Part shown: positions 1 through 62,461 of the stretch, piece by piece
How positions within the stretch are numbered: the stretch's first letter is position 1
Layout of the letters: each line of letters opens with the position of its first letter
Source of the DNA: a virus
Taxonomy: Duplodnaviria; Caudoviricetes
Reading direction: 5' to 3' (one strand)
Virus record (IMG/VR): IMGVR_UViG_3300027719_000005
Location: 1-62,461 of that record
DNA: 62,461 nucleotides
The notes under the pieces: generated by a model
Databases searched by the model: none
Seen by the model: the letters and a program-made list of their open reading frames with translations, nothing else
What the model was told of the DNA's origin: nothing
Position numbers and translations under genes: made by a program

Positions 1-127
1 GGTATGAGGTGTTAATGGGTACCATCTCGATTAGGTTTATTGATTATGTACACCAGTTACAGAATATCTTTTATGAGTTAACTGGAGAAACCTTAAACAT
101 TAAACTTTAGGACCATGAAAAACCTAC
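1..127. repeat. Terminal direct repeat, copy 1 (circular assembly overlap)
   Basis: 1-127 is identical to 62335-62461 (GGTATGAGGTG...AAAAACCTAC). Confidence 0.97.
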
Positions 128-501
128 CCATTAGTAAGTTTGAAAAAGCCAATAGAGTATATCAACAAATACTGGTTATTGACGAAGAAATACTTCACAT
201 CGAGAAAATAGCCAACGATGTATTAACCGAGAAGTGTTCCATTCGGTTTAGTATAATCATCAACAAAGAGTCAAATAAAAAAGAAGAGACTCCAGATATA
301 AATACTTATGACCCTCGTGAATATTTATTAAAAAGTTTTGGAATTTTCCCGATTAAATCTCCTGTAGATAACACAATAAAAACATCGGACACATTAACCG
401 ATGTGGAGTGTTTGAATGTACTTGGGAGTATTCTTGGGGTTAAGTACGAGAAAAGAAAAAGCCTATTAGCCCAAATGAATAAACTGGGAGTAGAAATATA
501 G
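115..501 (+). CDS. Hypothetical phage protein
   Basis: 128-aa ORF, tightly packed in the + strand operon. Confidence 0.7.
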   Translation: MKNLPISKFEKANRVYQQILVIDEEILHIEKIANDVLTEKCSIRFSIIINKESNKKEETPDINTYDPREYLLKSFGIFPIKSPVDNTIKTSDTLTDVECLNVLGSILGVKYEKRKSLLAQMNKLGVEI

Positions 502-510
502 GAGGTAAAT

Positions 511-999
511 ATGAAAACATATGTACTAACAGTTTCAAGGGTATTCCCTTCGACTCATAAAAGGAAAGGAGAGGAAACTGGATTTGTTGAAAAAATCATA
601 TACGTCCAAAATGGGATGGATTTATGTTACCAAAAAATACACACCATCCGTTCAAACTACCCACTATGGGAGAAGCGAATAAAAGAGGTGCAGGAAGGTA
701 AGGCTTTACTATCGCTTAGGTACTGGAGCGGGAAACCATACAACTCGAAGCAAGTTGAGTTTGCAAGGCTTGATAATGATTCTGGGATTGGATGCGTTGA
801 GATAAAATTTGCTTTTAAAGACATTATGTGCCCTTGGTTGTGTAGTGAAAAAATTAGAAATGGAGAACCTTGGGATTTTAAAACAGAAACTATTGCTAAA
901 AACGACGGCCTTTCAGAAGAGGATTTCAAAGAGTGGTTTAAAAAGTACGACCTATCAAAGCCAATGGCAATAATTCATTTTACAAAATTCCGGTACTAA
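511..999 (+). CDS. Conserved Bacteroidota phage protein, possible ASCH/PUA-like fold
   Basis: KIHTIR...LSLRYWSGKPYNSKQ...AKNDGLSEEDFKEWF...IIHF pattern. Confidence 0.55.
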   Translation: MKTYVLTVSRVFPSTHKRKGEETGFVEKIIYVQNGMDLCYQKIHTIRSNYPLWEKRIKEVQEGKALLSLRYWSGKPYNSKQVEFARLDNDSGIGCVEIKFAFKDIMCPWLCSEKIRNGEPWDFKTETIAKNDGLSEEDFKEWFKKYDLSKPMAIIHFTKFRY

Positions 1000-1008
1000 T
1001 CATACACA

Positions 1009-1215
1009 ATGGATAAGCAGTTAACCATATTCGATCAACTAATAGGACATAAAGCCAAAATGGTTAATAGGGATGGAGTAATAGTTATGGTTAACGAAAA
1101 TGGAGATTGCTACCTGCATCATTGTTTTGAAAAAAATACACCAGGTCCATTCATTAAAAAGGAATACGCTTACTCAGTATGCTATCCGATCAATGAAGTA
1201 CATTTTATTGACTGA
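1009..1215 (+). CDS. Hypothetical protein
   Basis: 68-aa ORF in operon. Confidence 0.55.
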   Translation: MDKQLTIFDQLIGHKAKMVNRDGVIVMVNENGDCYLHHCFEKNTPGPFIKKEYAYSVCYPINEVHFID

Positions 1216-1217
1216 TT

Positions 1218-1421
1218 ATGTCAACACAAGGGAAATTATTTGAATGTCCGGTAGAAACTAAAAAAGAAACTGGAAAAACCTGTAGAAGTTGTCAATTCAG
1301 GTATAAGCATCAGTACGGCAAAATGTTCTACTGTCGCAAGCAGAAACAAAAAGGAACCGCCTACGGTGACAAGAAAATTAAAGCAGGGGATATAGCCTGT
1401 AGTATGTATAACAAATTATAA
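1218..1421 (+). CDS. Small Cys-rich (putative Zn-binding) protein
   Basis: CRSC...YC...AC motif. Confidence 0.6.
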   Translation: MSTQGKLFECPVETKKETGKTCRSCQFRYKHQYGKMFYCRKQKQKGTAYGDKKIKAGDIACSMYNKL

Positions 1422-1425
1422 AATA

Positions 1426-2886
1426 ATGAACCTACTTTATGTTGATCTTTTTGCTGGGGCTGGAGGTGTAACTACCGGAATAGAGGATGCTATTGTAAAT
1501 GGTGAAAAAATTGCCAAAGTTATAGCGGCAGTGAATCACGATCCTTTAGCTATAGCTAGTCATGCCGCAAATCATCCAGAAACACACCATTTTATAGAGG
1601 ATATTAAAACACTTGACGTTTCTATACTCGCTTCCATTGTAAGAGAGTACCGCACAAAATATCCAGAAGCATTGCTAGTTCTTTGGGCGAGTTTAGAGTG
1701 TACTAATTTTAGCAGAGCCAAGGGAGGCATGCCGAGGGATGCAGACAGCAGAACATTGGCAAATCATTTATTTAGATACATAGAAGGACTTAATCCTGAT
1801 TACATACAAATTGAGAATGTGGAGGAGTTTATGAGCTGGGGTCCGTTGGATGATAATGGCCGACCAATATCGAGATTTGAGGGAAGGGATTATCTGAAAT
1901 GGGTTAATTTAGTTAAGAGTTATGGGTATGATTTCGACTGGAGATTATTAAATTCAGCCAATTACGGGGCATATACTTCAAGGGTTAGGTATTTCGGCCA
2001 ATTTGCAAAGCATGGACTCCCTATTTCATGGCCTGATCCAACCCATTCAAAGAAACCTCAAGGGGGATTATTTGGTCAACTAAAGCCTTGGAAGCCTGTA
2101 AAGGATGTATTGGATTTTTCCGACGAAGGGGAGACTATTTTTAATAGGAAAAAGACACTTTCCGACAAAACACTTGCTCGAATTTATGCTGGACTTGTTA
2201 AATATGTAGCTGGAGGGCGTAAATGTTTTCTTTCTCAGTACTATGGGAATGGAGGGGTTTGTTCAATTGAGGCTCCTGCTACCACTCTAACCACAAAGGA
2301 CAGACTGGCCTTGATATGGATTGACAAGCAGTTTAGTGGAGAGCATAATCACCAAAGCGTAGATGTTCCATTAGGTTCTATTACTACAGTACCAAAGGCT
2401 AATATGATAAAGGCATTCATTGTTGATACCCAATTTAACAATGTTGGTCAGAGTGTTGAAAACCCCATAGGGGTAATTACAGCCAATCGCAAATGGCACT
2501 ATCTGGTTAATCCATCGTGGGGTGGAAATCTGGGAGATATTAATAACCCATGCTGTGTAATAGTGGCTAGACAGGATAAAGCACCGCTTTACATGGTTGC
2601 CGTAGAGCAGGGCAAAATTGCCATACCTGTGTATGAAAATGACAGTGAGATAATGATCAAGATAAAGGAGTTCATGGTCATTTATGGCATTGTTGATATT
2701 AAGATGAGAATGCTTCGCGTGAAAGAGTTGAAGTTAATTACAGGATTCAGCGACAGCTATGTGCTTATGGGGAATCAGTCTGATCAAAAGAAATTCATCG
2801 GAAACGCAGTTCCTCCAAAATTGCCTAGAGCAATTGCAGAATCATTAGTGAATAAATTGTTGAATGTTAAATTAAATGTAGCGTAA
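1426..2886 (+). CDS. DNA (cytosine-5) methyltransferase
   Basis: Motif I DLFAGAGG, catalytic SLECTNFS, ENV, R-x-R (SRVR), C-terminal GNAVPP. Confidence 0.93.
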   Translation: MNLLYVDLFAGAGGVTTGIEDAIVNGEKIAKVIAAVNHDPLAIASHAANHPETHHFIEDIKTLDVSILASIVREYRTKYPEALLVLWASLECTNFSRAKGGMPRDADSRTLANHLFRYIEGLNPDYIQIENVEEFMSWGPLDDNGRPISRFEGRDYLKWVNLVKSYGYDFDWRLLNSANYGAYTSRVRYFGQFAKHGLPISWPDPTHSKKPQGGLFGQLKPWKPVKDVLDFSDEGETIFNRKKTLSDKTLARIYAGLVKYVAGGRKCFLSQYYGNGGVCSIEAPATTLTTKDRLALIWIDKQFSGEHNHQSVDVPLGSITTVPKANMIKAFIVDTQFNNVGQSVENPIGVITANRKWHYLVNPSWGGNLGDINNPCCVIVARQDKAPLYMVAVEQGKIAIPVYENDSEIMIKIKEFMVIYGIVDIKMRMLRVKELKLITGFSDSYVLMGNQSDQKKFIGNAVPPKLPRAIAESLVNKLLNVKLNVA

Positions 2887-2943
2887 GAAACCTAATTCCA
2901 AATTTATTAATAATACAATAAAACACCTTTTAAAAACAAAATT

Positions 2944-3372
2944 ATGCAAAGAGAACTAGCAAAAGACATCCCTCAGGGGAATCAAAGAGTCGCTTTCCTA
3001 ACGGATAACTGCGATAAGGTAGAGGAAAAAGGCTACATGAAACGCTTCACCCAGGAGCAGCTAAGCCAAATGAAAGAGGAACTTTCCGAAACCGCCATCA
3101 ATATTAACGATATTGAGGAGGAAAAGAAAATTGTTCTGGAACAATTCAAGGAAAGACTAAAGCCTTTAACTGAGGAAAAATTCAGACTTCTTAGAGGTCT
3201 AAAGAATAAAGCAGAACACGTTACCGAAAGATGCTTCAAGTTTATCGACTTGGATAACCGAGAGGTAGGATACTTTAATGAGGATGGGGAACTGATCGAA
3301 AGCAGACCAGCCTATGCAGACGAGTTGCAAGGAAACCTATTTAGGATGAAAGCAACCGGAACAGATAACTAA
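2944..3372 (+). CDS. Conserved hypothetical coiled-coil phage protein
   Basis: 142-aa ORF, coiled coil followed by a beta-rich C-terminus. Confidence 0.65.
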   Translation: MQRELAKDIPQGNQRVAFLTDNCDKVEEKGYMKRFTQEQLSQMKEELSETAININDIEEEKKIVLEQFKERLKPLTEEKFRLLRGLKNKAEHVTERCFKFIDLDNREVGYFNEDGELIESRPAYADELQGNLFRMKATGTDN

Positions 3373-3393
3373 TAACCTATAACAATAAAATCT

Positions 3394-4137
3394 ATGAAAA
3401 CAGAAAACGTTCAATTTAATTTTTCAGCGGGTATGAATAAGGCCGAGGTAATTATCCGCGAGGTAAGCACCGTTAATGAACTTCCGGTTAAGGCTCCGAT
3501 AAAAACCAACATATTTGGAACAATTGGAGCTCCTTACGCTTTTCTCTCGAAGCGGAAAGATGTTAAAGAGCAAATTGATCAAAATAGGTGCCATATCCTT
3601 GTTGACCGTAATCAAATTAGTATTATACTAATTATCAATGAGGATGAAGAGTACCATAGGGGAACAGTAATCGGAAGTCTTGCGTTTAACCCAAAATTTG
3701 AGGAGTTCAGAATTAATAATGATAAGGTTTGGACTCCTACGCAGCTCGGCATGTTCTTTAAGATGAACAGGGCTTTCTTCCCAGAAAGGGATGTTAATAT
3801 GAAGCTGGTTTCTGACCTTATGAACTTCACAGCCAATGTTAACAACAACATTGAAAGATCGGCAAATGAAAAAGGTGATCGGGTGGATAAGTTTGAGCAA
3901 GTGGTTAACTCCAATCTACCGAAGTCTTTCAACCTTGTAATCCCAATATTCAAGGGTATGCCAGCAGAGAATATTGAGGTTGAGACTTTCGCTCAGGTTA
4001 ACGGCAGGGAAGTTTCATTTGCCCTTATTTCTCCAGGCGCAATGTCAACACAGGAGGAAATACGCAACAGGATTATTGATGAGCAACTTAAATTAATTGC
4101 TGAAATCTGTCCTGAGATAGCAATTATTGAGCAGTAG
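3394..4137 (+). CDS. Conserved hypothetical phage protein (possibly DUF2303/YfdQ-like)
   Basis: 247 aa, LPKSFNLVIPIFKG motif; family assignment tentative. Confidence 0.55.
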   Translation: MKTENVQFNFSAGMNKAEVIIREVSTVNELPVKAPIKTNIFGTIGAPYAFLSKRKDVKEQIDQNRCHILVDRNQISIILIINEDEEYHRGTVIGSLAFNPKFEEFRINNDKVWTPTQLGMFFKMNRAFFPERDVNMKLVSDLMNFTANVNNNIERSANEKGDRVDKFEQVVNSNLPKSFNLVIPIFKGMPAENIEVETFAQVNGREVSFALISPGAMSTQEEIRNRIIDEQLKLIAEICPEIAIIEQ

Positions 4138-4221
4138 TAACACTTGTGGTGTGTATTGCATAAACATCAGAACGTGGGAGGGGAAATGCAATACACACCT
4201 TTATGTTTAATATTAAGAACC

Positions 4222-4425
4222 ATGAAAATATTCGTAGAATCAAACGGCAATGTTCACTTTTCTGGAGACGAAGAGGGCAAATTAGAATTATTTACACAGA
4301 GAGATGTGATCATAAACACAATTGATGGATCGCTTGCCTTAAAGGAGGGTGGTGGAGTTTTTGACGATATAGAAGCCTATTCTATTAAGGTTGATGAGTA
4401 TCTGAAAAGTTTAAATGGTAATTAA
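4222..4425 (+). CDS. Hypothetical protein
   Basis: ORF 4144-4425; ATG at 4222 (MKIFVES) has the better A-rich context. Confidence 0.5.
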   Translation: MKIFVESNGNVHFSGDEEGKLELFTQRDVIINTIDGSLALKEGGGVFDDIEAYSIKVDEYLKSLNGN

Positions 4426-4436
4426 TAACTAAAATC

Positions 4437-4640
4437 ATGGCAGAAAGATTAAAATTATTTGTATGGGAAGATGCTTTATCAGATTATACTGATGGGATTA
4501 TGTTCGCATTTGCTCCAGATGTTGAAACTGCAAGAGAATTAATTATAGAGAAAGGAGTTGATTCAGAAGAGCCAGATTTATTATCAGAACCAAGAATTAT
4601 AGAACAGCAAGAAGGATTTGTAATATATGGAGGTGGTTAA
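4437..4640 (+). CDS. Hypothetical acidic protein
   Basis: 67-aa ORF with AAAATC-ATG start. Confidence 0.6.
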   Translation: MAERLKLFVWEDALSDYTDGIMFAFAPDVETARELIIEKGVDSEEPDLLSEPRIIEQQEGFVIYGGG

Positions 4641-4669
4641 TTACAAACTTTATTTCTTATTAAAATCAA

Positions 4670-4876
4670 ATGAAAATTGAAGATATAGAACTAGGCAGAG
4701 AGTATTTAAGAATACATACATATCCTGGTCAATCATCACAGCACTTTAAAGCGATAAAAAAAGAGAAAGATCGCGTCCTATTTATTCAAACATTCCCAAA
4801 GGAATTTCATAAAGGATTTGGACAAACCTATACACTGAATAGAATTGAATGTGAAAGATATATTCATCCACTTTAA
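4670..4876 (+). CDS. Hypothetical protein
   Basis: 68-aa ORF. Confidence 0.55.
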   Translation: MKIEDIELGREYLRIHTYPGQSSQHFKAIKKEKDRVLFIQTFPKEFHKGFGQTYTLNRIECERYIHPL

Positions 4877-4899
4877 TTAATTTTTTACGACAACATTAT

Positions 4900-5319
4900 A
4901 TGAATACAATTAATCGAATATACAGAGTGCCTTACATGAAAGATAAATTTTCGTATGTAGGACTTTTAAGGAACGAAAAACGATTTAACATAAACGACAA
5001 AGTATTTTTCTCAATAAATGGAAGTGAAATTGCTTTTGGTCGCATTGTCGGAGTCGAATTGCCTCCAGTTGACAATCCTGAATACCTGTACAAAATTGAA
5101 TTGCCAGAAGAACTTATAAAGCAAAGAATGGAACATAAAGAGTTTTATGAGGGTAAAGAAATTGATAAAGTAATATTGAATTGTGAATCAATTTTTTCAA
5201 CAGTTCAAGAGGCTAAAGAATCAGCTCTAGCAAACCTCGAAAGAATGGCAAGAATACAGCAAAGAGAAATTGAAAAATACTTTGGTCAATTTTCAGAGTT
5301 GTCTCAAGATAATCGCTAA
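4900..5319 (+). CDS. Hypothetical protein
   Basis: 139-aa ORF. Confidence 0.6.
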   Translation: MNTINRIYRVPYMKDKFSYVGLLRNEKRFNINDKVFFSINGSEIAFGRIVGVELPPVDNPEYLYKIELPEELIKQRMEHKEFYEGKEIDKVILNCESIFSTVQEAKESALANLERMARIQQREIEKYFGQFSELSQDNR

Positions 5320-5479
5320 TAATAAATTATAGACTCAGGAAGGGCTTTGCGGGAAGGAATAACAAACAGAAACCAATGAAAAAACAAATACTAATAGCAG
5401 GAAGTTGCTGTAAAATTTGCAAACATATGGGTTTGCGCAGGGATGCGTCAAGTGAAGTTTAATTTAAAATTTTGGATAT

Positions 5480-5632
5480 ATGAAAGCAGGAGATACTATT
5501 ATTTTAGATGACGTTGCAGTAGTTACGGTTGTTTGGTGCAATGAAACACTGATGCAAGTAGAGTATAAAGATTTAACTAGGAGATTGCTTACAATAGCAA
5601 TGTATGACATAAAAATTTTAAAGTCAACGTAA
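5480..5632 (+). CDS. 50-aa ORF not in the ORF track (MKAGDTIILDD...KILKST)
   Basis: Translated by hand; same flanks and same LKST* end as 6985-7173. Confidence 0.6.
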   Translation: MKAGDTIILDDVAVVTVVWCNETLMQVEYKDLTRRLLTIAMYDIKILKST

Positions 5633-5640
5633 CGCAATTT

Positions 5641-5778
5641 GCCTATAACGTTGGTGGTTGGCGTTCGTTGCCGACCTTAATTTAATAGATAAATTAACTT
5701 AAAAGCAGAAATATTATGAATACCGAAAAAGTATCAAAAAAGCAAAAAGGCAATGACGTTAACCACGTGTTACCTGCT
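5641..5778. repeat. attC-like hairpin H1
   Basis: GCCTATAAC 5641-5649; arm 5654-5672 pairs with 5749-5766; GTTACCTGCT 5769-5778. Confidence 0.8.
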
Positions 5779-6009
5779 GTTTTTGATTCTGTTGAACATG
5801 CCGTAAAAACGCTAAAATTAGACAGAAGGCATAAATGGGAGGAATGGAATGGTGAACTATCTTACCCTTACAAATATTCACACACTTGCACTGGTTGCGA
5901 TGGCGGTGGATGTAATGAGTGTGGGTATCACGGTAATTCAATAACTTATGTACCTGTACCAGCCTTTATGCCTGACGGCTCAATTGTCAAAGTGCGTTCT
6001 TTAAAATAG
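5716..6009 (+). CDS. Cassette ORF, Zn-finger-like (CxxCxGxGCxxC)
   Basis: Starts in the H1 loop; stop overlaps the next AGCAGGTAAC box. Confidence 0.7.
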   Translation: MNTEKVSKKQKGNDVNHVLPAVFDSVEHAVKTLKLDRRHKWEEWNGELSYPYKYSHTCTGCDGGGCNECGYHGNSITYVPVPAFMPDGSIVKVRSLK

Positions 6010-6132
6010 CAGGTAACGGTTGCGTATTGGCTTTGCTGCCAACGGGATTATAATTAATAACCAAACACTTTAAATTATGAAGAAAGCATCTAAAAAGAAT
6101 GAGGGCAATAAAGTTAATACGCTGTTACCTGC
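6008..6132. repeat. attC-like hairpin H2
   Basis: AGCAGGTAAC 6008-6017; arm 6022-6040 pairs with 6104-6122; GTTACCTGC 6124-6132. Confidence 0.82.
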
Positions 6133-6403
6133 TGATGCAGTTAAATTAAAGTTAACCCCTAAGCAGAATGCAGTAATTTTTTGCCTTCAAAATGGATGGG
6201 AATTAATTACTGACATGGAAATGTGCGGGGCAATAGTTGCCAATAACACAATGGAATACAGAATAAATAACGGATTATTCTTTAGATTAATAAACATGGA
6301 TTTGATATATCAGGGAGGTAGTGAAACTAGGCACTCTTTTACTTTAACGCCACTAGGCAAAAAATGTATAACGAAGCAAGTTTCATTCAACATAACAAAG
6401 TAG
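6077..6403 (+). CDS. Cassette ORF, possible winged-helix protein
   Basis: LTPKQ...LINMDLI...FTLTPLG pattern; starts in the H2 loop. Confidence 0.65.
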   Translation: MKKASKKNEGNKVNTLLPADAVKLKLTPKQNAVIFCLQNGWELITDMEMCGAIVANNTMEYRINNGLFFRLINMDLIYQGGSETRHSFTLTPLGKKCITKQVSFNITK

Positions 6404-6408
6404 CATTT

Positions 6409-6614
6409 GCAGGTAACGTAGAATGCAAGTGAAGTTTTTTAACCGACTTAAATACTAAAATTATGAACTTTAGAAAAGAATTAGCCAGAGAATTAAACCT
6501 CGGAGCAATTGCGGAAGAAACAATGCTCCAAGATTATATAATAGCCTGTGAAGCGATTGCGGTTAAATACCACAAAGAACAGGTTAAAAAATTGCATTTG
6601 CATAGTGTTAGCAA
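6409..6614. repeat. attC-like hairpin H3 (long coding loop)
   Basis: GCAGGTAAC 6409-6417; arm 6423-6444 pairs with 6582-6603; GTTAGCAA 6607-6614. Confidence 0.8.
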
Positions 6615-6744
6615 GTGCGTGGATGTCGAGCGAGGGCATTCGGTTTGCTGTACTAAGTGTGGTAAATCGTTAAAACCAATATATATGTGTACTGCCTGTG
6701 TAGATACGGAAATGCAAAATAAGTTAAAGCAAACTGATTGCTAA
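6463..6744 (+). CDS. Cassette ORF with C-terminal Zn ribbon
   Basis: CTKC...CTAC; starts in the H3 loop; TAA stop is part of TTGCTAAC. Confidence 0.65.
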   Translation: MNFRKELARELNLGAIAEETMLQDYIIACEAIAVKYHKEQVKKLHLHSVSKCVDVERGHSVCCTKCGKSLKPIYMCTACVDTEMQNKLKQTDC

Positions 6745-6844
6745 CGCTCGTGGTTGATGCCGTTTGTGCGGCGTACTTCCGCACAAAAGCAAGGCATCTA
6801 AACGCCAGCGAGAGCCGCACGAATGGCATTAACCTTTTGTTATT
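6738..6844. repeat. attC-like hairpin H4 (non-coding loop)
   Basis: TTGCTAAC 6738-6745; arm 6752-6772 pairs with 6814-6834; GTTATT 6839-6844. Confidence 0.8.
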
Positions 6845-6984
6845 GGTTGATTGAGTTACGAGTGAAGAGTAATAACATTGGCGTTTATCCACGAGCGTTA
6901 TAGGCAAATTAGCAGACCGAGAGCAAACGTACTTTGTTTGCGTAGGGATGCGTTAAGTGAAGTTTAATTTAAAACATTTATAGT

Positions 6985-7173
6985 ATGGAAATAACAGGCG
7001 CAATAATAATAGTGCAAATAGATAACGACAAGGCTTATCAAGTCGATATAAGTAGCGATAACGTTAAGGCACTTTTAGCTATGTATCAATATAGTAATGA
7101 CTGCTCTATTAAAATACTTGATAAGCCTTTAATCGGTTTGACTTTAACCAAAAATGTTTTAAAGTCAACGTAA
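6985..7173 (+). CDS. Cassette ORF, hypothetical
   Basis: 62 aa inside the segment GTTATAGGCAAATT (6897-6910)...AATTTGCCTATAAC (7177-7190). Confidence 0.65.
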   Translation: MEITGAIIIVQIDNDKAYQVDISSDNVKALLAMYQYSNDCSIKILDKPLIGLTLTKNVLKST

Positions 7174-7231
7174 TGCAATTTGCCTATAACTATGTTATTA
7201 AAATACTTATTTACTAAATAACTGACTAATA

Positions 7232-7462
7232 ATGAATGATATAATTAGTAAATGGGTGGTTAATTATAAGGATTGGCAGATTGCCATAACAGAGGACGAG
7301 AGAGTATTCTGTCTAAAAAGCAATATTGAATTAGTAGAGTACTGGAACAACGGCACAATTTCCTACAGACTCCCAAACACCTCTAAAAGAATAGGCGTTA
7401 AAACAATGAGGGAGAATTGTCAATTAAAGCAGGTAACTATTGAAAAGTATTGTCCATTTTAA
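7232..7462 (+). CDS. Hypothetical protein
   Basis: 76-aa ORF. Confidence 0.55.
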   Translation: MNDIISKWVVNYKDWQIAITEDERVFCLKSNIELVEYWNNGTISYRLPNTSKRIGVKTMRENCQLKQVTIEKYCPF

Positions 7463-7474
7463 TCAAATTAAACT

Positions 7475-7663
7475 ATGAAAACAAGAGTATTTGAAAGTTA
7501 TGGAATTTATATATCAATTGTTTTTGTAAGAAATTTAGACCGTGAACCAGCATGGAGGTTTGTCATCGAAAATGTTGAAGATGTTTTATTTGAAAGTGGA
7601 AAATATTCTGAATATCCCAAATGTGAATTAGAATCGTTAAAGAAAGCTGTTGAGTTTTTATAA
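7475..7663 (+). CDS. Hypothetical protein
   Basis: 62-aa ORF. Confidence 0.55.
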   Translation: MKTRVFESYGIYISIVFVRNLDREPAWRFVIENVEDVLFESGKYSEYPKCELESLKKAVEFL

Positions 7664-7690
7664 AACATTATAGAATAATAAACTAAAACT

Positions 7691-8107
7691 ATGAAAGCAT
7701 CAGAATTAAGAATTGGGAATAAATTTGAATGCATGGGAATGATTCAAACTGTCTTTGAAATTTGCGATAATACCGATAGAGGCAGAATAAAGCAAGCTGG
7801 ATATGAATATATTATTAGGTGTGAGGAAAACGGCAACCAGTATAAACCTATAGAAATTAAGCCAATACCCATAACAGCAGAATTGTTACTACGATTAGGT
7901 TTTAAAAATGATGATGGTGATTTCGTCTTGGAATATAATAGACAAGCGTTTATGATTTCAAAAGCCCAGGATGAAGATTTATTACTTCTTTATCGAGAAG
8001 ATATAGGGTTTTCCTTTAATGTGTTGAAATTTATTGAGCATATTCACGATTTACAAAATTTATACTATGCGCTGACAGGTGAAGAACTTACTTTAAGCGA
8101 CATATAA
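7691..8107 (+). CDS. Phage protein of the ELRIGN...LQNLYYALTGEEL type; paralogue of 62094-62444
   Basis: Shared N- and C-terminal motifs. Confidence 0.7.
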   Translation: MKASELRIGNKFECMGMIQTVFEICDNTDRGRIKQAGYEYIIRCEENGNQYKPIEIKPIPITAELLLRLGFKNDDGDFVLEYNRQAFMISKAQDEDLLLLYREDIGFSFNVLKFIEHIHDLQNLYYALTGEELTLSDI

Positions 8108-8124
8108 ACTAACCCAATACAACC

Positions 8125-8418
8125 ATGAACCAGTACATTAAAATTGCAATCTTAACATTACTCATTACAATATGTGTTAATGTGGCTATCTATGTACCCA
8201 GAATGATAATACTATCAAATTTGGAGTACAAGAGGACTTTTGTTCACTCTGTTTATGTAGGAAGTCTCAACGGTAAATCGAAGGAAATTAACCTTGGAGT
8301 TGTACTGGAAATATCGAAGTATAACGCATGGTTAGCCCGGATGAAATGGTTAAGGAGCCAAGGCTTGAGAGTCTGGATTCCGGTAGATATTGACAAGGAA
8401 ATATTCTATGAGCAGTAA
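8125..8418 (+). CDS. Hypothetical protein with N-terminal TM segment
   Basis: Hydrophobic residues ~5-25. Confidence 0.55.
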   Translation: MNQYIKIAILTLLITICVNVAIYVPRMIILSNLEYKRTFVHSVYVGSLNGKSKEINLGVVLEISKYNAWLARMKWLRSQGLRVWIPVDIDKEIFYEQ

Positions 8419-8439
8419 AATAATTAATACATTTGCCTA

Positions 8440-8715
8440 ATGAACTCCATCGAGCAAAAAATATACAACCATGCCAAGGGAATAATACCTCAAGCATTAA
8501 TTAGGGTAAAGCAGATTGAAACGAAGGCAAGGCTTATTAATATTCCATTCTCTTGTGATGGTTGCATTTATCGCTTAATATTTGACAAAGAGGTCAATGG
8601 GTTCACAAAAATAATTTATTCAAATGTTAAAGGGGGTCATATGACCTTGGAGCGAGTAAGTAGTGTTGGGTATTTTGATGATATTGAGGTGGGTGAAATA
8701 GAAATATGTAGATAG
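8440..8715 (+). CDS. Hypothetical protein
   Basis: 91-aa ORF before a terminator. Confidence 0.5.
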   Translation: MNSIEQKIYNHAKGIIPQALIRVKQIETKARLINIPFSCDGCIYRLIFDKEVNGFTKIIYSNVKGGHMTLERVSSVGYFDDIEVGEIEICR

Positions 8716-8743
8716 ATGGTAGCAGTTTAAATAAAGTTAGTTT

Positions 8744-8773
8744 AAAAAAGAGGAGCAATACCTCTTTTTTTTT
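8744..8773 (+). terminator. Rho-independent terminator
   Basis: AAAAAAGAGG-agcaata-CCTCTTTTTTTTT. Confidence 0.75.
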
Positions 8774-8885
8774 GTGGAATAATGCAAAAAGATATGTAAA
8801 CGACCGTGTTTTTTAGCATAGGCTTTGTTCTTAGGAATAAAATGTAAAAATCAATAAGTTTACCTATATCAATTCTTTTAGTATT

Positions 8886-9092
8886 ATGAATCCTAAATGT
8901 AACGAGTGTGCCTTTAATTGCCCTGAGGTTATTCAGAGCCTTTTAATTTTATCTAATATGGTTTGCGATGTCTGCAATTGCGAAGATGTAACAGAGGAGC
9001 GTAAAATAAGAGTAAAAACTGCCTACCAAATTTTAGAAAAATCAACCCTTGATAAGTGTATAAACAGAGAATGTATATGCATAATTATTTAA
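8886..9092 (+). CDS. Small Cys-rich hypothetical protein
   Basis: 68 aa with several CxxC motifs. Confidence 0.45.
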   Translation: MNPKCNECAFNCPEVIQSLLILSNMVCDVCNCEDVTEERKIRVKTAYQILEKSTLDKCINRECICIII

Positions 9093-9130
9093 CATGCTGA
9101 TATGTAGATAAATACAAATATGCAGTGTAA

Positions 9131-9166
9131 CAATAAAGGTCACTTATGAAACAGTGACCTTTATTG
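9131..9166. terminator. Probable bidirectional terminator between convergent genes
   Basis: 14-bp perfect stem CAATAAAGGTCACT / AGTGACCTTTATTG. Confidence 0.75.
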
Positions 9167-9208
9167 GCTATAAAAGAATATGGATACAGCAGTAATTATA
9201 GGCTGAAA

Positions 9209-11914
9209 TTACCCATTCCATGTAGTTGTTAAATCTGTATCTAGTCTATCCATCTGCATTAGCGTGGGTTTACATCCATGAACTAGCACTGTATATCTGC
9301 ATGATCGCTGTGTTTTGGTAATATGGACATCTACAACAGAGGATTGAATGAACGATTTACCATTGTTCAGGAAGATTAAACCCTCCTCGTTTAGCTGTCC
9401 ATACAGAAGAGTAGTTATCCTTCCATTGTTGCCTGTGATAACCTCTCTTAATACTGCCCTATTGACTTTTTTCTCGTCAGTATTGCCAAATCCACATGGT
9501 CGGCTAATAAGGAGTACTGGTAGGTTAATGCTTTCCTTGCCTAGTTCAACCAGATCAACGCTGTTGTTTCTGCTTATTAAAGCGTAGGTGTTCGGCCAGT
9601 TATTTGCCATCAGGTCGAATGACTCCGATCTCTTGTACCATAAACCAGAGTCGAATCCGAATATATAGGAGTACTGGTAGGTTGGATTGCTAACTATTAA
9701 CTCCTCGTTGATGTAGTCCACCGCAAGGGTGCTACCCTTTAGGTATGTTAAAAAGTCCACCTGGGATAAAGCATCATCATTCCCGAATAGATCAACCATG
9801 AGCGTGTTGAATAGATCGTTATTCACCAGATTATTGCTTACAGGACCGTTAACTGGATTGCTGATTAACTTAAAGGACTCTCCGTACAGGGAGATTATCC
9901 CTTTGTCGGTTGGGAATAGTATTCTCCCATTGTATGAAGTGGCTTTGCCTACCACTACCTCATCAGTTACAGGGATTACTCTTAGAACCATTACTTCGCC
10001 AGTTCCTATCTCCAGCGCAAATACTCCAGTAGTAGTAAATACTATCATGGGGTGCTGACCATATTGGAGCGCGGATAATGGCTTAGAGTTGGATATTAAT
10101 TGCAGGATTGAACCATTCCCCACCCTGTAGGAGTTCTTTGCCTCGAAGTATAGCGGATTATTAACAGCAGATACCTGTATTCGGTTATTGTCGGGAATGG
10201 AGTTAATAAATATATCTGAGGCTATTTCTAGCTCTGTGTACACTGTGGGGTATTTCCATGTCATTTGATTGAACAAATCCCAAGACATCCTCACGTAATC
10301 GGTATGCCTAGTTCTTTCCCCAGAAGTTCTTGTTGTAGAGGTAGGGATTGTTTCATCTATATCGGGCTGATAACCCATTAAAGAAAAGGAGTAGTTGAAA
10401 GAAGGGTGAGGTGTCATATCAGACGAAAAAGCAATGTATGTACTTCCTCCATCCGGCTTTACCAGAATATTAAACTTAACAGCCCTGCTATCTGGATAGT
10501 AAATACAGAAAGGAAGGTTTAAGTGAGTATCGCTATTAGCATAACCATCGCTTCGTAAGTGTATATTACCCACAGAGGTTTTCAGGATAAACTCAAACCA
10601 AACAGTCTTACTAACTCCTCCCGGATATGAAGCGGTATTGTATGATTTTGGTACCGGAGAAAAGTAGTTGATTATGCCTCCCATCCATAGTCGGGAATTA
10701 TAGATAAAAGACGATGATGCATACATTCTGATGTCTGATAACTGCTCTGTAGGCATAGAATCCTTGGTGTGAATGGCCGTAATATCCCCCAAACTTATTG
10801 TTGTGGGCGATACAATATCTAAATCATCTAAAGGAATTGTATGAACCTTGTAGAGCTGCGTGTCTTTAATCATTAGGTCGGGTGTAATGTTTTCATCATC
10901 CTCAATACTCTCGTTTAATTCCCAGGGAGAAACATTTCCACCGTTACTTCGTCCGTAATAATAATCATCTCTTTGGTTATTGTACGATTTGATTCTATGA
11001 TAAACCCTGCTCATATAAATATTTACACCCATTACCAACCCTTTATATTGAGAATTTAACTCCTCTAACACTCCTGAGTTAATACTTGGTATAGAGTACT
11101 GCAATGTGCCGGGATCAAGGGCTACAAATACTTTATCATTGCTACTAAATACGGCTACCTGTACTTCGCTAGAACTATCATACTTATCTGTGATTTGACC
11201 TCGAATGTGCATAATAATAGGCTTGGAGTGACCTACTATAGAGCCATCAAATAGCTCATAGGCGTACCGAATCACCACGTAACCGTTAATCATTCCCTCC
11301 TTCTCCCAGTTATTATAGGCAATATCAAGTACGGTCATTATCTGATCATACCTTTCATCCGATGAGCTATCGTAGTCTATTCTACCAACCGGAACGGCAG
11401 TTGATACTCCATTAGCCATGAGCCAAGAGGCATAATCTTTAAAGTTGTCATACCCTAGGTATGCACTATTAGGCTTGTTGTGAAAGTTAATTTCTAGCGG
11501 TTTGGGTACTGCATCCCCAACGTATCGGTAGTTGTTTATTTCAATATCGTAAAGGATATAGTGCATCTTCTTACTGCTATCGTCAAATACGATGAGAATA
11601 TTCCCTATCGTTTCGAACCTTACCTGCTTACTGGTGCCAAGGGTAAATATATCCACAAGAACACTCCCTTGCTTTTGCTTAATCTTTCCGGTAGGCTCAT
11701 GGTACACCACAATAAAAGAACCTGAGTTTGTATTGTGAACACACATAGCCTCAATTCCGCTTCCAATGGTGAACTGGTTGGTTTTGCCCTTCACGTTCTG
11801 CCACTTCCCATTCTTGTACCGCGCGTTAATCAACTCTTGGCACTCTATCATCTCGGCCTTATTGGTTAGGCTACTCCTGTTTATCCCCTTTAGGGTTGAC
11901 TCTACTGTTGCCAT
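9209..11914 (-). CDS. Tail tubular B / P22 gp10-like virion stabilisation protein
   Basis: 901 aa, beta-rich; IQVSAVNNPLYF...QYGQHPMIVFTTTGVFAL motif; next to the ejection genes. Confidence 0.7.
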   Translation of the reverse strand: MATVESTLKGINRSSLTNKAEMIECQELINARYKNGKWQNVKGKTNQFTIGSGIEAMCVHNTNSGSFIVVYHEPTGKIKQKQGSVLVDIFTLGTSKQVRFETIGNILIVFDDSSKKMHYILYDIEINNYRYVGDAVPKPLEINFHNKPNSAYLGYDNFKDYASWLMANGVSTAVPVGRIDYDSSSDERYDQIMTVLDIAYNNWEKEGMINGYVVIRYAYELFDGSIVGHSKPIIMHIRGQITDKYDSSSEVQVAVFSSNDKVFVALDPGTLQYSIPSINSGVLEELNSQYKGLVMGVNIYMSRVYHRIKSYNNQRDDYYYGRSNGGNVSPWELNESIEDDENITPDLMIKDTQLYKVHTIPLDDLDIVSPTTISLGDITAIHTKDSMPTEQLSDIRMYASSSFIYNSRLWMGGIINYFSPVPKSYNTASYPGGVSKTVWFEFILKTSVGNIHLRSDGYANSDTHLNLPFCIYYPDSRAVKFNILVKPDGGSTYIAFSSDMTPHPSFNYSFSLMGYQPDIDETIPTSTTRTSGERTRHTDYVRMSWDLFNQMTWKYPTVYTELEIASDIFINSIPDNNRIQVSAVNNPLYFEAKNSYRVGNGSILQLISNSKPLSALQYGQHPMIVFTTTGVFALEIGTGEVMVLRVIPVTDEVVVGKATSYNGRILFPTDKGIISLYGESFKLISNPVNGPVSNNLVNNDLFNTLMVDLFGNDDALSQVDFLTYLKGSTLAVDYINEELIVSNPTYQYSYIFGFDSGLWYKRSESFDLMANNWPNTYALISRNNSVDLVELGKESINLPVLLISRPCGFGNTDEKKVNRAVLREVITGNNGRITTLLYGQLNEEGLIFLNNGKSFIQSSVVDVHITKTQRSCRYTVLVHGCKPTLMQMDRLDTDLTTTWNG

Positions 11915-12428
11915 CGTTATTTTTTATTAGTTCCTGGTTGTTTATTATTTGCTGGTTTATCTGCCAGAAGAAATTTCCTTTGGGTGAATCTGCTGGAATG
12001 GACTCACCCATAATGTCGGTAATGGTTTTAATGGCCGCAATGATCTTAAACATATCCTTCTCGGAGGCCATCAACATTTCTAACCGTTCTAGGCCATCCA
12101 TTCTAACTTTAGCGGCTACCTCAAGAAAGTCTTGTCTTGCGGTTTTTAATGGGGCCACCACCTCTGCGGCTAAAGCCTCACTTACGGTAGGGTTTTCTAT
12201 TAGATTGGGGATAGCCCTCGACTCGACAGGTGCGCTCATCTCTCTGATCTTCCGGCATACAAACTCATCCGATTCATGCCACCTCTTTAGCGTAGGTCTG
12301 CATACTCCTGTTTCCTTAGATGTCTTGTAGTAGTTATAGTTATTTCTAGCCAGAATTATCAGTATTTCAGCCTTCTCCTTTTCTGAGTGTCCGTTCGTGT
12401 ATTTACCCTTCTTCTTTTCCATATTCAT
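11871..12428 (-). CDS. HTH protein, possible terminase small subunit-like
   Basis: N-terminal HTH (YYKTSKETGVCRPTLKRW), helical C-terminus. Confidence 0.5.
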   Translation of the reverse strand: MNMEKKKGKYTNGHSEKEKAEILIILARNNYNYYKTSKETGVCRPTLKRWHESDEFVCRKIREMSAPVESRAIPNLIENPTVSEALAAEVVAPLKTARQDFLEVAAKVRMDGLERLEMLMASEKDMFKIIAAIKTITDIMGESIPADSPKGNFFWQINQQIINNQELIKNNDGNSRVNPKGDKQE

Positions 12429-12432
12429 CCTA

Positions 12433-12440
12433 CAAAACTA
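12433..12440 (-). promoter_or_regulatory. Bacteroidota -7 promoter motif TAnnTTTG
   Basis: TAGTTTTG on the minus strand just upstream of 12428. Confidence 0.45.
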
Positions 12441-12562
12441 AATCATAATGAAGGAATTGAGCCTTAAAAATGTTACCATCATGTCATATATAACTATTAA
12501 CGTGTAATTCTATTAATAAGCAAAAAGCGTAAAAAGTATTTCTTTTCGAAAAAATTACAGCT

Positions 12563-13159
12563 ATGTGGGGAGCAATTATAGGGTCAGCCGTAAGTCTTGG
12601 TTCTGGGATATATGGACAGATTAAAGCGTCAAAAGCCTCAGAGGAGACGAACAATCTGCTCGATAAAAAGGAGCGAGGCATAGACTCTTTCTACGGTAAG
12701 GAGATCAATAAAAATGTTCTGGATACCGACTACGCCAAGGCTACTCTAAAGAAGTTTAGGGAGCAAATGGAGGAGCGAAGGAAGCGATCAGATAGCACTG
12801 CCGCCATAACCGGTGCCAGTGATGAATCTAAAATAGCCGTTAAGGCCGATGAGGCAAAAGGAGTATCCAGCGCAATAACCTCGCTTGCACAGTACGGATC
12901 ACAACGCAGGGATGCCCTGAGAAGTGAGTATATGGGGAAGAAGGATGGTATAATTGCGGCAAGAGTTGGTATGGCTCAAGGAAAACAGCAATCAGCCAAT
13001 AATCTTACTAATAACGCATGGAATAGTATTGGCTCTTTTATTAAAACATACGAGAAAGGGGAAAAGAAAGACTCGGACAATGATGAAGATGACAAAGAAA
13101 TTAGCGAGGAGAATAAATCAGGAAACGAAGTTTATCACAATCAAGACAACCTTGTTTAA
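12563..13159 (+). CDS. Putative DNA ejection/pilot protein
   Basis: Gly/Ala-rich hydrophobic N-terminus MWGAIIGSAVSLGSGIYG, helical; first of three internal-virion genes. Confidence 0.65.
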   Translation: MWGAIIGSAVSLGSGIYGQIKASKASEETNNLLDKKERGIDSFYGKEINKNVLDTDYAKATLKKFREQMEERRKRSDSTAAITGASDESKIAVKADEAKGVSSAITSLAQYGSQRRDALRSEYMGKKDGIIAARVGMAQGKQQSANNLTNNAWNSIGSFIKTYEKGEKKDSDNDEDDKEISEENKSGNEVYHNQDNLV

Positions 13160-13181
13160 CATCATCTTAAAGTAGTACACC

Positions 13182-14444
13182 ATGATTAGCCAGAATGAAG
13201 TTTATATAGATGATGAACTGGACGAAAGGAAACCTAAAGGCAAAACTACCAGCATCACCAAGAATAAAACTACCACTAAGTACACTAAGGTGGAGGATGA
13301 TAAGCCAATGGCTAAACCATCAACTGAAACTACTGGGGATAATTATACCCCAAGCAATGCTTACTGGGATTTTATTAATTCCTCCTTGGAGCAGTACAAG
13401 CCACAACCTAACGATGTTGACGCGGGAAGACACCAGCGTTTAGCCAAGGTACACGCCATAGCGGAGGGATTAAGAGTGCTTAGTGAGGGTATTGGGTTAA
13501 AGTACGATGTACCTGTAGAGAAGAGAGGCCCTAATCAGGATGTATTAAAATCGTTACAGGATTTTAACCGGGTTAAAGCTACTGACAGCGCAAAAGCAGA
13601 CGCACACAACCGCCTTGCAATGGATTTGAAACTTAAAGCCATGCTACAGGACGATCAGAATAAAGCCTCCATTGCCAAACAACGCAAGGAGGATGATAGG
13701 TACAACAAGGAGAGAACGTTTGAGGAGGAGAAGTGGAAGGCCGATAAGGACACAAAGGACAACAAGGCCAAGGCTGATGCGAATGCAGATGCTTTAAATA
13801 GAGGATTGAAGAAAAAAGAGCTCGATCTGAAGGAAAAAGAACTTGCAAATAAAGGGAATACTGAGCAGGATAAAAACACATTGGCCGCAGTGGACTCCAA
13901 CGGACAGGTTGATAAATTAGATCAGCTACTTCAAACATTAGTGCTGAACAAAATTACCAACGATCCTACCTACGATGACGATATGGACGCGCTGATGTTC
14001 CGGTATGATGATAACGGACAGCGTTATATAACCCAGAGGGGATTATCCATGATAGTCCAGAACTGGCAAAAGTACAAGGATGATATTATTGGCTCTATTG
14101 ATGATCCCAAGTATAAAGCAATGCTTTCCAAAAGCAAAGGGAGTTCATTAAAAACAAAAGAAGGCCCCCTTTTTAACCCATTTGTTCCTGCTGGAGAAAA
14201 AAAACCTGAGGGTTACGGTGTTTTGAAACCTGAAAACATTCAAGAAACCAAACAAGGGGCAGAGCGAGAGTTTTCAGACGATGAACTTGCAAAACTATTC
14301 CCTGCTGGAGTACATCAGCTGGATTCTACCAGCAAAAAAAATCTACTTTATCAGCGATGGGCTGAAATTGACTCGCTTGAAGGATTCAGCGAGGAGAAAA
14401 AGAAAGCCATGAAGAAAGAAGTTAAAGCATACCTATTCAACTAA
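13182..14444 (+). CDS. Putative internal virion/ejection protein
   Basis: 420 aa, charged coiled coil, between the pilot and the giant gene. Confidence 0.55.
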   Translation: MISQNEVYIDDELDERKPKGKTTSITKNKTTTKYTKVEDDKPMAKPSTETTGDNYTPSNAYWDFINSSLEQYKPQPNDVDAGRHQRLAKVHAIAEGLRVLSEGIGLKYDVPVEKRGPNQDVLKSLQDFNRVKATDSAKADAHNRLAMDLKLKAMLQDDQNKASIAKQRKEDDRYNKERTFEEEKWKADKDTKDNKAKADANADALNRGLKKKELDLKEKELANKGNTEQDKNTLAAVDSNGQVDKLDQLLQTLVLNKITNDPTYDDDMDALMFRYDDNGQRYITQRGLSMIVQNWQKYKDDIIGSIDDPKYKAMLSKSKGSSLKTKEGPLFNPFVPAGEKKPEGYGVLKPENIQETKQGAEREFSDDELAKLFPAGVHQLDSTSKKNLLYQRWAEIDSLEGFSEEKKKAMKKEVKAYLFN

Positions 14445-14456
14445 CCGTTTGTTGCC

Positions 14457-17400
14457 ATGTCCACTGAAAATACAATAGCCAAAATACTTGCTGAACGTAA
14501 TAGCAAAACTCCTGTTAATACAAATGTTGATGATATTGATAAGGGCTACGAGGAATGGAAAGCCCAAAACAATCCATCAAAAGCACCCGAAAAACAGGAG
14601 GATATTACCACCCTAAACAGTGAAATATCCTCACTGAGCAATAGAGTAAAGGAGTATGATGCTATTGATAGTGGCAAAAATAACAGTAGGGCTACAACTA
14701 CAGGGATGTATTCAGGGGGTATGAGCGTTCTGGATGCAGTAAAACCGCTAAAAGAAACCAACGATAAGTACACCGAACTAAGCAAAACTATCGTACAGGA
14801 TAGGGAGCGTTTGGCAGAGCTAAGCAAGAAAAGAGACGCTATAATTAGCGGCTCCGTTGATCCAATAATACAGCAGGTAAAATCGAAAAAAACGGAAATA
14901 TCCGATCAACTAGAAAGATCATACTCTGATTTAGAGAATACGCTTAATGAGGAGTATGACACAGCCGATCCGTTGAAAGCCTTGGAGTACGAGAAGAAAA
15001 GGCAGGAAACCACAAGGCTGATTGAAAGGAAGCAAGCCTTAACTCTATCTGAGGACTATCTTGTCAGAATGAAAGATTTGGCTAATGTTTCTCCAGATAA
15101 ATACATACAGGCACTAGGACAAGGATTTGCAAACCATGACTGGGTAGATATTGCCACTCTAGGGTTAAAGTCAATGGAGGATAACTTCAATCTTGCCAGT
15201 ATTTCAAAAAAAATTATGGCCGGAACCGCCACAGAGGAGGAGAAGGTTGCCTTAACTCTGTACAGCCAATTTAACCAGTTAGCCGCAACCAAGGATAAAC
15301 CTGTTACCTACGATATTGCACAGTCATTCATCCAATCTCTACCCTATATGGCTGATATTGCCATATCTGGAGGGGTTAGGGGAGCGATTACAAAGGGTAT
15401 TACAAAGGGAATTGGAAGAACGGTAGTTAACCTGTCCGATAATGTAGCAGGGATTGTTGCCAATAAAACGGCTCAAAAAGCGGTTAAAGGAACAATAAAG
15501 AATACTGCTAAAATAGCCACTCAGGCCACAGGGGCAATTGCTTCTTCTCCATTGCAGATGAATATGTACAATAACTTTTCCGAAAATAGACTAGCAAACT
15601 ATGTTATTGACTACGACAATGCCGGAGAAGTAATGGTGAGAGAGGCCAAGGATTCTGAAAATGTAGCAGAATCTATGATTAGAGCTATGGCATTAACAGC
15701 ATCCGCAACATTCTCCGAGAGTAGCGGTGTAATTTTCGATGATGCCTTTTCTGCCATTGGGAAAAAGTTCTCTCTGAATAAGCTTAACCCCCATTTTCAA
15801 AACAGCCTTAGTCGAGGTTTTGGTGCAGTAAAGAAAGCCACCAGTTTAAACCAAACATTCGGGGAGGTTGGTGAGGAGTACATTAATAAATTTACGGACA
15901 TTCTAGTTACAAACCCACGAGAAGAGGATGCCAATCAGGATGAGTGGGCCAATTTCTTCAACACAAGGGAAGGATTAACGATACTTGGATCAACCTTGAT
16001 TACTCAAGGAATGTTCAAGGCGCAATACGCTCCACACTTGGTTGACTTAGCAAAGACAAAATCCATCGTTAAGGAGAATGAAACCCTATTGCCGGAAGAA
16101 ATAAGGGCTAAGATAGTTCAGGCCATGAGTGCAAAAACGGCCAACGAGCAAGTTGATGGACTGGTGAACCTAAAATTAGGGAGCATTGAGAACCCTGAGG
16201 AGCGCAGAAGTGTTGTTAACTACATCAAGAGCAAAATTGAGTATGATTTTGTAAAAGGAGTAGCGCAGGGCGATCAGGAAATATACCGGATTAGAAAGGT
16301 AGATGATAGCGTGGCCTCCATTGCTCATAAAGAATCAGGCAAGGTTGTTATTGTTACCGAAACAAACCAGCAAGACCCCAACAACGAGGCTTATGTTATA
16401 GCAGGGAACATTGAAGGGGAGAAAACCGACCTTGTTACCATTATTACCAGCGAGGGTGAAAAGAAGATGGTATCCATAGCCAATCTTAGCATAACAAATA
16501 CGGTTGATGTAAAAGAGCTAAGGGATAACCTGGTAATTGCCGAACTCTCGAAGTTAGAACAGGAAACAGCCCAAGAGGAAGGGATTGAAAAAGCGGAATC
16601 TTTAGGGATCAATGCAGAGGAAGTACCCAGTATTGGGGAGGAGTTACCATTGCCCGATGGAAGTACCATTAAAATAGTATCCGTTGATACCAATGGGGTA
16701 TCATTTGATGTGCTTGACGCGGAGGGAATACCCGCCATGACCAAAAGCCTCAGCTTTGAGGAGTACTCTCAGATGGTTCAACCTACCGCAGAGAATCAAC
16801 CAGTCGAGGGTGGACAACCTGTAATATCCGAGCAGGACACTGAACAAGCACCTATTAGCGAAACCCCTAAAACCATCAAGACCTTAACCGACGGTAAGCA
16901 TAATTTAAGCGTTGCTTTGGATGAGAATAACGAGGGTATTTCTCAGGAGGTATATGATAACCTTCCCGATGCGGAGAAGGTGGTTAATTCCTTGTCGAAA
17001 CGATTCTCCAAGTTGGAGTTTAACATAGTGGACCAATCGGGCGATGATGTATTCTCCCCTGATGCCTATGTTATTTCCGTTAAACCAAGATCAGTTAAAA
17101 GTGTAATTAATCAGCAAGCCAATGAAACCATTGAAAGTGCTATCACCCCAGAAGAAAGCATCACTCCTGAGGCAGTCGTTGATCAAGTTAGCGAACAAGC
17201 AGAAGAAGGACAAATTAAAGAAGTAACCAATGAGCAAGACATACAAGGACAACAAGCATATCCCGAAATTGAGAACCAGGAACAAGTTAAGGGTGAAGAA
17301 ATACGACAGGAAGAAGGACAAAAACCTATCGGAGTAGATGAATTAAATAACACCCAAGCAGAAGAGTTAATCCCTGTTGATGATTCCTCCATAGGTAAAC

Positions 17401-20400
17401 TTAACGAGGAAGAAATAGCCCTTGTTCAGAGCAAACTTGATGATCCTGACGAACCACAGGATCAGAAGGAATACTGGGTAGAGGATATTGAAAAGTTAAA
17501 GACCAACCCTAAAAAGTACTGGAGTGAGTTTTTGGTACAGAAAGGAAATACTGCAAGGGAGGATCAAATTCTATCTATTCAGGACTATTACAACAACAAG
17601 CCTATTATTCAAGACCTAGACGCTCACGTTTCGGAGATTGACAAGAAAGCAGAGATTCAGTCCGAGGAGAAGAAAGTTAATATTGAACCTACTGAGGCGC
17701 AGAAAGAGGCAGGAAACTACAAGAAAGGCCATGTGACTATTGGTGGTTTTGATATTACCATTGAGAACCCTAAAGGATCGTTCCGAAAAGGAAAAGATCG
17801 TAGCGGGAAGGAGTGGAAAGTAAAGATGAACAACACCTACGGTTACTTTAAGCGAACCAAAGGGAAGGATGGGGAGCAAATAGATGTATTCCTTGGGGAA
17901 AATCCAGAGACAGGCAGAATATTCGTGGTGGATCAACTGGGAAAATCTGGAAAACTAACCTTATTTGATGAGCATAAGGTTATGATGGGCTTTAAATCCG
18001 AGAAGGAAGCCAAGGAAGCCTATAAATCTAACTACTCAAAGGACTGGGATGGGTTTGGAGCAATTACCGAAATGTCTAGGGAAGAATTTAAGGCGTGGAT
18101 TGGTGATGGTACCCGAACTAAAAACCCTGTAGAGTGGAAACAGAAACAGAAGAAGTCTAACCCTAACGCTTTTCTACCTAAACAGGCCATTGAATTGCTT
18201 AAATCTGATCCAAACAGTATTGATGAGGCCATTATTCAGCATATACTAAACGGAGGTAAGTTTAGCCGGAACGACTATATACGCCATTCAGGGTTTATGG
18301 ATGGCAGTAAGGAGCTTAACACCGCATCGTTTAACGGCCTGATAAACGGAAAAGATCAGGAGGAGGGGATGCAGTTTGATACATTCCTTGGTACACTAGG
18401 GAATGATTTTGGCATGAACGATGGCATTGATTTAACCAACGCTATTGTTGATGTGCTGAAACTTTCCACCAGAGCCAACCTAGCGAGACGATTAATTGAG
18501 GCATCGGGTACCAGTCAGGATAATCACCCACACCTAAACGATGATTACGCTCAAGGATTAGCGGAACAGGAGGAGGCATTGCGTTTAGCGGAGGATGAGT
18601 TAATGAACGAAGTAGCCGTACTTTTTTACTCAAATTATCCTCAAATAACTAACCAAGAATATGCAGAATTATTTAACTTTGGAGAAAATGAATACAATGA
18701 GCAACGAAATGAACCAACAGCCGAAGGAGACATTCGAACAGTTCAAGGAGAGACTGGAGAAGATGGTGGAGTCGATAATGCAGGAGACAGGCAAGACGAA
18801 ACTGGAAGTGTACCGGGAATTGAAGTGGATGGGCGAACAGAAGGCGAAGGAAGTGCAGAAGTAAACCCCCAAAACCAAGTTCCCGAAGTCGGGAATATGG
18901 TAGAATCACAAGAAGTTGATCGTGTTCCTGATACAAAGGAAACGATAGAAACTACAAAAAAAACATTTTTATTCATGTCCGATAGCCCTATGCACCAAGC
19001 AAGGGCTTTAGGTGTGTTAACTAGAAACACAAAGGTAGATGGCGTAGTAATGCCAATTTACCAATGGATTGAAGGATTACCAAGCGGATTAGGGGTAGGA
19101 AAACAAAAGATTTATACCAAAAACGCTAAATCTGACGATGGATCAGTAGAAAAATTAGTCTTAGGAAATTATATTGTAGGTTCAAAAGCAGAACAAGATT
19201 ACTATAACTATATTCAAACTGGGGGTGTTTCTTACACTCAATTCCTTGCAGACAAGAAAGTGCAGGATGAAATCATTGCAGAGAAAAAAAGAATTGAGAA
19301 AGAGGCGCAGGATAAGATATTTGAAGATAAGCGCAGAAATGATAATGAGGCATACAAAAAAGCTAAGGAAGATCAAATAAAAGAACTTATCGAGAAAGGA
19401 AAACAGCCAACAATTGATAAGTTTACCGAATCATTTAAGAATAAAATAAAACAACTTCAATCTAAGCCTCAAACAAGTGCGGTAAAAGAAGAAATAGCCT
19501 ACAATAACAGAATGATAGAGCAAACTATCAGTCAGGTTGAAAGCAGTTACGATATTGCAACAACCATGTATGAAGTTATTGAAGGAGAAGTTAAGCCAAA
19601 ATATACTTTCAGTATAGGGGATAAGGTATTGTTCCCTGCAACAATTGACCACAAACAAACTCTTATTGAAACTGTCATTGAGTCAAGCAGATCGGATAAT
19701 AACGATAAGATTATTTTTAAGGTAGCGAAAAAAGAAGGCATAGTAAATCCATACAGTTCATACGATGGATTGAGACCTGTTATAGATAACGACCAGTCGA
19801 GTCCAGAAAATAAAAACCCTGAGAACGTTTCTAATGTCGATGCAATCAAATCTGTAATATCCTTACAGGACGAGCAGGAAACTACCATTAGTAGGCTTAA
19901 ATCTATTGCGGCTCAACCACAGAAAACCGCCAAGGATAATCAGGACAAGACACAACTAGAATACAAATTAGGACAGATTGAGGAAAAACTTAACAAGGCT
20001 CAAGCCTTAGTTAATATTCCTGCCGAAAAATTACCCGCAGTTACTAAGTTAGTACGACAAGCATTGGCCGAAGAGAAAGCCATTGATGCTAGGATTGAGT
20101 CGTTAAACTCCCAGAAAAAGAACAAGGAGAAGGAATTTAATACCCGCAATGGTGTATTTGGGGATAATAAGGAGATTGCCGACAAAGCAAAAGGGCAACA
20201 ATCCCTATTTGCTGGAGATATATTTGAGGCCAGCACTAACACTTTAGCCAATACCATTAAGCCTATTAACGACAGTATAGCCAAACTGGAGGAGGAGAAA
20301 CAGCGCAATGCTAAAATCCTTACCGATAAGGTTGAACTGGAGTTACAGGGAGCGCAACAGGAGATTAAGGAGGAGGTTAAAGCGGAACCAAAAGGAGACC

Positions 20401-23400
20401 TATTTCTAAAGGCAAGTGAAATTATTGAAACAAGCCCAAAAGGCAGGGTATTGTCAGATATTAATGAATTAATACACACTGCAAAGAACATACAACAATT
20501 AAAACAACTATTAGAACTTCCTTATATAAAACAAACATTCGGGTTGGTTCAAGAAGTTAATAGTGCAATTAACTATCTTGAAAGACATCCTGAAAAGCAA
20601 GAGCAACAGGTTAATCAAAGCGAAAAAGGCGATTTTGACTTTGAGGCTCTTTTTGAAGAAACGCCATCAAATGAAGTCAATGGGAAACAAGAACCGGACA
20701 ACTACGAAGATTGGTATCAAAATAGCAGTTTTTCTAAGAAATGGGCCGCAACTAGAGCTGAGGCTATAGAGAAGGTAAAACAAACCTACATTAATGCTTT
20801 ACGGACAAAGAATGAATGGGAGAGTAAGGATTATAAAAATCACGGAGGAAGCGTAGAGGTTGGTAAAAATAAAGATGATTTCGATGGAGGAAATGTAGGC
20901 ATTGACTATATCAACAATAAGCGAAAAAAAGATGCGATTAGTAATGCAATATCGGATACAGAACAGGCTATTACCGATTTGAAAAGTTTAAAACTGTCAC
21001 AATCGGAGATAGATAATTTTATTTCAAGCATAAGCAAAGCAGAACAGCCAAAAGTTAAGCCCGAATTTGCAGGGAGTGTTCTTGAAACGGAGAGTAAAAC
21101 AGAAAACAAAACCTACTCTATACCAGAAACATTCAACCTATCAACATTCTCCAAATTTAGCACAGAGTTAAGCAATGGTAATGTTCAGGTAGATGATTTT
21201 AAGAAAGCCTTTAACGTACTAATTGAGAGTAAGGCTTCAATTATTGAGGAGTTATCCAAGAAAACAAAAGCGGAGTTACTAGCCAACATGAACAGCATGG
21301 GGCAGTATCGCTACAAGAACGAAAATAAGGACTCTATAGTTAAGGCTTTATTCAGCGATATGCTGATGACGTTTTCTTTTGGTAGTATTTCCTACAATAT
21401 GGGCGAAACCATAGAACAGGCTATAACTAAAAAAGTTGACGCTACTACACAGGAGCAAATTAACGACTATGTGGACGAGACCAAGAAGCGTAGGGAGGAG
21501 TATTTGGAGCGTGTTAAAGCCCACAAGAAAGCACTATCAAACCCAGAAACGCTTGAGGAGTTTAAGGTATTCATTAAGTATAACGGAATTGAGAAACTAT
21601 CTCCAGAGCAAAAGGCTACCTACGATGATTTAGTTACCGACAAGGTACTTGAAAATAGAAGTGACGATGCTAAAAAAGGAGCGATAGTAGAGAAGGTAGA
21701 TTTAGGTGACACAGAAATGTCTATTGCTGAAACTAAGCACACCAAAACTGGCATACCTTTATTTGTTGTTCGTTTATCTGCAAGAATACCTGAGGAACAG
21801 TACAAGGAGTTGAATAAAAAGGCAAAACAACTTGGAGGTTACTACTCATCATACGCAAAAGATGGAGCGATACCGGGTTTTCAATTCAAAACTTTAGAAC
21901 AAGCCCAGGCGTTTAGTGGACTTAAAACTCAGGATGCCTCAAATATTGATATAAAAGAGGAGGTAAAGGAGCAAAAAGTAGAGCAGAAAATCTCCAAACT
22001 AAGGGAGAACGCTCAAAAGATTATAGAGAGGGTTGACTCTGAGTTAAACAGAGACAGGCTAACTAATACTGCAAAGAGAGCAAGAGAAGCCGCTTCTACA
22101 GAGGCTAGGTTGAACGAGGAGAAGCGTATTGCTCAAACCATGCTTAACATTGCCGATGCAATAGAGAATGGAGATGTAAAACTACTCGATGGCATTAAGG
22201 CAAAAACTCACATAGAACTACTGGATAACCTTATTAAATCAGCAAAATACGCTGAAATAAGTAGCAAGGCTGAAAGTTATTCTGATAGACAGAAGTATGA
22301 AGGAGAACCCGCGACACTTGAGACTATTGAATACCTGAAAAATGGATTCTACCCAAGCATTTACGGAACAACGCTGAAAGATGTAATTAACAAGGTTGAG
22401 AACAAGCCCGGATTAAAACAACTTGCGACTAAATGGAGTAAGAAGTTATCTGGACTAGGAGAATACGACAGTTACCAAGTAACAAATGATACAGATATAT
22501 CCGAAATAGAGCAACTATTCAACGGGTTATCAGAGAGCGATAAGAAGTACAACCGTATAGGCACAGTATTAGCCGACTTTAACAGGCTAAAGACAATGGG
22601 TATTGAAAACGACTCCATGCTACGTGCCGCACTTAGGGAGTACATTCAGTTCCGTGGCAAAAAACAGGCTCCTGACAAAGTTAAGGAGTTAGAACGAGCC
22701 ATTGTTGGCCGTGCAAAGAATTTGGGTGTTGACTTCTTTCCGACTCCAGCAGAGACCGCTAAGATGATGGTTGAACTAGCAGGGGTTACTGAGGATATGG
22801 AAATACTTGAGCCAAGCGCAGGGAACGGCAATATAGCAGACCAAATTAAGCAAGTAGGTGTAATGCCTGATGTTATAGAAATATCCTCAGAATTATCCGA
22901 AATACTCAAGGCTAAAGGCTACGATGTAGTGGCAGATGATTTTATGGAGTACACTGAAAAGAAGTACGATAGAATCATAATGAATCCTCCTTTCTCAAAT
23001 GGAATGGATGGAGACCATGTAAAACACGCCTACGAAATACTTAAACCGGGAGGGAAACTTGTTGCTATTGTTGGAGAGGGAACATTTATTAGGAACGATA
23101 AAAAAGCCACAGCATTTAGGGAGTGGCTTGAAGAGGTTGGAGGCAATGAGACTAAACTAGAAAGCGGAACATTCCAAGATAAAACCTTGCTTAATACCAC
23201 TGGAGCAAACGCTAGAATTGTTGTTATCGAGAAAGAAGGTGAATTTATTGATGATACACCAGATGAAACTGTAGATAAACAGGAAGTAGTTAACGAGAAT
23301 GTTTCTCAGGATAAAAAAGAGGTTGAACAAGAACAGTTAGAGGCAGTAGAGCCTATAAATGATATTCAGGACTTTGGGGAGAAGGTAGGAGGAGCCAGAA

Positions 23401-26400
23401 AAGATATGGGTATAACCCGAACCGCAAGGGAAAAGGACTCTATGCCAGCATGGAGAAGAAAGTATGAGTATGCAAACCCTAATGGAACGGTAATGCTAAT
23501 TGGTAAAGTGGACACCTCTAAGCCTTTTATTGTGAACTTCTTTGAGGAAGTAAAAGGCATGATGGGTAAACACAGCCGACAAATTATAGTAAGCGAAGTA
23601 AAGGATGGGTATATTACAAGGAATCCAATGATTTTTAGCTCAGAGGAGGAGGCAGAAAATTACATACCTATATACGAAGTTCACAGACAAGGTTATAAAA
23701 TAAACCAAAAGGGCGATGAATTTGTAATTTACAAACGTGCTTCTACAGGTAAAGCCCTTGAGTTTGATAAATTTCCAACCATTGAGGACGCACAGGCTTA
23801 CATAAACTCCACAGAGGGAGCAACATCTCTTCTTAACAGGAAAAGGGAGTCGTTTAGTATTCCAAGCCTTGAAAGAGTACAACGAACCGGAAAGGACTAC
23901 AGGCAAGGTAAGAACATTTCTACCGATGAGTTTTATAATACATTTGGATTTAGAGGTGGAGAGTTTGGAAAGTGGGTAAAACCAGAGGAGCGACAAGCCC
24001 TTTTAAACATTGCCTACGACTCTTTAATGGATATGGCGAACTTACTAAACCTTCCTCCAAAAGCATTGTCTCTAAACGGTGAACTTTCAATCGCATTTGG
24101 AGCAAGAGGGATTGGTGGACTAGAGGGAGGCGTAAAAGCACACTACGAAGGTAATAGGGCTGTAATAAACATGACCAGACTAAACGGAGCAGGAAGTTTA
24201 GCCCATGAATGGATGCATGCCCTTGATAACTACTTTGGATTGCAGGATGCTAAACAAGATTACTCCAGGGATGATAAAGGCGAACTGATTAGTAAGGATT
24301 ACTTCTTCTCAGAGGTAAAAACCTACAAGGCTGGAATGAGACCAGAACTTAAAAAGGCACTGGAGGAAATTTTGGACAACCTAGTTAAGAAAACCGTTAC
24401 TAGAGATATAGCCCAAGATGCTAAACAAAAACTCTACGATGGGTTTGAAAGGAGTATTTTAGGAGAAGCAGACCGTTTAAAGGCAAAACTGAATAATGGG
24501 GTGCGAACTTATAAATACAACAGAAAGACCAAACAAAGAGAGGAAGTTGTAGTAAAAGCAACCGCAGAGCAACTAGAGAAGGCCAATGCCTTAATAGATA
24601 AAATCACATCAGGCAACTCTGAAAAGCCTAAATGGCAATCCATAACCGCTAATTCTTTTGGTGATTACTCGTATATCAGCGATGATATTAGAGCTCTTGA
24701 CGAGATATATAAATCAGTGTTTGGGGGAACCGGTTTAAAGAGAAACGGCAACGGATATTATAACTTTGGCTATTACGCTGAAAAGTTATACCACATCAAG
24801 GAAGAACTAGAGAAAGCGAAAAACGGAGAGCAGGAAACAGTAAAAATTAAAACGGATTTACTGGATAGCTCCTCACGATTTGACGCATCAAGAGTTAGCC
24901 CTTACTATAGTAAGCCAATTGAAATGCTTGCGAGAGCCTTTGAGCAGTATATGGTAACTAAACTTGGAACAGAAAAGAGCGACTATTTACAGTACGATAA
25001 AAGCCCAGTTTACAAGGCTCTTTACGATATTACTCCATACCCAGAGGGAGAAGAGTTAGAGACATTAAACAAAGCCTTTGACAACCTATTTAGCGCAATT
25101 AAAACCGAGGAGAGGGAGGATGGCAATGTGGTGATGTTTAAAGCCAACAACCCAACCTTTTACCCCAATGCAGAGAAATCCTTAGAGTCATTAAGCGATA
25201 ACAACAGAACACCCGAACAATGGAGAGCCGAACTGCTAAAGAACGGAGCCAAGGAATCTGAGTTAAACTACATGGGATGGAGCCAATTTGTAGAGGGTAA
25301 GAGAACCTTGACAAAAAATGACTTGACAGAATTTGTCAACTCGAATAAGGTGGAGGTGCAAGAGGTTGTAAAACAAACAGAACCTCTTCAAGTAACAAAA
25401 AATGATGCTTTAAAAGCAGAATTGGTTGATGATATGTGGTATGTTGATTTCGGACAAACAACAGTACCTATTAGAAAATTCTCAGCCGAAACAAAAGAAG
25501 AAGCAATTGAACAAGCGGTAGAAGAGTATAATGAAAATATTGGGGAATATAATACAAATGGAAACACCAAATTCGCCCAGTACTCCACCCCCGGAGGCAA
25601 GAACTACAGGGAGGTGTTGCTGACTTTGCCTAGTTTTAAATTACCTCCTAAAGCAGACGATAAATTAAGACTAGAATTGCTATTTGAAAAAAGAAAACGA
25701 ATTACAGAGAGTGAAAATCCAGACCAAGAACAACTAAGAATAATTAATGATAAAATAGAAATTATTTCTAATAGAATTGATGAGTCAAAAGATTTTCGAA
25801 GTTCCCACTTCAACGAACCCAACATAGCCGCCCACGTAAGACTAAGCGAATTTACCGACAAGCAAGGTAGAAGAGTACTGTTAGTAGACGAGGTGCAGAG
25901 TGATTGGGCGCAGAAAGGGAAAAAAGAAGGATTTAAGGTTCCTGCTGAATTTAACGAAGAAGAATTTAAGGATTGGTATGAAAGAGTCAAAACTGACCAA
26001 GAACCAAACTATTCCGACCTGCAAAACGACAATAAGTTTTATAATTACGCCAAGCAAGTATTTCTTGATGAGAAACAGGAGCGCATAGATAGAGATGCTG
26101 TTCCCGATATGCCATTCAAGAAAACCGACCAGTGGGTAGGCTTAGGAATGAAGTGGGCGATACAGTATGCCGCCAAGAATGGTTTTGATGGCGTGGCTTG
26201 GACTACTGGAGAGCAACAGGCCGAGAGGTATGATTTGAGTAAACAGGTGGACAGCATAGCAACAAAGAAAGAAAGGAATGGACTTTATACTATTTTGGGA
26301 AACAAAAATGGCAAACATGTATTTACTCAAATTGATATTCCAGAAAATAAACTTGAAGGAATTATAGGGAAAGACCTTGCCAAAAAAATTATTGATTATC

Positions 26401-29400
26401 ACAACGAAGTATCTTCTGGTTGGCATTCTTTTTCAGGAATTGATTTACAAATAGGCGATGAAGGAATGGTAGCCTTCTACGACAACATTATTCCTTCATG
26501 GGTGAATAAGTACGCTAAGAAATTTGATACCAAAACAACCACTACCGAGATTGATACCACACCTGATATAGTAGAGCATGGTATTGATTTAAACACTGGA
26601 GAGGTAAATAAAACCAAGGAGTATAAACAGGTTCACTACTTACCCATAAGCGACAGCATGGTTAAAACCGTAATGAACGGACAGCCCATGTTCAGAAGTG
26701 CTGGTGATGTACTGAATAATTCTGAAAGCGAGAGAAAGTTCCTAGCAGTTCAGTCAGAATTTAATAGGATTGCCGAACTATCCAATGGAGCCATAACCGC
26801 AGAGTTAGTTAGAACTGTAGATGAACTACCAGAGGTATTAAGAAGGAATGGAATATCGGAAAAAACAATCAATGCAATATCCGAGGATATTAAAAAGAGC
26901 CATATTTCGGGATTCTTTTTAAGGGGCAAAGCCTATGTAATTAGCGACAACGCCATTGATGCAAAAGAGGCTGTAAGAACTCTTATCCACGAAAGAGGAG
27001 TACATGGAGGTATTAGAATATTAATCCCCGATGCAGACACAAGACTTGACTTTTTAGAAAGGGTATATGAGTCGATTGGGGAGGAAGCCTTCAATAAGAT
27101 GCTTCTTGAGAATGGAGGACACCCAGATCAGTATAAAGAAAAAAGTAATTGGGAAAAGGGCGAAGAGTACCTTGCTTTCCTATCCGAAAAGATAATTACC
27201 GAGAAGGATTTAACCCCAAAAGAAAGGGGTGTTTGGGAGTGGCTTAAAAATTATATCAATAATTTAGTAGGTAAAGTGTTGCGTTTTGATGTAAATAGTA
27301 TTAAATTTACTGATAAAGAACTAGCCCACATTGTTAGGGCATCAGTAAGCGCAAACCATGTCACTACTAACATTCCATCTGGAAGAGGAAGAGCAGAAAA
27401 AGAAACGTCACCTTCGTCAGTTCGAGAGGAGAATAGGAACAATAGCGTACTGGAAGGGAGTGACAGAGGAGACGATGTACACGATAACGTACAATATCCC
27501 GATAGCAGAAGATCACGATGCCTCCAGCATATTAAAGATGCGCTCGGAAAAGAACAACTAAACAATCTCCCCTACAATCACGGTACTGGAATAAAATTTG
27601 ACCGCTTTGACATTGGCAAGGTAGGCGCGGGAACTGGAGAAAAAATTCACGGATTCGGTTTATACTTCAACATTACCACTCTGGATAAAGAGGTAGGTAA
27701 GTCATACGCTAGAATGAACACCCTTTACACCCCTCAGGGTATTCAGTACATGAATGATGTAAAGAAGGATGTTGGAGCGTTGGCTCAATCCTATCTTAAT
27801 AAGGCTTTCTTAAAGCATCATGGCCGAGAAACCAAGGAAAGCACTATCAGCGCACTAAAAAAACTACTTGAATTAGCATCAACCGACAATGCAAAAACTA
27901 CACTCAGCAGTTTGATTGCCTACGTGGAGTCAAAACCATTCCCCAATGATAGGTACCTGGTAACAGGAACCATAAAAAGTAACAGGAAGGACTTTAACTT
28001 TTTATCGTGGAATGAACCGCTATTTAAGGATCAGTGGGATGCTATTATAAACAGGCTAAAGGTTGAGCAGTTTAACGAGAATGAGTTTATTGAGAAGATT
28101 GCCAATAACACCTATGCCTATAACATAGACACCAATACCTTTGAGTTTAACGATCCTACCGGAATGAACGCCTACAGAGCGTTATCCGAAGTAGTAGGAG
28201 GCGATGAAATAGCCAGCAATCTACTAAGCAGAGCCGGAATAGATGGAACTATCTACTTTGACAATACCGTAAACGATGGCAACGAAAGAATAGATGTTTG
28301 CTTATTCTCCCATGAAGGGGTTGACATTGAAGATACAGTAATGTTTAGACACGCTGGTGAGTACATTAAGGGTGCAACCAACGAAACAGACCTTTCAAAC
28401 CTTGAGATAGCCCAAGAGTTAATTCAGGACAGAATGTACTCGGTTAGAAAATTGCAGGATATAATCAGCAAAAGAGGAGGTAAGATTGATGACTTCTCCA
28501 ATGTGTATATTCTCGAAAATTTAGCCGCCAGTAAAGCCGATGCCGCAATGGACTCTTTCAGAAATAAACAGTTGAAAGAAATTACCAGCGTTATTGCGGA
28601 GATAATGAGTACTACCGGAGCAACGTATCAGGAAGTTACTGATTATATGATTGCCAAGCATACCCCAGAGCGCAATGAGTATTTTAGGGAGCAAGGACGA
28701 AAAGGTGAGAAATTTGCCGGGGAGTTAAACGACAAGGAGGCCGAGGATATTGTTAAGGCATTTGAGGACAAAATAGGAGAGTTAACCACGTTCAGGCTTT
28801 GGGATGCAATCAGAAAAGCCACCAACTTCACCTTGGATAAATACTTGGAGTATGGGTTTATCAATAAAGCGGATCATACCCATATTAAGGCTAGATGGCA
28901 CTACTATATTCCGCTTAGAGGATGGGCTGTAAAGGATGAGATTGATAGCATTTGGGATTATTCCGATAAGGAATCGGAGGGATCGCTAAACCTGATGAAA
29001 ACAGCCAAGGGAAGAACCAGCAAAGCGGATAATCCACTAGCGCATATTATTAGTATGGCCCACTCTGCAATTGTTACCGGGGAGAAAAATATGATCAAAC
29101 AAGCAACCTTTAGGCTTGCCAATAACAATAAAGAAATGAAAGACCTCTTTGTACCTAAGAAGGTATATCAGGTTATAACTGGAAAAGACTCTGATGGTAA
29201 GGATATAATTACCGAAGTGTACGAAAAACCAGAACAAAAACTATTTGACGAAGGAAAAGTAATTACCAAGACCAACAGAAGTCACCATAGGTTTAGACCT
29301 GTTAACCAGTCAAAGCAAAACGAGGTAACAGCATGGGTTAATGGAGAGAAAGTAGTGGTGGTTTTTGACGATCCAAGGATTGCCAATGCCATAAACTACA

Positions 29401-31181
29401 ATAATCAGTGGTGGGAAGGAGGCACAAGGGGAGTTCAGGACACTATTGGAAGAGCGACCAGATGGCTATCGGCCAACTTTACATCGAAAAACCCCGCTTT
29501 TATTCCTATAAACTTACTGAGAGACTTAGGGTATTCCTCCTTATCTCATGCAATCAGGGATGATGGAAACTTTACGCTTTACGCTAAGAATATGAACAAG
29601 GCGAGAAAGGCCATTGTGAGAAACCTTAACGGCAAGTTTGATCCGAATAACGAGGGCGATAACCTTTACCAGCAATTTTTAAAGCATGGTGGGGAAACTG
29701 GATGGGTCCATCTTGATAATATTGACACTGTAAAGAAGGAGTTACTTCGCGATGTAAACAAACTAAGTAAGACAAGCGGGTTTGCTCGTAGAGTATTGGT
29801 GGATAAGATTATTAAGAACGCTGGGAAGAAATTGGAACACATGGCCGTTTTCTCTGAAAACATAAGCCGTTTTGCTACATTTTTAGCCAGCGTTGAAGCA
29901 GGTAAGACCTATACTAAGGCCGCTTACGATGCAAAAAACATCTCCGTTAACTTCAACCGGAAGGGAAGAGTAACCGGATTCTTTGGAAGTTTGTTTGCCT
30001 TCTTTAATGCCTCTGTTCAGGGTGGTAATAATATTCTGAGTATAGCCAATAAAAACAAGGGCAAATTTGCTACTACAGCCGCGCTTTTCTATGCGTTAGG
30101 AATTATGGTAGCCGCTTTACACGACTCCTTGGAGGATGACGACGAGGAAACTTACTTTGACAATAGTGACTATGTAAGAAGGAACAACCTGGTACTAAAT
30201 ATTGGAAACGGCAAATACCTATCATTGCCATTGCCTCACGGATTTAGAGGATTCTATGGGTTAGGTGATATGACCTACTCCTACATGAAAGGAAAGATGA
30301 CCGCAGGAAACATGGTGAAGGATGGGTTAAGTGCAATGGTTAGCAATCTATCCCCTGTTGATCCTGTTTCATTAGTTACAGAAGAAGGATGGGTGGATGT
30401 TAGGCCAGTAATACCCACAGTGTTTGTTCCTTTCTATGATATTGCCATGAATGCAGATTATTCAGGCCGTAGAGTTTACCGGGAGCCATTTAGCATAAAG
30501 GAGGAAAATATAGGCGCAGATAGCCAGCAATACAGAAAAGGCGTTAATCCTGTGCTTAAATCCATGTTTGATAGCTGGTTTGAATTGGGTGGTGGTGATC
30601 CTGAAACAAAAAAACAGTACTACCGCGAGGATGGGAAAACCAAAAAGGTACATGAACTATTCGATATGAACCCAAGTAAAGCAGAACACCTGCTTACATA
30701 CTACTTAGGGGGTAGAGGGAAGTTCTGGACTGATGCCGTTACATTCTCCAATAATGTAGTAAAGGAAACCTACAGTGCCGCTAAAGAAAACAGCACAATG
30801 GGCGAGGCCATACTGGATATTTACACTGGAGTAGATTTTAATAGCGCACCAGTAGCCAATAGACTTATTAAAGAGCCATACTCCTATGAGTTCCAAAAGC
30901 AGTACAGCAAACTGAAAGAGGAGTACATTATTAATAGTTCCCTTGAGAGTACATTTAAAGGGCTAAGAAGATACGAGGATGCCGCAGAGATGGTAAATGA
31001 GAAACGAACATCAATACTCATTAAGACCTCCGAGAAACGAATTAAGCAACTATACGATATGTCCATGTATGAAGGCGTAACAGAAAAGCAGTACGAGGAA
31101 TACATGAAGAAAATAGACAAGATCAAAAAGCAAACAGTTGAAAAAATAAACAGCCATGATAAAAAAAGCGGAAGAAATTAA
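14457..31181 (+). CDS. Giant polyvalent internal virion protein (DarB-like): InPase-like, N6-adenine MTase, LPD5/LPD1-like, two zincin motifs, ART-like, LPD38-like
   Basis: GNYKKGH..IENPKG..YGY..DGEQIDVF (~17.7-18.1 kb); FFPTP/LEPSAGNG/NPPF (~22.7-23.2 kb); IQDFGEKVGGARKD (23364); HEWMH (24204); YYSKPIEMLARAFE (24903); HERGVH (26988); HGT..FD..G.G..HGFGLYF (27573); NFNRKG..FFNASVQG..LPLPHGF (~29.9-30.3 kb). Confidence 0.85.
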   Translation: MSTENTIAKILAERNSKTPVNTNVDDIDKGYEEWKAQNNPSKAPEKQEDITTLNSEISSLSNRVKEYDAIDSGKNNSRATTTGMYSGGMSVLDAVKPLKETNDKYTELSKTIVQDRERLAELSKKRDAIISGSVDPIIQQVKSKKTEISDQLERSYSDLENTLNEEYDTADPLKALEYEKKRQETTRLIERKQALTLSEDYLVRMKDLANVSPDKYIQALGQGFANHDWVDIATLGLKSMEDNFNLASISKKIMAGTATEEEKVALTLYSQFNQLAATKDKPVTYDIAQSFIQSLPYMADIAISGGVRGAITKGITKGIGRTVVNLSDNVAGIVANKTAQKAVKGTIKNTAKIATQATGAIASSPLQMNMYNNFSENRLANYVIDYDNAGEVMVREAKDSENVAESMIRAMALTASATFSESSGVIFDDAFSAIGKKFSLNKLNPHFQNSLSRGFGAVKKATSLNQTFGEVGEEYINKFTDILVTNPREEDANQDEWANFFNTREGLTILGSTLITQGMFKAQYAPHLVDLAKTKSIVKENETLLPEEIRAKIVQAMSAKTANEQVDGLVNLKLGSIENPEERRSVVNYIKSKIEYDFVKGVAQGDQEIYRIRKVDDSVASIAHKESGKVVIVTETNQQDPNNEAYVIAGNIEGEKTDLVTIITSEGEKKMVSIANLSITNTVDVKELRDNLVIAELSKLEQETAQEEGIEKAESLGINAEEVPSIGEELPLPDGSTIKIVSVDTNGVSFDVLDAEGIPAMTKSLSFEEYSQMVQPTAENQPVEGGQPVISEQDTEQAPISETPKTIKTLTDGKHNLSVALDENNEGISQEVYDNLPDAEKVVNSLSKRFSKLEFNIVDQSGDDVFSPDAYVISVKPRSVKSVINQQANETIESAITPEESITPEAVVDQVSEQAEEGQIKEVTNEQDIQGQQAYPEIENQEQVKGEEIRQEEGQKPIGVDELNNTQAEELIPVDDSSIGKLNEEEIALVQSKLDDPDEPQDQKEYWVEDIEKLKTNPKKYWSEFLVQKGNTAREDQILSIQDYYNNKPIIQDLDAHVSEIDKKAEIQSEEKKVNIEPTEAQKEAGNYKKGHVTIGGFDITIENPKGSFRKGKDRSGKEWKVKMNNTYGYFKRTKGKDGEQIDVFLGENPETGRIFVVDQLGKSGKLTLFDEHKVMMGFKSEKEAKEAYKSNYSKDWDGFGAITEMSREEFKAWIGDGTRTKNPVEWKQKQKKSNPNAFLPKQAIELLKSDPNSIDEAIIQHILNGGKFSRNDYIRHSGFMDGSKELNTASFNGLINGKDQEEGMQFDTFLGTLGNDFGMNDGIDLTNAIVDVLKLSTRANLARRLIEASGTSQDNHPHLNDDYAQGLAEQEEALRLAEDELMNEVAVLFYSNYPQITNQEYAELFNFGENEYNEQRNEPTAEGDIRTVQGETGEDGGVDNAGDRQDETGSVPGIEVDGRTEGEGSAEVNPQNQVPEVGNMVESQEVDRVPDTKETIETTKKTFLFMSDSPMHQARALGVLTRNTKVDGVVMPIYQWIEGLPSGLGVGKQKIYTKNAKSDDGSVEKLVLGNYIVGSKAEQDYYNYIQTGGVSYTQFLADKKVQDEIIAEKKRIEKEAQDKIFEDKRRNDNEAYKKAKEDQIKELIEKGKQPTIDKFTESFKNKIKQLQSKPQTSAVKEEIAYNNRMIEQTISQVESSYDIATTMYEVIEGEVKPKYTFSIGDKVLFPATIDHKQTLIETVIESSRSDNNDKIIFKVAKKEGIVNPYSSYDGLRPVIDNDQSSPENKNPENVSNVDAIKSVISLQDEQETTISRLKSIAAQPQKTAKDNQDKTQLEYKLGQIEEKLNKAQALVNIPAEKLPAVTKLVRQALAEEKAIDARIESLNSQKKNKEKEFNTRNGVFGDNKEIADKAKGQQSLFAGDIFEASTNTLANTIKPINDSIAKLEEEKQRNAKILTDKVELELQGAQQEIKEEVKAEPKGDLFLKASEIIETSPKGRVLSDINELIHTAKNIQQLKQLLELPYIKQTFGLVQEVNSAINYLERHPEKQEQQVNQSEKGDFDFEALFEETPSNEVNGKQEPDNYEDWYQNSSFSKKWAATRAEAIEKVKQTYINALRTKNEWESKDYKNHGGSVEVGKNKDDFDGGNVGIDYINNKRKKDAISNAISDTEQAITDLKSLKLSQSEIDNFISSISKAEQPKVKPEFAGSVLETESKTENKTYSIPETFNLSTFSKFSTELSNGNVQVDDFKKAFNVLIESKASIIEELSKKTKAELLANMNSMGQYRYKNENKDSIVKALFSDMLMTFSFGSISYNMGETIEQAITKKVDATTQEQINDYVDETKKRREEYLERVKAHKKALSNPETLEEFKVFIKYNGIEKLSPEQKATYDDLVTDKVLENRSDDAKKGAIVEKVDLGDTEMSIAETKHTKTGIPLFVVRLSARIPEEQYKELNKKAKQLGGYYSSYAKDGAIPGFQFKTLEQAQAFSGLKTQDASNIDIKEEVKEQKVEQKISKLRENAQKIIERVDSELNRDRLTNTAKRAREAASTEARLNEEKRIAQTMLNIADAIENGDVKLLDGIKAKTHIELLDNLIKSAKYAEISSKAESYSDRQKYEGEPATLETIEYLKNGFYPSIYGTTLKDVINKVENKPGLKQLATKWSKKLSGLGEYDSYQVTNDTDISEIEQLFNGLSESDKKYNRIGTVLADFNRLKTMGIENDSMLRAALREYIQFRGKKQAPDKVKELERAIVGRAKNLGVDFFPTPAETAKMMVELAGVTEDMEILEPSAGNGNIADQIKQVGVMPDVIEISSELSEILKAKGYDVVADDFMEYTEKKYDRIIMNPPFSNGMDGDHVKHAYEILKPGGKLVAIVGEGTFIRNDKKATAFREWLEEVGGNETKLESGTFQDKTLLNTTGANARIVVIEKEGEFIDDTPDETVDKQEVVNENVSQDKKEVEQEQLEAVEPINDIQDFGEKVGGARKDMGITRTAREKDSMPAWRRKYEYANPNGTVMLIGKVDTSKPFIVNFFEEVKGMMGKHSRQIIVSEVKDGYITRNPMIFSSEEEAENYIPIYEVHRQGYKINQKGDEFVIYKRASTGKALEFDKFPTIEDAQAYINSTEGATSLLNRKRESFSIPSLERVQRTGKDYRQGKNISTDEFYNTFGFRGGEFGKWVKPEERQALLNIAYDSLMDMANLLNLPPKALSLNGELSIAFGARGIGGLEGGVKAHYEGNRAVINMTRLNGAGSLAHEWMHALDNYFGLQDAKQDYSRDDKGELISKDYFFSEVKTYKAGMRPELKKALEEILDNLVKKTVTRDIAQDAKQKLYDGFERSILGEADRLKAKLNNGVRTYKYNRKTKQREEVVVKATAEQLEKANALIDKITSGNSEKPKWQSITANSFGDYSYISDDIRALDEIYKSVFGGTGLKRNGNGYYNFGYYAEKLYHIKEELEKAKNGEQETVKIKTDLLDSSSRFDASRVSPYYSKPIEMLARAFEQYMVTKLGTEKSDYLQYDKSPVYKALYDITPYPEGEELETLNKAFDNLFSAIKTEEREDGNVVMFKANNPTFYPNAEKSLESLSDNNRTPEQWRAELLKNGAKESELNYMGWSQFVEGKRTLTKNDLTEFVNSNKVEVQEVVKQTEPLQVTKNDALKAELVDDMWYVDFGQTTVPIRKFSAETKEEAIEQAVEEYNENIGEYNTNGNTKFAQYSTPGGKNYREVLLTLPSFKLPPKADDKLRLELLFEKRKRITESENPDQEQLRIINDKIEIISNRIDESKDFRSSHFNEPNIAAHVRLSEFTDKQGRRVLLVDEVQSDWAQKGKKEGFKVPAEFNEEEFKDWYERVKTDQEPNYSDLQNDNKFYNYAKQVFLDEKQERIDRDAVPDMPFKKTDQWVGLGMKWAIQYAAKNGFDGVAWTTGEQQAERYDLSKQVDSIATKKERNGLYTILGNKNGKHVFTQIDIPENKLEGIIGKDLAKKIIDYHNEVSSGWHSFSGIDLQIGDEGMVAFYDNIIPSWVNKYAKKFDTKTTTTEIDTTPDIVEHGIDLNTGEVNKTKEYKQVHYLPISDSMVKTVMNGQPMFRSAGDVLNNSESERKFLAVQSEFNRIAELSNGAITAELVRTVDELPEVLRRNGISEKTINAISEDIKKSHISGFFLRGKAYVISDNAIDAKEAVRTLIHERGVHGGIRILIPDADTRLDFLERVYESIGEEAFNKMLLENGGHPDQYKEKSNWEKGEEYLAFLSEKIITEKDLTPKERGVWEWLKNYINNLVGKVLRFDVNSIKFTDKELAHIVRASVSANHVTTNIPSGRGRAEKETSPSSVREENRNNSVLEGSDRGDDVHDNVQYPDSRRSRCLQHIKDALGKEQLNNLPYNHGTGIKFDRFDIGKVGAGTGEKIHGFGLYFNITTLDKEVGKSYARMNTLYTPQGIQYMNDVKKDVGALAQSYLNKAFLKHHGRETKESTISALKKLLELASTDNAKTTLSSLIAYVESKPFPNDRYLVTGTIKSNRKDFNFLSWNEPLFKDQWDAIINRLKVEQFNENEFIEKIANNTYAYNIDTNTFEFNDPTGMNAYRALSEVVGGDEIASNLLSRAGIDGTIYFDNTVNDGNERIDVCLFSHEGVDIEDTVMFRHAGEYIKGATNETDLSNLEIAQELIQDRMYSVRKLQDIISKRGGKIDDFSNVYILENLAASKADAAMDSFRNKQLKEITSVIAEIMSTTGATYQEVTDYMIAKHTPERNEYFREQGRKGEKFAGELNDKEAEDIVKAFEDKIGELTTFRLWDAIRKATNFTLDKYLEYGFINKADHTHIKARWHYYIPLRGWAVKDEIDSIWDYSDKESEGSLNLMKTAKGRTSKADNPLAHIISMAHSAIVTGEKNMIKQATFRLANNNKEMKDLFVPKKVYQVITGKDSDGKDIITEVYEKPEQKLFDEGKVITKTNRSHHRFRPVNQSKQNEVTAWVNGEKVVVVFDDPRIANAINYNNQWWEGGTRGVQDTIGRATRWLSANFTSKNPAFIPINLLRDLGYSSLSHAIRDDGNFTLYAKNMNKARKAIVRNLNGKFDPNNEGDNLYQQFLKHGGETGWVHLDNIDTVKKELLRDVNKLSKTSGFARRVLVDKIIKNAGKKLEHMAVFSENISRFATFLASVEAGKTYTKAAYDAKNISVNFNRKGRVTGFFGSLFAFFNASVQGGNNILSIANKNKGKFATTAALFYALGIMVAALHDSLEDDDEETYFDNSDYVRRNNLVLNIGNGKYLSLPLPHGFRGFYGLGDMTYSYMKGKMTAGNMVKDGLSAMVSNLSPVDPVSLVTEEGWVDVRPVIPTVFVPFYDIAMNADYSGRRVYREPFSIKEENIGADSQQYRKGVNPVLKSMFDSWFELGGGDPETKKQYYREDGKTKKVHELFDMNPSKAEHLLTYYLGGRGKFWTDAVTFSNNVVKETYSAAKENSTMGEAILDIYTGVDFNSAPVANRLIKEPYSYEFQKQYSKLKEEYIINSSLESTFKGLRRYEDAAEMVNEKRTSILIKTSEKRIKQLYDMSMYEGVTEKQYEEYMKKIDKIKKQTVEKINSHDKKSGRN

Positions 31182-33120
31182 CTACAAGGTATTCACCCGA
31201 ACAAACCTTGGATTAAAAAAGCCCCAACCTGTTTCTAATGTAAGCATCCTTGAGGAAGATGTGAGCGACAACCTTCAACTACTTGAACGGTGTAGGCAGA
31301 ACTGGGAGGCGTTGAATGATTTTAGGGAGCGCAGACGAAGGGCTAGAAAGTACCAACGAGGCGATCAGTGGAGTGATGTGGTGGTTGATCCAGACAATAA
31401 GAACAAGTTCATTACCGAGTCCGACTATATTAAACGGCAGGGTAAAGTTCCGCTTAAACAGAATATCATTAGGCAACTAATGAAGAATATCATGGGGCAG
31501 TTCAGAACCTCAGAGACTAAAACTATTGCCGTGTCGAGAAAGCAAACCGACAGAGGGTTGGGGGATATGGTTAGTCAGGCCATTGAGTACGCCTCTCAAA
31601 TAAATATGATTCCTGAATTGGACGCAAGAGCATACGAGGAGTTTATGCTATCTGGTTCTTGTGTTCAAAAATTAGGGTTTGGATACCTTAAAGAGCGAGA
31701 CATGGAGGATATTATGGTATCAAACCGTAATATGAACCGAATGTTTTTTAACTCCGATGTGCAGGATATTCGCGGGAATGATTTTAGGTTAATCGGGGAA
31801 ATTGTGGATGCACCCCTTGACAGCGTTGTAGCATCATTCGCCAAAACACCCGCAGATGAAGCCCGAATTAGGGAGATATACCGAGGATCGGATAATGAAC
31901 TAATGATAAACACCCAAGGACTTACCGCGAATGAAACCGATAAGTTAAGCTGGCTTAATCCTGTAGGTACTGATAAGGTTAGACTGTTTGAAATATGGTA
32001 CCTGGAGAATGAGTGGAAAATGTACGTTAGGGATGAGGCTACGGGTATTCCATTTATGACAAAAAGGAGCGTGGCTGATTTAGCCAAAGAAAATCAGAAG
32101 AGAATTGAGATGGCTAAAAAGCAAGGTATTCCAGCCGATGAAGTACCCATGTTGCTGTACGAGAAAAGAACAGATCAGGTGTGGAAAGTTAAGTACGTTT
32201 CCCCCTCAGGCCATACTTTATTTAAAGGAGAAACACCCTATGCACATGGAGAACACCCATATATTACTTTGCTTTACCCTTTGATTGATGGAGAGGTTTG
32301 GGGATTTATTGAGGATATTATTGATCAACAAAGGTACATCAACAGGACTATTACTTTGCTTGACTTCATTATTGGAGCATCGGCCAAGGGCGTTCTGCTT
32401 GTACCCGAAACAGCCTTAGGAACATATACTCCAGAGGACTTTTCCGCACAGTACACAAAGGTTGGTGGAGTAATTATTTACACCCCAAAGCCCGGAGTAG
32501 AACCTCCAACACAAATTAGCTCTGCATCATCCAGCGCGGGAGTAAGTGAGTTAATCCAAATGCAGATGATGTTAATTCAGGATATATCAGGAGTTCATGG
32601 AGCGATTCAAGGGAAAACACCCGCATCGGGAACAGCCGCGAAACTTTATGCACAGGAGGCCTCAAACGCTTCATTGAACACTGCAGACTATATGTACGCT
32701 TTTTCGGGATGGAGAAATAGAAGGGATCGGAAAATAATGAAACTTATTCTACAGTTCTACGACTCTCCAAGAAATGTAGCCATAAGCGGAATGGTTGGAG
32801 CGAAATTCTCTGTTTATGATCCTAATTTAGTTAGGAATAGTGACTATGATATTATCACAACACAAGCACCTAACAGCTCAAACTACAGGGGATTAATTGA
32901 GGATACATTAACAGATTTGTTGAAAAATCAGTTAATAACCCTAGAAATGTACCTACAGCATACCACACTCCCATTTGCGGATCAACTTCTTGAAGATGTG
33001 AGGAACGGAAAGAACCAGATCGGAACAGGGGAGATACCAAATATGGATGGAGCAGTTCAGGGTACTAATCCTAAATCAATGGCACTGATTAATCAGATGC
33101 TTGGTAGAAATGCAGGATAA
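31156..33120 (+). CDS. Portal protein (P22-like)
   Basis: 654 aa; YQRGDQW, LKQNIIR, IIDQQRYINR, ISGVHGAIQG..SGTA motifs. Confidence 0.85.
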   Translation: MIKKAEEINYKVFTRTNLGLKKPQPVSNVSILEEDVSDNLQLLERCRQNWEALNDFRERRRRARKYQRGDQWSDVVVDPDNKNKFITESDYIKRQGKVPLKQNIIRQLMKNIMGQFRTSETKTIAVSRKQTDRGLGDMVSQAIEYASQINMIPELDARAYEEFMLSGSCVQKLGFGYLKERDMEDIMVSNRNMNRMFFNSDVQDIRGNDFRLIGEIVDAPLDSVVASFAKTPADEARIREIYRGSDNELMINTQGLTANETDKLSWLNPVGTDKVRLFEIWYLENEWKMYVRDEATGIPFMTKRSVADLAKENQKRIEMAKKQGIPADEVPMLLYEKRTDQVWKVKYVSPSGHTLFKGETPYAHGEHPYITLLYPLIDGEVWGFIEDIIDQQRYINRTITLLDFIIGASAKGVLLVPETALGTYTPEDFSAQYTKVGGVIIYTPKPGVEPPTQISSASSSAGVSELIQMQMMLIQDISGVHGAIQGKTPASGTAAKLYAQEASNASLNTADYMYAFSGWRNRRDRKIMKLILQFYDSPRNVAISGMVGAKFSVYDPNLVRNSDYDIITTQAPNSSNYRGLIEDTLTDLLKNQLITLEMYLQHTTLPFADQLLEDVRNGKNQIGTGEIPNMDGAVQGTNPKSMALINQMLGRNAG

Positions 33121-33148
33121 CTAATTGTTTAACTTAATACTATAACCA

Positions 33149-33682
33149 ATGTTAATAATCAACAAAAACGGAAACGGTTTAACCATTTTAAAAGAAGAGA
33201 ATGGAATAAACATTTTAACAACTCCGAAAATTGCGGCAATATCAGATAGAAATCTTGATAAGATTGAATCTGACGCAAGTGTATCCGCAGGAGGAAAAAC
33301 CTCAAAGAGTAAACTTACATTTTACGATGGTCAGAAATTCACCTATATGTGGGTGGAGGAACAGCTATCTGAAATGCAACTTGGAAGTTATACTGGTTCA
33401 CAGGCTGGATTAGTAATAACATCCGTTACTGCTATTGCGGGTATTGATGTAGATAACACTACAGTTATTGGCAGTGTACCTCTTCCTGCCTATGCAGAAG
33501 CAACTGTAAGTAACGGAGTTAAAGTTCATTTCCCTATTACTTGGGATGATGGCACCCCTGACTACGATGGGGCAACTGCTGGAGAGTATGTTTTTTCTGG
33601 TACTCTAACCATGCCAACCGGAATAACTAACCCGAATAGTATAAAAGCATCAGTCACGGTGACAGTAGGTACCGTTGAATAA
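33149..33682 (+). CDS. Virion protein with bacterial Ig-like (Big_4-type) domain
   Basis: LPAYAEAT..PITW..AGEYVFSGTL..ASVTVTV. Confidence 0.7.
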   Translation: MLIINKNGNGLTILKEENGINILTTPKIAAISDRNLDKIESDASVSAGGKTSKSKLTFYDGQKFTYMWVEEQLSEMQLGSYTGSQAGLVITSVTAIAGIDVDNTTVIGSVPLPAYAEATVSNGVKVHFPITWDDGTPDYDGATAGEYVFSGTLTMPTGITNPNSIKASVTVTVGTVE

Positions 33683-33715
33683 ATAAAAAACCCCTCTTTG
33701 GAGGGGTTTTTTATT
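33682..33715 (+). terminator. Rho-independent terminator
   Basis: AATAAAAAACCCCTC-tttg-GAGGGGTTTTTTATT. Confidence 0.88.
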
Positions 33716-33723
33716 ATTATAAT

Positions 33724-33731
33724 TAACTTTG
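33724..33731 (+). promoter_or_regulatory. Bacteroidota -7 promoter motif
   Basis: TAACTTTG 16 nt upstream of ATG 33748. Confidence 0.5.
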
Positions 33732-33747
33732 TTTGAATAAAAATACC

Positions 33748-34086
33748 ATGATGAACAAATTTCTAAGCATTGTATTTATTGTTTTTGTTGTTGCAATAGC
33801 ATTTTCTTTCAGTTTTGTTGATCTTAAAATACCTGTATTCACATGGAAGGATATTGCATTGATGGCGTTATTTTATGTTGCGATATGGGTAGCCTCTATG
33901 TTGCTGGTAAGTATATTTACAGAGGAAAGCAACCCTAAAAACACTATTACTATTCCTCTGACAATGTTTTTTATTATGCTATCGTTCCCATTTTTTAAAA
34001 CAGGGGGATACTTTATAATAACTGGAATACTTTGCAGTATTAACGCCTTAATATCCCCCTATATTATTATTAAAAGGGAGGATTAA
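33748..34086 (+). CDS. Small multi-TM membrane protein (moron-like)
   Basis: About four hydrophobic segments; own promoter motif after a terminator. Confidence 0.6.
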   Translation: MMNKFLSIVFIVFVVAIAFSFSFVDLKIPVFTWKDIALMALFYVAIWVASMLLVSIFTEESNPKNTITIPLTMFFIMLSFPFFKTGGYFIITGILCSINALISPYIIIKRED

Positions 34087-34445
34087 TACACTTTTTCGTT
34101 TTTAAACTCTTTTACTTCCCAATCCTCGGCCAGCATATCGGTTTGAGATGCTAACCAACCAGTAACGATAGATTTTGATGCTGATACCATGTTGATGTTC
34201 GGGAGTCTTGTAATGGTATTTTCATCCCCAGGCACAAATAATCCTAATTTTACTCCATCCATAGAACTACCATGATCAGGAGAAATTTGCTCTCCATTTT
34301 CAAACCCTAGTAGTTTATGATCGAATGATCCTTTATTCAGGTATATGTACATACCTTTTCCATTCCAACCTTGTCGGGCAACACATTCCCCTTTTTTAAG
34401 GAGTTCTAATGCCTGACCAAATGTTAATGATTTTACTTCGCTCAT
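34083..34445 (-). CDS. tad2: DUF2829 family protein, Tad2-like (Thoeris anti-defence sponge)
   Basis: TFGQALELLKKG..VARQGWNGKGMY...WLASQTDMLAEDW signature. Confidence 0.8.
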   Translation of the reverse strand: MSEVKSLTFGQALELLKKGECVARQGWNGKGMYIYLNKGSFDHKLLGFENGEQISPDHGSSMDGVKLGLFVPGDENTITRLPNINMVSASKSIVTGWLASQTDMLAEDWEVKEFKNEKVY

Positions 34446-34469
34446 TTTGATAAAGTATTAAGTTAGTAT

Positions 34470-36446
34470 TTAAAAAGAAGCCTCTGAAATAATATTATTT
34501 TTTCTTCTTGGAGCCTGAACAACCTCTTCCGGTAGGTCCATAAACTTAGTAGCCAACCAAACACAACCAGCAGTAGAGATAACCCTATCGTCTTTTTGTC
34601 CTTCCACTGCACCTAAAGAGCCGTTAGGTTTATACTCGAATGAATCCATCTCATCACAGGCGTAGTTGTCCTTCTCGATGTAAAGTTCATCCCTCAATGC
34701 TCCGTTAAGCGTGTCGATAATCATTGGTTTTGTTGACTTATTGGTATGAAAACCCCATTTTACAGGTGCGCCCTGCTTAACTCTGTCTGGAGTAGTTCTA
34801 GCGTATAAATTGGGGTAGTAGTCCACAATCTCATCGAGAACGGTTAATGTGTGATCCCCTTCCGTGTCATCACCTTTACCCACCAAGGAGTTAACCTCGA
34901 CTGCTAGGAGTCCTTTGTTGTACCACATCCCTAGTTGTGCCGCTTTCCAAGCGAACATATCCTGATCCAAATGTCCATGCCATACCGCACACACCTCTGG
35001 CCTATCTCCAAACATCATCCAGTACCGATCTATAACCTTTATTGTGGAGTAGTCTGCTCCTTCCGATGTTCCCCCAATATCCGCAAACAAGCAGTACCTA
35101 TTCTTTATATTGCTCTCGCGATCCGGTTCTATCCAAACTTTTAAACAGCCCTTGTCGTTTTGAACAAATTCAATATCCTCCAAGGATTCTTTACCCATGA
35201 TGGATTTACCCATTAATTCGCCTACACGTAAAGGTTTTTCACAGGTCTTTCTTGCCCTAGAAACATACATTGGTCTAAACCTTCTCCTTCCGGTAGATTG
35301 AAAAGCCTCTGTTGCAGTGGTTGGAAACTCTGACTTCATGCGCCAATCGTCATAGTTCTCTGCCGCCTTGTAGTTCCGGTACCACATTATACCCTCCAAG
35401 GTTGCGCCCTGTTCCCACTGCCATAACTCATCCTCTGTCCATGACTTAATAAACTGAACAGGGTTATCCACAGGCATCCGGTAACGTTCAATTTCAAACC
35501 ATGCTACAAAAACAGGACTATATGCAGACTCTCCCCTTTCTGCCGCAATCCATTCCCGATGGAAGTAATTACCTACACCCTTTGCCGTACTCTCCTTCAC
35601 TATTAAGGTATTGGGAGAAAAGGGAATGGTATTGGCAACCGATTGGGCTAAATCCTCTGCGGATCGCTTTGGGGTACTTTGCCACAAACCAATTTCGCTA
35701 AGATGGGCCATCGAGAAGTCAAACGATCTCAGGTTTTCGGGTTTTTGTGCCGAACCTACCCCGATTATACAGCCTCTTTCCTTAATAATTCGGGTTTTAG
35801 TTGATCCCTCAAATGGGGTAAACGATAACTCTCCCAGTTCCTTCGGGTAGTATTTAAGCAATCGCGAGTACATCCCTCTGATATTTCTTGATTGCTCCTC
35901 CACATCGGCAACTACAACCGAGTGCCAGTTGGTTAAAAGCCTTGCCTGTATCCAAGCCATGTAGATTTGTACTAACGTAGAGCCGCCCCATTGCCTTGCT
36001 TTAAGCAGAACAACTCTAATAGGAGTGTTAGACAGCCTTAACCTCTCCAGTTCTGCCAGTAATTTTCTTTGAGCTGCATTTAAAACAAAAGGGATAGCCT
36101 GTTTACTCTCCTTGTCCTGAATTTTACAGGCTGTAGCGGCATAAAACTCAAAATCATAATCCAGCCTACAGGATGATATTTCACTCATCATGTGATCCCT
36201 ATTTGAATCTGTAGGGGTAAAGCCTGACTCTAAAAGCAACGTGTCTATATCCCCTCCATTTAATTTCTTGATGAGATCAATCTGCATCATAGGAGTTGGG
36301 AGCCAAAAGCGCACAGGCTTACCCTTAAAGAGAAAAGACAACTCTTCTCTAGGAATCGTTGAACCCTCTCCGGTTATAGGATTATAATGAGGGAATAATT
36401 GTCTATTCCTCTCTGTATTCTGGTGGATTTTTGCCTCTATACTCAT
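34470..36446 (-). CDS. terL: Terminase large subunit
   Basis: LKARQWGGST (Walker A), HLSE (Walker B), ESTA motif, nuclease ADIGG...KDDRV. Confidence 0.93.
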   Translation of the reverse strand: MSIEAKIHQNTERNRQLFPHYNPITGEGSTIPREELSFLFKGKPVRFWLPTPMMQIDLIKKLNGGDIDTLLLESGFTPTDSNRDHMMSEISSCRLDYDFEFYAATACKIQDKESKQAIPFVLNAAQRKLLAELERLRLSNTPIRVVLLKARQWGGSTLVQIYMAWIQARLLTNWHSVVVADVEEQSRNIRGMYSRLLKYYPKELGELSFTPFEGSTKTRIIKERGCIIGVGSAQKPENLRSFDFSMAHLSEIGLWQSTPKRSAEDLAQSVANTIPFSPNTLIVKESTAKGVGNYFHREWIAAERGESAYSPVFVAWFEIERYRMPVDNPVQFIKSWTEDELWQWEQGATLEGIMWYRNYKAAENYDDWRMKSEFPTTATEAFQSTGRRRFRPMYVSRARKTCEKPLRVGELMGKSIMGKESLEDIEFVQNDKGCLKVWIEPDRESNIKNRYCLFADIGGTSEGADYSTIKVIDRYWMMFGDRPEVCAVWHGHLDQDMFAWKAAQLGMWYNKGLLAVEVNSLVGKGDDTEGDHTLTVLDEIVDYYPNLYARTTPDRVKQGAPVKWGFHTNKSTKPMIIDTLNGALRDELYIEKDNYACDEMDSFEYKPNGSLGAVEGQKDDRVISTAGCVWLATKFMDLPEEVVQAPRRKNNIISEASF

Positions 36447-36645
36447 TTTCCATTAGTAGTATTATTCGTTGCACCGACCTCCATGAGACAAAATAGTACT
36501 TGTCCTGAACTTGCGTGTATAAGTACTGCTTTGGTACTTGAGTCGCTAGTTTGCCTAAATCCTTTTGGCATTTGAGAAAGTAAGCATACATATCCCGGTA
36601 CTTCTCATCAACGCAGGAATCTCTTCTTTTTCTTGGTTTTGACAT
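36403..36645 (-). CDS. Small basic protein upstream of terL
   Basis: Likely start MSKPRKRR at 36645; overlaps the terL start. Confidence 0.55.
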   Translation of the reverse strand: MSKPRKRRDSCVDEKYRDMYAYFLKCQKDLGKLATQVPKQYLYTQVQDKYYFVSWRSVQRIILLMENEYRGKNPPEYREE

Positions 36646-36668
36646 TGTAATATTGTTAGTAGGTTGCT

Positions 36669-36676
36669 CAAACTTA
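36669..36676 (-). promoter_or_regulatory. Bacteroidota -7 promoter motif for the terL operon
   Basis: TAAGTTTG on the minus strand. Confidence 0.5.
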
Positions 36677-36819
36677 GTACAATATTGTAATATGTAGTAC
36701 GCATATAGTAATAAAGTAATTAACCGATGTATTAACATAATCAGGCTTAATTAATGTAATATGCTTTATTTGGTTTCTAATAGTACAACAAAATACAATA
36801 AAGACTAAATGCAATAACG

Positions 36820-37542
36820 ATGTCTGAAATCAGAGAAAAAGCGTTACAAACGCTCAAGAAAAAATATCCAGATAAGGAGTTTGCAGAGGACGAAGATTTA
36901 ACATCGTACCTAGTTGATCATATCGGAGAGCTGGAGGACTATCAGACTAAAAACTCCGAGGCCAACGGTAAACTTATCGAGATTTTTGAAGCGGAGCCAG
37001 AACTGGTTGCCATTATAAAAGATTTAGTGGCAGGGGCAACGCTCAGAGAGGCATTAGCGCGTCATGTTGATCCTCAAGACTTACAGCCTGTAGAGGGTGA
37101 TCCCGACTATGAGGGATGGACTAAAAACCGAAACGAGCGAGTTTCTAAGTTGGAAGGCAATAAGAAACTAGCCGAGGAACAGCAAAAAAACATTGATTTA
37201 TCCATAGCCCAAGCGGAGGAGTTCGCCCAAGAAAAAGCGATGACTCCAGAGGAAACAAACGCCTTTTTGGATAAAGTGGACGAAACCCTTGCTCCAATTC
37301 TTAACGGAAAGGTGGATAAGAATTTCCTTGAGCAAATGTGGAAGGCTCTGAACTATGAAACCGATTTAACCAGTGCTAGGCAGTTAGGAGAAGCATCTAT
37401 GCTGAATAAAAAAGTTATCGCAGAAAAGGAAAATGTAGTAGGCGATGGACTACCTAATATTAGCGGCAGTGGTGACGAAGTGAAAGCATCACCTCCTAAA
37501 AAGAAGGGATATATAGAACGACTAAAAAACGAAAATTACTAA
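36820..37542 (+). CDS. Putative capsid scaffolding protein
   Basis: Acidic helical 240-aa protein immediately upstream of the capsid gene. Confidence 0.65.
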   Translation: MSEIREKALQTLKKKYPDKEFAEDEDLTSYLVDHIGELEDYQTKNSEANGKLIEIFEAEPELVAIIKDLVAGATLREALARHVDPQDLQPVEGDPDYEGWTKNRNERVSKLEGNKKLAEEQQKNIDLSIAQAEEFAQEKAMTPEETNAFLDKVDETLAPILNGKVDKNFLEQMWKALNYETDLTSARQLGEASMLNKKVIAEKENVVGDGLPNISGSGDEVKASPPKKKGYIERLKNENY

Positions 37543-37554
37543 AACAAACGAGAA

Positions 37555-38949
37555 ATGAAAAGCAATCAAATTTTTAAAATCTTAGCCGCCCTGTTTGTGG
37601 TGGCTCTCGTTGTTCTAGCTGATAGCCTTATTGGAGGTGCGGCTGGAGTAACATTCGCTACCGTTGTGGTAGCAGGAGAAGCAGTAACCGAGCAAGGTGT
37701 TCGGGATGAAACTTCTGGGGTACCCGATTTAGATATGGAGGATATATCTGCTACGGTAGTAGAGATGAATCCGGCACGTACCCCATTGGATACTATGATG
37801 CGGAAAATTCGGAAGGCCGAGAAGATTGAGTCGATGATTAAGAAATTTTACTCAGTAGGATCAGAACCTTTAACCGATATATTAGCCGCCGATGCAACAT
37901 ACGGCACTTACGCCTATGCTTCTGGAGATGGGTTAACATCTAGGACTTTCAAGGTAGAAAATCCTTCCATTTGGGCTGTAGATGACACTTTGCTTGCAAG
38001 GGATGTGGTTGTTTTAAAAACAAAGGTAGTGGGTGTTATTGGAACCCCTGCCAATGAAACTACCGAAGATATTGTATTCTATGTAAACAGTATAAGTGCT
38101 AATGGTATTGAGTTAATTCCTCTTAATGGTATTAAAGGATCAGGCGCAAATGCCGCTAAGTATGTTATTCCAGACATGACCGCAGGTAGAGTATTCTACA
38201 GAATGGGTGTGGCTAAGAATGAAATGGATATTCAGCACGATCAGTTTGCATTGCTACCAGAACCAGAGGACAACTACTGCCAGTACTTTATTTCACAAAT
38301 TGAAGAATCTACCTTCCAACGTTTAACCAAAAAAGAGGTTAACTGGGGCTTTAGCGATTTTGAGAGACAGAACCTTTACGGCATGAAAGCTAAAATGGAA
38401 ATGTCGTTTGTGAATGGTATTAAGGCGATAGTTTATAATACAGACAAGAAAAACAAACGATACACCACCGAGGGTATTGCCCGAAGAGTAGGCCACTTAG
38501 TTGATTATACAAAATCAGCCGGGGTAACTCAGGACAACTACCTAACTTGGATGGAAACCGTATTTACAGGCAATAGCGGTTCTCAGGAGCGTTTGCTATT
38601 TGGAGGTAGCACCCTAATTAAACGACTACACAAGGTAGAAGATATTGCGAAACAGCTTAAAGGTAGCGAGACTAAGGTTAAATGGGGCATTGAGGTAAAC
38701 GAGATTGTTACCAATTTTGGTAAACTATACATCTACCATCACCCACTATTCTCCTTGACTGGATGGGCTGATAACGGTATGATCTTAGATATGGAGCATG
38801 TTAGAAAGCATGAGTTCATGCCTATGAAAGTTACCGATCTAGACCTAATTACTAGCGGACAGCGTAATGCAAAAGCGAGAGTAATTGCGGAGGCATCCTG
38901 CGTAACATTGCAGTACCCTGACTGTCACGCCATGATTGTAGGTAAGTAG
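37555..38949 (+). CDS. Major capsid protein
   Basis: 464 aa; TPLD, NYCQYF, RYTTEGI, TNFGKL..HPLF motifs; followed by a strong terminator. Confidence 0.82.
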   Translation: MKSNQIFKILAALFVVALVVLADSLIGGAAGVTFATVVVAGEAVTEQGVRDETSGVPDLDMEDISATVVEMNPARTPLDTMMRKIRKAEKIESMIKKFYSVGSEPLTDILAADATYGTYAYASGDGLTSRTFKVENPSIWAVDDTLLARDVVVLKTKVVGVIGTPANETTEDIVFYVNSISANGIELIPLNGIKGSGANAAKYVIPDMTAGRVFYRMGVAKNEMDIQHDQFALLPEPEDNYCQYFISQIEESTFQRLTKKEVNWGFSDFERQNLYGMKAKMEMSFVNGIKAIVYNTDKKNKRYTTEGIARRVGHLVDYTKSAGVTQDNYLTWMETVFTGNSGSQERLLFGGSTLIKRLHKVEDIAKQLKGSETKVKWGIEVNEIVTNFGKLYIYHHPLFSLTGWADNGMILDMEHVRKHEFMPMKVTDLDLITSGQRNAKARVIAEASCVTLQYPDCHAMIVGK

Positions 38950-38970
38950 TAATTATAAGTAAATAATCTT

Positions 38971-39007
38971 AAAAAAGGGGAGGGTGAAAAATCCCCTCCC
39001 CTTTTTT
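38971..39007 (+). terminator. Rho-independent terminator
   Basis: AAAAAAGGGGAGGG...CCCTCCCCTTTTTT. Confidence 0.88.
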
Positions 39008-39024
39008 CTAACACAGAAAGCACC

Positions 39025-39456
39025 ATGATTAAAACGTATGTTAGCACCAAAACAATAAGCCTAACCACCTCAATTATTGATAAGACTGGGAAGGCTCACC
39101 AGATTAAGTTCGAGAATGGGGCCACTAGCCCATTTAAAAGGTACGCGAAATTCACCACAGCCGACAAAGTAATTCAGGATGCGCTAGAGAGCGATCCAGC
39201 GTTCAATGTTTATTTTGCGCTGGAGAGTTCGGTGGAAGAACCTAAGAAAAATAAAGTAACACCACCCCAAGGTAGCAATGATTCAGGCAGTAAATCTGAT
39301 ACTCCAATTACCGCTTCCGAAGTAACCGATTTTGCACAGGCCAGAGATTACATGGTTAACCTGAATGATGGACTAACCAAGAGTATTCTTAAAAGCAAGG
39401 CCATTGTACTTGAAGAGGCCACCAAGAGAAATATTACATTCCCTAATCTGAAATAG
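39025..39456 (+). CDS. Hypothetical virion-module protein
   Basis: 143 aa after the capsid gene. Confidence 0.6.
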   Translation: MIKTYVSTKTISLTTSIIDKTGKAHQIKFENGATSPFKRYAKFTTADKVIQDALESDPAFNVYFALESSVEEPKKNKVTPPQGSNDSGSKSDTPITASEVTDFAQARDYMVNLNDGLTKSILKSKAIVLEEATKRNITFPNLK

Positions 39457-39458
39457 GA

Positions 39459-40100
39459 ATGACCAGAGCAGAGATCATCGAGCAGGTAATGATTAGGCTA
39501 AACGAGTTAATTCCTCTAGGGGAGGGATTAAACGGTTTAGCCGGGGAGGAAGTTACCCCAATAAGCACTCACATAGACAAGTTGTTGGACGAGTCGGCCA
39601 GAGAAATTCTTCTGATCGCGCCAACCCATCAATGTCCTTTTAAGAGTGCCACAATCACAACACCCAACACAGACACAGACAATAATTACATTATACTGCC
39701 CGATGATTTTCTACGCTTAGTGGGTATGCAGGAGGAGAAATGGGAAGTAGCAGTTTACATCCTGATTGATCCATTGCAACATCCCCAACTATATAATATG
39801 CACAAGAACGTATATATAAGGGGATTGGTAAGCAGACCTGCGGCCTTTATTAAGAGTAAAGTATTTGTGGTAGATACTGTAACCACAGTTAAAAAAATTG
39901 CTGAGCTGTACTCCACTGCTAAGAATAGAATTGTAGTAATGGGGTATATTCCATTGGTTCCCGCAGAGGGTTGTGACGATCCAATTATAAACGCGCTATC
40001 ATGGCTTTGCGCTTCCAAAATATTTGCAATATCAAACCGCGCGGAGGCTAAGATAGCCTATGATTACTACAAGAAAGAAATAGAACTGCTAAACCAGTAG
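39459..40100 (+). CDS. Head-tail adaptor / tail tubular A-like protein
   Basis: MTRAEIIEQV...YIILPDDFLRL...ALSWLCAS pattern. Confidence 0.65.
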   Translation: MTRAEIIEQVMIRLNELIPLGEGLNGLAGEEVTPISTHIDKLLDESAREILLIAPTHQCPFKSATITTPNTDTDNNYIILPDDFLRLVGMQEEKWEVAVYILIDPLQHPQLYNMHKNVYIRGLVSRPAAFIKSKVFVVDTVTTVKKIAELYSTAKNRIVVMGYIPLVPAEGCDDPIINALSWLCASKIFAISNRAEAKIAYDYYKKEIELLNQ

Positions 40101-41174
40101 ATGATGACTCCCCAAGAACTCACACAGCTAATAATGAACTACGTTGATGAGGCTATTGCCAATAAGATCAGCGAGAACAGGTTCAACCCGGTTAAACTAT
40201 CAGCCACATTCGCTGAGTGGGAGCGAATATATATGGGGAAGTATGATGGGAACGAGGTGGTAACACACAGCACTCTTCGCCAATTGATGAATCAGTTGGA
40301 TGTGGTGTACGATTACAACCTGGTTCAGTCAAGCAATGATGCGCTGGATAGGGTAATATGGATAACTCCAAACCTAGCCGCACAGAACAACCCGACATCT
40401 GGGAGTAGAGCCTTAATATCCGCAGTAACCAATTTAGTTATTACCGGAGCAGGTGCAAAACCTATTTTAAATGTTAATCCCCTTGATGCTTCGTTCACCC
40501 TCGCGGGAAATATAAGCATTGGAGGAATAGCGTATAACTCCACTGATGATAAGTGGTACTACAGTAGGGCCAATGGAGTAATTGCAGATTTTAAAACAGG
40601 CACACTTTTACCCGAAGAGGTAAGCGGATTACCAGAACACCTTGCTAGCTATGGTATTTTATCCAGCGCGGTATCCGATCATATTGCCCTTACAAACGCA
40701 CATCTCGAACCAGATGGAACAACCATAAAGGTTACAACAGGAAAATTAGAGGCTCAACTACACACCTTCGCCAACTATTTTGATGTAGTAGGAAGGGCTG
40801 TATCCTTAAAGTATAACACGGACGATTTTAATATAGTTGATGGGGTTTTCACATTCAAAAGGAGTATTCCTGATATAACCTCATTAAGTCAAACTGTAGT
40901 AAGTAACACCCAGAGTATAGTTACGATTAATGAAGCATTAATATCTCTCGATTTAAGGGTAACAGAGTTAGAGTCAGGGGAAGTTATTCCGGGAGGAGGA
41001 ACTACAGGGGAGGTGATAACAATAACCGACAGCACTGGTACTCCTAAGTGGTATATCAAGGCAGTTGGAAATAGTTTAGGATTCTACAACGCAAGCAATG
41101 TATTAGTGGCCTCGTTGTCAAGTACAGGGGCAGTATCGGCCAAGGACGAAGTTAGCGCATACAGCAACATATAA
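40101..41174 (+). CDS. Putative tail/fibre-attachment protein
   Basis: 357 aa, fibre-like C-terminus ending EVSAY. Confidence 0.55.
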   Translation: MMTPQELTQLIMNYVDEAIANKISENRFNPVKLSATFAEWERIYMGKYDGNEVVTHSTLRQLMNQLDVVYDYNLVQSSNDALDRVIWITPNLAAQNNPTSGSRALISAVTNLVITGAGAKPILNVNPLDASFTLAGNISIGGIAYNSTDDKWYYSRANGVIADFKTGTLLPEEVSGLPEHLASYGILSSAVSDHIALTNAHLEPDGTTIKVTTGKLEAQLHTFANYFDVVGRAVSLKYNTDDFNIVDGVFTFKRSIPDITSLSQTVVSNTQSIVTINEALISLDLRVTELESGEVIPGGGTTGEVITITDSTGTPKWYIKAVGNSLGFYNASNVLVASLSSTGAVSAKDEVSAYSNI

Positions 41175-44100
41175 TGAACCAGAGTAGCCCTAGAAAATAT
41201 ATCGTACTGTTAACGGCAGGTGAAAAACCTACCGTTCCTGTACCTAGTAACTTGTCTCCAGTTGACATCAACTGGAAGTCAACTGATATAATGATAGGTC
41301 AGTCAGCCTACAATGTGGTTGATAAAAAATGGTACATCAGGGATTCAAGAGGGATAACGGAGTCAACCGATCAGCGATTTAAGGATGTAGGGGATTCATT
41401 AACTCAAATATACGCCTACATTAATGGTCAAACCTCTGGATTACCTAGTTATTTCCAGATAATGAATGAAGGGCTACCCAATGAGTACTTGAGACTTAAG
41501 AAGCCCCTTGGTTGCGATTATGATATTCAGGCATATACCAATAGTGGACAGTTCCCGCTTACTATTTGGGAGTCTCTACCATACGCTTCTGATTTAAGCA
41601 TTGGGGGTATAAAGTACAATCCCGATCAGTTTGAGCTTAACAATGTTTACCAATTAACACTAAAAGGAGGTGTCGTAACACCAACCGCACACACTCACTC
41701 ATGGAGTGATATTACAAGCGGTGTACCCACTGAGTATAACCCTTCAACTCACGGATTAATAAGTGATAGGCACTCAGCATCAGGACTTACGGCAGGACAT
41801 TTTTTAAGGGCCACATCTGCATCCGCATACGATTTTTTAGCACTAACCAAGGAAGATATTACAAATCTTCTCGCGGATTGGTTTGTAATTGCAGGAACAG
41901 CCCCAAATCAATACATCCGATGCAAGTACCCATTTGCTAGTGATTATGAGATACAGGCATATACCAATTCAGGGCAACTCCCTTCTACAATATGGGAGAG
42001 TATGCCGATGGCAACATCAACCTCTATTGGGGGAATTATTTTAAATACAGCGCAATTTGAATACAATAGCAGTAACCAGCTAACAATAAAAGATGGTATA
42101 ATAGCCCCAAAAGAACACACCCATAGTATTATTTATCAACCCAACGGACTTAATGGATTTGTTTACACCGACAATGCCGGGAATCTGTTTATAGATGGTA
42201 ATATTATTCAGAATGGAAGTACTTACGAAACACACGCAGAGCAGGTTTATACCAAGAACAATACTATAATTCTTAGAGACGAGGCCGTTGCAGGATTGGC
42301 TGTTGGGGAGTATGCTGGACTTGTTGCAAAAATGTATGATGGAGTAAATGATGGGTTGCTCATTTATGACAAAGATGGAATTGCTAGAGTAGGAGACGCT
42401 GGGAGTTTACAGCCATTGACTACAAGAATAGAAACCCCATCTAACGGTTATTTTGCATACTGGGAATCGCCAGGCACAAGATTAAACTTTAAGCAGATTG
42501 CCAAAACAGATATTCCTTCTACTGTGGTTTACACCGATCAGGCAAATGTATTTGGCGATTATGCTCAATCCTTTAAAGATAATATATTAAGAATATACAA
42601 CCCCGCAAACACATACTACTACACACTAACAGCAGGGGCTATCGCGGCTAACAGAATACTTAACTTTCCTGTGCTTACCGCAACAGACACAATAGTTACA
42701 GAAAATCACACCCAAACGTTAACGAACAAGACTATAAGCGCAACCGGGAACACCGTTCTTGCAGAGTGGTTTGAAATTGTTAACGCAGGACAATCTGGAG
42801 AGTATCTTCGGGTAAAGAAGCCCCTTGGATGCGATTACGATATTCAAGCATACACTAATTCAGGACAATTCCCGCTTACTATTTGGGAAAGTCTACCAAT
42901 TGCGTCAACAACATCGTTTGGAATAGTCAAAATAGGCTCTGGTATTAATGTTACAAATGGACTTTTAAGCGTTGCTTCTGGAGCAGGAATGGTTTACCCG
43001 GGTGCAGGGATAGCTTTATCAACAGGAAGTGCGTGGGGAGCATCTATTGCAAACAACTCCGAGAACTGGAATACTGCCTACACATACTCACAAGTAGGAC
43101 ATCTTCCTCTTGGTGGAGGAACAATGGCTAATACGAATCTAGTATCGAATCTTAATGCAGATTTACTAGATGGACAACAAGGTAGTTATTATGCAGTTGC
43201 TTCAATTTATCCAGCAACAGGACTCTCAACAGGTTATTTACCCTATAAATCATTAACAAGTTTAAGTAATAGCCCTATTTACACTAACGGAACTAGCATA
43301 GGTTTAGGAACAACAGATATTGAAGCATGGAGTACATCGTATAAAGGTATTGAATTTGCCAGTACTGCAATAATGGGAGGTGTATCAAATTCATCATTAC
43401 TATTAACGGCTAATGCTTATTATGATGGAGACTGGAAATACAAAGCAACAAGTACTGCTGGGGTTTTTTCTGTTGACGATACATATCTATCCTATCGTCA
43501 GGCTGTTTCAGGCACAGTAGATACTAAAATTACATGGACTACCCCATTTCAAATAGATGTTGACGGAAATTCTATATTTACTGGTAATATGGCAGTCGGA
43601 ACGACAATTTCAGATTACCATAAATTAAGAGTATCTATATCGCCAACCGATAGTTTATCAGGAAGTTCAGTATTTTCTTGTTACGGTTATCCAACCTACA
43701 CAGGTGCAGAAACGGCATCAGAGTCATACTACGGATTTAGAGCATATCTCTATCCTATTATTAATACTGACCATAATAATTCAGGAAGTATAATTAGTAG
43801 CTATGTTAGTAATCTTCGAAATAGCAATGATGCTTCGGCAGATGATAATGGAACATTGGCGAGTTTGGTAGGAAGTCAAATTACATATGGTCATTATCTT
43901 ACAAATTCATCTGCTACGCCAATAACAACGACTGCTTATGGATTATACATTGTTCCAAATTATAGAACAGGTACAATTACCAATATGTTTGATATTTATT
44001 TAGCGGGAGAGTCTACTGGAGGTACTGCTACTAACAGATGGGGAATATACCAAGCAAATAGTAAGAATAATAAACTTGAAGGAAGCCTCGGACTTGGAAT

Positions 44101-44467
44101 TACCCCTACCGAAAAATTACACGTAAGCGGGAATATTCTTGCAACTGGAGAAGTTACCGCATACTATTCTTCTGATATTAGATTAAAGAAAAATATAGTT
44201 GATTTTAGCGGCATTACAATTATTGAGCAATTAGCTCCCAAGATGTTTAACTGGAATAATACTGCTAAAAAGCTAAACACTCAGAAAAATGACACCGATC
44301 AGTACGGTGTAATTGCCCAAGAGTTAGAGCAAGTGCTACCCGGATTGGTACATCCGATCTACGGTAAGTATAAAAGCGTTGATTACATCCAGCTTATTCC
44401 AATATTAATACAAGGGATAAAAGAGTTAAAACAAGAAATAACCGAACTGAAAATGACCATAAAATAA
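41174..44467 (+). CDS. Tail fibre with C-terminal peptidase S74 intramolecular chaperone
   Basis: HTH fibre repeats, NLNADLLDG, SSDIRLKKNI...GVIAQE...VDY...IKEL. Confidence 0.88.
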   Translation: MNQSSPRKYIVLLTAGEKPTVPVPSNLSPVDINWKSTDIMIGQSAYNVVDKKWYIRDSRGITESTDQRFKDVGDSLTQIYAYINGQTSGLPSYFQIMNEGLPNEYLRLKKPLGCDYDIQAYTNSGQFPLTIWESLPYASDLSIGGIKYNPDQFELNNVYQLTLKGGVVTPTAHTHSWSDITSGVPTEYNPSTHGLISDRHSASGLTAGHFLRATSASAYDFLALTKEDITNLLADWFVIAGTAPNQYIRCKYPFASDYEIQAYTNSGQLPSTIWESMPMATSTSIGGIILNTAQFEYNSSNQLTIKDGIIAPKEHTHSIIYQPNGLNGFVYTDNAGNLFIDGNIIQNGSTYETHAEQVYTKNNTIILRDEAVAGLAVGEYAGLVAKMYDGVNDGLLIYDKDGIARVGDAGSLQPLTTRIETPSNGYFAYWESPGTRLNFKQIAKTDIPSTVVYTDQANVFGDYAQSFKDNILRIYNPANTYYYTLTAGAIAANRILNFPVLTATDTIVTENHTQTLTNKTISATGNTVLAEWFEIVNAGQSGEYLRVKKPLGCDYDIQAYTNSGQFPLTIWESLPIASTTSFGIVKIGSGINVTNGLLSVASGAGMVYPGAGIALSTGSAWGASIANNSENWNTAYTYSQVGHLPLGGGTMANTNLVSNLNADLLDGQQGSYYAVASIYPATGLSTGYLPYKSLTSLSNSPIYTNGTSIGLGTTDIEAWSTSYKGIEFASTAIMGGVSNSSLLLTANAYYDGDWKYKATSTAGVFSVDDTYLSYRQAVSGTVDTKITWTTPFQIDVDGNSIFTGNMAVGTTISDYHKLRVSISPTDSLSGSSVFSCYGYPTYTGAETASESYYGFRAYLYPIINTDHNNSGSIISSYVSNLRNSNDASADDNGTLASLVGSQITYGHYLTNSSATPITTTAYGLYIVPNYRTGTITNMFDIYLAGESTGGTATNRWGIYQANSKNNKLEGSLGLGITPTEKLHVSGNILATGEVTAYYSSDIRLKKNIVDFSGITIIEQLAPKMFNWNNTAKKLNTQKNDTDQYGVIAQELEQVLPGLVHPIYGKYKSVDYIQLIPILIQGIKELKQEITELKMTIK
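41498..42898 (+). repeat. Three internal repeats in the tail fibre (41498-41581, ~41924-42007, 42815-42898)
   Basis: KKPLGCDYDIQAYTNSGQFPLTIWESLP twice, plus one diverged copy. Confidence 0.9.
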
Positions 44468-44474
44468 TAATACC

Positions 44475-45668
44475 ATGTCTATCCTATCTACAACTAATAT
44501 AACCACAATGCTTATTAGAAACACTCTAGGAGAGGCTTCTAATAAGGTGTCTGTGTTATGTACAAGTCCAAATATAAATATGTTTTCCCATAGAAAACCT
44601 GTTAGAGAAGCAAGAATTAGCATACCTGCCGATGAAGTTGGAGAAGTTGTTGGATATGGGTTAGAGGTTCCTATATGGGATGGTACCAATCAAGTTTGGA
44701 CATATTTAAAACCGAGAGGGGGATCATCCGAGCCTTATAGACTTGGTGATTTCAGAGGTTATTCTCACGATGCGGGGATACCTGTTAGAATGGATGATTA
44801 TACTAGCCGGATATTTTATATTGCATACAACAGTCTTTTAATTTTTTCGGGGATTGCATCATTTCCCGATCCCGATTCTCCTGGTATTGCATGGCCGGAT
44901 GTATTACCTGATTATTATTTTGCTTGTCAGTTAAAGAATGAGGCAAATGAGATTATCTGGGGAACTCACCCTGATCCAGAAAGCTTCGGGATAAATATTG
45001 ATTTTTCAGAAACTCCATTTAATACAGCAAATTGGCAAAATAGCGTAATTGAAATTAAGTTTTTCTTTAGTAGTGTGGCTAAAACATTTGCAGAGGCAGA
45101 TAAAACATCTATAAAAAAAGCTATGCACTATCATTCCACCTCAAATAAAACCACTCAAACGTTTACTACGCTAACAGAAGCGTATGTTGAAGCAGAAATA
45201 ACCGCGATTGCTAACGATCCAACCTCGGCAACATGGTTTACTAAAGATGGCATATATGATCCAGAAAATCTTCCTGTACCTTTAGAAACTGCTGGTCCTG
45301 TTGCTTTGAAAGTAAAGTTTAGAAATAAACTCCCAGATACAATTACAATCGGTGGGGCAATATTCAAGTTTGGAACAATGTCTAACTACCACAGCATAGA
45401 ACGTTTTATCAACTTTACAGGAACAGGGTTTAGCAATATGTATGATCTAAGCGGAAATCCTATTACAGAACTTGAAATAGCTGGGGAACAGTGGAGTTCA
45501 GAAATTATTTTATATGATGGTTATATGTTAAACTTTAATGGAACGACAGGGCAAATACCCGATCCCGCTGTGATTGCATTTTATGACTTTGATGTAAAAA
45601 TGTTAATTCTTGGTAGTTGGGTAGAAATATCTAATTGGTTCAACAAAAGATGTGCAAGTAATTTATAA
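44475..45668 (+). CDS. Tail fibre-associated / receptor-binding protein
   Basis: LCTSPNINMFS..KP..PRGGSSEPYRLGDFRGY N-terminus; follows the S74 fibre. Confidence 0.6.
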   Translation: MSILSTTNITTMLIRNTLGEASNKVSVLCTSPNINMFSHRKPVREARISIPADEVGEVVGYGLEVPIWDGTNQVWTYLKPRGGSSEPYRLGDFRGYSHDAGIPVRMDDYTSRIFYIAYNSLLIFSGIASFPDPDSPGIAWPDVLPDYYFACQLKNEANEIIWGTHPDPESFGINIDFSETPFNTANWQNSVIEIKFFFSSVAKTFAEADKTSIKKAMHYHSTSNKTTQTFTTLTEAYVEAEITAIANDPTSATWFTKDGIYDPENLPVPLETAGPVALKVKFRNKLPDTITIGGAIFKFGTMSNYHSIERFINFTGTGFSNMYDLSGNPITELEIAGEQWSSEIILYDGYMLNFNGTTGQIPDPAVIAFYDFDVKMLILGSWVEISNWFNKRCASNL

Positions 45669-45692
45669 TTAACCATAAACTAATAACAAGAA

Positions 45693-46157
45693 ATGAAAAA
45701 CGTAGAATTATACTCAGTTAAAGTTGGTTTAATGCTCCTAGATGGAACCGAGGGCGTTAAGCTAGGTGCGCTAAGAGCCGAACTAAACAGAGATGTAAAA
45801 CCCTTAATATCCGACTTGGAGGAGTTTAAGAACTCCGCTATCTGGAAGGAAACAGACGCGCTTTTAGAGGAAGTGAATAAAAAGTACTACCTAAGAGATA
45901 AGGATGGTAGACAGGTAGTGGTTAACAATATTCCTTTGTTTAAAAACGAACTCGAAAGGGATGAGGAAATTAACGCTCTGGAGAAAAGCAAGAAAGACCT
46001 GTTTACCAAAAGAAAAAAAATGATGGAGGAGTACAAGGAGGAGCTAGAGAAGGATTGCAAGAAAACATTCCCTAAAATTCCGTTTTCGTTATTTCCTAAA
46101 AATACTAAAACCGAGGTTATTGACTTGCTATGGTCGGTTATTGATTCAAAAAAATAG
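45693..46157 (+). CDS. Hypothetical protein (possible fibre chaperone)
   Basis: 154 aa, charged. Confidence 0.5.
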   Translation: MKNVELYSVKVGLMLLDGTEGVKLGALRAELNRDVKPLISDLEEFKNSAIWKETDALLEEVNKKYYLRDKDGRQVVVNNIPLFKNELERDEEINALEKSKKDLFTKRKKMMEEYKEELEKDCKKTFPKIPFSLFPKNTKTEVIDLLWSVIDSKK

Positions 46158-46179
46158 TGCGTTTTGTTAAATTTTTAAT

Positions 46180-46452
46180 ATGATGTGCATAATGGAACAC
46201 ATACCCTGCAAGGCCGATCAAGACCTTAACGAAATAAAAACTTCTGTAAACCAGATTAAGGACGCTCTATTAGGAACCGATTTCAACCAGAGACAAGGAT
46301 TAGTGTACCAGGTTGAAAAGAATAAGGAGGAGATTGGAGAAGTAAAAAAAAAGTATGAGAAGATAGAAAAGAAACTATACTACTATACTGGATTCTCTGC
46401 CGCTACAGGTTTAATTGTGGGATACATCATAAAAAAATTAATAGAGATATAA
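46180..46452 (+). CDS. Holin/antiholin-like protein
   Basis: Coiled coil plus C-terminal TM, abuts the endolysin. Confidence 0.5.
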   Translation: MMCIMEHIPCKADQDLNEIKTSVNQIKDALLGTDFNQRQGLVYQVEKNKEEIGEVKKKYEKIEKKLYYYTGFSAATGLIVGYIIKKLIEI

Positions 46453-46862
46453 TGGGAGCATTTGGGAAAACATCACAGGATCGCTTATCAACCTGTCACC
46501 CGCTTTTACAGCAAGTGGCTAACGAGGCGATAAAGAACTGCCCGGTAGATTTTGGCATTTCCGAGGGGAATAGGTCAATCGAAAGGCAACAGCAACTATT
46601 TAAGGAAGGGAAGAGCAAAATAGATGGAGTTACCCAGAAGGGAAAGCACAACTATAGCCCTTCTGAGGCATTTGATATTTACGCCTATGTGAATGGTAAA
46701 ATATCATATGATACTGCTTCATTGTCATTTATTGCTGGCTTTATTTTAGCCACAGCGCAACGAATAAATATTAAGGTGCGATGGGGAGGCAATTGGGATG
46801 GCGATGGAGAGATAATCAAGGATCAATCATTAGTTGACCTTCCTCATTTTGAATTACTTTAA
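46452..46862 (+). CDS. Endolysin, peptidase M15 (L-Ala-D-Glu peptidase-like)
   Basis: EGNRS..RQ, KHN..SEAFD, WGGNW, DLPHFEL. Confidence 0.9.
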   Translation: MGAFGKTSQDRLSTCHPLLQQVANEAIKNCPVDFGISEGNRSIERQQQLFKEGKSKIDGVTQKGKHNYSPSEAFDIYAYVNGKISYDTASLSFIAGFILATAQRINIKVRWGGNWDGDGEIIKDQSLVDLPHFELL

Positions 46863-46873
46863 AAAAATCGACA

Positions 46874-47080
46874 ATGAAACAGATTAAGAACATCATCATT
46901 AAGAACTGGATCACCACAACAGCAGGGGTGTTAATTATTTTATTTGCACTTGCGGCAATCTGGTTTGGGAAAGTAGAATTTTGGAATAGCCTAATCCTGA
47001 TTTTTGCAGGTTGTTTCTTTGTTGTAGCGAAGGATACGTGGATTAAAAATATTCTATCTCTTATTCTAAATAAAAAATGA
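46874..47080 (+). CDS. Putative holin
   Basis: 68 aa, two TM segments. Confidence 0.6.
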   Translation: MKQIKNIIIKNWITTTAGVLIILFALAAIWFGKVEFWNSLILIFAGCFFVVAKDTWIKNILSLILNKK

Positions 47081-47640
47081 AAAGAGGAATTGCTATAGTT
47101 GCATTACTGCTGGTTGGACTAACCGCATATATAACCTATATGCTGAGTGTTCCTTCCGGTAGTGTTGTGATAAAAAAATCATTCCTAGACTCTTTGGCCT
47201 GTATTAAGCCGGATACAATAAAAAGAATAGATACAATCCCCGCAGAGCCGGACACCTTTATTATTCAAACAAAGGTGCCATATCCGGTATATGTTCAGGA
47301 TTCAACACTTTTGGCTTACCACGACAGCCTGGAGAATACCAAAATATCCATTCATCTTTACGATACTATCACGAAGTCTGGAATATTTAAGAGTAGAAAG
47401 TGGATGATTAGCTATAAAATTCCCATGTATATTATTAAGGAGAATACAATAATAAAACCGATCCCGACACCTTACCCCTTTTGTGAAGAGAAGAATAGGT
47501 TAAGGTACTATGCAAAAGTAGGAGTAGGGGTTAAAGCGTTTTCTGTGGAGGGAGGGGTGGTGTTTAGGGATCGGTTTATGCTTGGAGTTGAGTCTGGGAA
47601 CAGACAATTACTACTTAAAGGAGGTTACATATTTAATTAA
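47077..47640 (+). CDS. Spanin-like protein
   Basis: N-terminal TM, DT-rich linker, C-terminal beta strands; in the lysis cassette. Confidence 0.55.
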   Translation: MKRGIAIVALLLVGLTAYITYMLSVPSGSVVIKKSFLDSLACIKPDTIKRIDTIPAEPDTFIIQTKVPYPVYVQDSTLLAYHDSLENTKISIHLYDTITKSGIFKSRKWMISYKIPMYIIKENTIIKPIPTPYPFCEEKNRLRYYAKVGVGVKAFSVEGGVVFRDRFMLGVESGNRQLLLKGGYIFN

Positions 47641-47646
47641 AATGCC

Positions 47647-48399
47647 ATGTCGTACATTGAATCAAAATTAGCCCTTCAAGAAGGATTGCTTAGTTACTTT
47701 GAGAGTTTACTGGAAGAAAGTAGCCCGGTGAATCCTAGCGCACAGGAAACCGCAGAGAGTATATCCGAGGATATTGGAGTTATAGTGCATTTTCCTATAA
47801 TTAGTATTATCAATGAGGCTAAAAGAATATCCGCATTTAGAGCAAAGTACACCTCAAATGAGAAAGGGGAGCCAAACATGGCAATAGCCCTAACCACTGA
47901 TGAGGATGATCTTATAAAGAAGATACTAAGCAAGTGGGCCAATAGGGTATTTGATGAGGTGAGCAGTGCTTCTTTAAAAGTTCCCAACGCATACTCCTTG
48001 GAGGACAATGCTACCATAAATGTATATGTAGCACAAACAGCCTTTGAGTCTGGAGAAATTTACCTTAACGGTACTACTCTGTATAGATGTTTGGCCGAAA
48101 CAGAGGAAATCCCCTCTGATGATTCAATCTACTGGATAAAAATTGAGGATGGCGATGAAAAAAGAGTTTACTTCTCATTTCTGATCAATCCATACTGGGA
48201 TACTAACGCTTCCACGCTACTAGAAACATCCCTATTTGATGCTATGGTTACAGCCATACTAAAGGAGTGGTTTAAAATTACCAACATGAGTAAGATGCAT
48301 CAGGAATACTCAGAGGAGTATGAAAAGAATATTATGAGCGCGAGAAGTGCTACATACAGAAGAACAAAAGGAATTACGCTAAAACAACCATTCTTATGA
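47647..48399 (+). CDS. Putative virion adaptor-like protein
   Basis: 250 aa; helical with ILKEWF motif. Confidence 0.5.
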   Translation: MSYIESKLALQEGLLSYFESLLEESSPVNPSAQETAESISEDIGVIVHFPIISIINEAKRISAFRAKYTSNEKGEPNMAIALTTDEDDLIKKILSKWANRVFDEVSSASLKVPNAYSLEDNATINVYVAQTAFESGEIYLNGTTLYRCLAETEEIPSDDSIYWIKIEDGDEKRVYFSFLINPYWDTNASTLLETSLFDAMVTAILKEWFKITNMSKMHQEYSEEYEKNIMSARSATYRRTKGITLKQPFL

Positions 48400-49160
48400 G
48401 CCAAAGCAGAGTCAGGGATCAAAGCTTTGTTAGAGACAAGGTGGTACATAAAGAAACTATCGGGAAAGGGGAGGGCAATAGCCATCCTGCAAAAGCCGTT
48501 ACTGTAGATACTGCTAATTTAACAGATAAAGAGGTTGATAATGTCCAAAAACTAGCCGAAAAAGTATCGTTAATTGATGATGAATTAACCGATGCTACAC
48601 AACTAGCCGAAACCGCCACCACCAACGCCAACGAAGCCACCCAAGCCGTAGGCGAACACGTAGCCGGAAAAACCAACCCACACGCTACAGATACCACGCA
48701 GGAATTTGCCGAGGTAAATGTAACGGCTCTAAAATCCTATGCAACCGAAGGCGAAGTTCCTGCAACTGACTACAACTGGTTTAAATCGGTTTACGCTACT
48801 TTGGTTGATGGCTCTATTAAATCATGGATTATTGGGATTATTAACTTTTTAAAACAAATAGGATTAGTTGAACCGGTTTCTGAAATAGCAACATTCACAC
48901 TAGCATTAACCCATCTTTACAAAGGAATACGGTGCAACTCAGTAACTGATATAGACTGTAATATCCCATTAAATGATACAGTAGCATTTGACATAGGTGC
49001 TGTAATTACTATTCAACAAATTGGGAATGGTGTAGTAACTGCCAAGCCTGTTAGTGGGGTAACACTTAATGGGGATGCTAAAACAGCAGGGCAGTACAAG
49101 TTTATTCAGTTATGGAAAACAGATACTAATGTTTGGAACGTAATTGGAGGGGTAAGTTAA
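48396..49160 (+). CDS. Putative secondary tail fibre/appendage protein
   Basis: NPH fibre motif; C-terminal IGAVITIQQIGNG...NVWNVIG trimer-like domain. Confidence 0.6.
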   Translation: MSQSRVRDQSFVRDKVVHKETIGKGEGNSHPAKAVTVDTANLTDKEVDNVQKLAEKVSLIDDELTDATQLAETATTNANEATQAVGEHVAGKTNPHATDTTQEFAEVNVTALKSYATEGEVPATDYNWFKSVYATLVDGSIKSWIIGIINFLKQIGLVEPVSEIATFTLALTHLYKGIRCNSVTDIDCNIPLNDTVAFDIGAVITIQQIGNGVVTAKPVSGVTLNGDAKTAGQYKFIQLWKTDTNVWNVIGGVS

Positions 49161-49951
49161 TGAGCAGACTACTTACATTAGGTGTACTTTCACAGGCCAT
49201 TGACCCAGCGGTAAAAATGGCAACAGACTACTGCAACTATGTAATAGCACAAGGAGGGGAAGTGGATTATACTACAGTTTACTCTATCTATAAGAACGAG
49301 GTGTTAACAGACCCCGATTGGCTGAAATTGGCATTCTACATTGATGCACGAGCAGGAAAAAAACCAACTGTAGGTTATCCCGGCACATACATAGGGATAT
49401 ATTCGTTAATATATCCCTATTCTATAATTGAGGGTAGGGCGGTATCACAAAGATTTACCGTTCCAAATGGAACCATTACAAGGGCAACAACCACCACCCC
49501 TATTCTTTATTTTAACTCAGGATTTTTAACTCAGGATATATGTCACCTGCGTATCACAACAAAAATAAGATATATAGCAGGGGCAGGGGCTAATTATCCA
49601 ATATTACTTATTTCTGGTAAAGATAATGGAGGTGCGTATGCTTCATTTGTTTGGAATAGATTTTTATACGCGAGTGACAGATTTGCCAGTTATTTGAATC
49701 ACTACGATTTAAGCACGAATACCAACCTCCCAACCACAGCATATCCTGATAATATTGACGAAATGATTATGATTCAAGAGGTGGACTATCTGAACAAAAT
49801 ACACTATTTCAAGCATCATATCACTGAAAACACAGTTCCGATAACAGTAGGGAAAGTACCTAAATTATTCGATGATACATACCAAGGACAAAGTTATTTA
49901 TACAGTTATCCACAAACTGAACCATATTACGCTAAAATCTATAAGTTATGA
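49160..49951 (+). CDS. Putative receptor-binding/appendage protein
   Basis: Likely start MSRLLTLG at 49160; beta- and Tyr-rich. Confidence 0.5.
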   Translation: MSRLLTLGVLSQAIDPAVKMATDYCNYVIAQGGEVDYTTVYSIYKNEVLTDPDWLKLAFYIDARAGKKPTVGYPGTYIGIYSLIYPYSIIEGRAVSQRFTVPNGTITRATTTTPILYFNSGFLTQDICHLRITTKIRYIAGAGANYPILLISGKDNGGAYASFVWNRFLYASDRFASYLNHYDLSTNTNLPTTAYPDNIDEMIMIQEVDYLNKIHYFKHHITENTVPITVGKVPKLFDDTYQGQSYLYSYPQTEPYYAKIYKL

Positions 49952-50394
49952 CAATACTGATAGACAAATCAACAAAACAGCCTATTTCAAGCATATTTCC
50001 CAATGGTTATCTAGTAGATGGAATTAAGCCAGAACTGCCAGAAAATATAATTGAGGTTGATGTAATTGATAACCCTCTGCCAGTAATTACACAAAATCAA
50101 AGTGCTACTTTTGAATGGAAAATGACTACAAAAGGATGGGAGAAGGTTTGGACAATTACCGATGTAGTTGTAACAGATTGGCTACATGACTACCCACTAA
50201 GAATCGTTGCACCAAAAATGTTGGTGTTAGTTTATCCAGAAATATATATTTGGTTTCAAGTAAATGACCTTCCCATTGAGAAGGTAGGCGATATGGTACA
50301 TCTGTACTGCAATGAGATAATGCCGGAGCATCAGGGGTTAATTGATGCCAATAGCGCAATAATTACAGTTGAACCAAAACCAATAAACCAATGA
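49948..50394 (+). CDS. Hypothetical protein (fibre-assembly-like)
   Basis: 148 aa, coupled to its neighbours. Confidence 0.5.
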   Translation: MTILIDKSTKQPISSIFPNGYLVDGIKPELPENIIEVDVIDNPLPVITQNQSATFEWKMTTKGWEKVWTITDVVVTDWLHDYPLRIVAPKMLVLVYPEIYIWFQVNDLPIEKVGDMVHLYCNEIMPEHQGLIDANSAIITVEPKPINQ

Positions 50395-50861
50395 TTTACC
50401 TAATAACAGCACTGTTAATAATGACAGCATATTTAGTTTTAGTAGCGGCTAAATTTGGCTGGTTACAGAGCATTTCAGACAGTTACTATCATATTAAGCA
50501 CAAGTACATATTTACCTTTGTACTTTGGTCGTTTTCCGTACTGATGTTGTTGGGGGTGAATGATGTAATTAAAACACCAATATACCCATTTGCCTGTTTC
50601 GGAATAATCATTGTTGGGGCGTACTCTCAGTTCAAGGGTAATAAGTTTATTAAGATCATGCACTTCATTGGGGCGTACATGGGAATAGTCTTGGCAATAA
50701 TAGGACTATGGGCAGAGTTTGGCTATATGTGGCTTACTCTAACCTACCTACCGCTTTATGCAATTGCCAAGTACGTGATTAGGAATAATAACTTCTACTG
50801 GATAGAGGTGTTCGCCATTTACTTAATAGGAATTTCTTTGCTATACATATTATGGATATAA
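50391..50861 (+). CDS. Multi-TM membrane protein
   Basis: About six TM segments; SISDSYY...HFIGA motifs. Confidence 0.65.
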   Translation: MIYLITALLIMTAYLVLVAAKFGWLQSISDSYYHIKHKYIFTFVLWSFSVLMLLGVNDVIKTPIYPFACFGIIIVGAYSQFKGNKFIKIMHFIGAYMGIVLAIIGLWAEFGYMWLTLTYLPLYAIAKYVIRNNNFYWIEVFAIYLIGISLLYILWI

Positions 50862-50891
50862 TCAGATGTCATTGCGTATTATAGCTTAATA

Positions 50892-52079
50892 TTAATCATC
50901 AAGTAAATGGTTGATATTATTACTCATTTCCTCCGTGTCGAAATCTCCATGATACCTTTTATGTACCGCTTCCGATGAGTGGCCCACTAACTGCATCCTC
51001 ATTTCAATAGGAATACCTTTCTTTTTGAGAATATCCACAAAAGAGTGCCTTGCTGTGTGAAACGTAATCAGTTTATCTATTTTTGCTTTCAGCGCGATTG
51101 ATTTTAAAGATTTATTCACCACTGCATTAATAGAGGATACCCCATTTTCGTACTTTAGGAGATCATCATAATGATGTTTAAGTAGAGGAAATAGGTAGTA
51201 ACTATCATTGTTTTTATACTTATTGACAATATCTAAGCACTTATCATCCATAACCAGAGTCATTCTTTTAGTAAAGTTACTTTTGCTGGTCATGTAGGAC
51301 AGAGTATTACCTTTTATATTCTCATTTTTGAGCAAGGCTACATCTCTGAAACGCATACCCCAACAGTAAAAAGCGAAAAGAAACATATCTTTTGAAAGAG
51401 ATAGGACCGGGGCAGATAGCACCAGGTTATCTATACTTTTTATTTCTTCCAACGTTAAACGATCCTTCAAAACTTCCTCCCCTTGCGTTTCAACCTCGTT
51501 GAATGGTTTTTTATCAACATGACCATTTTTAACAGCCTCATGGTACGCTCTCCTCAATACTTTAAAGTTTGACTGGACAGTATTGGCATTATTAGTCTTT
51601 TGAAGGTGTAATTTGTAATCGACTAGAAGCTCTGGAGTAATTTCATCAACAGGTAAGGGATTATTAACGTATGTTTTGAATTTTTTCAGCACAGTAAGCC
51701 AAAGTCTATACGTTCCCTGTTTGCCACACTTCAAGTAAAAATCTCTTTTATTTTCTGCAATAGCAAAGAAATCAGGCTTAGATTCTTCCTCTGTACTTTT
51801 AAGGATTAACTCATCAACAGTAATACTCTTATTGCTGATCATGGCCTCATAAATCTTGTCCTGTATTTGGCTGACAATCTTATTGGCCGTTCTATTTGAT
51901 TTAAGAAAATCTGGATGATTTTGCTTTAGCAAGCCTGTTTTTTTATCAAACTGACTTTCAGTGGCACTATCTATGATTAGATACTTCTCTCTACCCTGGG
52001 AGGAAACTCTCACCACATAGGGGTACTTATTATCTTTGAGAGGCTTATTTTTCTTGAGCATTAAAGTAACTGTTGCCAT
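50892..52079 (-). CDS. int: Phage tyrosine integrase (arm-binding, SAM-like and catalytic domains)
   Basis: GMRFRD, K, HTARHSF, GHS...Y catalytic residues. Confidence 0.95.
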   Translation of the reverse strand: MATVTLMLKKNKPLKDNKYPYVVRVSSQGREKYLIIDSATESQFDKKTGLLKQNHPDFLKSNRTANKIVSQIQDKIYEAMISNKSITVDELILKSTEEESKPDFFAIAENKRDFYLKCGKQGTYRLWLTVLKKFKTYVNNPLPVDEITPELLVDYKLHLQKTNNANTVQSNFKVLRRAYHEAVKNGHVDKKPFNEVETQGEEVLKDRLTLEEIKSIDNLVLSAPVLSLSKDMFLFAFYCWGMRFRDVALLKNENIKGNTLSYMTSKSNFTKRMTLVMDDKCLDIVNKYKNNDSYYLFPLLKHHYDDLLKYENGVSSINAVVNKSLKSIALKAKIDKLITFHTARHSFVDILKKKGIPIEMRMQLVGHSSEAVHKRYHGDFDTEEMSNNINHLLDD

Positions 52080-52110
52080 AAAATCTGCCCTTTAGTTTAA
52101 AATATATTTA

Positions 52111-52118
52111 CAAAGGTA
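52111..52118 (-). promoter_or_regulatory. Bacteroidota -7 promoter motif for int
   Basis: TACCTTTG on the minus strand, about 30 nt before the ATG. Confidence 0.55.
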
Positions 52119-52227
52119 GAAAAAGAGCAGATAATAAATACAAATTGATACAAAAAATAACAACTCAATACAATTGACAAAAAGTGTAAAATAGTTCAAA
52201 AATGAGCGTATTTAAAGGAAAGGCAAT

Positions 52228-52253
52228 AAAAAAAGCCACTTAAAAAAGTGGCT
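52228..52253 (-). terminator. Terminator downstream of the tRNA fragment
   Basis: Minus strand AGCCACTT-tttt-AAGTGGCT-TTTTTT. Confidence 0.75.
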
Positions 52254-52256
52254 GTT

Positions 52257-52277
52257 GTGACCCGGAAGGGATTCAAA
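52257..52277 (-). other. attP core: 3' end of a tRNA gene
   Basis: Minus strand TTTGAATCCCTTCCGGGTCAC = T-loop, T-stem and acceptor 3' strand; lies between int and the repressor. Confidence 0.8.
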
Positions 52278-52355
52278 TGATATTTTACAAACCCCTATAT
52301 ATATAGTATCCATAATTCAATTATCATTCAGGGCAGATAAAGGACAGATAAACGA

Positions 52356-53261
52356 CTATCTTTTTACCGAAGTGATCACTTTAACTACATTGAATATTTG
52401 TGAAATATCTATCATATTCACTTTAAAATCATCGTACATACTATTTAACGAGTGCAAGGTAAGATTTCCTGTGTTAACATCATGGGTTATTATCCTTTTT
52501 ATTAGTATTCCCTCCTCGCGGTGAACTATAATAAAATCCCAGTCGTTAATATGTAGTTTGGATGACCAATGCTCCTTTCTTACCTCTCTTCCTAATACCA
52601 AGCATCCATCGGGGTAAGATTGTTTCGTACCATCATCCATTGAATCGCCCTTAACCTCAAAGCACAAATAACTACCCCTATGATTACCCTCTACCATAAA
52701 AGGTACTTTAGGTAACTGTTCCACGTACTCGTTGTCACCCCACCCCTTTACATAACCTGCTTGAGCGTAGTATGAAACCAATGGGGCGTTTATTATCCAA
52801 GGGGAACTGAACGGTTCCGCTTCCTTCTTTACCTGTTTATCTATTCCGGTTAGAAGAAATTCCTTTTCATCGGGAAACCTTTCAATTATTGCTTCCACTA
52901 TTTCCTTGGATGGTTCCTTGTCTTTATGAAATATATCCAATATCTCCGCAGAGAATGATAGGCCGATCCTTGAGGCCAATCCGATAGGCTCCAGTTTATT
53001 CTTGAACATAATACCCTTAATTCTATCCGAAGGGCTATTATATGAGAGAATAGGGTTGCCTATTCCTAACAATAGCCAATCCAAACTGATCATCCGGTAT
53101 TTGCAAACGATCATTTGGGCTAAAGATTTTGATATGCCGTGTTTTCCATGTAAAATATTGTACACAGTATCAACTCTTTTCATGCCGATAGCCTCAGAGA
53201 ACTGCTTCGCGTTCAGGTGCAGAATCCCTAAAATGTACTCAATTCTTTCTTTGTCAGTCAT
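52356..53261 (-). CDS. CI-like repressor (two HTH-like domains plus S24 peptidase)
   Basis: LDWLLLG, AQAG cleavage site, FEVKGDSM, LIKR; likely start MTDKERI at 53261. Confidence 0.88.
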   Translation of the reverse strand: MTDKERIEYILGILHLNAKQFSEAIGMKRVDTVYNILHGKHGISKSLAQMIVCKYRMISLDWLLLGIGNPILSYNSPSDRIKGIMFKNKLEPIGLASRIGLSFSAEILDIFHKDKEPSKEIVEAIIERFPDEKEFLLTGIDKQVKKEAEPFSSPWIINAPLVSYYAQAGYVKGWGDNEYVEQLPKVPFMVEGNHRGSYLCFEVKGDSMDDGTKQSYPDGCLVLGREVRKEHWSSKLHINDWDFIIVHREEGILIKRIITHDVNTGNLTLHSLNSMYDDFKVNMIDISQIFNVVKVITSVKR

Positions 53262-53473
53262 ATAGAATTTTTTATAAAATAATTGAAAAATAATTACTAA
53301 AATATTTGTAAATACAAACTTTATTGTATTTATTTGTATCCATATACTAATATACGAAATAAATACAACAAGACGCAATACGATACGGTATTTATTTGAC
53401 AAATAAGCATTTCTAGCTTGTAAGCAAGCCAAAAACAGATATGAACACATAGTATTAACATAAAATTATAGTA
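53262..53473. promoter_or_regulatory. Divergent immunity/operator region
   Basis: Palindrome TTTGTAAATACAAA 53306-53319; GTATTTATTT at 53326 and 53388, inverted at 53357. Confidence 0.55.
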
Positions 53474-53659
53474 ATGAATACAAAAATTAAAATTGAGGGA
53501 AGTGATATTTTGACCGCTTACGAGGCGATGAAAATTCTAAGGTGTAATTCTCACCGATCCATGATTAAAAAACTCAACACTCTCGGAGTTAACTACAAGG
53601 TGGTTAATAGAATTTACATGATTCCAAAAGTATCCCTAGAGGATGCCTTAAACAAATAA
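53474..53659 (+). CDS. Excisionase/Cro-like HTH protein
   Basis: LTAYEAMKIL...KVVNRIYMIPK; divergent from the repressor. Confidence 0.7.
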   Translation: MNTKIKIEGSDILTAYEAMKILRCNSHRSMIKKLNTLGVNYKVVNRIYMIPKVSLEDALNK

Positions 53660-53670
53660 CAATTAATGAT

Positions 53671-53904
53671 ATGGATGTATTTGAACGACTTGGGGATATT
53701 CTTAATCCCAACAACTCGGAGGTGTTTAGAACAGCTCTAGCAGTGGACAAGATTACAGGTTCCTGTGTAGGATGCCACGAACCTAAAAATGTAAAAGATT
53801 TACAGCAGAGGAAGTACCTGCATCCCTACACAAAGAAATATACCTCAGGGTTATTCTGCAAATCTTGTCTTAATGATCCAGACATTAAACTCCTTGTACG
53901 ATGA
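53671..53904 (+). CDS. Small Zn-finger protein
   Basis: CVGC...CKSC. Confidence 0.55.
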   Translation: MDVFERLGDILNPNNSEVFRTALAVDKITGSCVGCHEPKNVKDLQQRKYLHPYTKKYTSGLFCKSCLNDPDIKLLVR

Positions 53905-54116
53905 TGGCAACACGGAAAAAAGGGGAGCAAGACTCTCAAATAAAGTTCTCCCAGACCGAGAATAGCGGCATTCTACTAATGCCAAGACTTAATACGGCAA
54001 TTTACTATGTAAATGGGATCACTGTTGACACGTTCCGAACAATAGATAAGACTGTAAAGGAAGTGGAAAAGTGGATCGAAGCAAAACGCAAGCATTATAC
54101 CGACCTAAACAAATAA
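53901..54116 (+). CDS. Hypothetical protein
   Basis: 71 aa, coupled. Confidence 0.5.
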   Translation: MMATRKKGEQDSQIKFSQTENSGILLMPRLNTAIYYVNGITVDTFRTIDKTVKEVEKWIEAKRKHYTDLNK

Positions 54117-54119
54117 CCT

Positions 54120-56060
54120 ATGGAAATAGCAATTAAGAAATTGATCATTGTCAATTTTAAAAAGGTTAAAAACCTTACCGTTGATTTTAACCAGACAACA
54201 AGTATTTCTGGAGATAACGCAACCTGTAAGACTACAATATTCGATGCCTTTACGTGGCTTCTGTTCGGAAAGGATAGCCATGATAAGAAGGATTTCAACA
54301 TTAAGACCTTAGACCCAACAGGTGTAGCAATACCAATGCTGAATCACGAAGTATCGGGGGTTCTCAGCGTGGATGGCGCACCTGTTGAACTAAGGCGATT
54401 ATACGAGGAGGAGTGGACTAAGAAAAGAGGCTCTGAAATTGCGGAATTTACCGGACACAAAACATCATACTTCTATAATGGTATTCCTTTAAGCCAAAAG
54501 GAGTACCAGGTGAAAATAGACTCTATATGTAATGAGACTCTTTTTAAACTGATCACAAATCCTCTATTCTTTCCAAGTACCAAGTGGCAGGATCAGCGTA
54601 GTATTCTTTTCGATATTGCTGGAAATATCACAAACGAGGAGGTGGCTAGTTCCGATGTTCGCTTCAAGGAGTTACTGGATAGCCTTTCAGGAAAAAGCAT
54701 TGAGGAGTATAAAAAACAGATTGCCTCCAAGAAAAAAGAGCTCAAAGACAAAATTACCCTCATCCCTTCAAGGGTAGATGAGGCCATGAGAATGATCCCC
54801 GAAAAGGTTGAAGGACTTGAAAAGGAGAAAGAGGAGTTAGTAAACTCTATTAGGGCTATTGATGAAGCTATGGCAGATACAAGGCGTAGCAATTTGGAGG
54901 CAGAGGGAAAAAGGAAGGAGCGTCAATCTAAAGTGGTTGAACTATCCAACAAGCAAATGGCTATTATACAGGATGCCTCCAAAAAGGAAAACGATCTTTA
55001 CTACAAGGCCCTTAACCAGAAGGAAGAATTAAAAAGGGTGCTTAGTAGCCATGAATCAACTCTATCCCAATTAGAGAGCGAACATAACACCCTTATAAAT
55101 AAAGGGAATACTCTAAGTTCATCTATCGAAATAAAAAGGGGTGACTTTGCCAAGGTAAAAGCAGAGGAGTACAGCTTTAAGGATAACGATCTTCAATGCC
55201 CTTTATGTAAAAGAGAGTATGAAAATCTGGAGAGTAAAAAAGAAACCCTGCTAAATGATTACAATAATCATAAGGCTAACAGCCTAAAAACTATCAACGA
55301 GGAAGGGTTAAAACTTAAAAATGAACTACTCGCCAACACAACTAAAATAAGCGAGATTAGTGCTGAAATATCCTCCTTGAAAACATTAATTGAGGAAAGC
55401 AAAACGCTCCTATCCACATTTAACAACCTTGAATTTAAAACGGTAGTTCCTCAAAATCTCCCAGAGTGGAATACTCTACAGCAGGAGATTGATACCATCA
55501 ATTCTACCACTGTGGACACTACTGATATATCCGATCTTATATCTGAAAGACAGCTGTTGGATGTGAAACTAGGGGAGGTAAATAAGAAAATTCAAGTTCA
55601 GAGTTTAATCCCAGAGATCGAAAAGAGGGTAGAAGAGTTAAATAATCAGTTAAAAACCTTATCCCAAGAACTTGCCTCATTTGAGAAGGTTGAATTTATA
55701 ATACAGGACTTCACCAAGGCTAAAATTGGCATGGTGGAAAATAGGATCAACTCACTTTTTGAAGTGGTGCGATTTAAACTATTCAACACTCAAATAAATG
55801 GAGGTGAAGAGGAAACCTGTGAAATATCGGTAGATGGAGTTCCTTTCTCTGACTTAAATACAGCCATGAAAACCTACGCTGGAATGGATGTGATCAATGC
55901 TATCTCAAAACACAAGGATGTGTACGCTCCTATATTCATTGATAATAGAGAATCAATAACCCGAATACCAAAAACACATGCTCAAATTATTAATCTTTTA
56001 AAGGTAACAGGGCAGAAAGAACTAATGGTGAAACATACAGAAGATTTAAAAACCGCTTAA
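54120..56060 (+). CDS. SbcC/Rad50-like AAA ATPase
   Basis: GDNATCKTT, long coiled coil, CPLC hook, IFIDNRE. Confidence 0.85.
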   Translation: MEIAIKKLIIVNFKKVKNLTVDFNQTTSISGDNATCKTTIFDAFTWLLFGKDSHDKKDFNIKTLDPTGVAIPMLNHEVSGVLSVDGAPVELRRLYEEEWTKKRGSEIAEFTGHKTSYFYNGIPLSQKEYQVKIDSICNETLFKLITNPLFFPSTKWQDQRSILFDIAGNITNEEVASSDVRFKELLDSLSGKSIEEYKKQIASKKKELKDKITLIPSRVDEAMRMIPEKVEGLEKEKEELVNSIRAIDEAMADTRRSNLEAEGKRKERQSKVVELSNKQMAIIQDASKKENDLYYKALNQKEELKRVLSSHESTLSQLESEHNTLINKGNTLSSSIEIKRGDFAKVKAEEYSFKDNDLQCPLCKREYENLESKKETLLNDYNNHKANSLKTINEEGLKLKNELLANTTKISEISAEISSLKTLIEESKTLLSTFNNLEFKTVVPQNLPEWNTLQQEIDTINSTTVDTTDISDLISERQLLDVKLGEVNKKIQVQSLIPEIEKRVEELNNQLKTLSQELASFEKVEFIIQDFTKAKIGMVENRINSLFEVVRFKLFNTQINGGEEETCEISVDGVPFSDLNTAMKTYAGMDVINAISKHKDVYAPIFIDNRESITRIPKTHAQIINLLKVTGQKELMVKHTEDLKTA

Positions 56061-56070
56061 TAGTACAATT

Positions 56071-56907
56071 ATGGAAGCAAAATTAGCAACAACGACAAGT
56101 TCGACACCCCAGGTGTTCAACTTTTTCAACCCAGAACATTTTGAAACCATGCAAAGGGTCTGTAAAATGTTCGCCAACTCAGAGTTGGTACCTGATATGT
56201 ATAAAATCAGTAAGGATAACCCAGAGGCAAAGGCTGTGGCAAACTGCATGATTGCGGTAGAAATAGCCACAAGAATAGGTGCGTCTCCTTTAATGGTTAT
56301 GCAAAACATGACTCCTATTTACGGTAAGCCTTCATGGAGTTCTAAGTTTTTAATCGCTACTGTAAATTCTTGCGGAAGATTTGAGGCTTTAATGTTTAAG
56401 TTCATAAACTTGGGAAAAGTAGGGAAAGTGAACTACACTGAATATGTGTGGGAGAATAGCAAAAAAGTTCAAAAGATTAGAGAGTTTGATGGAACTAATG
56501 TGGATAATTTAGAATGCATCGCCTTCACTAACTCAAAAGGGAATAACGTTATTTTAGAATCATCTCCTGTATCTATTTTAATGGCAATTAAAGAAGGATG
56601 GTACACGAAGAACGGCTCAAAATGGCCGACAATGACTCGTCAAATGTTAACATATAGAAGTGCTTCTTTTTGGACTTCCGCTTACGCTCCAGAATTATCA
56701 ATGGGAATGAAAACCGTTGAAGAAATTAGAGACATTGAGGATGCGGAGTGCGAGGTAATCACCGATAAAAAAACAAGAGACAATGCCATACAAGAATTGG
56801 CTAACTCTCAAGAGATACCTATTCAAGAAATAGCAGAAGAACTAATTCCTGATAAAAAAACAGAAGAAGTAAAGAGTGACCCTAAACAAGAAGATATAGC
56901 CTTCTAA
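56071..56907 (+). CDS. Putative ssDNA-annealing recombinase (RecT-like)
   Basis: SKWPTMTRQMLTYRSA..YAPE; acidic tail ending DIAF; sits between the ATPase and the MBL gene. Confidence 0.7.
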   Translation: MEAKLATTTSSTPQVFNFFNPEHFETMQRVCKMFANSELVPDMYKISKDNPEAKAVANCMIAVEIATRIGASPLMVMQNMTPIYGKPSWSSKFLIATVNSCGRFEALMFKFINLGKVGKVNYTEYVWENSKKVQKIREFDGTNVDNLECIAFTNSKGNNVILESSPVSILMAIKEGWYTKNGSKWPTMTRQMLTYRSASFWTSAYAPELSMGMKTVEEIRDIEDAECEVITDKKTRDNAIQELANSQEIPIQEIAEELIPDKKTEEVKSDPKQEDIAF

Positions 56908-57620
56908 TGGAACTAAGAGTACTTGGATCGAACAGTGCTGGCAATGGTTATATTCTAACCAATAATAGGGAAACCCTGCTGTTGGAGTGTGGAGTTAAAC
57001 CATTGGAGGTGAAAAAATCACTTGATTTTGATATATCTACCATTGCTGGTGCTGTTGTTTCTCATTCTCACAACGATCATTCAAAGTACATTAAAGACTA
57101 CCTAGAGCTAGGAATAGTGGTTGTATCCGGGGAGGAAACATTTGAGGCTAAAGGAATAGTTAACCACAACGCAAAACCAGTTAAGGCATTGAAGAGTTAC
57201 AAACTGGGGAATTTCAAGATTATTCCTTTTGACTTAAAGCATGATGTTCCCTGTTTTGGATACCTGATTGATCACGATGAAATGGGAAGGTTGATATTTA
57301 TTACAGATACATACCTATGCAAGTACACCTTCCCTAATGTTAACCACTGGCTAGTAGAGGCTAATTACTCCGATGATATACTAAGCAGAAGTAATTGTCC
57401 ATACAAGAGGAGGGTTTACACCTCTCACATGAGTTTAGAAACTGCAAAATCTATGCTTTTAGCCAACGATCTATCCAAGACTGGGGTAATTGTACTGTGT
57501 CACCTTTCCGATGGTCATAGCGATGAGAAAAGGTTTGTTCAGGAGGTTCAGGAGCAGTTTGGAATTGCTGTAGTGGCCGCTAATAAAAATGTAACCGTTA
57601 ATCTAACAAAGGTATGCTAG
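56907..57620 (+). CDS. Metallo-beta-lactamase-fold nuclease
   Basis: SHSHNDH, HD, TDT, EANY, HLS. Confidence 0.88.
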   Translation: MELRVLGSNSAGNGYILTNNRETLLLECGVKPLEVKKSLDFDISTIAGAVVSHSHNDHSKYIKDYLELGIVVVSGEETFEAKGIVNHNAKPVKALKSYKLGNFKIIPFDLKHDVPCFGYLIDHDEMGRLIFITDTYLCKYTFPNVNHWLVEANYSDDILSRSNCPYKRRVYTSHMSLETAKSMLLANDLSKTGVIVLCHLSDGHSDEKRFVQEVQEQFGIAVVAANKNVTVNLTKVC

Positions 57621-58000
57621 AGGAGTGCAATAATATACAGGCTTGGATGTACGAGGAGCGAGGTGATAGCCTAGCGGAGATAATAGAGCGAGGCAATACG
57701 GCCAACGATTACATTGCTAGAACTGGAGAAATGCTTGCCGATGCCAAGAGAATACTCAGGGAGAAGATGAGAAGTGAAATAATGAAAGACCTTATTGATG
57801 TGATTAATAAAACTCCCTACATGACCTCTAAAGCCATTAATGCCCTTGTAGAATCACTATGCAGTAACGAGCATTACTTGGTGGATAAACTCGAAAGGTT
57901 AAACCACTCCCTAGTTAAAGAGCATGAATGGTGCCGAACTAGAGTATCGTTAGCAAAACAGGAAATGCAGTATGATCTATTTGTAAATAAACCACGATGA
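57614..58000 (+). CDS. Hypothetical helical protein
   Basis: 128 aa, coupled. Confidence 0.55.
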   Translation: MLEECNNIQAWMYEERGDSLAEIIERGNTANDYIARTGEMLADAKRILREKMRSEIMKDLIDVINKTPYMTSKAINALVESLCSNEHYLVDKLERLNHSLVKEHEWCRTRVSLAKQEMQYDLFVNKPR

Positions 58001-58398
58001 GTCCAGTAGTTATAAAAAAACTAGACGAGGTATTCTCTGAGTTTATAAGACTTCGGGATGCCGATAGCAATGGAATTGTTCACTGTATATCGTGTAAAAA
58101 CCCATTCCATTGGAAGAGTGTTGATGCTGGTCATTTTATTCCACGATCCAACATGGCTACTCGCTTTAATGAAATAAATGTAAACGGCCAATGTAAGGAC
58201 TGTAACCAGTTTAAAAGCGGGAATACTGTTGCATACCTCCGAGGACTGAGAGAAAAATACGGACAACGAGGGGTAGATGAACTTATGGCCTACAAAAATC
58301 AAACTGCTAAAATTTCAGACAGTGAAGGCCAAGGAATGATTAAGGAGTACAAGGGAAAAATCAAAATATTAAAAGAGGAAAAGTACCAAGGATGTTAA
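57997..58398 (+). CDS. ninG: NinG/Rap-like HNH-type endonuclease
   Basis: FIRLRD..CISC..DAGHF..RFNE.N..QC..CN. Confidence 0.85.
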   Translation: MSPVVIKKLDEVFSEFIRLRDADSNGIVHCISCKNPFHWKSVDAGHFIPRSNMATRFNEINVNGQCKDCNQFKSGNTVAYLRGLREKYGQRGVDELMAYKNQTAKISDSEGQGMIKEYKGKIKILKEEKYQGC

Positions 58399-58597
58399 CC
58401 GAGGGTTATATCCCCCATAAACTAGGAGAAACTTCGCTTCTATGAGGGTTAAGAATAGTTGTTGATAATGAACCTAAGGATGTCTATGAAACATTTTCAA
58501 CAAGGAATATAGCAGGGGGTATGTAAAAAGGAAACTGCAATTCTTAGCAAAGGGCGTTACCTCCACGATACGGAGGTTAATTTTAAAACTTAAAACT

Positions 58598-58870
58598 ATG
58601 TATTTCAACACGACAAAACTAAAAGGTACTATACTTAGTCTTTTCGAGGAGAAGGCCAAGAACCAGGATGAGGATGTGCTAAGAGCATTTAGAATACTCA
58701 AAACAGCCTCCCCTTCGAAGGTGTATGATTACATACAAACCAAGAGTCCACTAACCTCCATCAGAAGGTCTATTTACAACCTGACCAAAGAGGGAAGATT
58801 GACTAAAACCGATAAAAAGGTCATCGGGAAATACGGCAGACCTGAATATGTATGGATTTTTAAAAACTGA
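58598..58870 (+). CDS. Winged-helix protein
   Basis: LTSIRRSIYNLTKEG...GKYGRPEYVW. Confidence 0.65.
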   Translation: MYFNTTKLKGTILSLFEEKAKNQDEDVLRAFRILKTASPSKVYDYIQTKSPLTSIRRSIYNLTKEGRLTKTDKKVIGKYGRPEYVWIFKN

Positions 58871-58874
58871 TATT

Positions 58875-59291
58875 ATGGTAAACAAGGTTATTCTAGTCGG
58901 AAATGTAGGGAAAGAACCCGAAGTAAAACATCTTGATAGCGGAGTTTCTGTTGCTCGACTATCGCTTGCTACAAATGAAACATACACCGACAAATCGGGG
59001 AAAAAAGTAACGCAAACGGAATGGCATAATATTGTCATCTGGAGAGGATTGGCAGAGGTGGTGGAAAAATACGTTAAAAGCGGCCATCCTTTATACATTG
59101 AAGGGAAACTACGCTATTCTACCTACGAGGACAAAGAAGGCAAAAAACAGTACAGAACGGAGATTATTTGCGACAATTTAAGGATGCTTGGAGGTAAAAG
59201 CGACAAGCAAGAAGTAGAAGCGCAAGAACCCACTTTGCCTCCAACACAGGATTTTAATGTCAATGTTCCGGGCGATGATTTACCATTCTAA
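58875..59291 (+). CDS. ssb: Single-stranded DNA-binding protein
   Basis: MVNKVILVGNVGKEPE...TEWH...DDLPF. Confidence 0.95.
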   Translation: MVNKVILVGNVGKEPEVKHLDSGVSVARLSLATNETYTDKSGKKVTQTEWHNIVIWRGLAEVVEKYVKSGHPLYIEGKLRYSTYEDKEGKKQYRTEIICDNLRMLGGKSDKQEVEAQEPTLPPTQDFNVNVPGDDLPF

Positions 59292-59302
59292 CTCATATTA
59301 TT

Positions 59303-60094
59303 ATGGCTCTAAGAGATCAACCGTATTTGCCTCTTTTTATTCAAGATATAATGACTGATGAAAAGCTAAATGAATGTAGCGCATCAACTCATGGAATATA
59401 CATAAAGGGGATAATGTGCTTAATGCACAAATCGGATGAGTATGGTAAACTTTTGTTAAAACAAAATTACAAACAAACTTCCGACACGAGTTTAAATTTT
59501 GGTTTGCAACTTACCAAACATTTGCCCTATTCACCGCAAGAAATAAAAATTGCCATTGATGAATTAATAAGAGAGCGTGTTTGTTTTTTTGAAGATGATT
59601 ATTTGTGTCAAAAGCGCATGATTAGGGATAATGACATTAGTGAATCGAGGAGTAAGGCAGGAAAAAAAGGAGGTGGAAATCCAACATTTGTTAAAACAAA
59701 ATCACAAACAAAACCACAAACAAACACTGAATATGAATATGAAAATGAATATGAAATTATAAATAATAAAAAGGAGCAAATTAAAATTTTGTGCAAGGAT
59801 AATTTTGAAAGTGTTCTAACCGCATTTGGAAAGTGGAGGAATTATCTACTAAAACAGCACGAAGTTGTTCTACAGGAAAATGAGTTTACCTACGACATAC
59901 TTCTGGATGCAATAAAGCGCATTGGTGCGGATAAATTAATTGAGGCGATAGATTATAGCATTGTATCCAGATTTAAGAAGATATACGAGCAAAAGGATTA
60001 CCCTAAAAAAGAATCCAAACAAGACCAAACACACCCTAAAAAAGTTAATGACGCATGGAGCGAAAAGAAGAAAAAACTGGGAATAGAGGGGTAA
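59303..60094 (+). CDS. Replication initiator protein
   Basis: PYLPLF..D N-terminus, AGKKGG, low-complexity iteron-bearing linker; upstream of a loader ATPase. Confidence 0.75.
   Translation: MALRDQPYLPLFIQDIMTDEKLNECSASTHGIYIKGIMCLMHKSDEYGKLLLKQNYKQTSDTSLNFGLQLTKHLPYSPQEIKIAIDELIRERVCFFEDDYLCQKRMIRDNDISESRSKAGKKGGGNPTFVKTKSQTKPQTNTEYEYENEYEIINNKKEQIKILCKDNFESVLTAFGKWRNYLLKQHEVVLQENEFTYDILLDAIKRIGADKLIEAIDYSIVSRFKKIYEQKDYPKKESKQDQTHPKKVNDAWSEKKKKLGIEG
59452..59757. repeat. Putative iterons/origin inside the initiator gene
   Basis: TTTGTTAAAACAAAAT(T/C)ACAAACAAA at 59452-59477 and 59687-59712, then ACAAACAAA and TGAA(T/A)A tandem repeats. Confidence 0.6.
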
Positions 60095-60711
60095 TTGAGC
60101 GTATTCAGTACATCCCTTTCAAAATGGAGTTAGCCTTGAAGTACTTCTATAAGATTTTAACCGCTTTTGAGCCTAACTACCGGATGAGCAAGTTTAATGA
60201 GCAGGTTGTAATTGATATTATCAACTATGTACACGGATCGGAAGGGAACTACGATAATAGCAAAGCAATAGGCTTTATAGGATCAACTGGAAGTGGAAAG
60301 ACACTAACCATGAAAGCAATGATTGAGTACATGAAAATTGATGAGGTTAAATGCTTCTGTGGTGCAAGAGTTATTCCATTTTACCCTACAGAGATGATGA
60401 GCATTAGACAGTATCAGGGAATGTATGAAACAAACGGATACGATGGCTTAGAGGCAACATTTAGGAGGTTTAACATCATCGTGGACGAACTAGGCGCAGA
60501 GCGAGGAGCAAGTAAGCATTACGGCAATGAGATCAATATTGTTGAAGCAATCATTGAGGAACGGTATAGCCGGGGCAATATTACCAACTTCACCAGTAAT
60601 TGCACCGAGGCAGAATTGGAGGAGAAGTATGGAGATAGAGTTTACTCCCGAATGAAGGAGAAAACAAACATCATTGAATTTTTAGACAAGGATTGGAGAT
60701 TAGACAAATAA
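60055..60711 (+). CDS. DnaC/IstB-like helicase loader ATPase
   Basis: GSTGSGKT, VDELG, TSN, YGDRVYSR; start uncertain. Confidence 0.85.
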   Translation: MERKEEKTGNRGVIERIQYIPFKMELALKYFYKILTAFEPNYRMSKFNEQVVIDIINYVHGSEGNYDNSKAIGFIGSTGSGKTLTMKAMIEYMKIDEVKCFCGARVIPFYPTEMMSIRQYQGMYETNGYDGLEATFRRFNIIVDELGAERGASKHYGNEINIVEAIIEERYSRGNITNFTSNCTEAELEEKYGDRVYSRMKEKTNIIEFLDKDWRLDK

Positions 60712-60730
60712 CAACTTAACCTATAAACCT

Positions 60731-61042
60731 ATGAGCGCAATTAAAGAATTTTTATCGTTTGTACTAGAGTACGGCAAGGCTAATATCAGAAATAGACGAT
60801 TGATGGCCGCAGAAAGAATTGCTTTGCGATTAACCAACAAGGACAGAAGAACCCGGTATATAATCCGAGGTCGTGGAAATAAGTACATTATTTTCACCAA
60901 TATGGAGGTTGATACCTTGAAAAACAGAGGAATCCTTCGGGCTGACCTGAATATTTACACGTTGTCGATTATATGCGACAGTGAAATAGCCTATTGTGGA
61001 TCAAGAGGAGGGGCTTATATAAAAGGCAAACAAAATGGCTAA
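60731..61042 (+). CDS. Hypothetical basic protein
   Basis: 103 aa. Confidence 0.55.
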   Translation: MSAIKEFLSFVLEYGKANIRNRRLMAAERIALRLTNKDRRTRYIIRGRGNKYIIFTNMEVDTLKNRGILRADLNIYTLSIICDSEIAYCGSRGGAYIKGKQNG

Positions 61043-61601
61043 TTCATACGGAGAAGTAATTATAGAATGTATCTGTAATTACTACACGATTAATCTGGAG
61101 GAGTACTACAGTAAACTGAAAATCAGGAAGAGAGAATTTGTTAACGCGAGACAGTTAACCATGTTCTTCCTGTTTGAGTTTACTCGTTACTCCCAGTCAA
61201 AGATTGGCAGTTTGGGTGGAGGAAAGGACCACGCCACTGCCATTCATGCAAAAAAAACTGTAATAAATCTTATTGACACAGATAAGGAGTACGCTAATAC
61301 TGTTGACACTTTGAGGGAGATAATCAAGATAAGACTAGAACAGTTTGAGGCTCAACAACCAGTAGATAAAGAAAAAGCAGAGTATAAAGAGCCGGAGTTT
61401 ATTAAATTAAGAAACATAACCATAGAGAAACGACTTGATGGGATGAGATGGCATATCATTATCGTTAAGAATGACAACAAGCCTATCACAGTTAATGATA
61501 TTGTTTACGCCAAAGTAAAAGTCAACATAGGGAAAGAATTAACACTTCCCATCCCTGATTGCATTTCCAAATCCAACGAAATACACCTCTGGGAAGTCTA
61601 G
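61035..61601 (+). CDS. Protein with DnaA domain IV-like (Bac_DnaA_C) HTH
   Basis: RKREFVNARQLTMF..SQSKIG..GGKDHATAIHA. Confidence 0.8.
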   Translation: MANSYGEVIIECICNYYTINLEEYYSKLKIRKREFVNARQLTMFFLFEFTRYSQSKIGSLGGGKDHATAIHAKKTVINLIDTDKEYANTVDTLREIIKIRLEQFEAQQPVDKEKAEYKEPEFIKLRNITIEKRLDGMRWHIIIVKNDNKPITVNDIVYAKVKVNIGKELTLPIPDCISKSNEIHLWEV

Positions 61602-61682
61602 TAAATTAGGTCACATTAAAAATATTTTGACAAACGTATTAAAATATATTGTATAAAATACATAAAATACAACAAAATACTA

Positions 61683-61690
61683 TATATTTG
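61683..61690 (+). promoter_or_regulatory. Bacteroidota -7 promoter motif
   Basis: TATATTTG upstream of ATG 61709. Confidence 0.5.
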
Positions 61691-61708
61691 TTTTCAAATA
61701 ATAGACCA

Positions 61709-61984
61709 ATGAGAATTGTACTAGCAATATTTACAGATCGTTTTGAGCCATATAGCGGCTTGAGTCCATTTATAAAAAATTATCCACAGTACTCCAAGTT
61801 AATTAACAGGATTAACGAGTCCTTATCAAGAAGGAAAAAGCCCTTCGAGCATGAAGAGTTTACGCTGTTAAGGCTTGATGTTAATAAACCAAAAACTTGT
61901 GAAGAGTTTCAGCCATTCGAGTGTGAGAATTATAGAGGTTGTTTTGAATGTCCTCACAGGGTAGTAAGCAAGGCAAAAGGCTGA
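61709..61984 (+). CDS. Hypothetical protein
   Basis: Likely start MRIVLAIF. Confidence 0.5.
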   Translation: MRIVLAIFTDRFEPYSGLSPFIKNYPQYSKLINRINESLSRRKKPFEHEEFTLLRLDVNKPKTCEEFQPFECENYRGCFECPHRVVSKAKG

Positions 61985-62050
61985 ACATTGGGTAATGAAT
62001 GATTTCTCACAGTCATTCAAGAAGAGGAGGTTCGATTCCTCCTCCGGCCG
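61979..62050 (+). ncRNA. tRNA-like element with perfect T-arm and no D-arm
   Basis: Acceptor GGCTGAA/TCCGGCC-G; stem TGAATGA/TCATTCA; T-arm GGAGG-TTCGATT-CCTCC. Confidence 0.55.
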
Positions 62051-62093
62051 CAAGGAAACAACCTCACTTTGTTTAAATCAAACACTAAAAGTT

Positions 62094-62444
62094 ATGGAAG
62101 CTCAAGAATTAAGAATTGGAAATGTAGTGAATTACAGAGGAAAACAAATTGTTATCACTGCAATAAACGAAAAGGAGATATACTATAAGTATGGTTTTGC
62201 TTCAATAGAAGATCATAGCCCAATTCAACTAACGGCAGTATGGATTGACAAGTCTGGAGTGAATTACCTGAACGGTATTCATAACGACAATTTTAGCGGA
62301 ATTATCACTGTACGCTATAACACCTTTGTAAAAAGGTATGAGGTGTTAATGGGTACCATCTCGATTAGGTTTATTGATTATGTACACCAGTTACAGAATA
62401 TCTTTTATGAGTTAACTGGAGAAACCTTAAACATTAAACTTTAG
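62094..62444 (+). CDS. Phage protein of the ELRIGN...LQN..LTGE type; paralogue of 7691-8107
   Basis: True start is probably MEAQELRIGN at 62094; its 3' end is duplicated at 1-110. Confidence 0.7.
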   Translation: MEAQELRIGNVVNYRGKQIVITAINEKEIYYKYGFASIEDHSPIQLTAVWIDKSGVNYLNGIHNDNFSGIITVRYNTFVKRYEVLMGTISIRFIDYVHQLQNIFYELTGETLNIKL

Positions 62445-62461
62445 GACCATGAAAAACCTAC
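62335..62461. repeat. Terminal direct repeat, copy 2
   Basis: Identical to 1-127. Confidence 0.97.

Follow-up and report, generated by a model that had tools for sequence, protein, structure and literature searches.

Intercistronic hairpin elements as probable recombination joints between unrelated small genes of a temperate phage

The window analyzed here, the whole 62,461-nt stretch of one IMG/VR virus record, is a temperate phage of 62.5 kb that probably infects Bacteroidota and that carries a block of small genes at 5.4–7.2 kb (Table 1). Within this block, two units with near-identical borders, one around ORF1 and one around ORF2, are separated by three further small ORFs, each associated with a long predicted hairpin. 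Elsewhere in the window, a RecT-like single-strand annealing protein gene lies near genes for an SbcC-like ATPase, a metallo-beta-lactamase-fold protein and an SSB. A Pfam scan of the 66 window ORFs found no transposase, HUH/Y1, DDE or TnpB-type protein. The sole tyrosine recombinase, located ~17 kb from the block when counted across the record's ends, possesses the Arm-DNA-bind_5, SAM_5 and Phage_integrase domains of the Bacteroidota phage-integrase architecture and scores 29.1 bits against a TIGR02249 integron-integrase cut-off of 265.

Table 1. Features of the small-gene block and recombination-related genes of the window.
Feature	Position	Strand	Remarks
Left flank copy 1	5419..5469, core 5431-5469	+	52 nt, 88% to 6923-6974
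ORF1	5480..5632	+	50 aa; small protein called real; family of 9 representative clusters, E<=0.001
Right flank copy 1	5608..5649	+	last codons, stop, R-box GTAAYGCAATTTGCCKATAAC
E2	5646..5772	+	TAACG, 3-nt bulge, long stem, TGTTA
ORF, 97 aa, zinc-ribbon family	5716..6009	+	N-terminal ~20 residues encoded within E2
E3	6008..6133	+	11-bp base AGCAGGTAACG/TGTTACCTGCT, GTT bulge, 14-bp stem
ORF, 108 aa	6077..6403	+	likeness to ORF 5716 limited to N-terminal 18 residues
E4	6412..6612	+	TAACG...AGTGTTA; holds third AAGTGAAGTTT
ORF, 93 aa	6463..6744	+	ends on a TAA that belongs to the TAACG opening element X
Element X	6740..6912	+	173-nt branched hairpin; z -4.63
Left flank copy 2	6923..6974, core 6936-6974	+	direct continuation of element X
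ORF2	6985..7173	+	62 aa; conserved family, 18 clusters at 64-100% identity
Right flank copy 2	7149..7190	+	in wastewater relatives the start of X comes directly after
SbcC-like ATPase	54120-56060		near RecT-like gene
RecT-like single-strand annealing protein	56071..56907	+	
Metallo-beta-lactamase-fold protein	56907-57620		near RecT-like gene
SSB	58848-59291		near RecT-like gene

The preliminary description had reported near-identical flanks around dissimilar ORFs, and realignment recovered each part of that observation. The left flank cores (5431–5469 vs 6936–6974) agree at 37 of 39 positions (95%, 39 nt) and belong to a gapped homology of 52 nt (5419–5469 vs 6923–6974, 88%, blastn E 2e-11), while the right flanks share a 34-nt core (33/34) inside a wider match of 5608–5649 to 7149–7190 (38/42, 90%, blastn E 3e-10). 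Between these sharp borders the DNA alignment of the two units is at background level, and BLASTP of ORF1 against ORF2 (E 4.9) aligned only the shared tail, both proteins (50 and 62 aa) ending in LKST*. Evaluating individual words, we found the 20-mer AAGTGAAGTTTAATTTAAAA twice at ≤3 mismatches versus 0.03 expected, and the 16-mer GCAATTTGCCTATAAC three times versus 0.88 expected, the latter weak taken alone as 6 of 100 shuffles reach three. The inner inverted repeats are also real (5452–5473/5612–5633, 22 nt, 82%; 6962–6984/7147–7169, 23 nt, 83%) and reach beyond the shared flank with letters that differ per unit (AAAATTTT/AAAATTTT vs AAAACATTT/AAATGTTTT), and the extra copy of their arm that had been noted is a third AAGTGAAGTTT at 6427–6437.

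ORF1 and ORF2 proved to belong to two separate conserved families rather than being diverged homologues. The ORF1 family has a core ending in ..IKIL, beyond which the C-termini diverge, with the KST* tail in the window supplied by the right flank; among the 9 representatives, a KST tail occurs only in the window's own protein. In the ORF2 family, 12 of 18 members end in LKST and 14 of 18 in KST (141 pattern matches to this family in IMG/VR yielded none that could be confirmed), so that the C-termini mark LKST as native to that family. Because it is native there and found in 1 of 9 representatives of the ORF1 family, unit 1 looks like a recombinant with the 3' end of unit 2; the best reading is of an ORF1-family gene whose leader and 3' end would both have come by recombination from the unit-2 cassette (6936–7190). 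N-termini vary in a similar manner: the 20 members of the 97-aa ORF family are conserved in body from VLPxVF on and hypervariable before it, with protein P0039 possessing a leader near-identical to that of the 97-aa ORF (20 of the first 22 residues) on a different body and P0019 the same body with a different leader. The likeness of ORF 6077 to ORF 5716 (11/18 identical residues, E 4e-5) corresponds to a 52-nt DNA repeat at 75%.

Both flanks are probably pieces of hairpin elements, 60–200 nt long, that form a family and lie between cistrons. The layout of these elements is ..AT-N6-TAACG beginning 0–16 nt past the upstream stop, usually a 2–4 nt bulge in the 5' arm after TAACG, a variable interior and a closing (T/C)GTTA; interiors do not align across the family. 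In 11 of 26 cases the stop codon sits at TAACG offset 0. Counting TAACG from −4 to +30 of stop codons, we found it at 4 of 15 ORFs in the window block and at 3/8, 3/10, 10/20, 2/12 and 4/24 ORFs in other sets, against a background of 2–7% in random 34-nt windows, and at none of 32 ORFs elsewhere in the window nor of 79 ORFs in the distant relatives L004, L006 and L009. The strongly conserved 5' motif with its fixed bulge suggests a specific binding protein, a point against the reading favored below.

Within the block, the elements reach deep into genes. E2 takes in a terminator-like hairpin (5656–5676) as well as the start codon and first 19 codons of ORF 5716–6009, folding at −32.6 kcal/mol (z −3.35; antisense −27.0, z −1.67); E3 covers ORF 6077–6403 from its start through codon 19 (−43.2 kcal/mol, z −6.72; antisense −36.4); and E4 takes in the start and ~46 codons of ORF 6463–6744 (−45 kcal/mol, z −2.79). 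As the elements straddle gene ends, unrelated ORFs come to share their last codons (LKST*) or their first ~20 codons. Element X is built of an outer stem (GCTAACGCTCGTGG with CCACGAGCGTTA), a hairpin on the 5' side and an apical domain that varies. The GTTATAGGCAAATT at its 3' end is fully complementary to the R-box at 7177–7190 and nearly so to the one at 5636–5657. The full order of the composite spacer is right flank, the 173-nt element 6740–6912, then left flank. The idea of a conserved cassette chassis with swappable cargo therefore stands in that the same flanks surround unrelated, separately conserved ORF families, but not as a dedicated two-flank unit, since the flanks appear as fragments of longer composite spacers and of the TAACG...GTTA hairpin family. 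The elements are heterogeneous, some enclosing the next start codon and most not, so a single designed function fits poorly.

Beyond this phage, elements are present on a metagenome contig of 78.7 kb, among other phages of IMG/VR and on many short wastewater contigs, and flanks or parts of them, which might have been confined to this locus, were found on other contigs. The 93-kb IMG/VR genome G001 carries at least 15 copies of the 5' motif: matches to AATGGTGGCTAACGG at ≤3 mismatches numbered 15 forward and 2 reverse versus 3 in the control. In G001, 17 direct-repeat families lie at ORF ends, and a D1 module is common to five unrelated ORFs. Full copies of X are 89% identical in L010 and 82% in L012, tblastx of both against the window revealing no similarity other than X, and the R-box recurs in L010 (815–858) and in L012 (562–583 of the reverse complement) in a different reading frame. 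The 5' part of left flank copy 2 (to 6952) is common to L010 2149–2193 at 89%, whereas L013 matches 5744–6020 at 88% with homology ending just past GGTAACGG. In run X4, an R-box contig continues into position 6740, and a unit-2 homologue is followed by GCTAACGCTCGTGG as a loose end behind 7184. Short wastewater contigs, with summed depth up to 392, cover 5608–5780 and 6719–7223 and end near 5652/5772 and 6935–6939/7184–7190, those at E2 spanning just 5652/5656–5762/5772; these joints derive from short contigs placed at 85% likeness, with the sequence between the two sides seen for 1 of 4 joints. Recombination between the direct repeats could plausibly remove the 1.5-kb block, as had been suggested; a joint of this kind was not seen among the contigs of the probable source run.

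Other searches delimit this distribution. Relatives recovered through the neighboring 247-aa protein (6 loci, about 60–64% amino acid identity) share no DNA with the block and possess no elements; as more distant relatives do without them, the elements are not essential to this genome layout. No match came from IMG/VR in exact-pattern scans for the flanks, R-box and X, from species genomes scanned with the X 3' block, or from GenBank phages in blastn of 4800–7800. Translated as a pseudo-protein, X gave one candidate in the protein collection, which did not score, and 12 pattern matches in IMG/VR, none confirmed. One of three metagenome pattern matches (L011) was rejected as a chance likeness to a GC-rich bacterial terminator.

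The gene strand is the one on which the elements fold better. Well-formed elements number 19 on the gene strand versus 1 on the opposite strand, and the sense fold is the more stable in 18 of 19 (median difference −7.3 kcal/mol) and in 12 of 13 in a further comparison, with 86 versus 50 G.U pairs in the strand comparison (p 0.003), although the sense/antisense test is partly circular as the elements were picked by a strand-specific motif. G.T pairs stabilize single-stranded DNA too, a caveat on the strand comparison. Two changes keep pairing, in that the R-box/X 3' end pair is T:A in the window and G:C in L010, and GCAAAC/GTTTGC in the window is GCATC/GATGC in L010. Within X itself, 1 of 53 pairs shows a double change over three copies, and the X stems give no covariation because they are invariant in those copies.

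For the transcript, we infer that the elements may punctuate cistrons, stabilize messages or couple translation. The elements might be kept as punctuation of the sense transcript, their long stems acting as RNase III substrates or 3' stabilizers, and where a start codon lies in the loop a terminating ribosome would have to open the structure, which would amount to translational coupling. Known counterparts are the hairpins at which RNase III processes the early transcripts of phage T7 between genes, and the processing stalks that flank rRNA; they bracket cistrons and possess an asymmetric internal loop. The elements here resemble them in placing conserved hairpins or long-range stems around each cistron and in the asymmetric internal loop, but they are longer, far more variable, and in some cases enclose the next start codon.

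We favor, with moderate confidence as a whole, a reading in which the intercistronic hairpins serve as recombination joints that swap unrelated small genes. What is shown is the joint itself, since homology between relatives begins and ends at the elements. Conserved blocks of 20–50 nt form the borders of homology both between phages and between the units of one phage, and since these borders fall at the conserved blocks, the same flanks, tails and leaders come to stand on unrelated small genes. The exchange would be ordinary short-homology recombination, plausibly driven by the RecT-type annealing protein of the phage, whose homology need would be near the flank length, with the SbcC-like protein, the metallo-beta-lactamase-fold protein and the SSB as further candidate machinery. 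Because the elements overlap gene ends, the 5' arm of an element can provide the last codons and stop of one gene, and the loop and 3' arm the start codon and first 20–46 codons of the next.

Several other origins were weighed against recombination at joints. Plain tandem duplication, with the middle diverged past recognition, would account for two units that lie 1.5 kb from each other and agree in order and orientation, but uniform divergence cannot give flanks of 90–95% beside a background-level middle, and each ORF has its own relatives at 48–84% identity in other assemblies, in families that do not align, so that by these comparisons this extremely improbable reading is refuted. Selfish palindromic mobile elements of the MITE, REP or Correia type, inserting beside phage stop codons and leaving the flanks as element ends, are unlikely: X is 82–89% conserved amid otherwise unrelated gene neighborhoods, terminal inverted repeats are conserved, and genomes hold many copies, commonly truncated ones. 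REP/BIME, ERIC and Correia palindromes are chromosomal and shorter (REP 20–40 nt), are mobilized by RAYT/Y1 transposases, and have been proposed or shown to stabilize or process mRNA 3' ends. What is shared with them is the intercistronic palindrome near stop codons, whereas here the setting is a phage small-gene block, and none of the 66 window ORFs scanned encodes a RAYT/Y1-type enzyme or any transposase, HUH/Y1 or TnpB-type protein. Moreover, in contrast to MITE families, members are alike in their ends and not in their interiors, copies show a strong bias in their direction with respect to the genes (15 forward vs 2 reverse), polarity marks the conserved 5' module, which takes in upstream codons without a 3'-side complement, and no target-site duplication is evident by eye. 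Element X, perhaps together with the left flank, could instead be an independent structured non-coding RNA gene, as its very stable fold (z −4.63), its conserved branched consensus structure and the mutually exclusive, sequence-conserved pairings of 6757–6775 with 6779–6798 or 6814–6832 might indicate, along with a peak of wastewater contig depth on its 5' half and six tblastx frames that score about equally, from which X is judged not to be coding. We rate this very unlikely, given that X has no Rfam match even at E 5 (the whole window has none at gathering score, and 5000–7600 none at E ≤5), that three full copies are known and give no covariation, that it has the same ends as the hairpin family at large, and that contig depth sums over organisms and is no measure of RNA level.

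A dedicated site-specific cassette system of the attC kind has an equally low probability. In integrons, small ORFs stand in arrays and share one direction; behind each comes an imperfect palindrome with conserved AAC and GTT ends around a variable center, complementary half-sites bound the cassettes, and a stop may lie in the 5' box. Sites of the attC type use the bottom strand, follow the consensus RYYYAAC/GTTRRRY and have an unpaired spacer and L boxes. By this account the TAACG...GTTA hairpins would be folded sites for a recombinase that inserts and excises small ORFs, with TAACG/GTTA and GTATAT/ATATAC as its two boxes and the bulge between them, an assignment that is just as doubtful. The likeness extends to small same-strand ORFs each followed by an imperfect palindrome with AAC...GTT ends and variable center, stop codons often within the 5' box (11/26 at offset 0), complementary halves flanking ORFs (6897–6910/7177–7190, 14/14; L012, 15/15), a GTTAGGC that terminates one element, the conserved asymmetric bulge, and one contig in which 18 letters replace the cargo 5777–6004 between two arms. 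Against it, there is no integron integrase (tyrosine recombinase 29 bits vs 265), and the breakpoints have no fixed crossover point (G|TT) in common: in X they precede GCTAAC, in L013 they follow TAACGG, and in L010 they fall within the left flank. The 5' boxes rarely match RYYYAAC, and the elements are longer, extend over coding regions and the start of the following gene, and have their better fold on the coding strand. A variant in which the hairpins are folded recognition sites of a dedicated putative recombinase or nuclease, making an integron-like but IntI-free cassette system, is again most doubtful; were it true, shared leaders and tails would be written onto small genes that probably serve host takeover or anti-defence.

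Returning to recombination joints, shuffling at these hairpin spacers is a lineage-specific version of a design known from T4-like phages. In T4-type phages, PeSLs (promoter-early stem-loops) combine a sigma-70 early promoter with a short G/C stem-loop terminator, and unrelated genes are inserted, deleted and replaced when copies recombine (Arbiol et al. 2010, PMC2839356; Comeau et al. 2014, PMC4122927). PeSLs are the closest known system, sharing with the present elements a short conserved composite stem-loop motif, a position from the stop of one small ORFan to the next start, and a plastic small-gene region; copies of the elements here mark where genes were replaced, gained or lost when related genomes are compared. 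Differences are that PeSLs carry a strong sigma-70 early promoter while no host-type promoter was found in the flanks here, that the hairpins here are long (60–200 nt), have a TAACG/GTTA base plus bulge and reach into coding sequence, and that the present phage is temperate and probably on Bacteroidota. On the + strand, a sigma-70 scan found no site in the shared flanks except a weak 9/12 match at 5473–5502, and the Bacteroidota-type promoter TTTG-N17-23-TAnnTTTG has 4 matches genome-wide and none in 4–9.3 kb, host-type patterns being the ones scanned.

Recombination at conserved intergenic joints, known from lytic phages of the T4-like kind, is hereby extended to temperate ones with probable Bacteroidota hosts, and in an unusual form, as the joints are long sense-strand hairpins that enter genes and so give unrelated small proteins identical N- or C-terminal peptides. 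For annotation, common tails or leaders are then no proof of homology. The TAACG-hairpin motif offers a sequence handle on the plastic accessory-gene blocks of such phages, and the block would be a natural case of ~40-nt homology arms swapping gene cassettes.

Some details concern the left flank. We dropped the idea that a mini-ORF (28 aa, starting at 5368; 30 aa, starting at TTG 6878) has its 3' end in this flank; one synonymous and one non-synonymous change separate the two copies, and the start of the second ORF is poor. Copy 1 contains a small hairpin GCAAAC..GTTTGC, then a GGGA-capped hairpin (GCGCA-GGGA-TGCGT) and the A/T-rich 5' leader of ORF1. For the capped hairpin we considered a possible antiterminator like lambda nut/boxB or HK022 put. 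The C>T difference between 5438 and 6943 keeps a G.U pair on the + strand.

The preliminary description had reported two near-identical flanks around unrelated small genes, with inner edges forming inverted repeats, and these observations were confirmed: the left flank copies are identical at 37/39 positions and the right flank copies at 38/42 (33/34 over the core reported earlier), ORF1 and ORF2 align at a BLASTP E value of 4.9 with the intervening DNA also unrelated, and the inverted repeats are real on repeat search. Allowing gaps, left-flank homology covers 52 nt (88%, E 2e-11; right flank, E 3e-10), and, the terminal repeat set aside, few non-coding repeats in the genome exceed these flanks in length. 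ORF2 has 18 cluster relatives (64–100% identity, nearly all 62 aa), with a C-terminus of LKST in 12 and KST in 14. ORF1 has 9 representative clusters that hold a conserved core up to ..IKIL, after which tails vary in sequence and length, and a KST end occurs in the window's own protein only. Given the KST tails of the ORF2 family and the divergent tails of the ORF1 family, the right flank's coding portion is native to the ORF2 family, and so appears to have been transferred to a gene of the ORF1 family, the junction lying at a TTTTA microhomology. Judged from these families, ORF1 and ORF2 are real, unrelated genes, and simple duplication of one unit is ruled out by this grafted tail. The proposal of conserved flanks with swappable cargo therefore stands in part: the same flank does accompany different genes, while the flanks are only parts of a larger repeat.

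Features of the window, with positions, strands and supporting details
Feature	Position	Strand	Details
Left flank copies	5431-5469; 6936-6974
Right flank copies	5608-5649; 7149-7190
ORF1	5480-5632		50 aa; ends LKST
ORF2	6985-7173		62 aa; ends LKST
Element X	6740-6912		173-nt branched hairpin
Repeat unit, nearly full copy	6740-6974
Repeat unit, truncated copies	5419-5469; 5608-5657; 7149-7190
Hairpin E2	5646-5772		z -3.35
Hairpin E3	6008-6133		-43.2 kcal/mol, z -6.72
Hairpin E4	6412-6612		z -2.79
Giant virion-type protein	14457-31181	+	single ORF, 5574 aa; adjoins portal gene
Tyrosine integrase	50892-52079	-	Bacteroidota-type Arm-DNA-bind_5 and SAM_5 domains
S24 repressor	52356-53450	-
RecT-like protein, SbcC-like ATPase, SSB, NinG			encoded in window
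P22-type portal, SU10-type capsid protein			encoded in window

Contigs from four runs were mapped onto window positions 4800-7800. In the probable source run, which spans 4800-7800 in one piece, no alternative joint was seen of the kind that deletion between the direct repeats, as envisaged in the preliminary description, would leave. Two wastewater runs yielded numerous short contigs (63-650 nt; depths summing to as much as 392) whose coverage is restricted to 5608-5780 and 6719-7223. A unit-2 homologue spans 6935/6939-7184/7190 with 30 differences in ~250 nt; in wastewater run X4 the letters behind it, GCTAACGCTCGTGG, are those with which the structured stretch begins at 6740, and in a separate contig ..CGTAACGCAATTTGCC, the R-box of the right flank, runs into 6740. 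These joints indicate that the true repeat unit is, in order, right flank, X and left flank. Over E2 the wastewater contigs cover just 5652/5656-5762/5772, and in one contig 18 other letters replace 5777-6004 between the two arms.

The fold of X is very stable (z -4.63), and Rfam gave no match to it. A pattern scan of metagenomes located two copies of X on a single 78.7-kb contig, at locus L010 (89% over 214 nt) and, on the opposite strand, at locus L012 (82%); a third match was a chance match. As tblastx of both loci against the window found nothing common besides X, the genes around the element are unrelated. Four copies of the R-box are present in the two genomes, with a differing frame relative to the upstream ORF; X ends with its complement, and where the window has a T:A pair L010 has G:C, and a small left-flank hairpin has changed on both sides (GCAAAC/GTTTGC in the window vs GCATC/GATGC in L010). 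In L012 an ORF is bracketed by complementary stretches (15/15 positions), one closing X and the other opening the next element; the equivalent stretches of the window, 6897-6910 and 7177-7190, are complementary at 14/14. Segment 6757-6775 can pair with 6779-6798 as a local hairpin, the form favoured when L010 and L012 are folded, or else with 6814-6832, favoured in the window, all three segments being conserved in the three X copies; from these predicted folds, they may represent either a switch between alternative structures or a protein-binding site in triplicate.

Beyond X, L010 and L012 carry a stable 60-170 nt hairpin after nearly every small ORF, with a common base, (G)CTAACG...(T/C)GTTAG(C), and unrelated interiors, and the same elements occur in some of eight IMG/VR loci reached through relatives of the window's 97-aa ORF (5716-6009). 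Stop-proximal TAACG (within -4 to +30 of the stop codon) was found for 4/15 ORFs in the window block 4100-9200, 3/8 in L010, 3/10 in L012, 10/20 in L014, 2/12 in L013, 4/24 in L017, 1/11 in L016 and 0/37 in L015, L019 and L020, compared with 2-7% for random windows of the same sequences; two other parts of the window gave 0/32, and distant relatives L004, L006 and L009 gave 0/79. AT precedes TAACG at -8/-7 in 27/66 plus-strand sites vs 3/28 on the other strand. In G001, a complete 93-kb IMG/VR genome, AATGGTGGCTAACGG matches at up to 3 mismatches 15 times forward and 2 reverse (control, 3), all at 69-92 kb. This ~23 kb holds 68 small plus-strand ORFs, many with a hairpin behind them, and ORF ends there carry direct repeats of 17 families. 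A module, D1, stands on five mutually unrelated ORFs (best BLASTP E 0.29; one a 361-aa methylase) that have common tails such as ..EALS before the stop. The same flank beside a different gene, as noted in the preliminary description, is thus the rule in this group. Among carriers seen, this region (loci L021, L022) is richest in the hairpin family; L021 spacers 5033-5105 and 5594-5666 hold TATATTTG ~20 nt after CTTG, by eye Bacteroidota-type promoter-like.

Three middle ORFs of the window begin within E2, E3 and E4, which open 0-13 nt past the preceding stop and whose closing TGTTA falls inside the next ORF; E2 and E3 have a 3-nt bulge after TAACG. Because the hairpins enclose their starts, ORFs 5716 and 6077 have only their first 18 residues in common, and because GTGTTACC is a hairpin 3' arm, N-termini in the family of ORF 5716 are hypervariable as far as a conserved VLPxVF. 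One relative (P0019) has the ORF 5716 body (92%) with a different leader, another (P0039) has its leader in 20/22 first residues with a body at most very distantly related, and locus L013 matches window 5744-6020 at 88%, homology stopping just past GGTAACGG. By these alignments, homology between genomes, and inside a single genome, begins and ends at the hairpin elements. Several unrelated small ORFs encode ..SVS(K/N).. by GTGTTAGCAA (6604-6612; L010 2445-2455; L012), the 3' arm of a hairpin element and so a nucleotide-level motif mimicking a protein motif. Several small cargo proteins (5716-6009, 6463-6744; L012) have CxxC...CxxC zinc-ribbon or DnaJ-like CxxCxGxG motifs.

Well-formed TAAC...GTTA-closed hairpins lie on the gene strand in 19/20 cases, and in 18/19 the sense strand gives the more stable fold (median difference -7.3 kcal/mol, Wilcoxon p 0.0007) with 86 vs 50 G.U pairs in sense vs antisense (p 0.003), a test that is partly circular, the motif itself being strand-specific, and that reads RNA and single-stranded DNA alike; an earlier hand-picked set favoured sense in 12/13. 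Counting against a terminator role, a T-run is missing from most elements and present only at 5656-5676; counting against a promoter role, pattern scans of the flanks gave neither a sigma-70-type nor a Bacteroidota-type consensus. The hairpins may act in the sense transcript, with stems of at least 20 bp as RNase III substrates or 3' stabilisers; in those elements whose loop contains the next start codon and whose 5' arm adjoins the stop, a terminating ribosome would open the hairpin. Genes would be exchanged through short-homology recombination, with the phage's RecT-like annealing protein, SbcC-like ATPase and SSB as candidate machinery. RecT-type annealing systems use homology of ~40 nt. 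Likeness in outline to integron attC sites is striking, but the window fails on a fixed crossover point and on integrase, its own scoring 29 bits on the integron-integrase model (cut-off 265). The closest known system is the PeSL cassettes of T4-type phages, described as shuffling joints at ORFan borders (PMC2839356, PMC4122927). The window's elements share this role but differ in make-up, lacking a promoter and having long hairpins that rise from a conserved base and overlap the ends of coding regions. Among the papers listed by full-text searches on phage intergenic palindromes, REP-like elements and hairpins after each gene, none was seen to describe this hairpin family.

The genome carrying this array is that of a temperate tailed phage; the 62,461-bp record is complete and has 127-bp direct terminal repeats. 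Because the nearest matches of its capsid protein are three Bacteroides temperate phages (28-29% identity), a Bacteroidota host is likely. The flank repeats sit in a 4.1-9.1 kb block of some twenty small plus-strand ORFs with which the replication/recombination operon ends; among the small ORFs scanned from 4.9 to 9.1 kb, PHROGs and Pfam gave a family for only one, a family without known function. The 5574-aa protein contains DarB-like antirestriction, DNA methyltransferase and peptidoglycan-hydrolase-like segments and probably serves as a multi-domain virion protein that is injected. Elsewhere, an ARAGORN tRNA-Arg(CCT) call (9671-9747, +) inside and antisense to a 901-aa ORF (9209-11914, -) is probably a false positive, a 120-aa protein (34083-34445, -) contains a domain resembling Tad2 (Thoeris anti-defence 2; E 2.5e-22), and a 99-nt repeat occurs three times (67-81% identity) at 41483-42898 (+) within a 1097-aa tail-fibre gene.

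Follow-up and report, generated by a model that had tools for sequence, protein, structure and literature searches.

The early region of the temperate phage genome IMGVR_UViG_3300027719_000005, analyzed here over its whole 62,461-nt stretch (the window), contains four long imperfect inverted repeats (H1 to H4) that differ in sequence but share one architecture, which raises the question of whether the small genes between them are mobile cassettes. The original prediction was that H1 to H4 are attC-like hairpins, that the bases outside their boxes pair with the opposite end of the intervening segment as in integron cassettes, and that the recombinase would be a host enzyme acting in trans or a non-IntI enzyme. 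The sequence observations were confirmed, and the cassette interpretation is supported, although by relatives and not by gain or loss of units within this array. The features of the locus are listed in Table 1.

Table 1 Features of the hairpin array and its surroundings, with the observations that define each
Feature	Coordinates	Strand	Description	Supporting observations
Upstream unit	5431-5649	+	Holds ORF50 (5480-5632); ends in the flank plus box AATTTGCCTA-TAAC (5636-5649), the left boundary of cassette 1	5' flank (5431-5469) and 3' end (5608-5649) are 95% and 90% identical to 6936-6974 and 7149-7190, while the ORFs between them differ
H1	5646-5772	+	attC-like hairpin: TAAC-G, 3-nt bulge, arm of about 18 bp, loop holding the start of ORF97, partner arm, T-GTTA	Duplex -29.3 kcal/mol
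Cassette 1	5650-6017	+	H1 plus ORF97 (5716-6009), ending in AGCAGG-TAAC	GTTACCTGCT (5769) pairs with AGCAGGTAAC (6008), GTT plus 7
H2	6014-6127	+	attC-like hairpin; start codon of ORF108 (6077) in its loop	
Cassette 2	6018-6417	+	H2 plus ORF108 (6077-6403)	GTTACCTGC (6124) pairs with GCAGGTAAC (6409), GTT plus 6; an ORF108 homologue sits in an equivalent cassette of an unrelated phage
H3	6414-6610	+	Hairpin with a long loop (about 137 nt) holding the first 45 or so codons of ORF93	Duplex -24.5 kcal/mol
Cassette 3	6418-6745	+	H3 plus ORF93 (6463-6744); the stop codon is the TAA of the next TAAC box	GTTAGCAA (6607) pairs with TTGCTAAC (6738), GTT plus 5
H4 region	6742-6900	+	Inner hairpin 6742-6842 (21-bp arm 6752-6772 with 6814-6834); alternative outer closure 6742-6753 with 6889-6900	Outer closure is a perfect 12-bp pair
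Cassette 4	6746-7190	+	H4 plus ORF62 (6985-7173), ending in AATTTGCCTA-TAAC	GTTATAGGCAAATT (6897) pairs with AATTTGCCTATAAC (7177), GTT plus 11
Terminal site	7177-7231	+	YAAC box (7177-7190) with no hairpin after it, followed by an A+T-rich stretch resembling the attI-like sites next to recombinase genes in relatives; ORF76 follows instead of a recombinase	Alignment with 13 recombinase-proximal sites, resembling those of loci L024 and L025; the likeness is modest
Second box without a hairpin	7428-7437	+	AGCAGGTAAC followed by TA, inside ORF76; significance unresolved	Exact partner of the GTTACCTGCT flanks of H1 and H2 (GTT plus 7 with 6124)

Folding and flank complementarity of the hairpins

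To determine if the inverted repeats form stable structures, each was folded and compared with shuffled sequences. As + strand RNA, all four fold into the long hairpins: H1 (folded over 5636-5783) gives -32.6 kcal/mol (z -2.58, with 3 of 200 shuffles as good), H2 gives -43.8 (z -5.98, 0 of 200), H3 gives -54.0 (z -4.01, 0 of 200), and H4 gives -46.3 (z -3.75, 0 of 200). With DNA energy parameters H2 (z -3.62) and H4 (z -2.22) still fold, but the minimum-energy fold of H1 is not the long hairpin (z -0.81). On the - strand H1, H2 and H4 are weaker, while H3 is slightly stronger (-56.2, z -6.22). A genome-wide local-fold scan was too coarse to be of use beyond showing that 6720-6972 is the most stable 250-nt stretch on the + strand. 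Each site has TAAC-G on the left and T-GTTA on the right, with an unpaired stretch of 3-5 nt on the left and 0-3 nt on the right and arms of about 18-21 bp.

The flank after the GTTR box of each hairpin pairs with the flank before the next YAAC box. All five outer complementarities of the original prediction are present, but the one proposed between GTTATT (6839) and AATAAC (6871) is weak (GTT plus 2 to 3). Because the left arm of H4 also pairs perfectly with a segment further downstream, the right boundary of H4 is ambiguous, and the alternative in which H4 is closed by the outer 12-bp pair and linked directly to 7177-7190 fits the chain rule better. The density of these repeats is far more than chance: ten of the 35 perfect Watson-Crick inverted repeats of at least 10 bp (span up to 320) in the 62,461-nt genome lie in 5463-7190, which is 2.8% of the genome, and each extra flank base pair has a chance of about 1 in 4. 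The noted absence of an integron integrase was also confirmed, as the only PF00589 match is a 395-aa arm-type integrase at 50892-52079 (-), 44 kb away. ORF76 was rejected as a remnant of an array-linked recombinase (hhalign probability 0.1%), and a Pfam search with the ten small proteins of the window gave nothing above cut-off.

The search for close relatives of this phage gave little. A blastn search of 4400-9200 against 50,697 phage records found no match. ORF139 had no relatives in viral contigs and one 1165-nt metagenome contig without an array, while ORF138 and ORF247 had 3 and 6 relatives at 53-64% identity, whose fetched regions hold no chained hairpins. Two very long (640-676 kb) viral contigs with ORF108 homologues also lack sites. 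Thus, no close relative was found that would show gain or loss in this very array and, without read data, no circles or junctions are shown for it.

Related arrays and their linkage to a Xer-like recombinase

The same chained architecture, with unrelated sequence, was found in a second phage genome (G001), which shares only 3 weak protein matches with the window at blastp E 1e-4 and has 11 or more hairpins in one locus (L013). There, the fourth box base co-varies across the gene body (GTTG with CAAC) and not within a hairpin. Both arrays of G001 end in the same sequence, which at one of them runs straight into the start codon of a tyrosine recombinase. Of 26 viral loci with a relative of that recombinase, 18 have at least 1.5 kb upstream; in 14 of those 18 an array ends 44-119 nt before the gene, and 16 of 18 hold at least 2 chained hairpins. 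The site after the last YAAC is conserved and attI-like. In 80 bacterial loci, a scan restricted to the region upstream of the recombinase found almost nothing and says nothing about absence, as a subsequent model search showed arrays mostly downstream on the other strand, with sites in 41 of the 80 loci.

The recombinase is a 263-aa Xer-like protein in which the catalytic residues R, K, HxxR, H and Y are invariant among 15 recombinases compared. The closest solved structure is the archaeal XerA (4a8e, E 4e-53), with which it aligns end to end. In contrast, IntI4 (2a3v) aligns in two pieces, with 74 residues where the query has 26, so that the enzyme lacks about 48 residues that IntI4 has between the two conserved halves. 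It also scores below the integron-integrase cut-off of NCBIfam (TIGR02249; 150 against 265 bits).

Across 122 chained hairpins from 18 arrays, selected on the AAC and GTT triplets, G follows AAC in 87% and T precedes GTT in 87%. The base before AAC is T in 81% and C in 11%, and the base after GTT is A in 75% and G in 15%. The left bulge is 3-5 nt in 100 of 122 and the right offset is 0-1 nt in 98 of 122, flank pairing is 5-7 bp in 120 of the 122, the + strand is the more stable in 93 of 122, and the pair next to the box is G.T in 98 of 122. In an alignment of 41 hairpins, 15 of 16 consensus pairs carry compensatory changes. A covariance model (R1) trained only on these other arrays, without the window, finds H1 (73.6 bits, E 1e-14), H2 (57.8 bits, E 5e-11) and H4 (32.0 bits over 6733-6851). 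Although R1 misses H3, even with filters off, there is no other hit below E 0.1 in the 62 kb, the next one scoring 13 bits at E 0.76. R1, run on 4 of the 9 loci with ORF138 or ORF247 relatives and on the two very long contigs, gave no hit, and it found nothing at E 0.01 or below in the first 2500 nt of Freya_6 or in Cellulophaga phage Ingeline.

Gain and loss of units in Polaribacter phage Freya

Near-identical isolates of Polaribacter phage Freya differ by whole units. Freya_10 equals Freya_9 plus 307 bp, with a junction that is ambiguous only within AAC, and in the six of ten isolates compared (Freya_1, 5, 6, 8, 9 and 10) all junctions lie at the end of a YAAC box. Previous analysis of these phages described the Freya gene as an integrase pointing to a temperate lifestyle and does not mention cassettes, hairpins, insertions or a variable region (Bartlau et al. 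2021, PMC8776804). Freya sites at record positions 902 and 48920 are followed by sequences resembling the attI-like right arm; R1 scores a 5'-cut hairpin after 48920 (33.8 bits) but nothing after 902, and some exchanges may therefore be ordinary double-strand Xer-type events.

A model for the array and its alternatives

Taken with a probability of roughly 0.8, the best explanation is that 5650-7190 is an array of four gene cassettes of an integron-like site-specific recombination system found in Bacteroidota-type phages and bacteria. Each cassette starts just after a YAAC box and opens with an imperfect hairpin (YAAC-G, a 2-4 nt bulge, an arm of about 21 bp, a variable loop, the partner arm, T-GTTR), then carries one small gene that usually starts inside the hairpin loop, and ends with the next YAAC. 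Strand exchange is inferred to take place in or at the AAC of the left box, which is why the bases after each GTTR pair with the bases before the next YAAC; in the excised circle those two flanks would close one helix of about 11 bp at the base of the hairpin. In relatives the enzyme is inferred to be the Xer-like recombinase, with new units entering at the attI-like site between the last YAAC and that gene. That the + (coding) strand folds as single-stranded DNA for recombination is likewise inferred. The window has the array and a terminal attI-like site but no such recombinase, making its array an orphan (CALIN-like) that, if still mobile, could move only with an enzyme supplied in trans by a co-infecting phage or by a host that carries the system.

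It is unlikely that the hairpins are only RNA structures, such as translation-initiation displays, processing sites or stabilizers of a polycistronic early transcript. All sites are on the coding strand, start codons lie in the loops in 73 of 122 hairpins, G.U pairs make the + strand RNA fold the best one, and H1 does not fold with DNA parameters. However, units are gained and lost at the DNA level exactly at the boxes in Freya, arrays end at a conserved site next to a recombinase gene, and flank pairing spans bodies of up to 1.1 kb holding three ORFs (L013 5224/6364), which an RNA function does not explain. Hairpins with short loops and no start codon also exist (L013 4297-4387 and 4752-4817). 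No hairpin is scored as an intrinsic terminator, with 4 terminator-like sites against 2.8 expected, none spanning H1-H4, and loops of 40-140 nt, and an Rfam search over 4000-9500 gave only one chance-level hit. An added RNA role is not excluded. Also unlikely, but the strongest of the alternatives, is that the Xer-like recombinase moves units through ordinary double-stranded core sites (a left arm ending in YAAC, a central region and a right arm), with the hairpin symmetry as a by-product. Consistent with this, the attI-like site in Freya is nearly dyad-symmetric around a central region of about 7 nt, the sites at 902 and 48920 are followed by sequences resembling the attI-like right arm with no hairpin scored after 902, and the enzymes lack the IntI insertion that the integron literature holds to be needed for hairpin recombination (Escudero et al. 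2020, PMC7790495). Yet the arms co-vary strongly while their sequences are otherwise unrelated, the right box T-GTTR is conserved, which a left-box-only double-strand site would not need, and G.T wobbles are conserved at fixed places and show a strand bias.

Homologous or microhomology-driven recombination between repeated regulatory stem-loops, without a dedicated enzyme, appears very unlikely. While ORF50 and ORF62 share flanks of 39 and 42 nt, H1 and H2 share a 52-nt stretch at 75% identity, and the Freya junction flanks are alike over about 9 of 11 nt, most hairpins share only the 3-5 nt boxes, the junctions are precise at AAC in every Freya variant compared, and a catalytically intact recombinase gene abuts the arrays in 14 of 18 loci. 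Only a remote possibility remains that the repeats are sites of a shufflon-type inversion switch flipping gene bodies behind a fixed leader. Gene bodies are bracketed by perfect inverted repeats of 8-14 bp and short leader peptides are shared (ORF97 and ORF108), but all hairpin sites have the same polarity with the bulge always on the left, the Freya variants compared differ by presence or absence of units with no inverted segment in their alignments, and the reverse strands of the bodies carry no matching in-frame ORFs.

Relation to known systems

The closest published work concerns phage CALINs (Qi et al. 2023, PMC9892861), which reported a CALIN in Polaribacter phage P12002L and IntI1-mediated recombination of one attC; this phage has chained hairpins and 4 R1 hits around its methyltransferase genes. 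As in integron attC sites and CALINs (PMC4889954; Neron et al. 2022, PMC9024848), the sites are imperfect hairpins with conserved AAC and GTT boxes, variable loops, otherwise unrelated sequence and one polarity, the flank after GTT belongs to the neighboring cassette, arrays can stand without an integrase, and phage cargo includes methyltransferases. Here, however, the inferred exchange is at the left (AAC) box of the coding strand, so the hairpin leads its gene instead of trailing it, genes commonly start inside the loop and read through the right arm, and the better-folding strand is the coding strand. The unpaired bases form one bulge next to the box on the same arm. As with IntI and attI, a tyrosine recombinase of the Xer/IntI branch sits next to the array in relatives, with a dedicated non-hairpin site between the gene and the first cassette and new units next to that site. 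In phages the gene is co-directional with the cassettes and downstream of them, whereas in most bacterial loci it is convergent with them.

The PeSL modules of T4-type phages also bracket small early genes with stem-loops in a hyperplastic region, and modular shuffling through circles has been proposed for them, but PeSLs are homologous repeats that recombine by homology, while the hairpin arms here are unrelated in sequence apart from the H1 and H2 stretch, and a site-specific recombinase is linked to the arrays. As is inferred here, CTX involves Xer-type enzymes acting on a hairpin that mimics a double-stranded core site, but uses host XerCD and one site to integrate a whole phage genome, without arrays of gene cassettes.

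No description of hairpin cassette arrays linked to a Xer-like recombinase in Bacteroidota or their phages was found in a partial survey of the literature. The linkage points toward a second route by which phages and bacteria swap accessory genes. It is about as likely as not that Bacteroidota and their phages carry a second integron-type system, in which a short Xer-like recombinase, without the IntI extra domain thought to have enabled hairpin recombination, captures and reorders genes through folded coding-strand hairpins and an attI-like site. Phages would use it to stockpile anti-defense cargo such as orphan DNA methyltransferases and, because bacteria hold long chromosomal arrays of the same sites, cassettes could pass between host and phage, the window being a phage that carries such cassettes without the enzyme. 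If the enzyme does catalyze the reaction, the origin of integron recombination, attributed to one extra helix in the integrase, can be tested on a simpler protein, integron finders that require IntI would miss these loci as complete integrons, and phages gain a documented way to trade small early genes and methyltransferases that counter host defenses.

Cassettes outside the window often encode DNA methyltransferases. Comparison of cassettes between arrays by tblastx and tblastn showed homologous units at different ranks in some arrays, and of the window's cassettes only ORF108 recurs. For annotation, the cassette organization explains why small phage genes in these regions carry odd N-terminal leaders and sit in dense inverted repeats.

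Chained hairpins in the early region of a temperate phage

The window is one complete virus record of 62,461 bp with direct terminal repeats, and it encodes a P22-like portal, an SU10-type capsid protein, an S24-peptidase repressor-like protein, and a 395-aa tyrosine integrase with Arm-DNA-bind_5 and SAM_5 domains. It is a temperate tailed phage. A single open reading frame of 5,574 codons, more than a quarter of the genome, lies between a 420-aa ORF and the portal gene. The hairpins lie in a run of small + strand genes, none of which matches a Pfam family above cut-off. Every feature listed in the original prediction, which described four attC-like hairpins (H1-H4) with complementarity between cassette ends, is in the sequence. 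When folded as + strand RNA, the four regions form the long hairpins, with z scores of -2.58 (H1), -5.98 (H2), -4.01 (H3), and -3.75 (H4). With DNA parameters, H2 and H4 still fold (z -3.62 and -2.22), but the best fold of H1 is not the long hairpin (z -0.81). On the - strand, H1, H2, and H4 are weaker, while H3 is slightly stronger. Ten of the 35 perfect inverted repeats of at least 10 bp (span up to 320) in the genome lie in 5463-7190, which is 2.8% of the genome. The flank after each GTTA pairs with the flank before the next TAAC, with one further link (6839/6871) extending only 2-3 bp beyond the box.

Two features were not noted in the original prediction. The start codons of ORF97, ORF108, and ORF93 lie in the loops of H1, H2, and H3, so that the right arms encode N-terminal leaders. 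In addition, the left arm of H4 also pairs perfectly with a more distal stretch, which would make one large hairpin linked directly to the terminal box. Other repeats were seen nearby. ORF50 and ORF62 are unrelated in sequence apart from their last residues, yet they sit in near-identical shells, as if a cassette frame had been reused for different genes. An exact copy of the AGCAGGTAAC flank plus box of H2 lies inside ORF76, followed by TA as at the terminal site, with no hairpin after it. No explanation was found for perfect inverted repeats inside ORF62, ORF108, and ORF139. A perfect hairpin right after the stop of ORF247 does not fit the family consensus and is not scored by the covariance model described below; it may be a degenerate site or an unrelated stem-loop.

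Coordinates of features in the window and in other phages
Feature	Source	Position	Strand	Detail
Perfect hairpin after the stop of ORF247	window	4137-4207	+	14 bp, flanked by GTAAC and GTTT
Inverted repeat inside ORF139	window	4998-5010 with 5272-5284		13 bp, perfect
Shared upstream stretch, ORF50 and ORF62	window	5431-5469 and 6936-6974		39 nt, 95% identical
Shared end, ORF50 and ORF62	window	5608-5649 and 7149-7190		42 nt, includes the flank plus TAAC box, 90% identical
Start codon of ORF97	window	5716		in the loop of H1
Flank pairing	window	5769/6008		GTT plus 7
Start codon of ORF108	window	6077		in the loop of H2
Flank pairing	window	6124/6409		GTT plus 6
Inverted repeat inside ORF108	window	6176-6186 with 6355-6365		11 bp, perfect
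Start codon of ORF93	window	6463		in the loop of H3
Flank pairing	window	6607/6738		GTT plus 5
Alternative pairing of the left arm of H4	window	6742-6753 with 6889-6900		would make one hairpin, 6742-6900
Further flank link	window	6839/6871		2-3 bp beyond the box
Flank pairing	window	6897/7177		GTT plus 11
Inverted repeat inside ORF62	window	7030-7043 with 7116-7129		14 bp, perfect, flanked by ATAAC-G and G-GTTT
Terminal box	window	7177-7190		
Box inside ORF76	window	7428-7437	+	no hairpin after it
ORF138	window	7691-8107		a few hundred bases past the terminal boxes
ORF of 5,574 codons	window	14457-31181	+	
Tyrosine integrase, 395 aa	window	50892-52079	-	
End of the second array	G001 (L016-L019)	about 42170-42255 (reverse-complement coordinates)		duplicate of the attI-like site plus the first 45 nt or so of the recombinase gene
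Homologue of ORF138 (PHROG 10066)	L028	5908-6249		directly after the last site of the array
Inserted unit	Freya_10	3794-4100		307 bp
Hairpin of the inserted unit	Freya_10	3791-3978		
Methyltransferase genes	P12002L	30078-30848 and 31326-32126		

The same architecture in an unrelated phage

ORF108 has 20 homologues in the protein collection. Of the 21 sequences, the window's included, only five carry the N-terminal leader of 22-30 residues that the loop and right arm of the hairpin encode, and 16 start at the conserved domain with its KLTPKQN motif. Two leaderless homologues lie in very long viral contigs of 640-676 kb that have no hairpin sites. One homologue (44% identity) lies in locus L013, part of a complete 68,201-bp phage genome designated G001, in which at least eleven hairpins of the same build follow one another. 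Each has YAAC-G on the left and T-GTTR on the right, a left bulge of 3-5 nt, and a right offset of 0-1 nt, and the flank after each GTTR pairs with the flank before the next YAAC over 5-7 bp, once across a 1.1-kb body with three ORFs. Where a box reads GTTG the next left box reads CAAC, so the fourth base travels with the gene body and not with its own hairpin. The two phages share only three protein matches at blastp E 1e-4, and the architecture is therefore not inherited with the phage backbone.

A Xer-like recombinase and an attI-like site next to related arrays

G001 has two arrays, both of which end in a YAAC box with no hairpin, followed by the same stretch of about 100 nt. At one array this stretch runs into the start codon of a 263-aa tyrosine recombinase. 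At the other, about 22 kb from the intact gene, only the first 45 nt or so of that gene are duplicated, which suggests a past duplication or recombination between arrays. The protein has SAM_4 and Phage_integrase domains and scores 169 bits on NCBIfam's XerA model (cut-off 220) and 150 bits on the integron-integrase model (cut-off 265). Its closest solved relative is archaeal XerA (4a8e), while IntI4 aligns in two pieces, with 74 residues where the query has 26, so the IntI-specific insertion is absent.

Relatives at 28-100% identity are encoded in 26 viral loci, 18 of which have at least 1.5 kb upstream. In 14 of these 18 an array ends 44-119 nt before the gene, and 16 hold at least two chained hairpins. 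Loci L028, L037, and L040 have arrays that do not abut the gene, and L045 has none; L020 is G001 itself, and L033 and L034 are near-duplicates. In L028, a homologue of ORF138 follows directly after the last site of the array. The sequence after the last YAAC is conserved within subgroups, and the catalytic R, K, HxxR, H, and Y are invariant in 15 aligned recombinases.

Sites are conserved by structure rather than by sequence

A total of 122 chained hairpins, four of them from the window, were collected from 18 arrays. T stands 8 nt before AAC in 89%, the base before AAC is T in 81%, G follows AAC in 87%, T precedes GTT in 87%, and A or G follows GTT in 90%. The left bulge offset is 3-5 nt in 100 hairpins and the right offset is 0-1 nt in 98, with a median span of 123 nt and 21 pairs. 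The + strand fold is the more stable in 93 hairpins, by 3.9 kcal/mol on average. The pair next to the box is G.T in 98, and the first non-Watson-Crick pair at the end of the flank helix is G.T or T.G in 81; on the other strand those wobbles would be A.C mismatches. An ORF of at least 35 codons starts inside the hairpin in 73 of the 122. In an alignment of 41 hairpins of similar length from other phages, 15 of 16 consensus pairs show compensatory changes and one T-A pair is invariant.

To determine if the window's sites belong to this family, a covariance model (R1) was built from those 41 hairpins, none of which comes from the window. R1 finds H1 (73.6 bits, E 1e-14), H2 (57.8 bits), and H4 (32.0 bits) on the + strand, and the next hit in the 62 kb scores 13 bits at E 0.76. 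H3, with its long loop, is missed even with filters off. In a batch of 15 sources, the model gave no hit in four of the nine loci from relatives of ORF138 and ORF247, in the two very long contigs, in Cellulophaga phage Ingeline, or in the first 2500 nt of Freya_6, but it did hit Freya_10 and P12002L.

Natural isolates differ by whole units

Relatives of the recombinase at 39% identity, annotated as integrase, occur in the cultured Polaribacter phages Freya_1 to Freya_10, whose genome lengths range from 43,978 to 48,920 bp. Six of these (Freya_1, 5, 6, 8, 9, and 10) were compared. Outside one region they are 99.4-100% identical, and they differ in what lies just upstream of the integrase. Freya_10 equals Freya_9 plus a single insert made of one hairpin, one ORF, and a new YAAC, with a junction that is ambiguous only within AAC. 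Freya_1, Freya_5, Freya_6, and Freya_9 each join a different YAAC directly to the same attI-like stretch before the integrase, and Freya_8 equals Freya_10 minus record 1-902, with AAC at both ends. R1 scores the hairpin after the site at 48078 at 70 bits and the one after 48920 at 33.8 bits, the latter as a hit cut at its 5' end, while nothing was scored after 902. No close relative of the window's phage was found. This test, which had been put forward with the original prediction, comes out in favor of the cassette reading in a relative rather than in the window.

Relation to reported phage CALINs

Previous analysis of phage genomes with IntegronFinder (Qi et al. 2023, PMC9892861) reported integrons or CALINs in 21 phages, among them Polaribacter phage P12002L, whose CALIN holds two methyltransferase genes and in which IntI1 recombined one of two tested attC sites. 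No recombinase of the present family was found for P12002L among the matches that included the Freya relatives. It does have chained hairpins of the present type, as well as four R1 hits on the strand of its early genes, around the methyltransferase genes, that may or may not coincide with the published sites. The Freya and Ingeline genes have been taken as integrases that suggest a temperate lifestyle, with no mention of cassettes or hairpins (Bartlau et al. 2021, PMC8776804). Integron integrases are stated to have moved to single-strand recombination by gaining the I2 helix (Escudero et al. 2020, PMC7790495). In the literature searched, no description of hairpin arrays linked to a Xer-like recombinase was found.

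Inferred mechanism and alternatives

From the site anatomy, the chained flank pairing, the physical link to a catalytically intact Xer-like recombinase through a conserved non-hairpin site, and the presence or absence of whole units with junctions in AAC, it is inferred that a unit is everything from just after one YAAC to the next YAAC. An excised unit would be a circle in which the two flanks close a helix of about 11 bp below the hairpin, and integration would occur between that site and the attI-like site, which places the newest unit next to the recombinase gene. Wobble pairs, strand bias, and covariation further point toward the folded coding strand as the substrate. The helix bounded by two conserved G.T pairs, the bulge, and the long arm would then mimic the two arms and central region of a double-stranded Xer site, much as attC appears to do for IntI. 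For the window, while nothing shows that the array still moves, the four flank pairings are perfect, which argues that it was assembled recently.

Of the alternatives considered, double-strand Xer-type exchange without folding is unlikely, as the co-varying arms and the conserved right box argue against it. A role in RNA only is less likely still, since it cannot explain the DNA junctions, the recombinase linkage, or flank pairing across a kilobase, although an added RNA role, such as displaying the start codon in an open loop, remains possible. Homology-driven shuffling of the PeSL kind is considered very unlikely, and an inversion switch remote.

Cargo and chromosomal arrays

Of the ten longest ORFs inside the other arrays, seven carry DNA methyltransferase domains, one carries a phosphoesterase domain, and two carry nothing. 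The window's four cassette proteins are small and none has a known family, but two of them (ORF97 and ORF93) have paired CxxC motifs.

A scan of one genome per species returned 80 loci with relatives of the recombinase at 38-66% identity, mostly from Bacteroidota, with some from Ignavibacteria, Nitrospirae, and others. R1 gives 101 hits at E below 1e-3 in 41 of the 80 loci, and 86 of these hits lie on the strand opposite to the recombinase gene and downstream of it. Flavobacterium terrisoli alone has nine within 6 kb. Seven of these loci were examined for chained flank pairing, and the hairpins are chained in all seven; in five, the last YAAC without a hairpin lies 104-159 nt past the end of the recombinase match. 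Chromosomal arrays therefore exist, usually convergent with the gene, whereas in phages the array is upstream and co-directional. A host carrying the system could supply the enzyme to an orphan phage array. Long arrays convergent with a Xer-like recombinase gene were seen in Flavobacterium, Epilithonimonas, Ignavibacteria, and other genomes (bacterial contigs L082, L063, L117, L100, L075, L072, and L113), and in L063 several consecutive units share the same flank, as expected for tandem duplicates. Relatives of the recombinase at 40-44% identity, each with one R1 hit nearby, also occur on three short contigs titled as archaeal MAGs (L062, L097, and L128), binned as Methanoperedens, Micrarchaeota, and Altarchaeum.

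Follow-up and report, generated by a model that had tools for sequence, protein, structure and literature searches.

Foot-bounded hairpins carrying predicted gene starts suggest integron-like cassettes of reversed polarity in a Bacteroidota-type phage

We found that positions 5431-7440 of the window (the whole stretch of 62,461 nucleotides that was analysed) hold a row of imperfect hairpins closed by the feet TAACG...TGTTA; they lie in the nin-like accessory region of a temperate phage of the Bacteroidota type. The row combines covarying hairpin structure, asymmetries between strands and between arms, matched boxes around the gene bodies, mosaic breakpoints at the feet and a conserved open frame. 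Integron recombination sites are non-coding elements behind promoterless genes; here genes begin in the hairpin loop, so the presumed swapping site would provide both the start signal and the first residues of the protein. On balance, and with somewhat better than even confidence, we read the array as integron-like cassettes of reversed polarity, in which the hairpin doubles as a portable translation start.

The features of the array are listed in Table 1. The three ORFs on which the original prediction was built (5716-6009, 6077-6403 and 6463-6744) are all present in the ORF list as described, and the fold coordinates place their A-rich leaders and ATG codons inside the loops of H1, H2 and H3, as it had claimed. 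All three also translate the right arm and GTTA, with the ATG upstream of the arm and the frame open, and each ends at the next foot. The claim that about half of the 93-aa ORF 6463 lies within H3 is borne out as well: its ATG is in the loop and the right arm of H3 follows at 6582-6603, therefore about 49 of the 93 codons are inside the hairpin. In general, the upstream ORF stops within a foot or 0-16 nt from it, and the next start is either in the loop or 12-40 nt past the foot. From ATG to box, nine modules measure 51, 45, 48, 48, 75, 57, 69, 54 and 51 nt, in every case a multiple of 3. Translation in Bacteroidota is not dependent on Shine-Dalgarno pairing, and in these genes it probably does begin at the loop ATG. 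Relatives found via the neighbouring gene 3394-4137 (L009-L014) are without such hairpins, therefore the array is not lineage-wide.

Table 1. Hairpins, repeats and open reading frames of the array
Feature	Position	Strand	Description
Repeat D3, copy 1	5431..5469	+	Left arm and leader of the hairpin enclosing the small ORF 5480-5632; 95% identical to 6936-6974; I8 arms 5452-5473 / 5612-5633 82% complementary
ORF, 50 aa	5480..5632	+	Wholly in the loop of the D3/D2 hairpin; last codons (ILKST and stop) form the right arm
Repeat D2, copy 1	5608..5649	+	D-type right arm, outer box x_D AATTTGCCTA and TAAC foot of H1; 90% identical to 7149-7190; I2: 5636-5657 pairs with 6889-6910 (22 nt, 91%)
H1 hairpin module	5646..5772	+	TAACG 5646-5650; bulge 5651-5653; left arm 5654-5672; loop 5673-5748 with ATG 5716; right arm 5749-5766; foot TGTTA 5768-5772; basis: fold, covariation, L087 match, contig pieces
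ORF, 97 aa	5716..6009	+	Residues 1-19 hairpin-encoded; body a CxxC...CxxC small protein flanked by GTTA-CCTGCTGTTTT ... AAAATAGCAGG-TAAC; stop TAG 6007-6009 adjoins GCAGGTAAC (6009-6017)
H2 hairpin	6007..6134	+	Basis: inverted repeat I20; foot and outer box 6007-6018; bulge GTT 6019-6021; left arm 6022-6040; loop with ATG 6077; right arm 6104-6122; foot and box 6123-6134 (GTTA 6124-6127); D1: coding arm 75% identical to that of H1 over 52 nt
ORF, 108 aa	6077..6403	+	Residues 1-17 hairpin-encoded; stop TAG 6401-6403 adjoins GCATTTGCAGGTAAC
H3 hairpin	6403..6618	+	Basis: inverted repeat I4; outer box GCATTTGC 6403-6410; AGG bulge; TAACG 6414-6418; left arm 6423-6444; loop with ATG 6463 and about 40 codons; right arm 6582-6603; TGTTA 6606-6610 (GTTA 6607-6610); GCAAGTGC 6611-6618
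ORF, 93 aa	6463..6744	+	About half in H3; stop TAA 6742-6744 is the TAA of H4's TAAC foot
H4, non-coding branched hairpin	6738..6908	+	TAACG 6742-6746; CGTTA 6896-6900; outer box x'_D TAGGCAAATT
Second D-type unit	6936..7190	+	D3 copy 2 (6936-6974), ORF 6985-7173 in loop, D2 copy 2 (7149-7190) ending GCCTATAAC; I5 arms 6962-6984 / 7147-7169; x'/x match 13/14
Orphan left-type box AAAGCAGGTAAC	7420..7438	+	In 3' end of ORF 7232-7462; no partner hairpin follows; I19, complementary to 5769-5786

With RNA parameters, H1 (5636-5783) folds at -32.6 kcal/mol (z -2.58; 3 of 200 shuffles as good), H2 (6003-6140) at -43.8 kcal/mol (z -5.55; 0 of 200) and H3 (6395-6640) at -58.5 kcal/mol (z -2.95; 1 of 200). 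A scan of the 62-kb genome for TAAC...GTTA-anchored duplexes gave -32.4, -42.6, -30.1 and -38.9 kcal/mol within 5646-6900, and only two further duplexes elsewhere on the + strand reached -30. Five of the genome's 11 GC(N0-3)TAACG motifs fall within 5641-7055. Alignment A2, composed of eight H1-type hairpins from six contigs, has 22 consensus pairs, 15 of which show changes on both sides; 94.0% of its stem cells are paired versus 72.9% in shuffles, none of 500 shuffles reaches the observed value, and slid controls are 27.5-44.8% paired. H4 forms a consensus fold of 62 pairs with its counterpart in L086. The hairpins are under selection. It is scarcely credible that there is no functional element here and that the inverted repeats are chance or leftovers of paralogous gene-start duplications: the right arms of H1 and H2 are indeed paralogous (52 nt, 75%) and H1 and H3 reach only moderate z-scores in folding, but this reading is already contradicted by the covariation controls, and against it stand also the directional wobble and bulge statistics given below and the recurrence of the same build in at least eight unrelated contigs and a cultured Polaribacter phage.

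Two hairpin scans, one energy-based and one alignment-based, were noisy at loose thresholds (29 versus 11-17 in shuffles for one, 55 versus 66 for the other). Because of this high background, the following statistics were computed on a set of 19 hairpins that was curated visually, a weakness of the analysis. TAAC and GTTA feet are present in H1-H4 and in the 19 curated hairpins (six records), and all curated hairpins are co-oriented with the genes. Their stems contain 326 Watson-Crick pairs, 67 wobbles of the coding-strand type and 14 of the opposite-strand type (p = 1.9e-9), G.U making up about 16% of stem pairs. Extra bases number 49 on the 5' arm versus 8 on the 3' arm (p = 2.7e-8).

A matched pair of inverted boxes encloses each gene body (GTTA-x'...x-TAAC), an arrangement shared with integron cassettes. 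When the 12 nt that follow GTTA are compared with the 12 nt ahead of the next TAAC, they match at a mean of 7.25/12 positions (n = 16), compared with 4.16/12 over all combinations (permutation p < 5e-5), and the two flanks of one hairpin match at only 3.9/12. The outer boxes are thus complementary across the cassette and not within the same hairpin, as integron cassettes have them. In the gapped alignment of the boxes of 19 bodies there were 191 Watson-Crick pairs, 20 coding-strand wobbles and 1 wobble of the opposite type.

The G.U pairs, the strict co-orientation with genes and the placement at cistron junctions are as expected for mRNA structure, and they count against an integron-like reading. 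The hairpins could be mRNA elements only, that is, stem-loops in the 5'-UTR or between the cistrons of a polycistronic early transcript. In a phylum that starts translation without relying on Shine-Dalgarno pairing, they would hold the A-rich start single-stranded in a closed loop and maybe couple it to upstream termination or stabilise the message; ordinary recombination at conserved junctions, homologous or illegitimate, would then account for the mosaicism, as for the PeSLs of T4-type phages. The coding-strand excess of wobbles in stems and in long-range x'/x pairing, the position of stops and starts around the feet, the RecT and NinG/Rap encoded by this phage, and the lack of a common recombinase in the records searched agree with this, as do the classical attC stems of aadA7 and Vibrio, which are almost purely Watson-Crick. 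However, the junctions fall on a core of 4-6 nt with unrelated sequence on one side, which is too little homology for homologous recombination. Moreover, the boxes are matched across the gene and not across the hairpin, which an RNA role does not predict, and H4 is non-coding, branched and abundant alone in other metagenomes. Rfam 15, which is without an attC model, gave 0 matches at gathering thresholds over the whole window, and at E <= 5 only MIR4208 and BSR0709, both at chance level, matched in 5300-7600. In the same interval promoter-like sites of the sigma-70 type, Bacteroidota types being outside the scan, numbered 14 versus 9.0 +/- 3.5, and terminator-like sites 4 versus 1.3 +/- 1.3, neither being significant. 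On the whole, we consider a role in mRNA only to be rather unlikely.

Where relatives or other metagenomes are mosaic against the window, the breakpoints coincide exactly with the feet. The H1 hairpin of the window is 92% identical (116/126) to that of L087, where the body is unrelated and the flanks differ, and it is diverged from that of L003 (75/122). Behind GTTA the relation is the opposite, with 48/51 identical positions to L003, which has the same body, and 24/51 to L087. Homology to L003 and L004 ends directly after the next TAACGG. The original prediction had offered two models, (a) a unit of hairpin plus downstream body, inverted relative to canonical cassettes, and (b) a unit of body plus downstream hairpin, whose shuffling builds chimeric proteins, and it preferred (a). 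The ORF5716 body occurs in four DNA contexts (window, L003, L004 and L032); in every one a homologous hairpin stands in front of it, and behind it each has a different, non-homologous hairpin. The hairpin-encoded N-terminus LPxVF is kept in 19 of 21 protein homologues, and conservation is at least 90% at L19, P20, V22 and F23 across 22 proteins. The pairing also varies: protein P0021 joins a window-type N-terminus to another body, and L087 does likewise. A homologue of the ORF 6077 body in L008 starts at residue 24 without a hairpin, and L086 has an H3-type hairpin in the same frame with a different ORF inside.

Model (a) is the better-supported default, but the outcome of model (b) is also seen, since hairpin (leader and N-terminus) and body are re-paired at GTTA. 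One argument for model (a) lost weight. GTTA is crossed in two frames, as had been stated (GTG-TTA-CCT in H1, CTG-TTA-CCT in H2 and AGT-GTT-AGC in H3), but this favours the model less than claimed because each hairpin type keeps its own frame.

In three other metagenome runs, contig pieces begin or end at 5652, 5772, 6745/6746 and 6897/6900. Pieces of H1 span 5652-5772, and those of H4 (6745/6746-6787/6834/6897/6900) have summed depths up to 186 (X3) and 308 (X4), compared with 2-4 for ordinary pieces in the same comparison. The inner modules of H1 and H4 occur alone in other metagenomes, bounded exactly by the feet. One metagenome contig has a D2-type box joined directly to H4, therefore it is without exactly 5650-6745, the three hairpin-plus-body units, which speaks for model (a). 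No excised circles or junction reads were seen in the material, which consists of assembled contigs only. By blastn, neither 4800-7800 nor H4 matched any of 50,697 phage records, and the 11 loci that a 17-mer of H4 picked up in a viral scan were all matches by chance. The ORF5716 family had one weak match in genome contigs, in a Pseudobacteriovorax MAG, which does not indicate a host.

The foot-bounded solitary modules and their depths, together with the close identity of H1 in the wholly different context of L087 and of H4 in L086 (89% over 214 nt), would suit non-autonomous mobile elements of the MITE/REPIN type, inserted between genes, mobilised in trans and with loop coding as a secondary matter, as in the in-frame palindromic elements of Rickettsia genes. 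Copies in one genome are, however, not near-identical: the four in the window have different sequences, and the stems differ and co-vary. No target-site duplications were seen, the body modules are likewise discrete units with matched ends, and Y1_Tnp was found only in L004's record among five. We regard such elements as improbable.

For IntI (TIGR02249) the best score in the window genome was 28.5 bits versus a cut-off of 265, 0 of 5 records exceeded the cut-off, and the L003, L004 and L005 records gave no matches. Among five records searched for PF00589 (L003, L004, L049, L032 and P12002L) it was found only in that of L049, so no recombinase of this family is common to the five. Both results count against an integron-like reading. 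The window phage has an integrase of its own at 50892-52079, separated from the array by about 16 kb when counted across the terminal repeat. NinG/Rap was considered as a common factor; it is present in three of five records and annotated in P12002L, and is not universal. Readings of the IS200/IS605, Xer/dif and shufflon/inverton types were set aside, neither a matching enzyme nor site features being found.

The extrahelical-base rules of attC are reportedly those of Bouvier and of MacDonald. The bottom strand of aadA7 has an extra T and G on its 3' arm, and the working phage sites TJE1 and PH101 also carry extra bases on the bottom-strand 3' arm, whereas the window family has them on the 5' arm of the bottom-strand-like strand, a further point against an integron-like reading. 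In the classical arrangement each gene is followed by its attC, and its coding strand forms the top strand; here the linkage runs from hairpin to downstream body. The bottom strands of aadA7, PH101_attC1, PH101_attC2 and P12002L_attC1 (supplement Table S3 of Qi et al. 2023, PMC9892861) read TAACG...TGTTA, as does the coding strand of the window, which favours model (a). In a classical Vibrio array, 10 left and 13 right feet on the coding strand give TAACA...CGTTA instead; these were read directly from the spacers, a scan of this control at threshold 20 having given nothing.

One published phage site belongs to the hairpin family of the window. P12002L_attC1 of Polaribacter phage P12002L is the hairpin at NC_028924 29974-30077, and this phage holds several more of the same build. 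According to Qi et al. 2023 (PMC9892861), HattCI called P12002L_attC1 an attC, and with IntI1 it gave no recombinants while five other phage sites recombined. The sites are recombination-like in appearance and lie in an open frame, as originally proposed, but with IntI absent and P12002L_attC1 negative with IntI1 their identity as attC is unproven.

If they were genuine attC sites (a CALIN) served by a host integron integrase, the cassette would be body plus downstream hairpin, as in model (b), with crossover between G and TT of the right foot, and each cassette would donate a start codon and N-terminus to the next one inserted. The AAC/GTT feet, the imperfect hairpins and a structure kept while the sequence varies would fit this. 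So would the cassette-type box signature, the extra bases on the coding strand's 5' arm, where the aadA7 top strand has them too, the HattCI call on one family member and the observed re-pairing at GTTA. We nevertheless give this little credence: in four phages one body has four non-homologous hairpins behind it and homologous ones in front, the "empty site" contig is compatible with insertion at the left foot, the coding strand bears the bottom-strand signature, the window genome is without IntI, and P12002L_attC1 failed with IntI1. In addition, only one complete integron in Bacteroidetes is reported by IntegronFinder 2.0 (PMC9024848).

The phage CALINs, or attC clusters without an integrase (Qi, Rajabal, Ghaly, Tetu, Gillings 2023, Front Microbiol, PMC9892861), resemble the window in their rows of small genes, often beside DNA methyltransferases, and in their imperfect hairpins with ...TAAC / GTTA... 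feet. They differ in that their sites are treated as non-coding spacers, and the available portion of that paper makes no mention of starts or coding in loops, reversed polarity, matched gene boxes or separate exchange of hairpin and body. Integron cassettes share with the window a folded single-strand site, AAC/GTT cores, variable sequence with conserved stem structure, a start box complementary to the end box, and stops in or beside the foot. A precedent for translation starting inside a recombination site also exists, in ORF-11 across attI1 and in short attC ORFs, which ease the barrier formed by the stem-loop (PMC8876359). Unlike a classical integron, the window has no IntI by profile search and no attI, and its genes lie on the bottom-strand side, each hairpin being upstream of its own gene. 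Judged from the ORFs, full-length proteins rather than short coupling peptides would start in the loops, which reach about 190 nt and are able to hold a whole ORF. The G.U share of the stems and the exchange at both feet are further differences, and the latter is not given by classical integron recombination, which argues against an integron-like reading.

Two other kinds of translated or shuffled hairpin may be compared. The palindromic elements of Rickettsia, reportedly described by Ogata et al. in 2000 as lying in-frame in protein-coding genes, are said to be likewise hairpin-forming and translated within proteins; unlike the window's hairpins, they are said to be repeats dispersed inside pre-existing genes, with no start codons, cassette bounds or matched gene boxes. 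The PeSL (promoter-early stem-loop) cassettes of T4-type phages were reportedly also treated by Comeau et al. in 2014. In the available portion of Arbiol et al. 2010 (PMC2839356), PeSLs are regulatory cassettes, small repeated stem-loops that border non-essential ORFs in plastic regions and shuffle at motifs, as in the window. They differ in having a sequence-conserved promoter and terminator and a recombination thought to be homology-based, and in encoding no protein starts. The window, in contrast, has variable sequence, no significant sigma-70-type promoter or terminator signal and a junction core of 4-6 nt.

For the integron-like reading of reversed polarity, we propose that two kinds of modules alternate. 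A hairpin module would consist of 5'-TAACG, a bulge of 3-5 nt, a stem of 17-20 bp, the loop, the returning stem and TGTTA-3'; a body module would consist of 5'-x', gene body, stop and x-3', where x' and x, each about 10-15 nt long, are boxes matched in inverted orientation. The best-folding strand is the coding strand, which reads like the attC bottom strand, so the hairpin would precede the gene that it serves, the reverse of classical cassettes. In H1, H2, H3 and the two D-type units the loop seems to have been recruited to provide the 5' leader, the ATG and the first codons; the body would have no start of its own, and the hairpin would therefore be a portable translation-start and N-terminal module. 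We infer that strand exchange at the feet of the folded strand, between TAA and C or between G and TTA, swaps the modules. Exchange at the left foot would move hairpin and gene together, and exchange at the right foot, probably rarer, would re-pair leader and body in frame. The enzyme would be other than IntI and probably come from the host or other phages.

Tentatively, and at less than even confidence, we extend this to Bacteroidota phages in general, and perhaps to their hosts. They may carry out an IntI-free, integron-like shuffling, in which folded sites double as expression modules with a leader, a start and an N-terminus of 15-45 residues in a fixed frame, and foot exchange either moves whole genes or builds new in-frame pairings of leader and body.

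An integron-type folded site here precedes the gene, lies in its open frame and supplies its predicted start signal. If the hairpins act in mRNA only, they would be an unrecognised, widespread class of structured intercistronic elements that current predictors mistake for attC. If the sites recombine, they would explain how integrase-free Bacteroidota phages trade small accessory genes, probably for anti-defence, and would provide a natural system of in-frame modular protein assembly and widen the substrate rules of folded-DNA recombination. Were the IntI-free shuffling true, small accessory proteins of phages would have, at the DNA level, an analogue of exon shuffling.

The viral record, complete at 62,461 bp with terminal repeats, encodes an integrase, a repressor-like protein, RecT, SSB, a DnaC-like loader, NinG/Rap and a DNA methyltransferase, together with a structural set of portal, terminase and tail genes. 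The closest named relatives of the portal belong to temperate Bacteroides phages (~34% identity), and gene starts carry A-rich leaders without GGAGG. One ORF of 5,574 aa (14457-31181, +), with two unknown genes and the portal around it, makes up 27% of the 62-kb genome. PHROG 10066 (unknown function) is represented by two paralogues (7691-8107 and 61995-62444), one on each side of the terminal repeat region, and ARAGORN called a tRNA-Arg(CCT) at 9671-9747 (+) within, and antisense to, a 901-aa ORF (9209-11914); the call could be spurious or mark an overlapping gene. The hairpin array lies among consecutive small + strand ORFs at 4.1-9.1 kb, with replication and methylase genes on one side and structural genes on the other.

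ORFs 5716, 6077 and 6463 are present just as originally predicted, and folding placed their ATGs and leaders in the loops of the long-range hairpins H1, H2 and H3. They cross the right arm and GTTA (frame xxG-TTA in H1 and H2, GTT-AGC in H3), and their stops adjoin or fall within the next TAAC foot. This placement of the ORF starts within hairpins is real and statistically solid. On the + strand the three hairpins share one build: outer box, TAACG, a bulge of 3-4 nt, a stem of 17-22 bp with a one-base bulge, loop, stem, TGTTA and outer box. We also found a fourth hairpin, H4, whose branched fold has 62 consensus pairs with the related locus L086 and which matched no Rfam family, and two "D-type" units, whose arms are the repeats D3 and D2 (copies 95% and 90% identical) and which enclose whole ORFs of 50 and 62 aa. 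Of all + strand TAAC...GTTA duplexes in the genome, the four of 5646-6900 rank within the top six by strength, and in H1-H4 the coding strand folds better than its complement by 6-9 kcal/mol. The left arm of H1 (5656-5676) can also pair within itself, giving an 8-bp terminator-like stem with TTAATTTAAT behind it, a hint that local and long-range pairing might alternate as a switch. A sigma-70-like promoter match (10/12, TTGGCT-16-TATAAT; 6027-6054, +) extends from the left arm of H2 into its loop; the overall promoter scan, in which Bacteroidota promoters were not modelled, was not above shuffles.

Hairpins of the array and the integrase gene
Feature	Position	Strand	Properties
H1	5636-5783	+	-32.6 kcal/mol, z -2.58
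H2	6003-6140	+	-43.8 kcal/mol, z -5.55; shuffles folding equally well 0/200
H3	6395-6640	+	-58.5 kcal/mol, z -2.95
H4	6738-6908		non-coding, branched; additional to the original prediction
Integrase	50892-52079	-	

Homologues of the ORF5716 body, the gene part behind GTTA, were found in five viral loci. A translated-box pattern scan gave 54 stretches, mostly chance, from which true modules were picked by eye (L049, L035/L066, L065, L032/L059 and the L004 contig). In an alignment of eight H1-type hairpins, 15 of the 22 consensus pairs have changes on both sides, and 94.0% of cells pair, vs 72.9% (sd 2.3) in shuffles and 27.5-44.8% in slid controls; none of 500 shuffles reached any of five measures. 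In 19 hairpins from six records, curated by eye and with arms aligned by a strand-symmetric method, Watson-Crick pairs number 326, and coding-strand wobbles (67, of which 52 have G on the 5' arm) outnumber those of the opposite-strand type (14; p = 1.9e-9); extra bases favour the 5' arm (49, vs 8 on the other arm; p = 2.7e-8). Reliance on curation by eye limits this analysis, because automatic scans at loose thresholds drowned in background.

The distance from ATG to box in nine H1-type modules is 51, 45, 48, 48, 75, 57, 69, 54 and 51 nt, every one a multiple of three, and indels among relatives stay in frame. In the ORF5716 and ORF6077 families the conserved domains start only 3-6 residues past the box, with no ATG between the two. 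The kept frame, the in-frame indels and the lack of an ATG behind the box make the loop ATG the probable start, and translation is likely to begin there.

Hairpin plus downstream body had been preferred as the unit over body plus downstream hairpin. As a default this linkage holds: in 4/4 DNA contexts the ORF5716 body has a homologous hairpin in front and, behind it, four unrelated ones, and homology stops directly after the next TAACGG. The "E" body (L004, L035, L065) behaves likewise downstream. L065 carries a replacement for the left half of that body's hairpin: at 1440-1520 a short hairpin (TTTGGTG...CACCAAG) stands in place of left arm, leader and ATG, and TTG is the sole in-frame start in its loop. 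The hairpin-encoded (V/L)LPxVF is kept in 19 of 21 protein homologues, and the preceding 15-20 residues are hypervariable. In a contig of another metagenome run (X4), a D2-type box is fused directly to the TAAC of H4, so that precisely 5650-6745 is missing, a stretch made up of the three hairpin-plus-body units. Other comparisons speak for separate exchange of hairpin and body. H1 is identical to its L087 counterpart at 116/126 positions from TAACG to GTGTTA, while L087 has an unrelated upstream gene, unrelated outer boxes on both sides and an unrelated body (24/51 behind GTTA); this body, too, is flanked by matched boxes and keeps the same frame. Conversely, the window body matches L003 at 48/51 positions and the hairpin at only 75/122, and protein P0021 joins the window N-terminus to another body. 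In L086 an H3-type hairpin contains a different ORF; common to both ORFs are just 18 residues near the right arm, read in the same frame. Pieces shared with assembled contigs of three other metagenome runs are mostly hairpin modules, cut at 5652, 5772, 6745/6746 and 6897/6900. Together, linkage and separate exchange indicate that hairpin and body are separate modules whose borders are the two feet.

Several observations stand beside these. In wastewater metagenomes of other studies, H4 (summed contig depths 186 and 308) and the D2/H1-left module (5608-5684; 34-68) behave like abundant multi-copy elements, vs 2-4 for ordinary pieces. In a contig of run X3 (joint 5776 to 6005), only 18 other letters separate the box following H1 from the one preceding H2, a "body-less" unit between two hairpins. 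In another phage lineage (L006/L007, 2715-3375) there are no hairpins, and the junction AAATAACATGGCACAAC, a different sort of conserved gene-boundary sequence, is repeated at three successive gene starts (the encoded proteins open with MAQQ or MAQP); the ORF5716 homologue there has an unrelated, zinc-ribbon-like N-terminus.

Across each gene body, the 12 nt after GTTA (x') and the 12 nt ahead of the next TAAC (x) complement each other, with a mean match of 7.25/12 (n = 16) vs 4.16/12 over all 360 combinations (permutation p < 5e-5); flanks of one and the same hairpin match at just 3.9/12. Gapped alignment of 19 bodies gave 191 Watson-Crick pairs, 20 coding-strand wobbles and 1 transition of the opposite type. 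A G.U pair is present in 18 of the 19, mostly about seven bases off the core, as GTTA-N6-GT ... AT-N6-TAAC. The boxes co-vary among relatives of one body (CCTGCTG/CAGCAGG in the window and L003, CCCACCG/TGGTGGG in L004 and L032). Integron cassettes have outer boxes matched across the cassette in the same pattern.

Qi et al. 2023 (PMC9892861) reported that some phages carry predicted attC sites in clusters. Their P12002L_attC1 primer (supplement Table S3) equals the hairpin at 29974-30077 of Polaribacter phage P12002L (NC_028924), which has more hairpins of the same build between methyltransferase genes, on the gene-sense strand; this strand folds far better than its complement (e.g. -40.9 vs -22.8 kcal/mol). 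In the recombination results of that paper, P12002L_attC1 is the sole site of six without IntI1 recombinants. The forward primers of Qi et al. are bottom strands (checked with aadA7), and four of seven (aadA7, PH101_attC1, PH101_attC2 and P12002L_attC1) read TAACG...TGTTA, as does the coding strand of the window, whereas that of a classical Vibrio array (MK672802) reads TAACA...CGTTA (10 left and 13 right feet). Bottom-strand-type feet thus lie on the coding strand, and gene polarity is reversed relative to classical cassettes, as had been proposed.

Unlike classical attC sites, the window family has its bulges on the opposite arm, ~16% G.U among stem pairs, long outer boxes and coding loops, and shows exchange at both feet. 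For translation starts within integron sites, the relevant part of PMC8876359 names only short coupling ORFs (ORF-11 at attI1 and short ORFs in attC), and a full-text literature search on attC sites, with narrower coverage of translation initiation at attC, gave nothing on cassette proteins starting in a hairpin loop. The PeSL cassettes of T4-type phages, as outlined in PMC2839356, are the closest functional analogue for the shuffling.

A profile search of this genome found no IntI, and no Xer-like recombinase gene lies next to the array. Five other records were searched for tyrosine recombinases, and four of them (those of L003, L004, L032 and P12002L) had none. The L004 record, a 93-kb phage with a hairpin array, has three IS200-type Y1 transposase matches (34883-35245, 62197-62376 and 64753-65115). 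The main rival explanation, a purely mRNA-level role of the hairpins with junction-directed mosaicism, appears rather unlikely. We lean modestly towards an integron-like cassette array of reversed polarity, in which the hairpins would double as portable translation-start modules.
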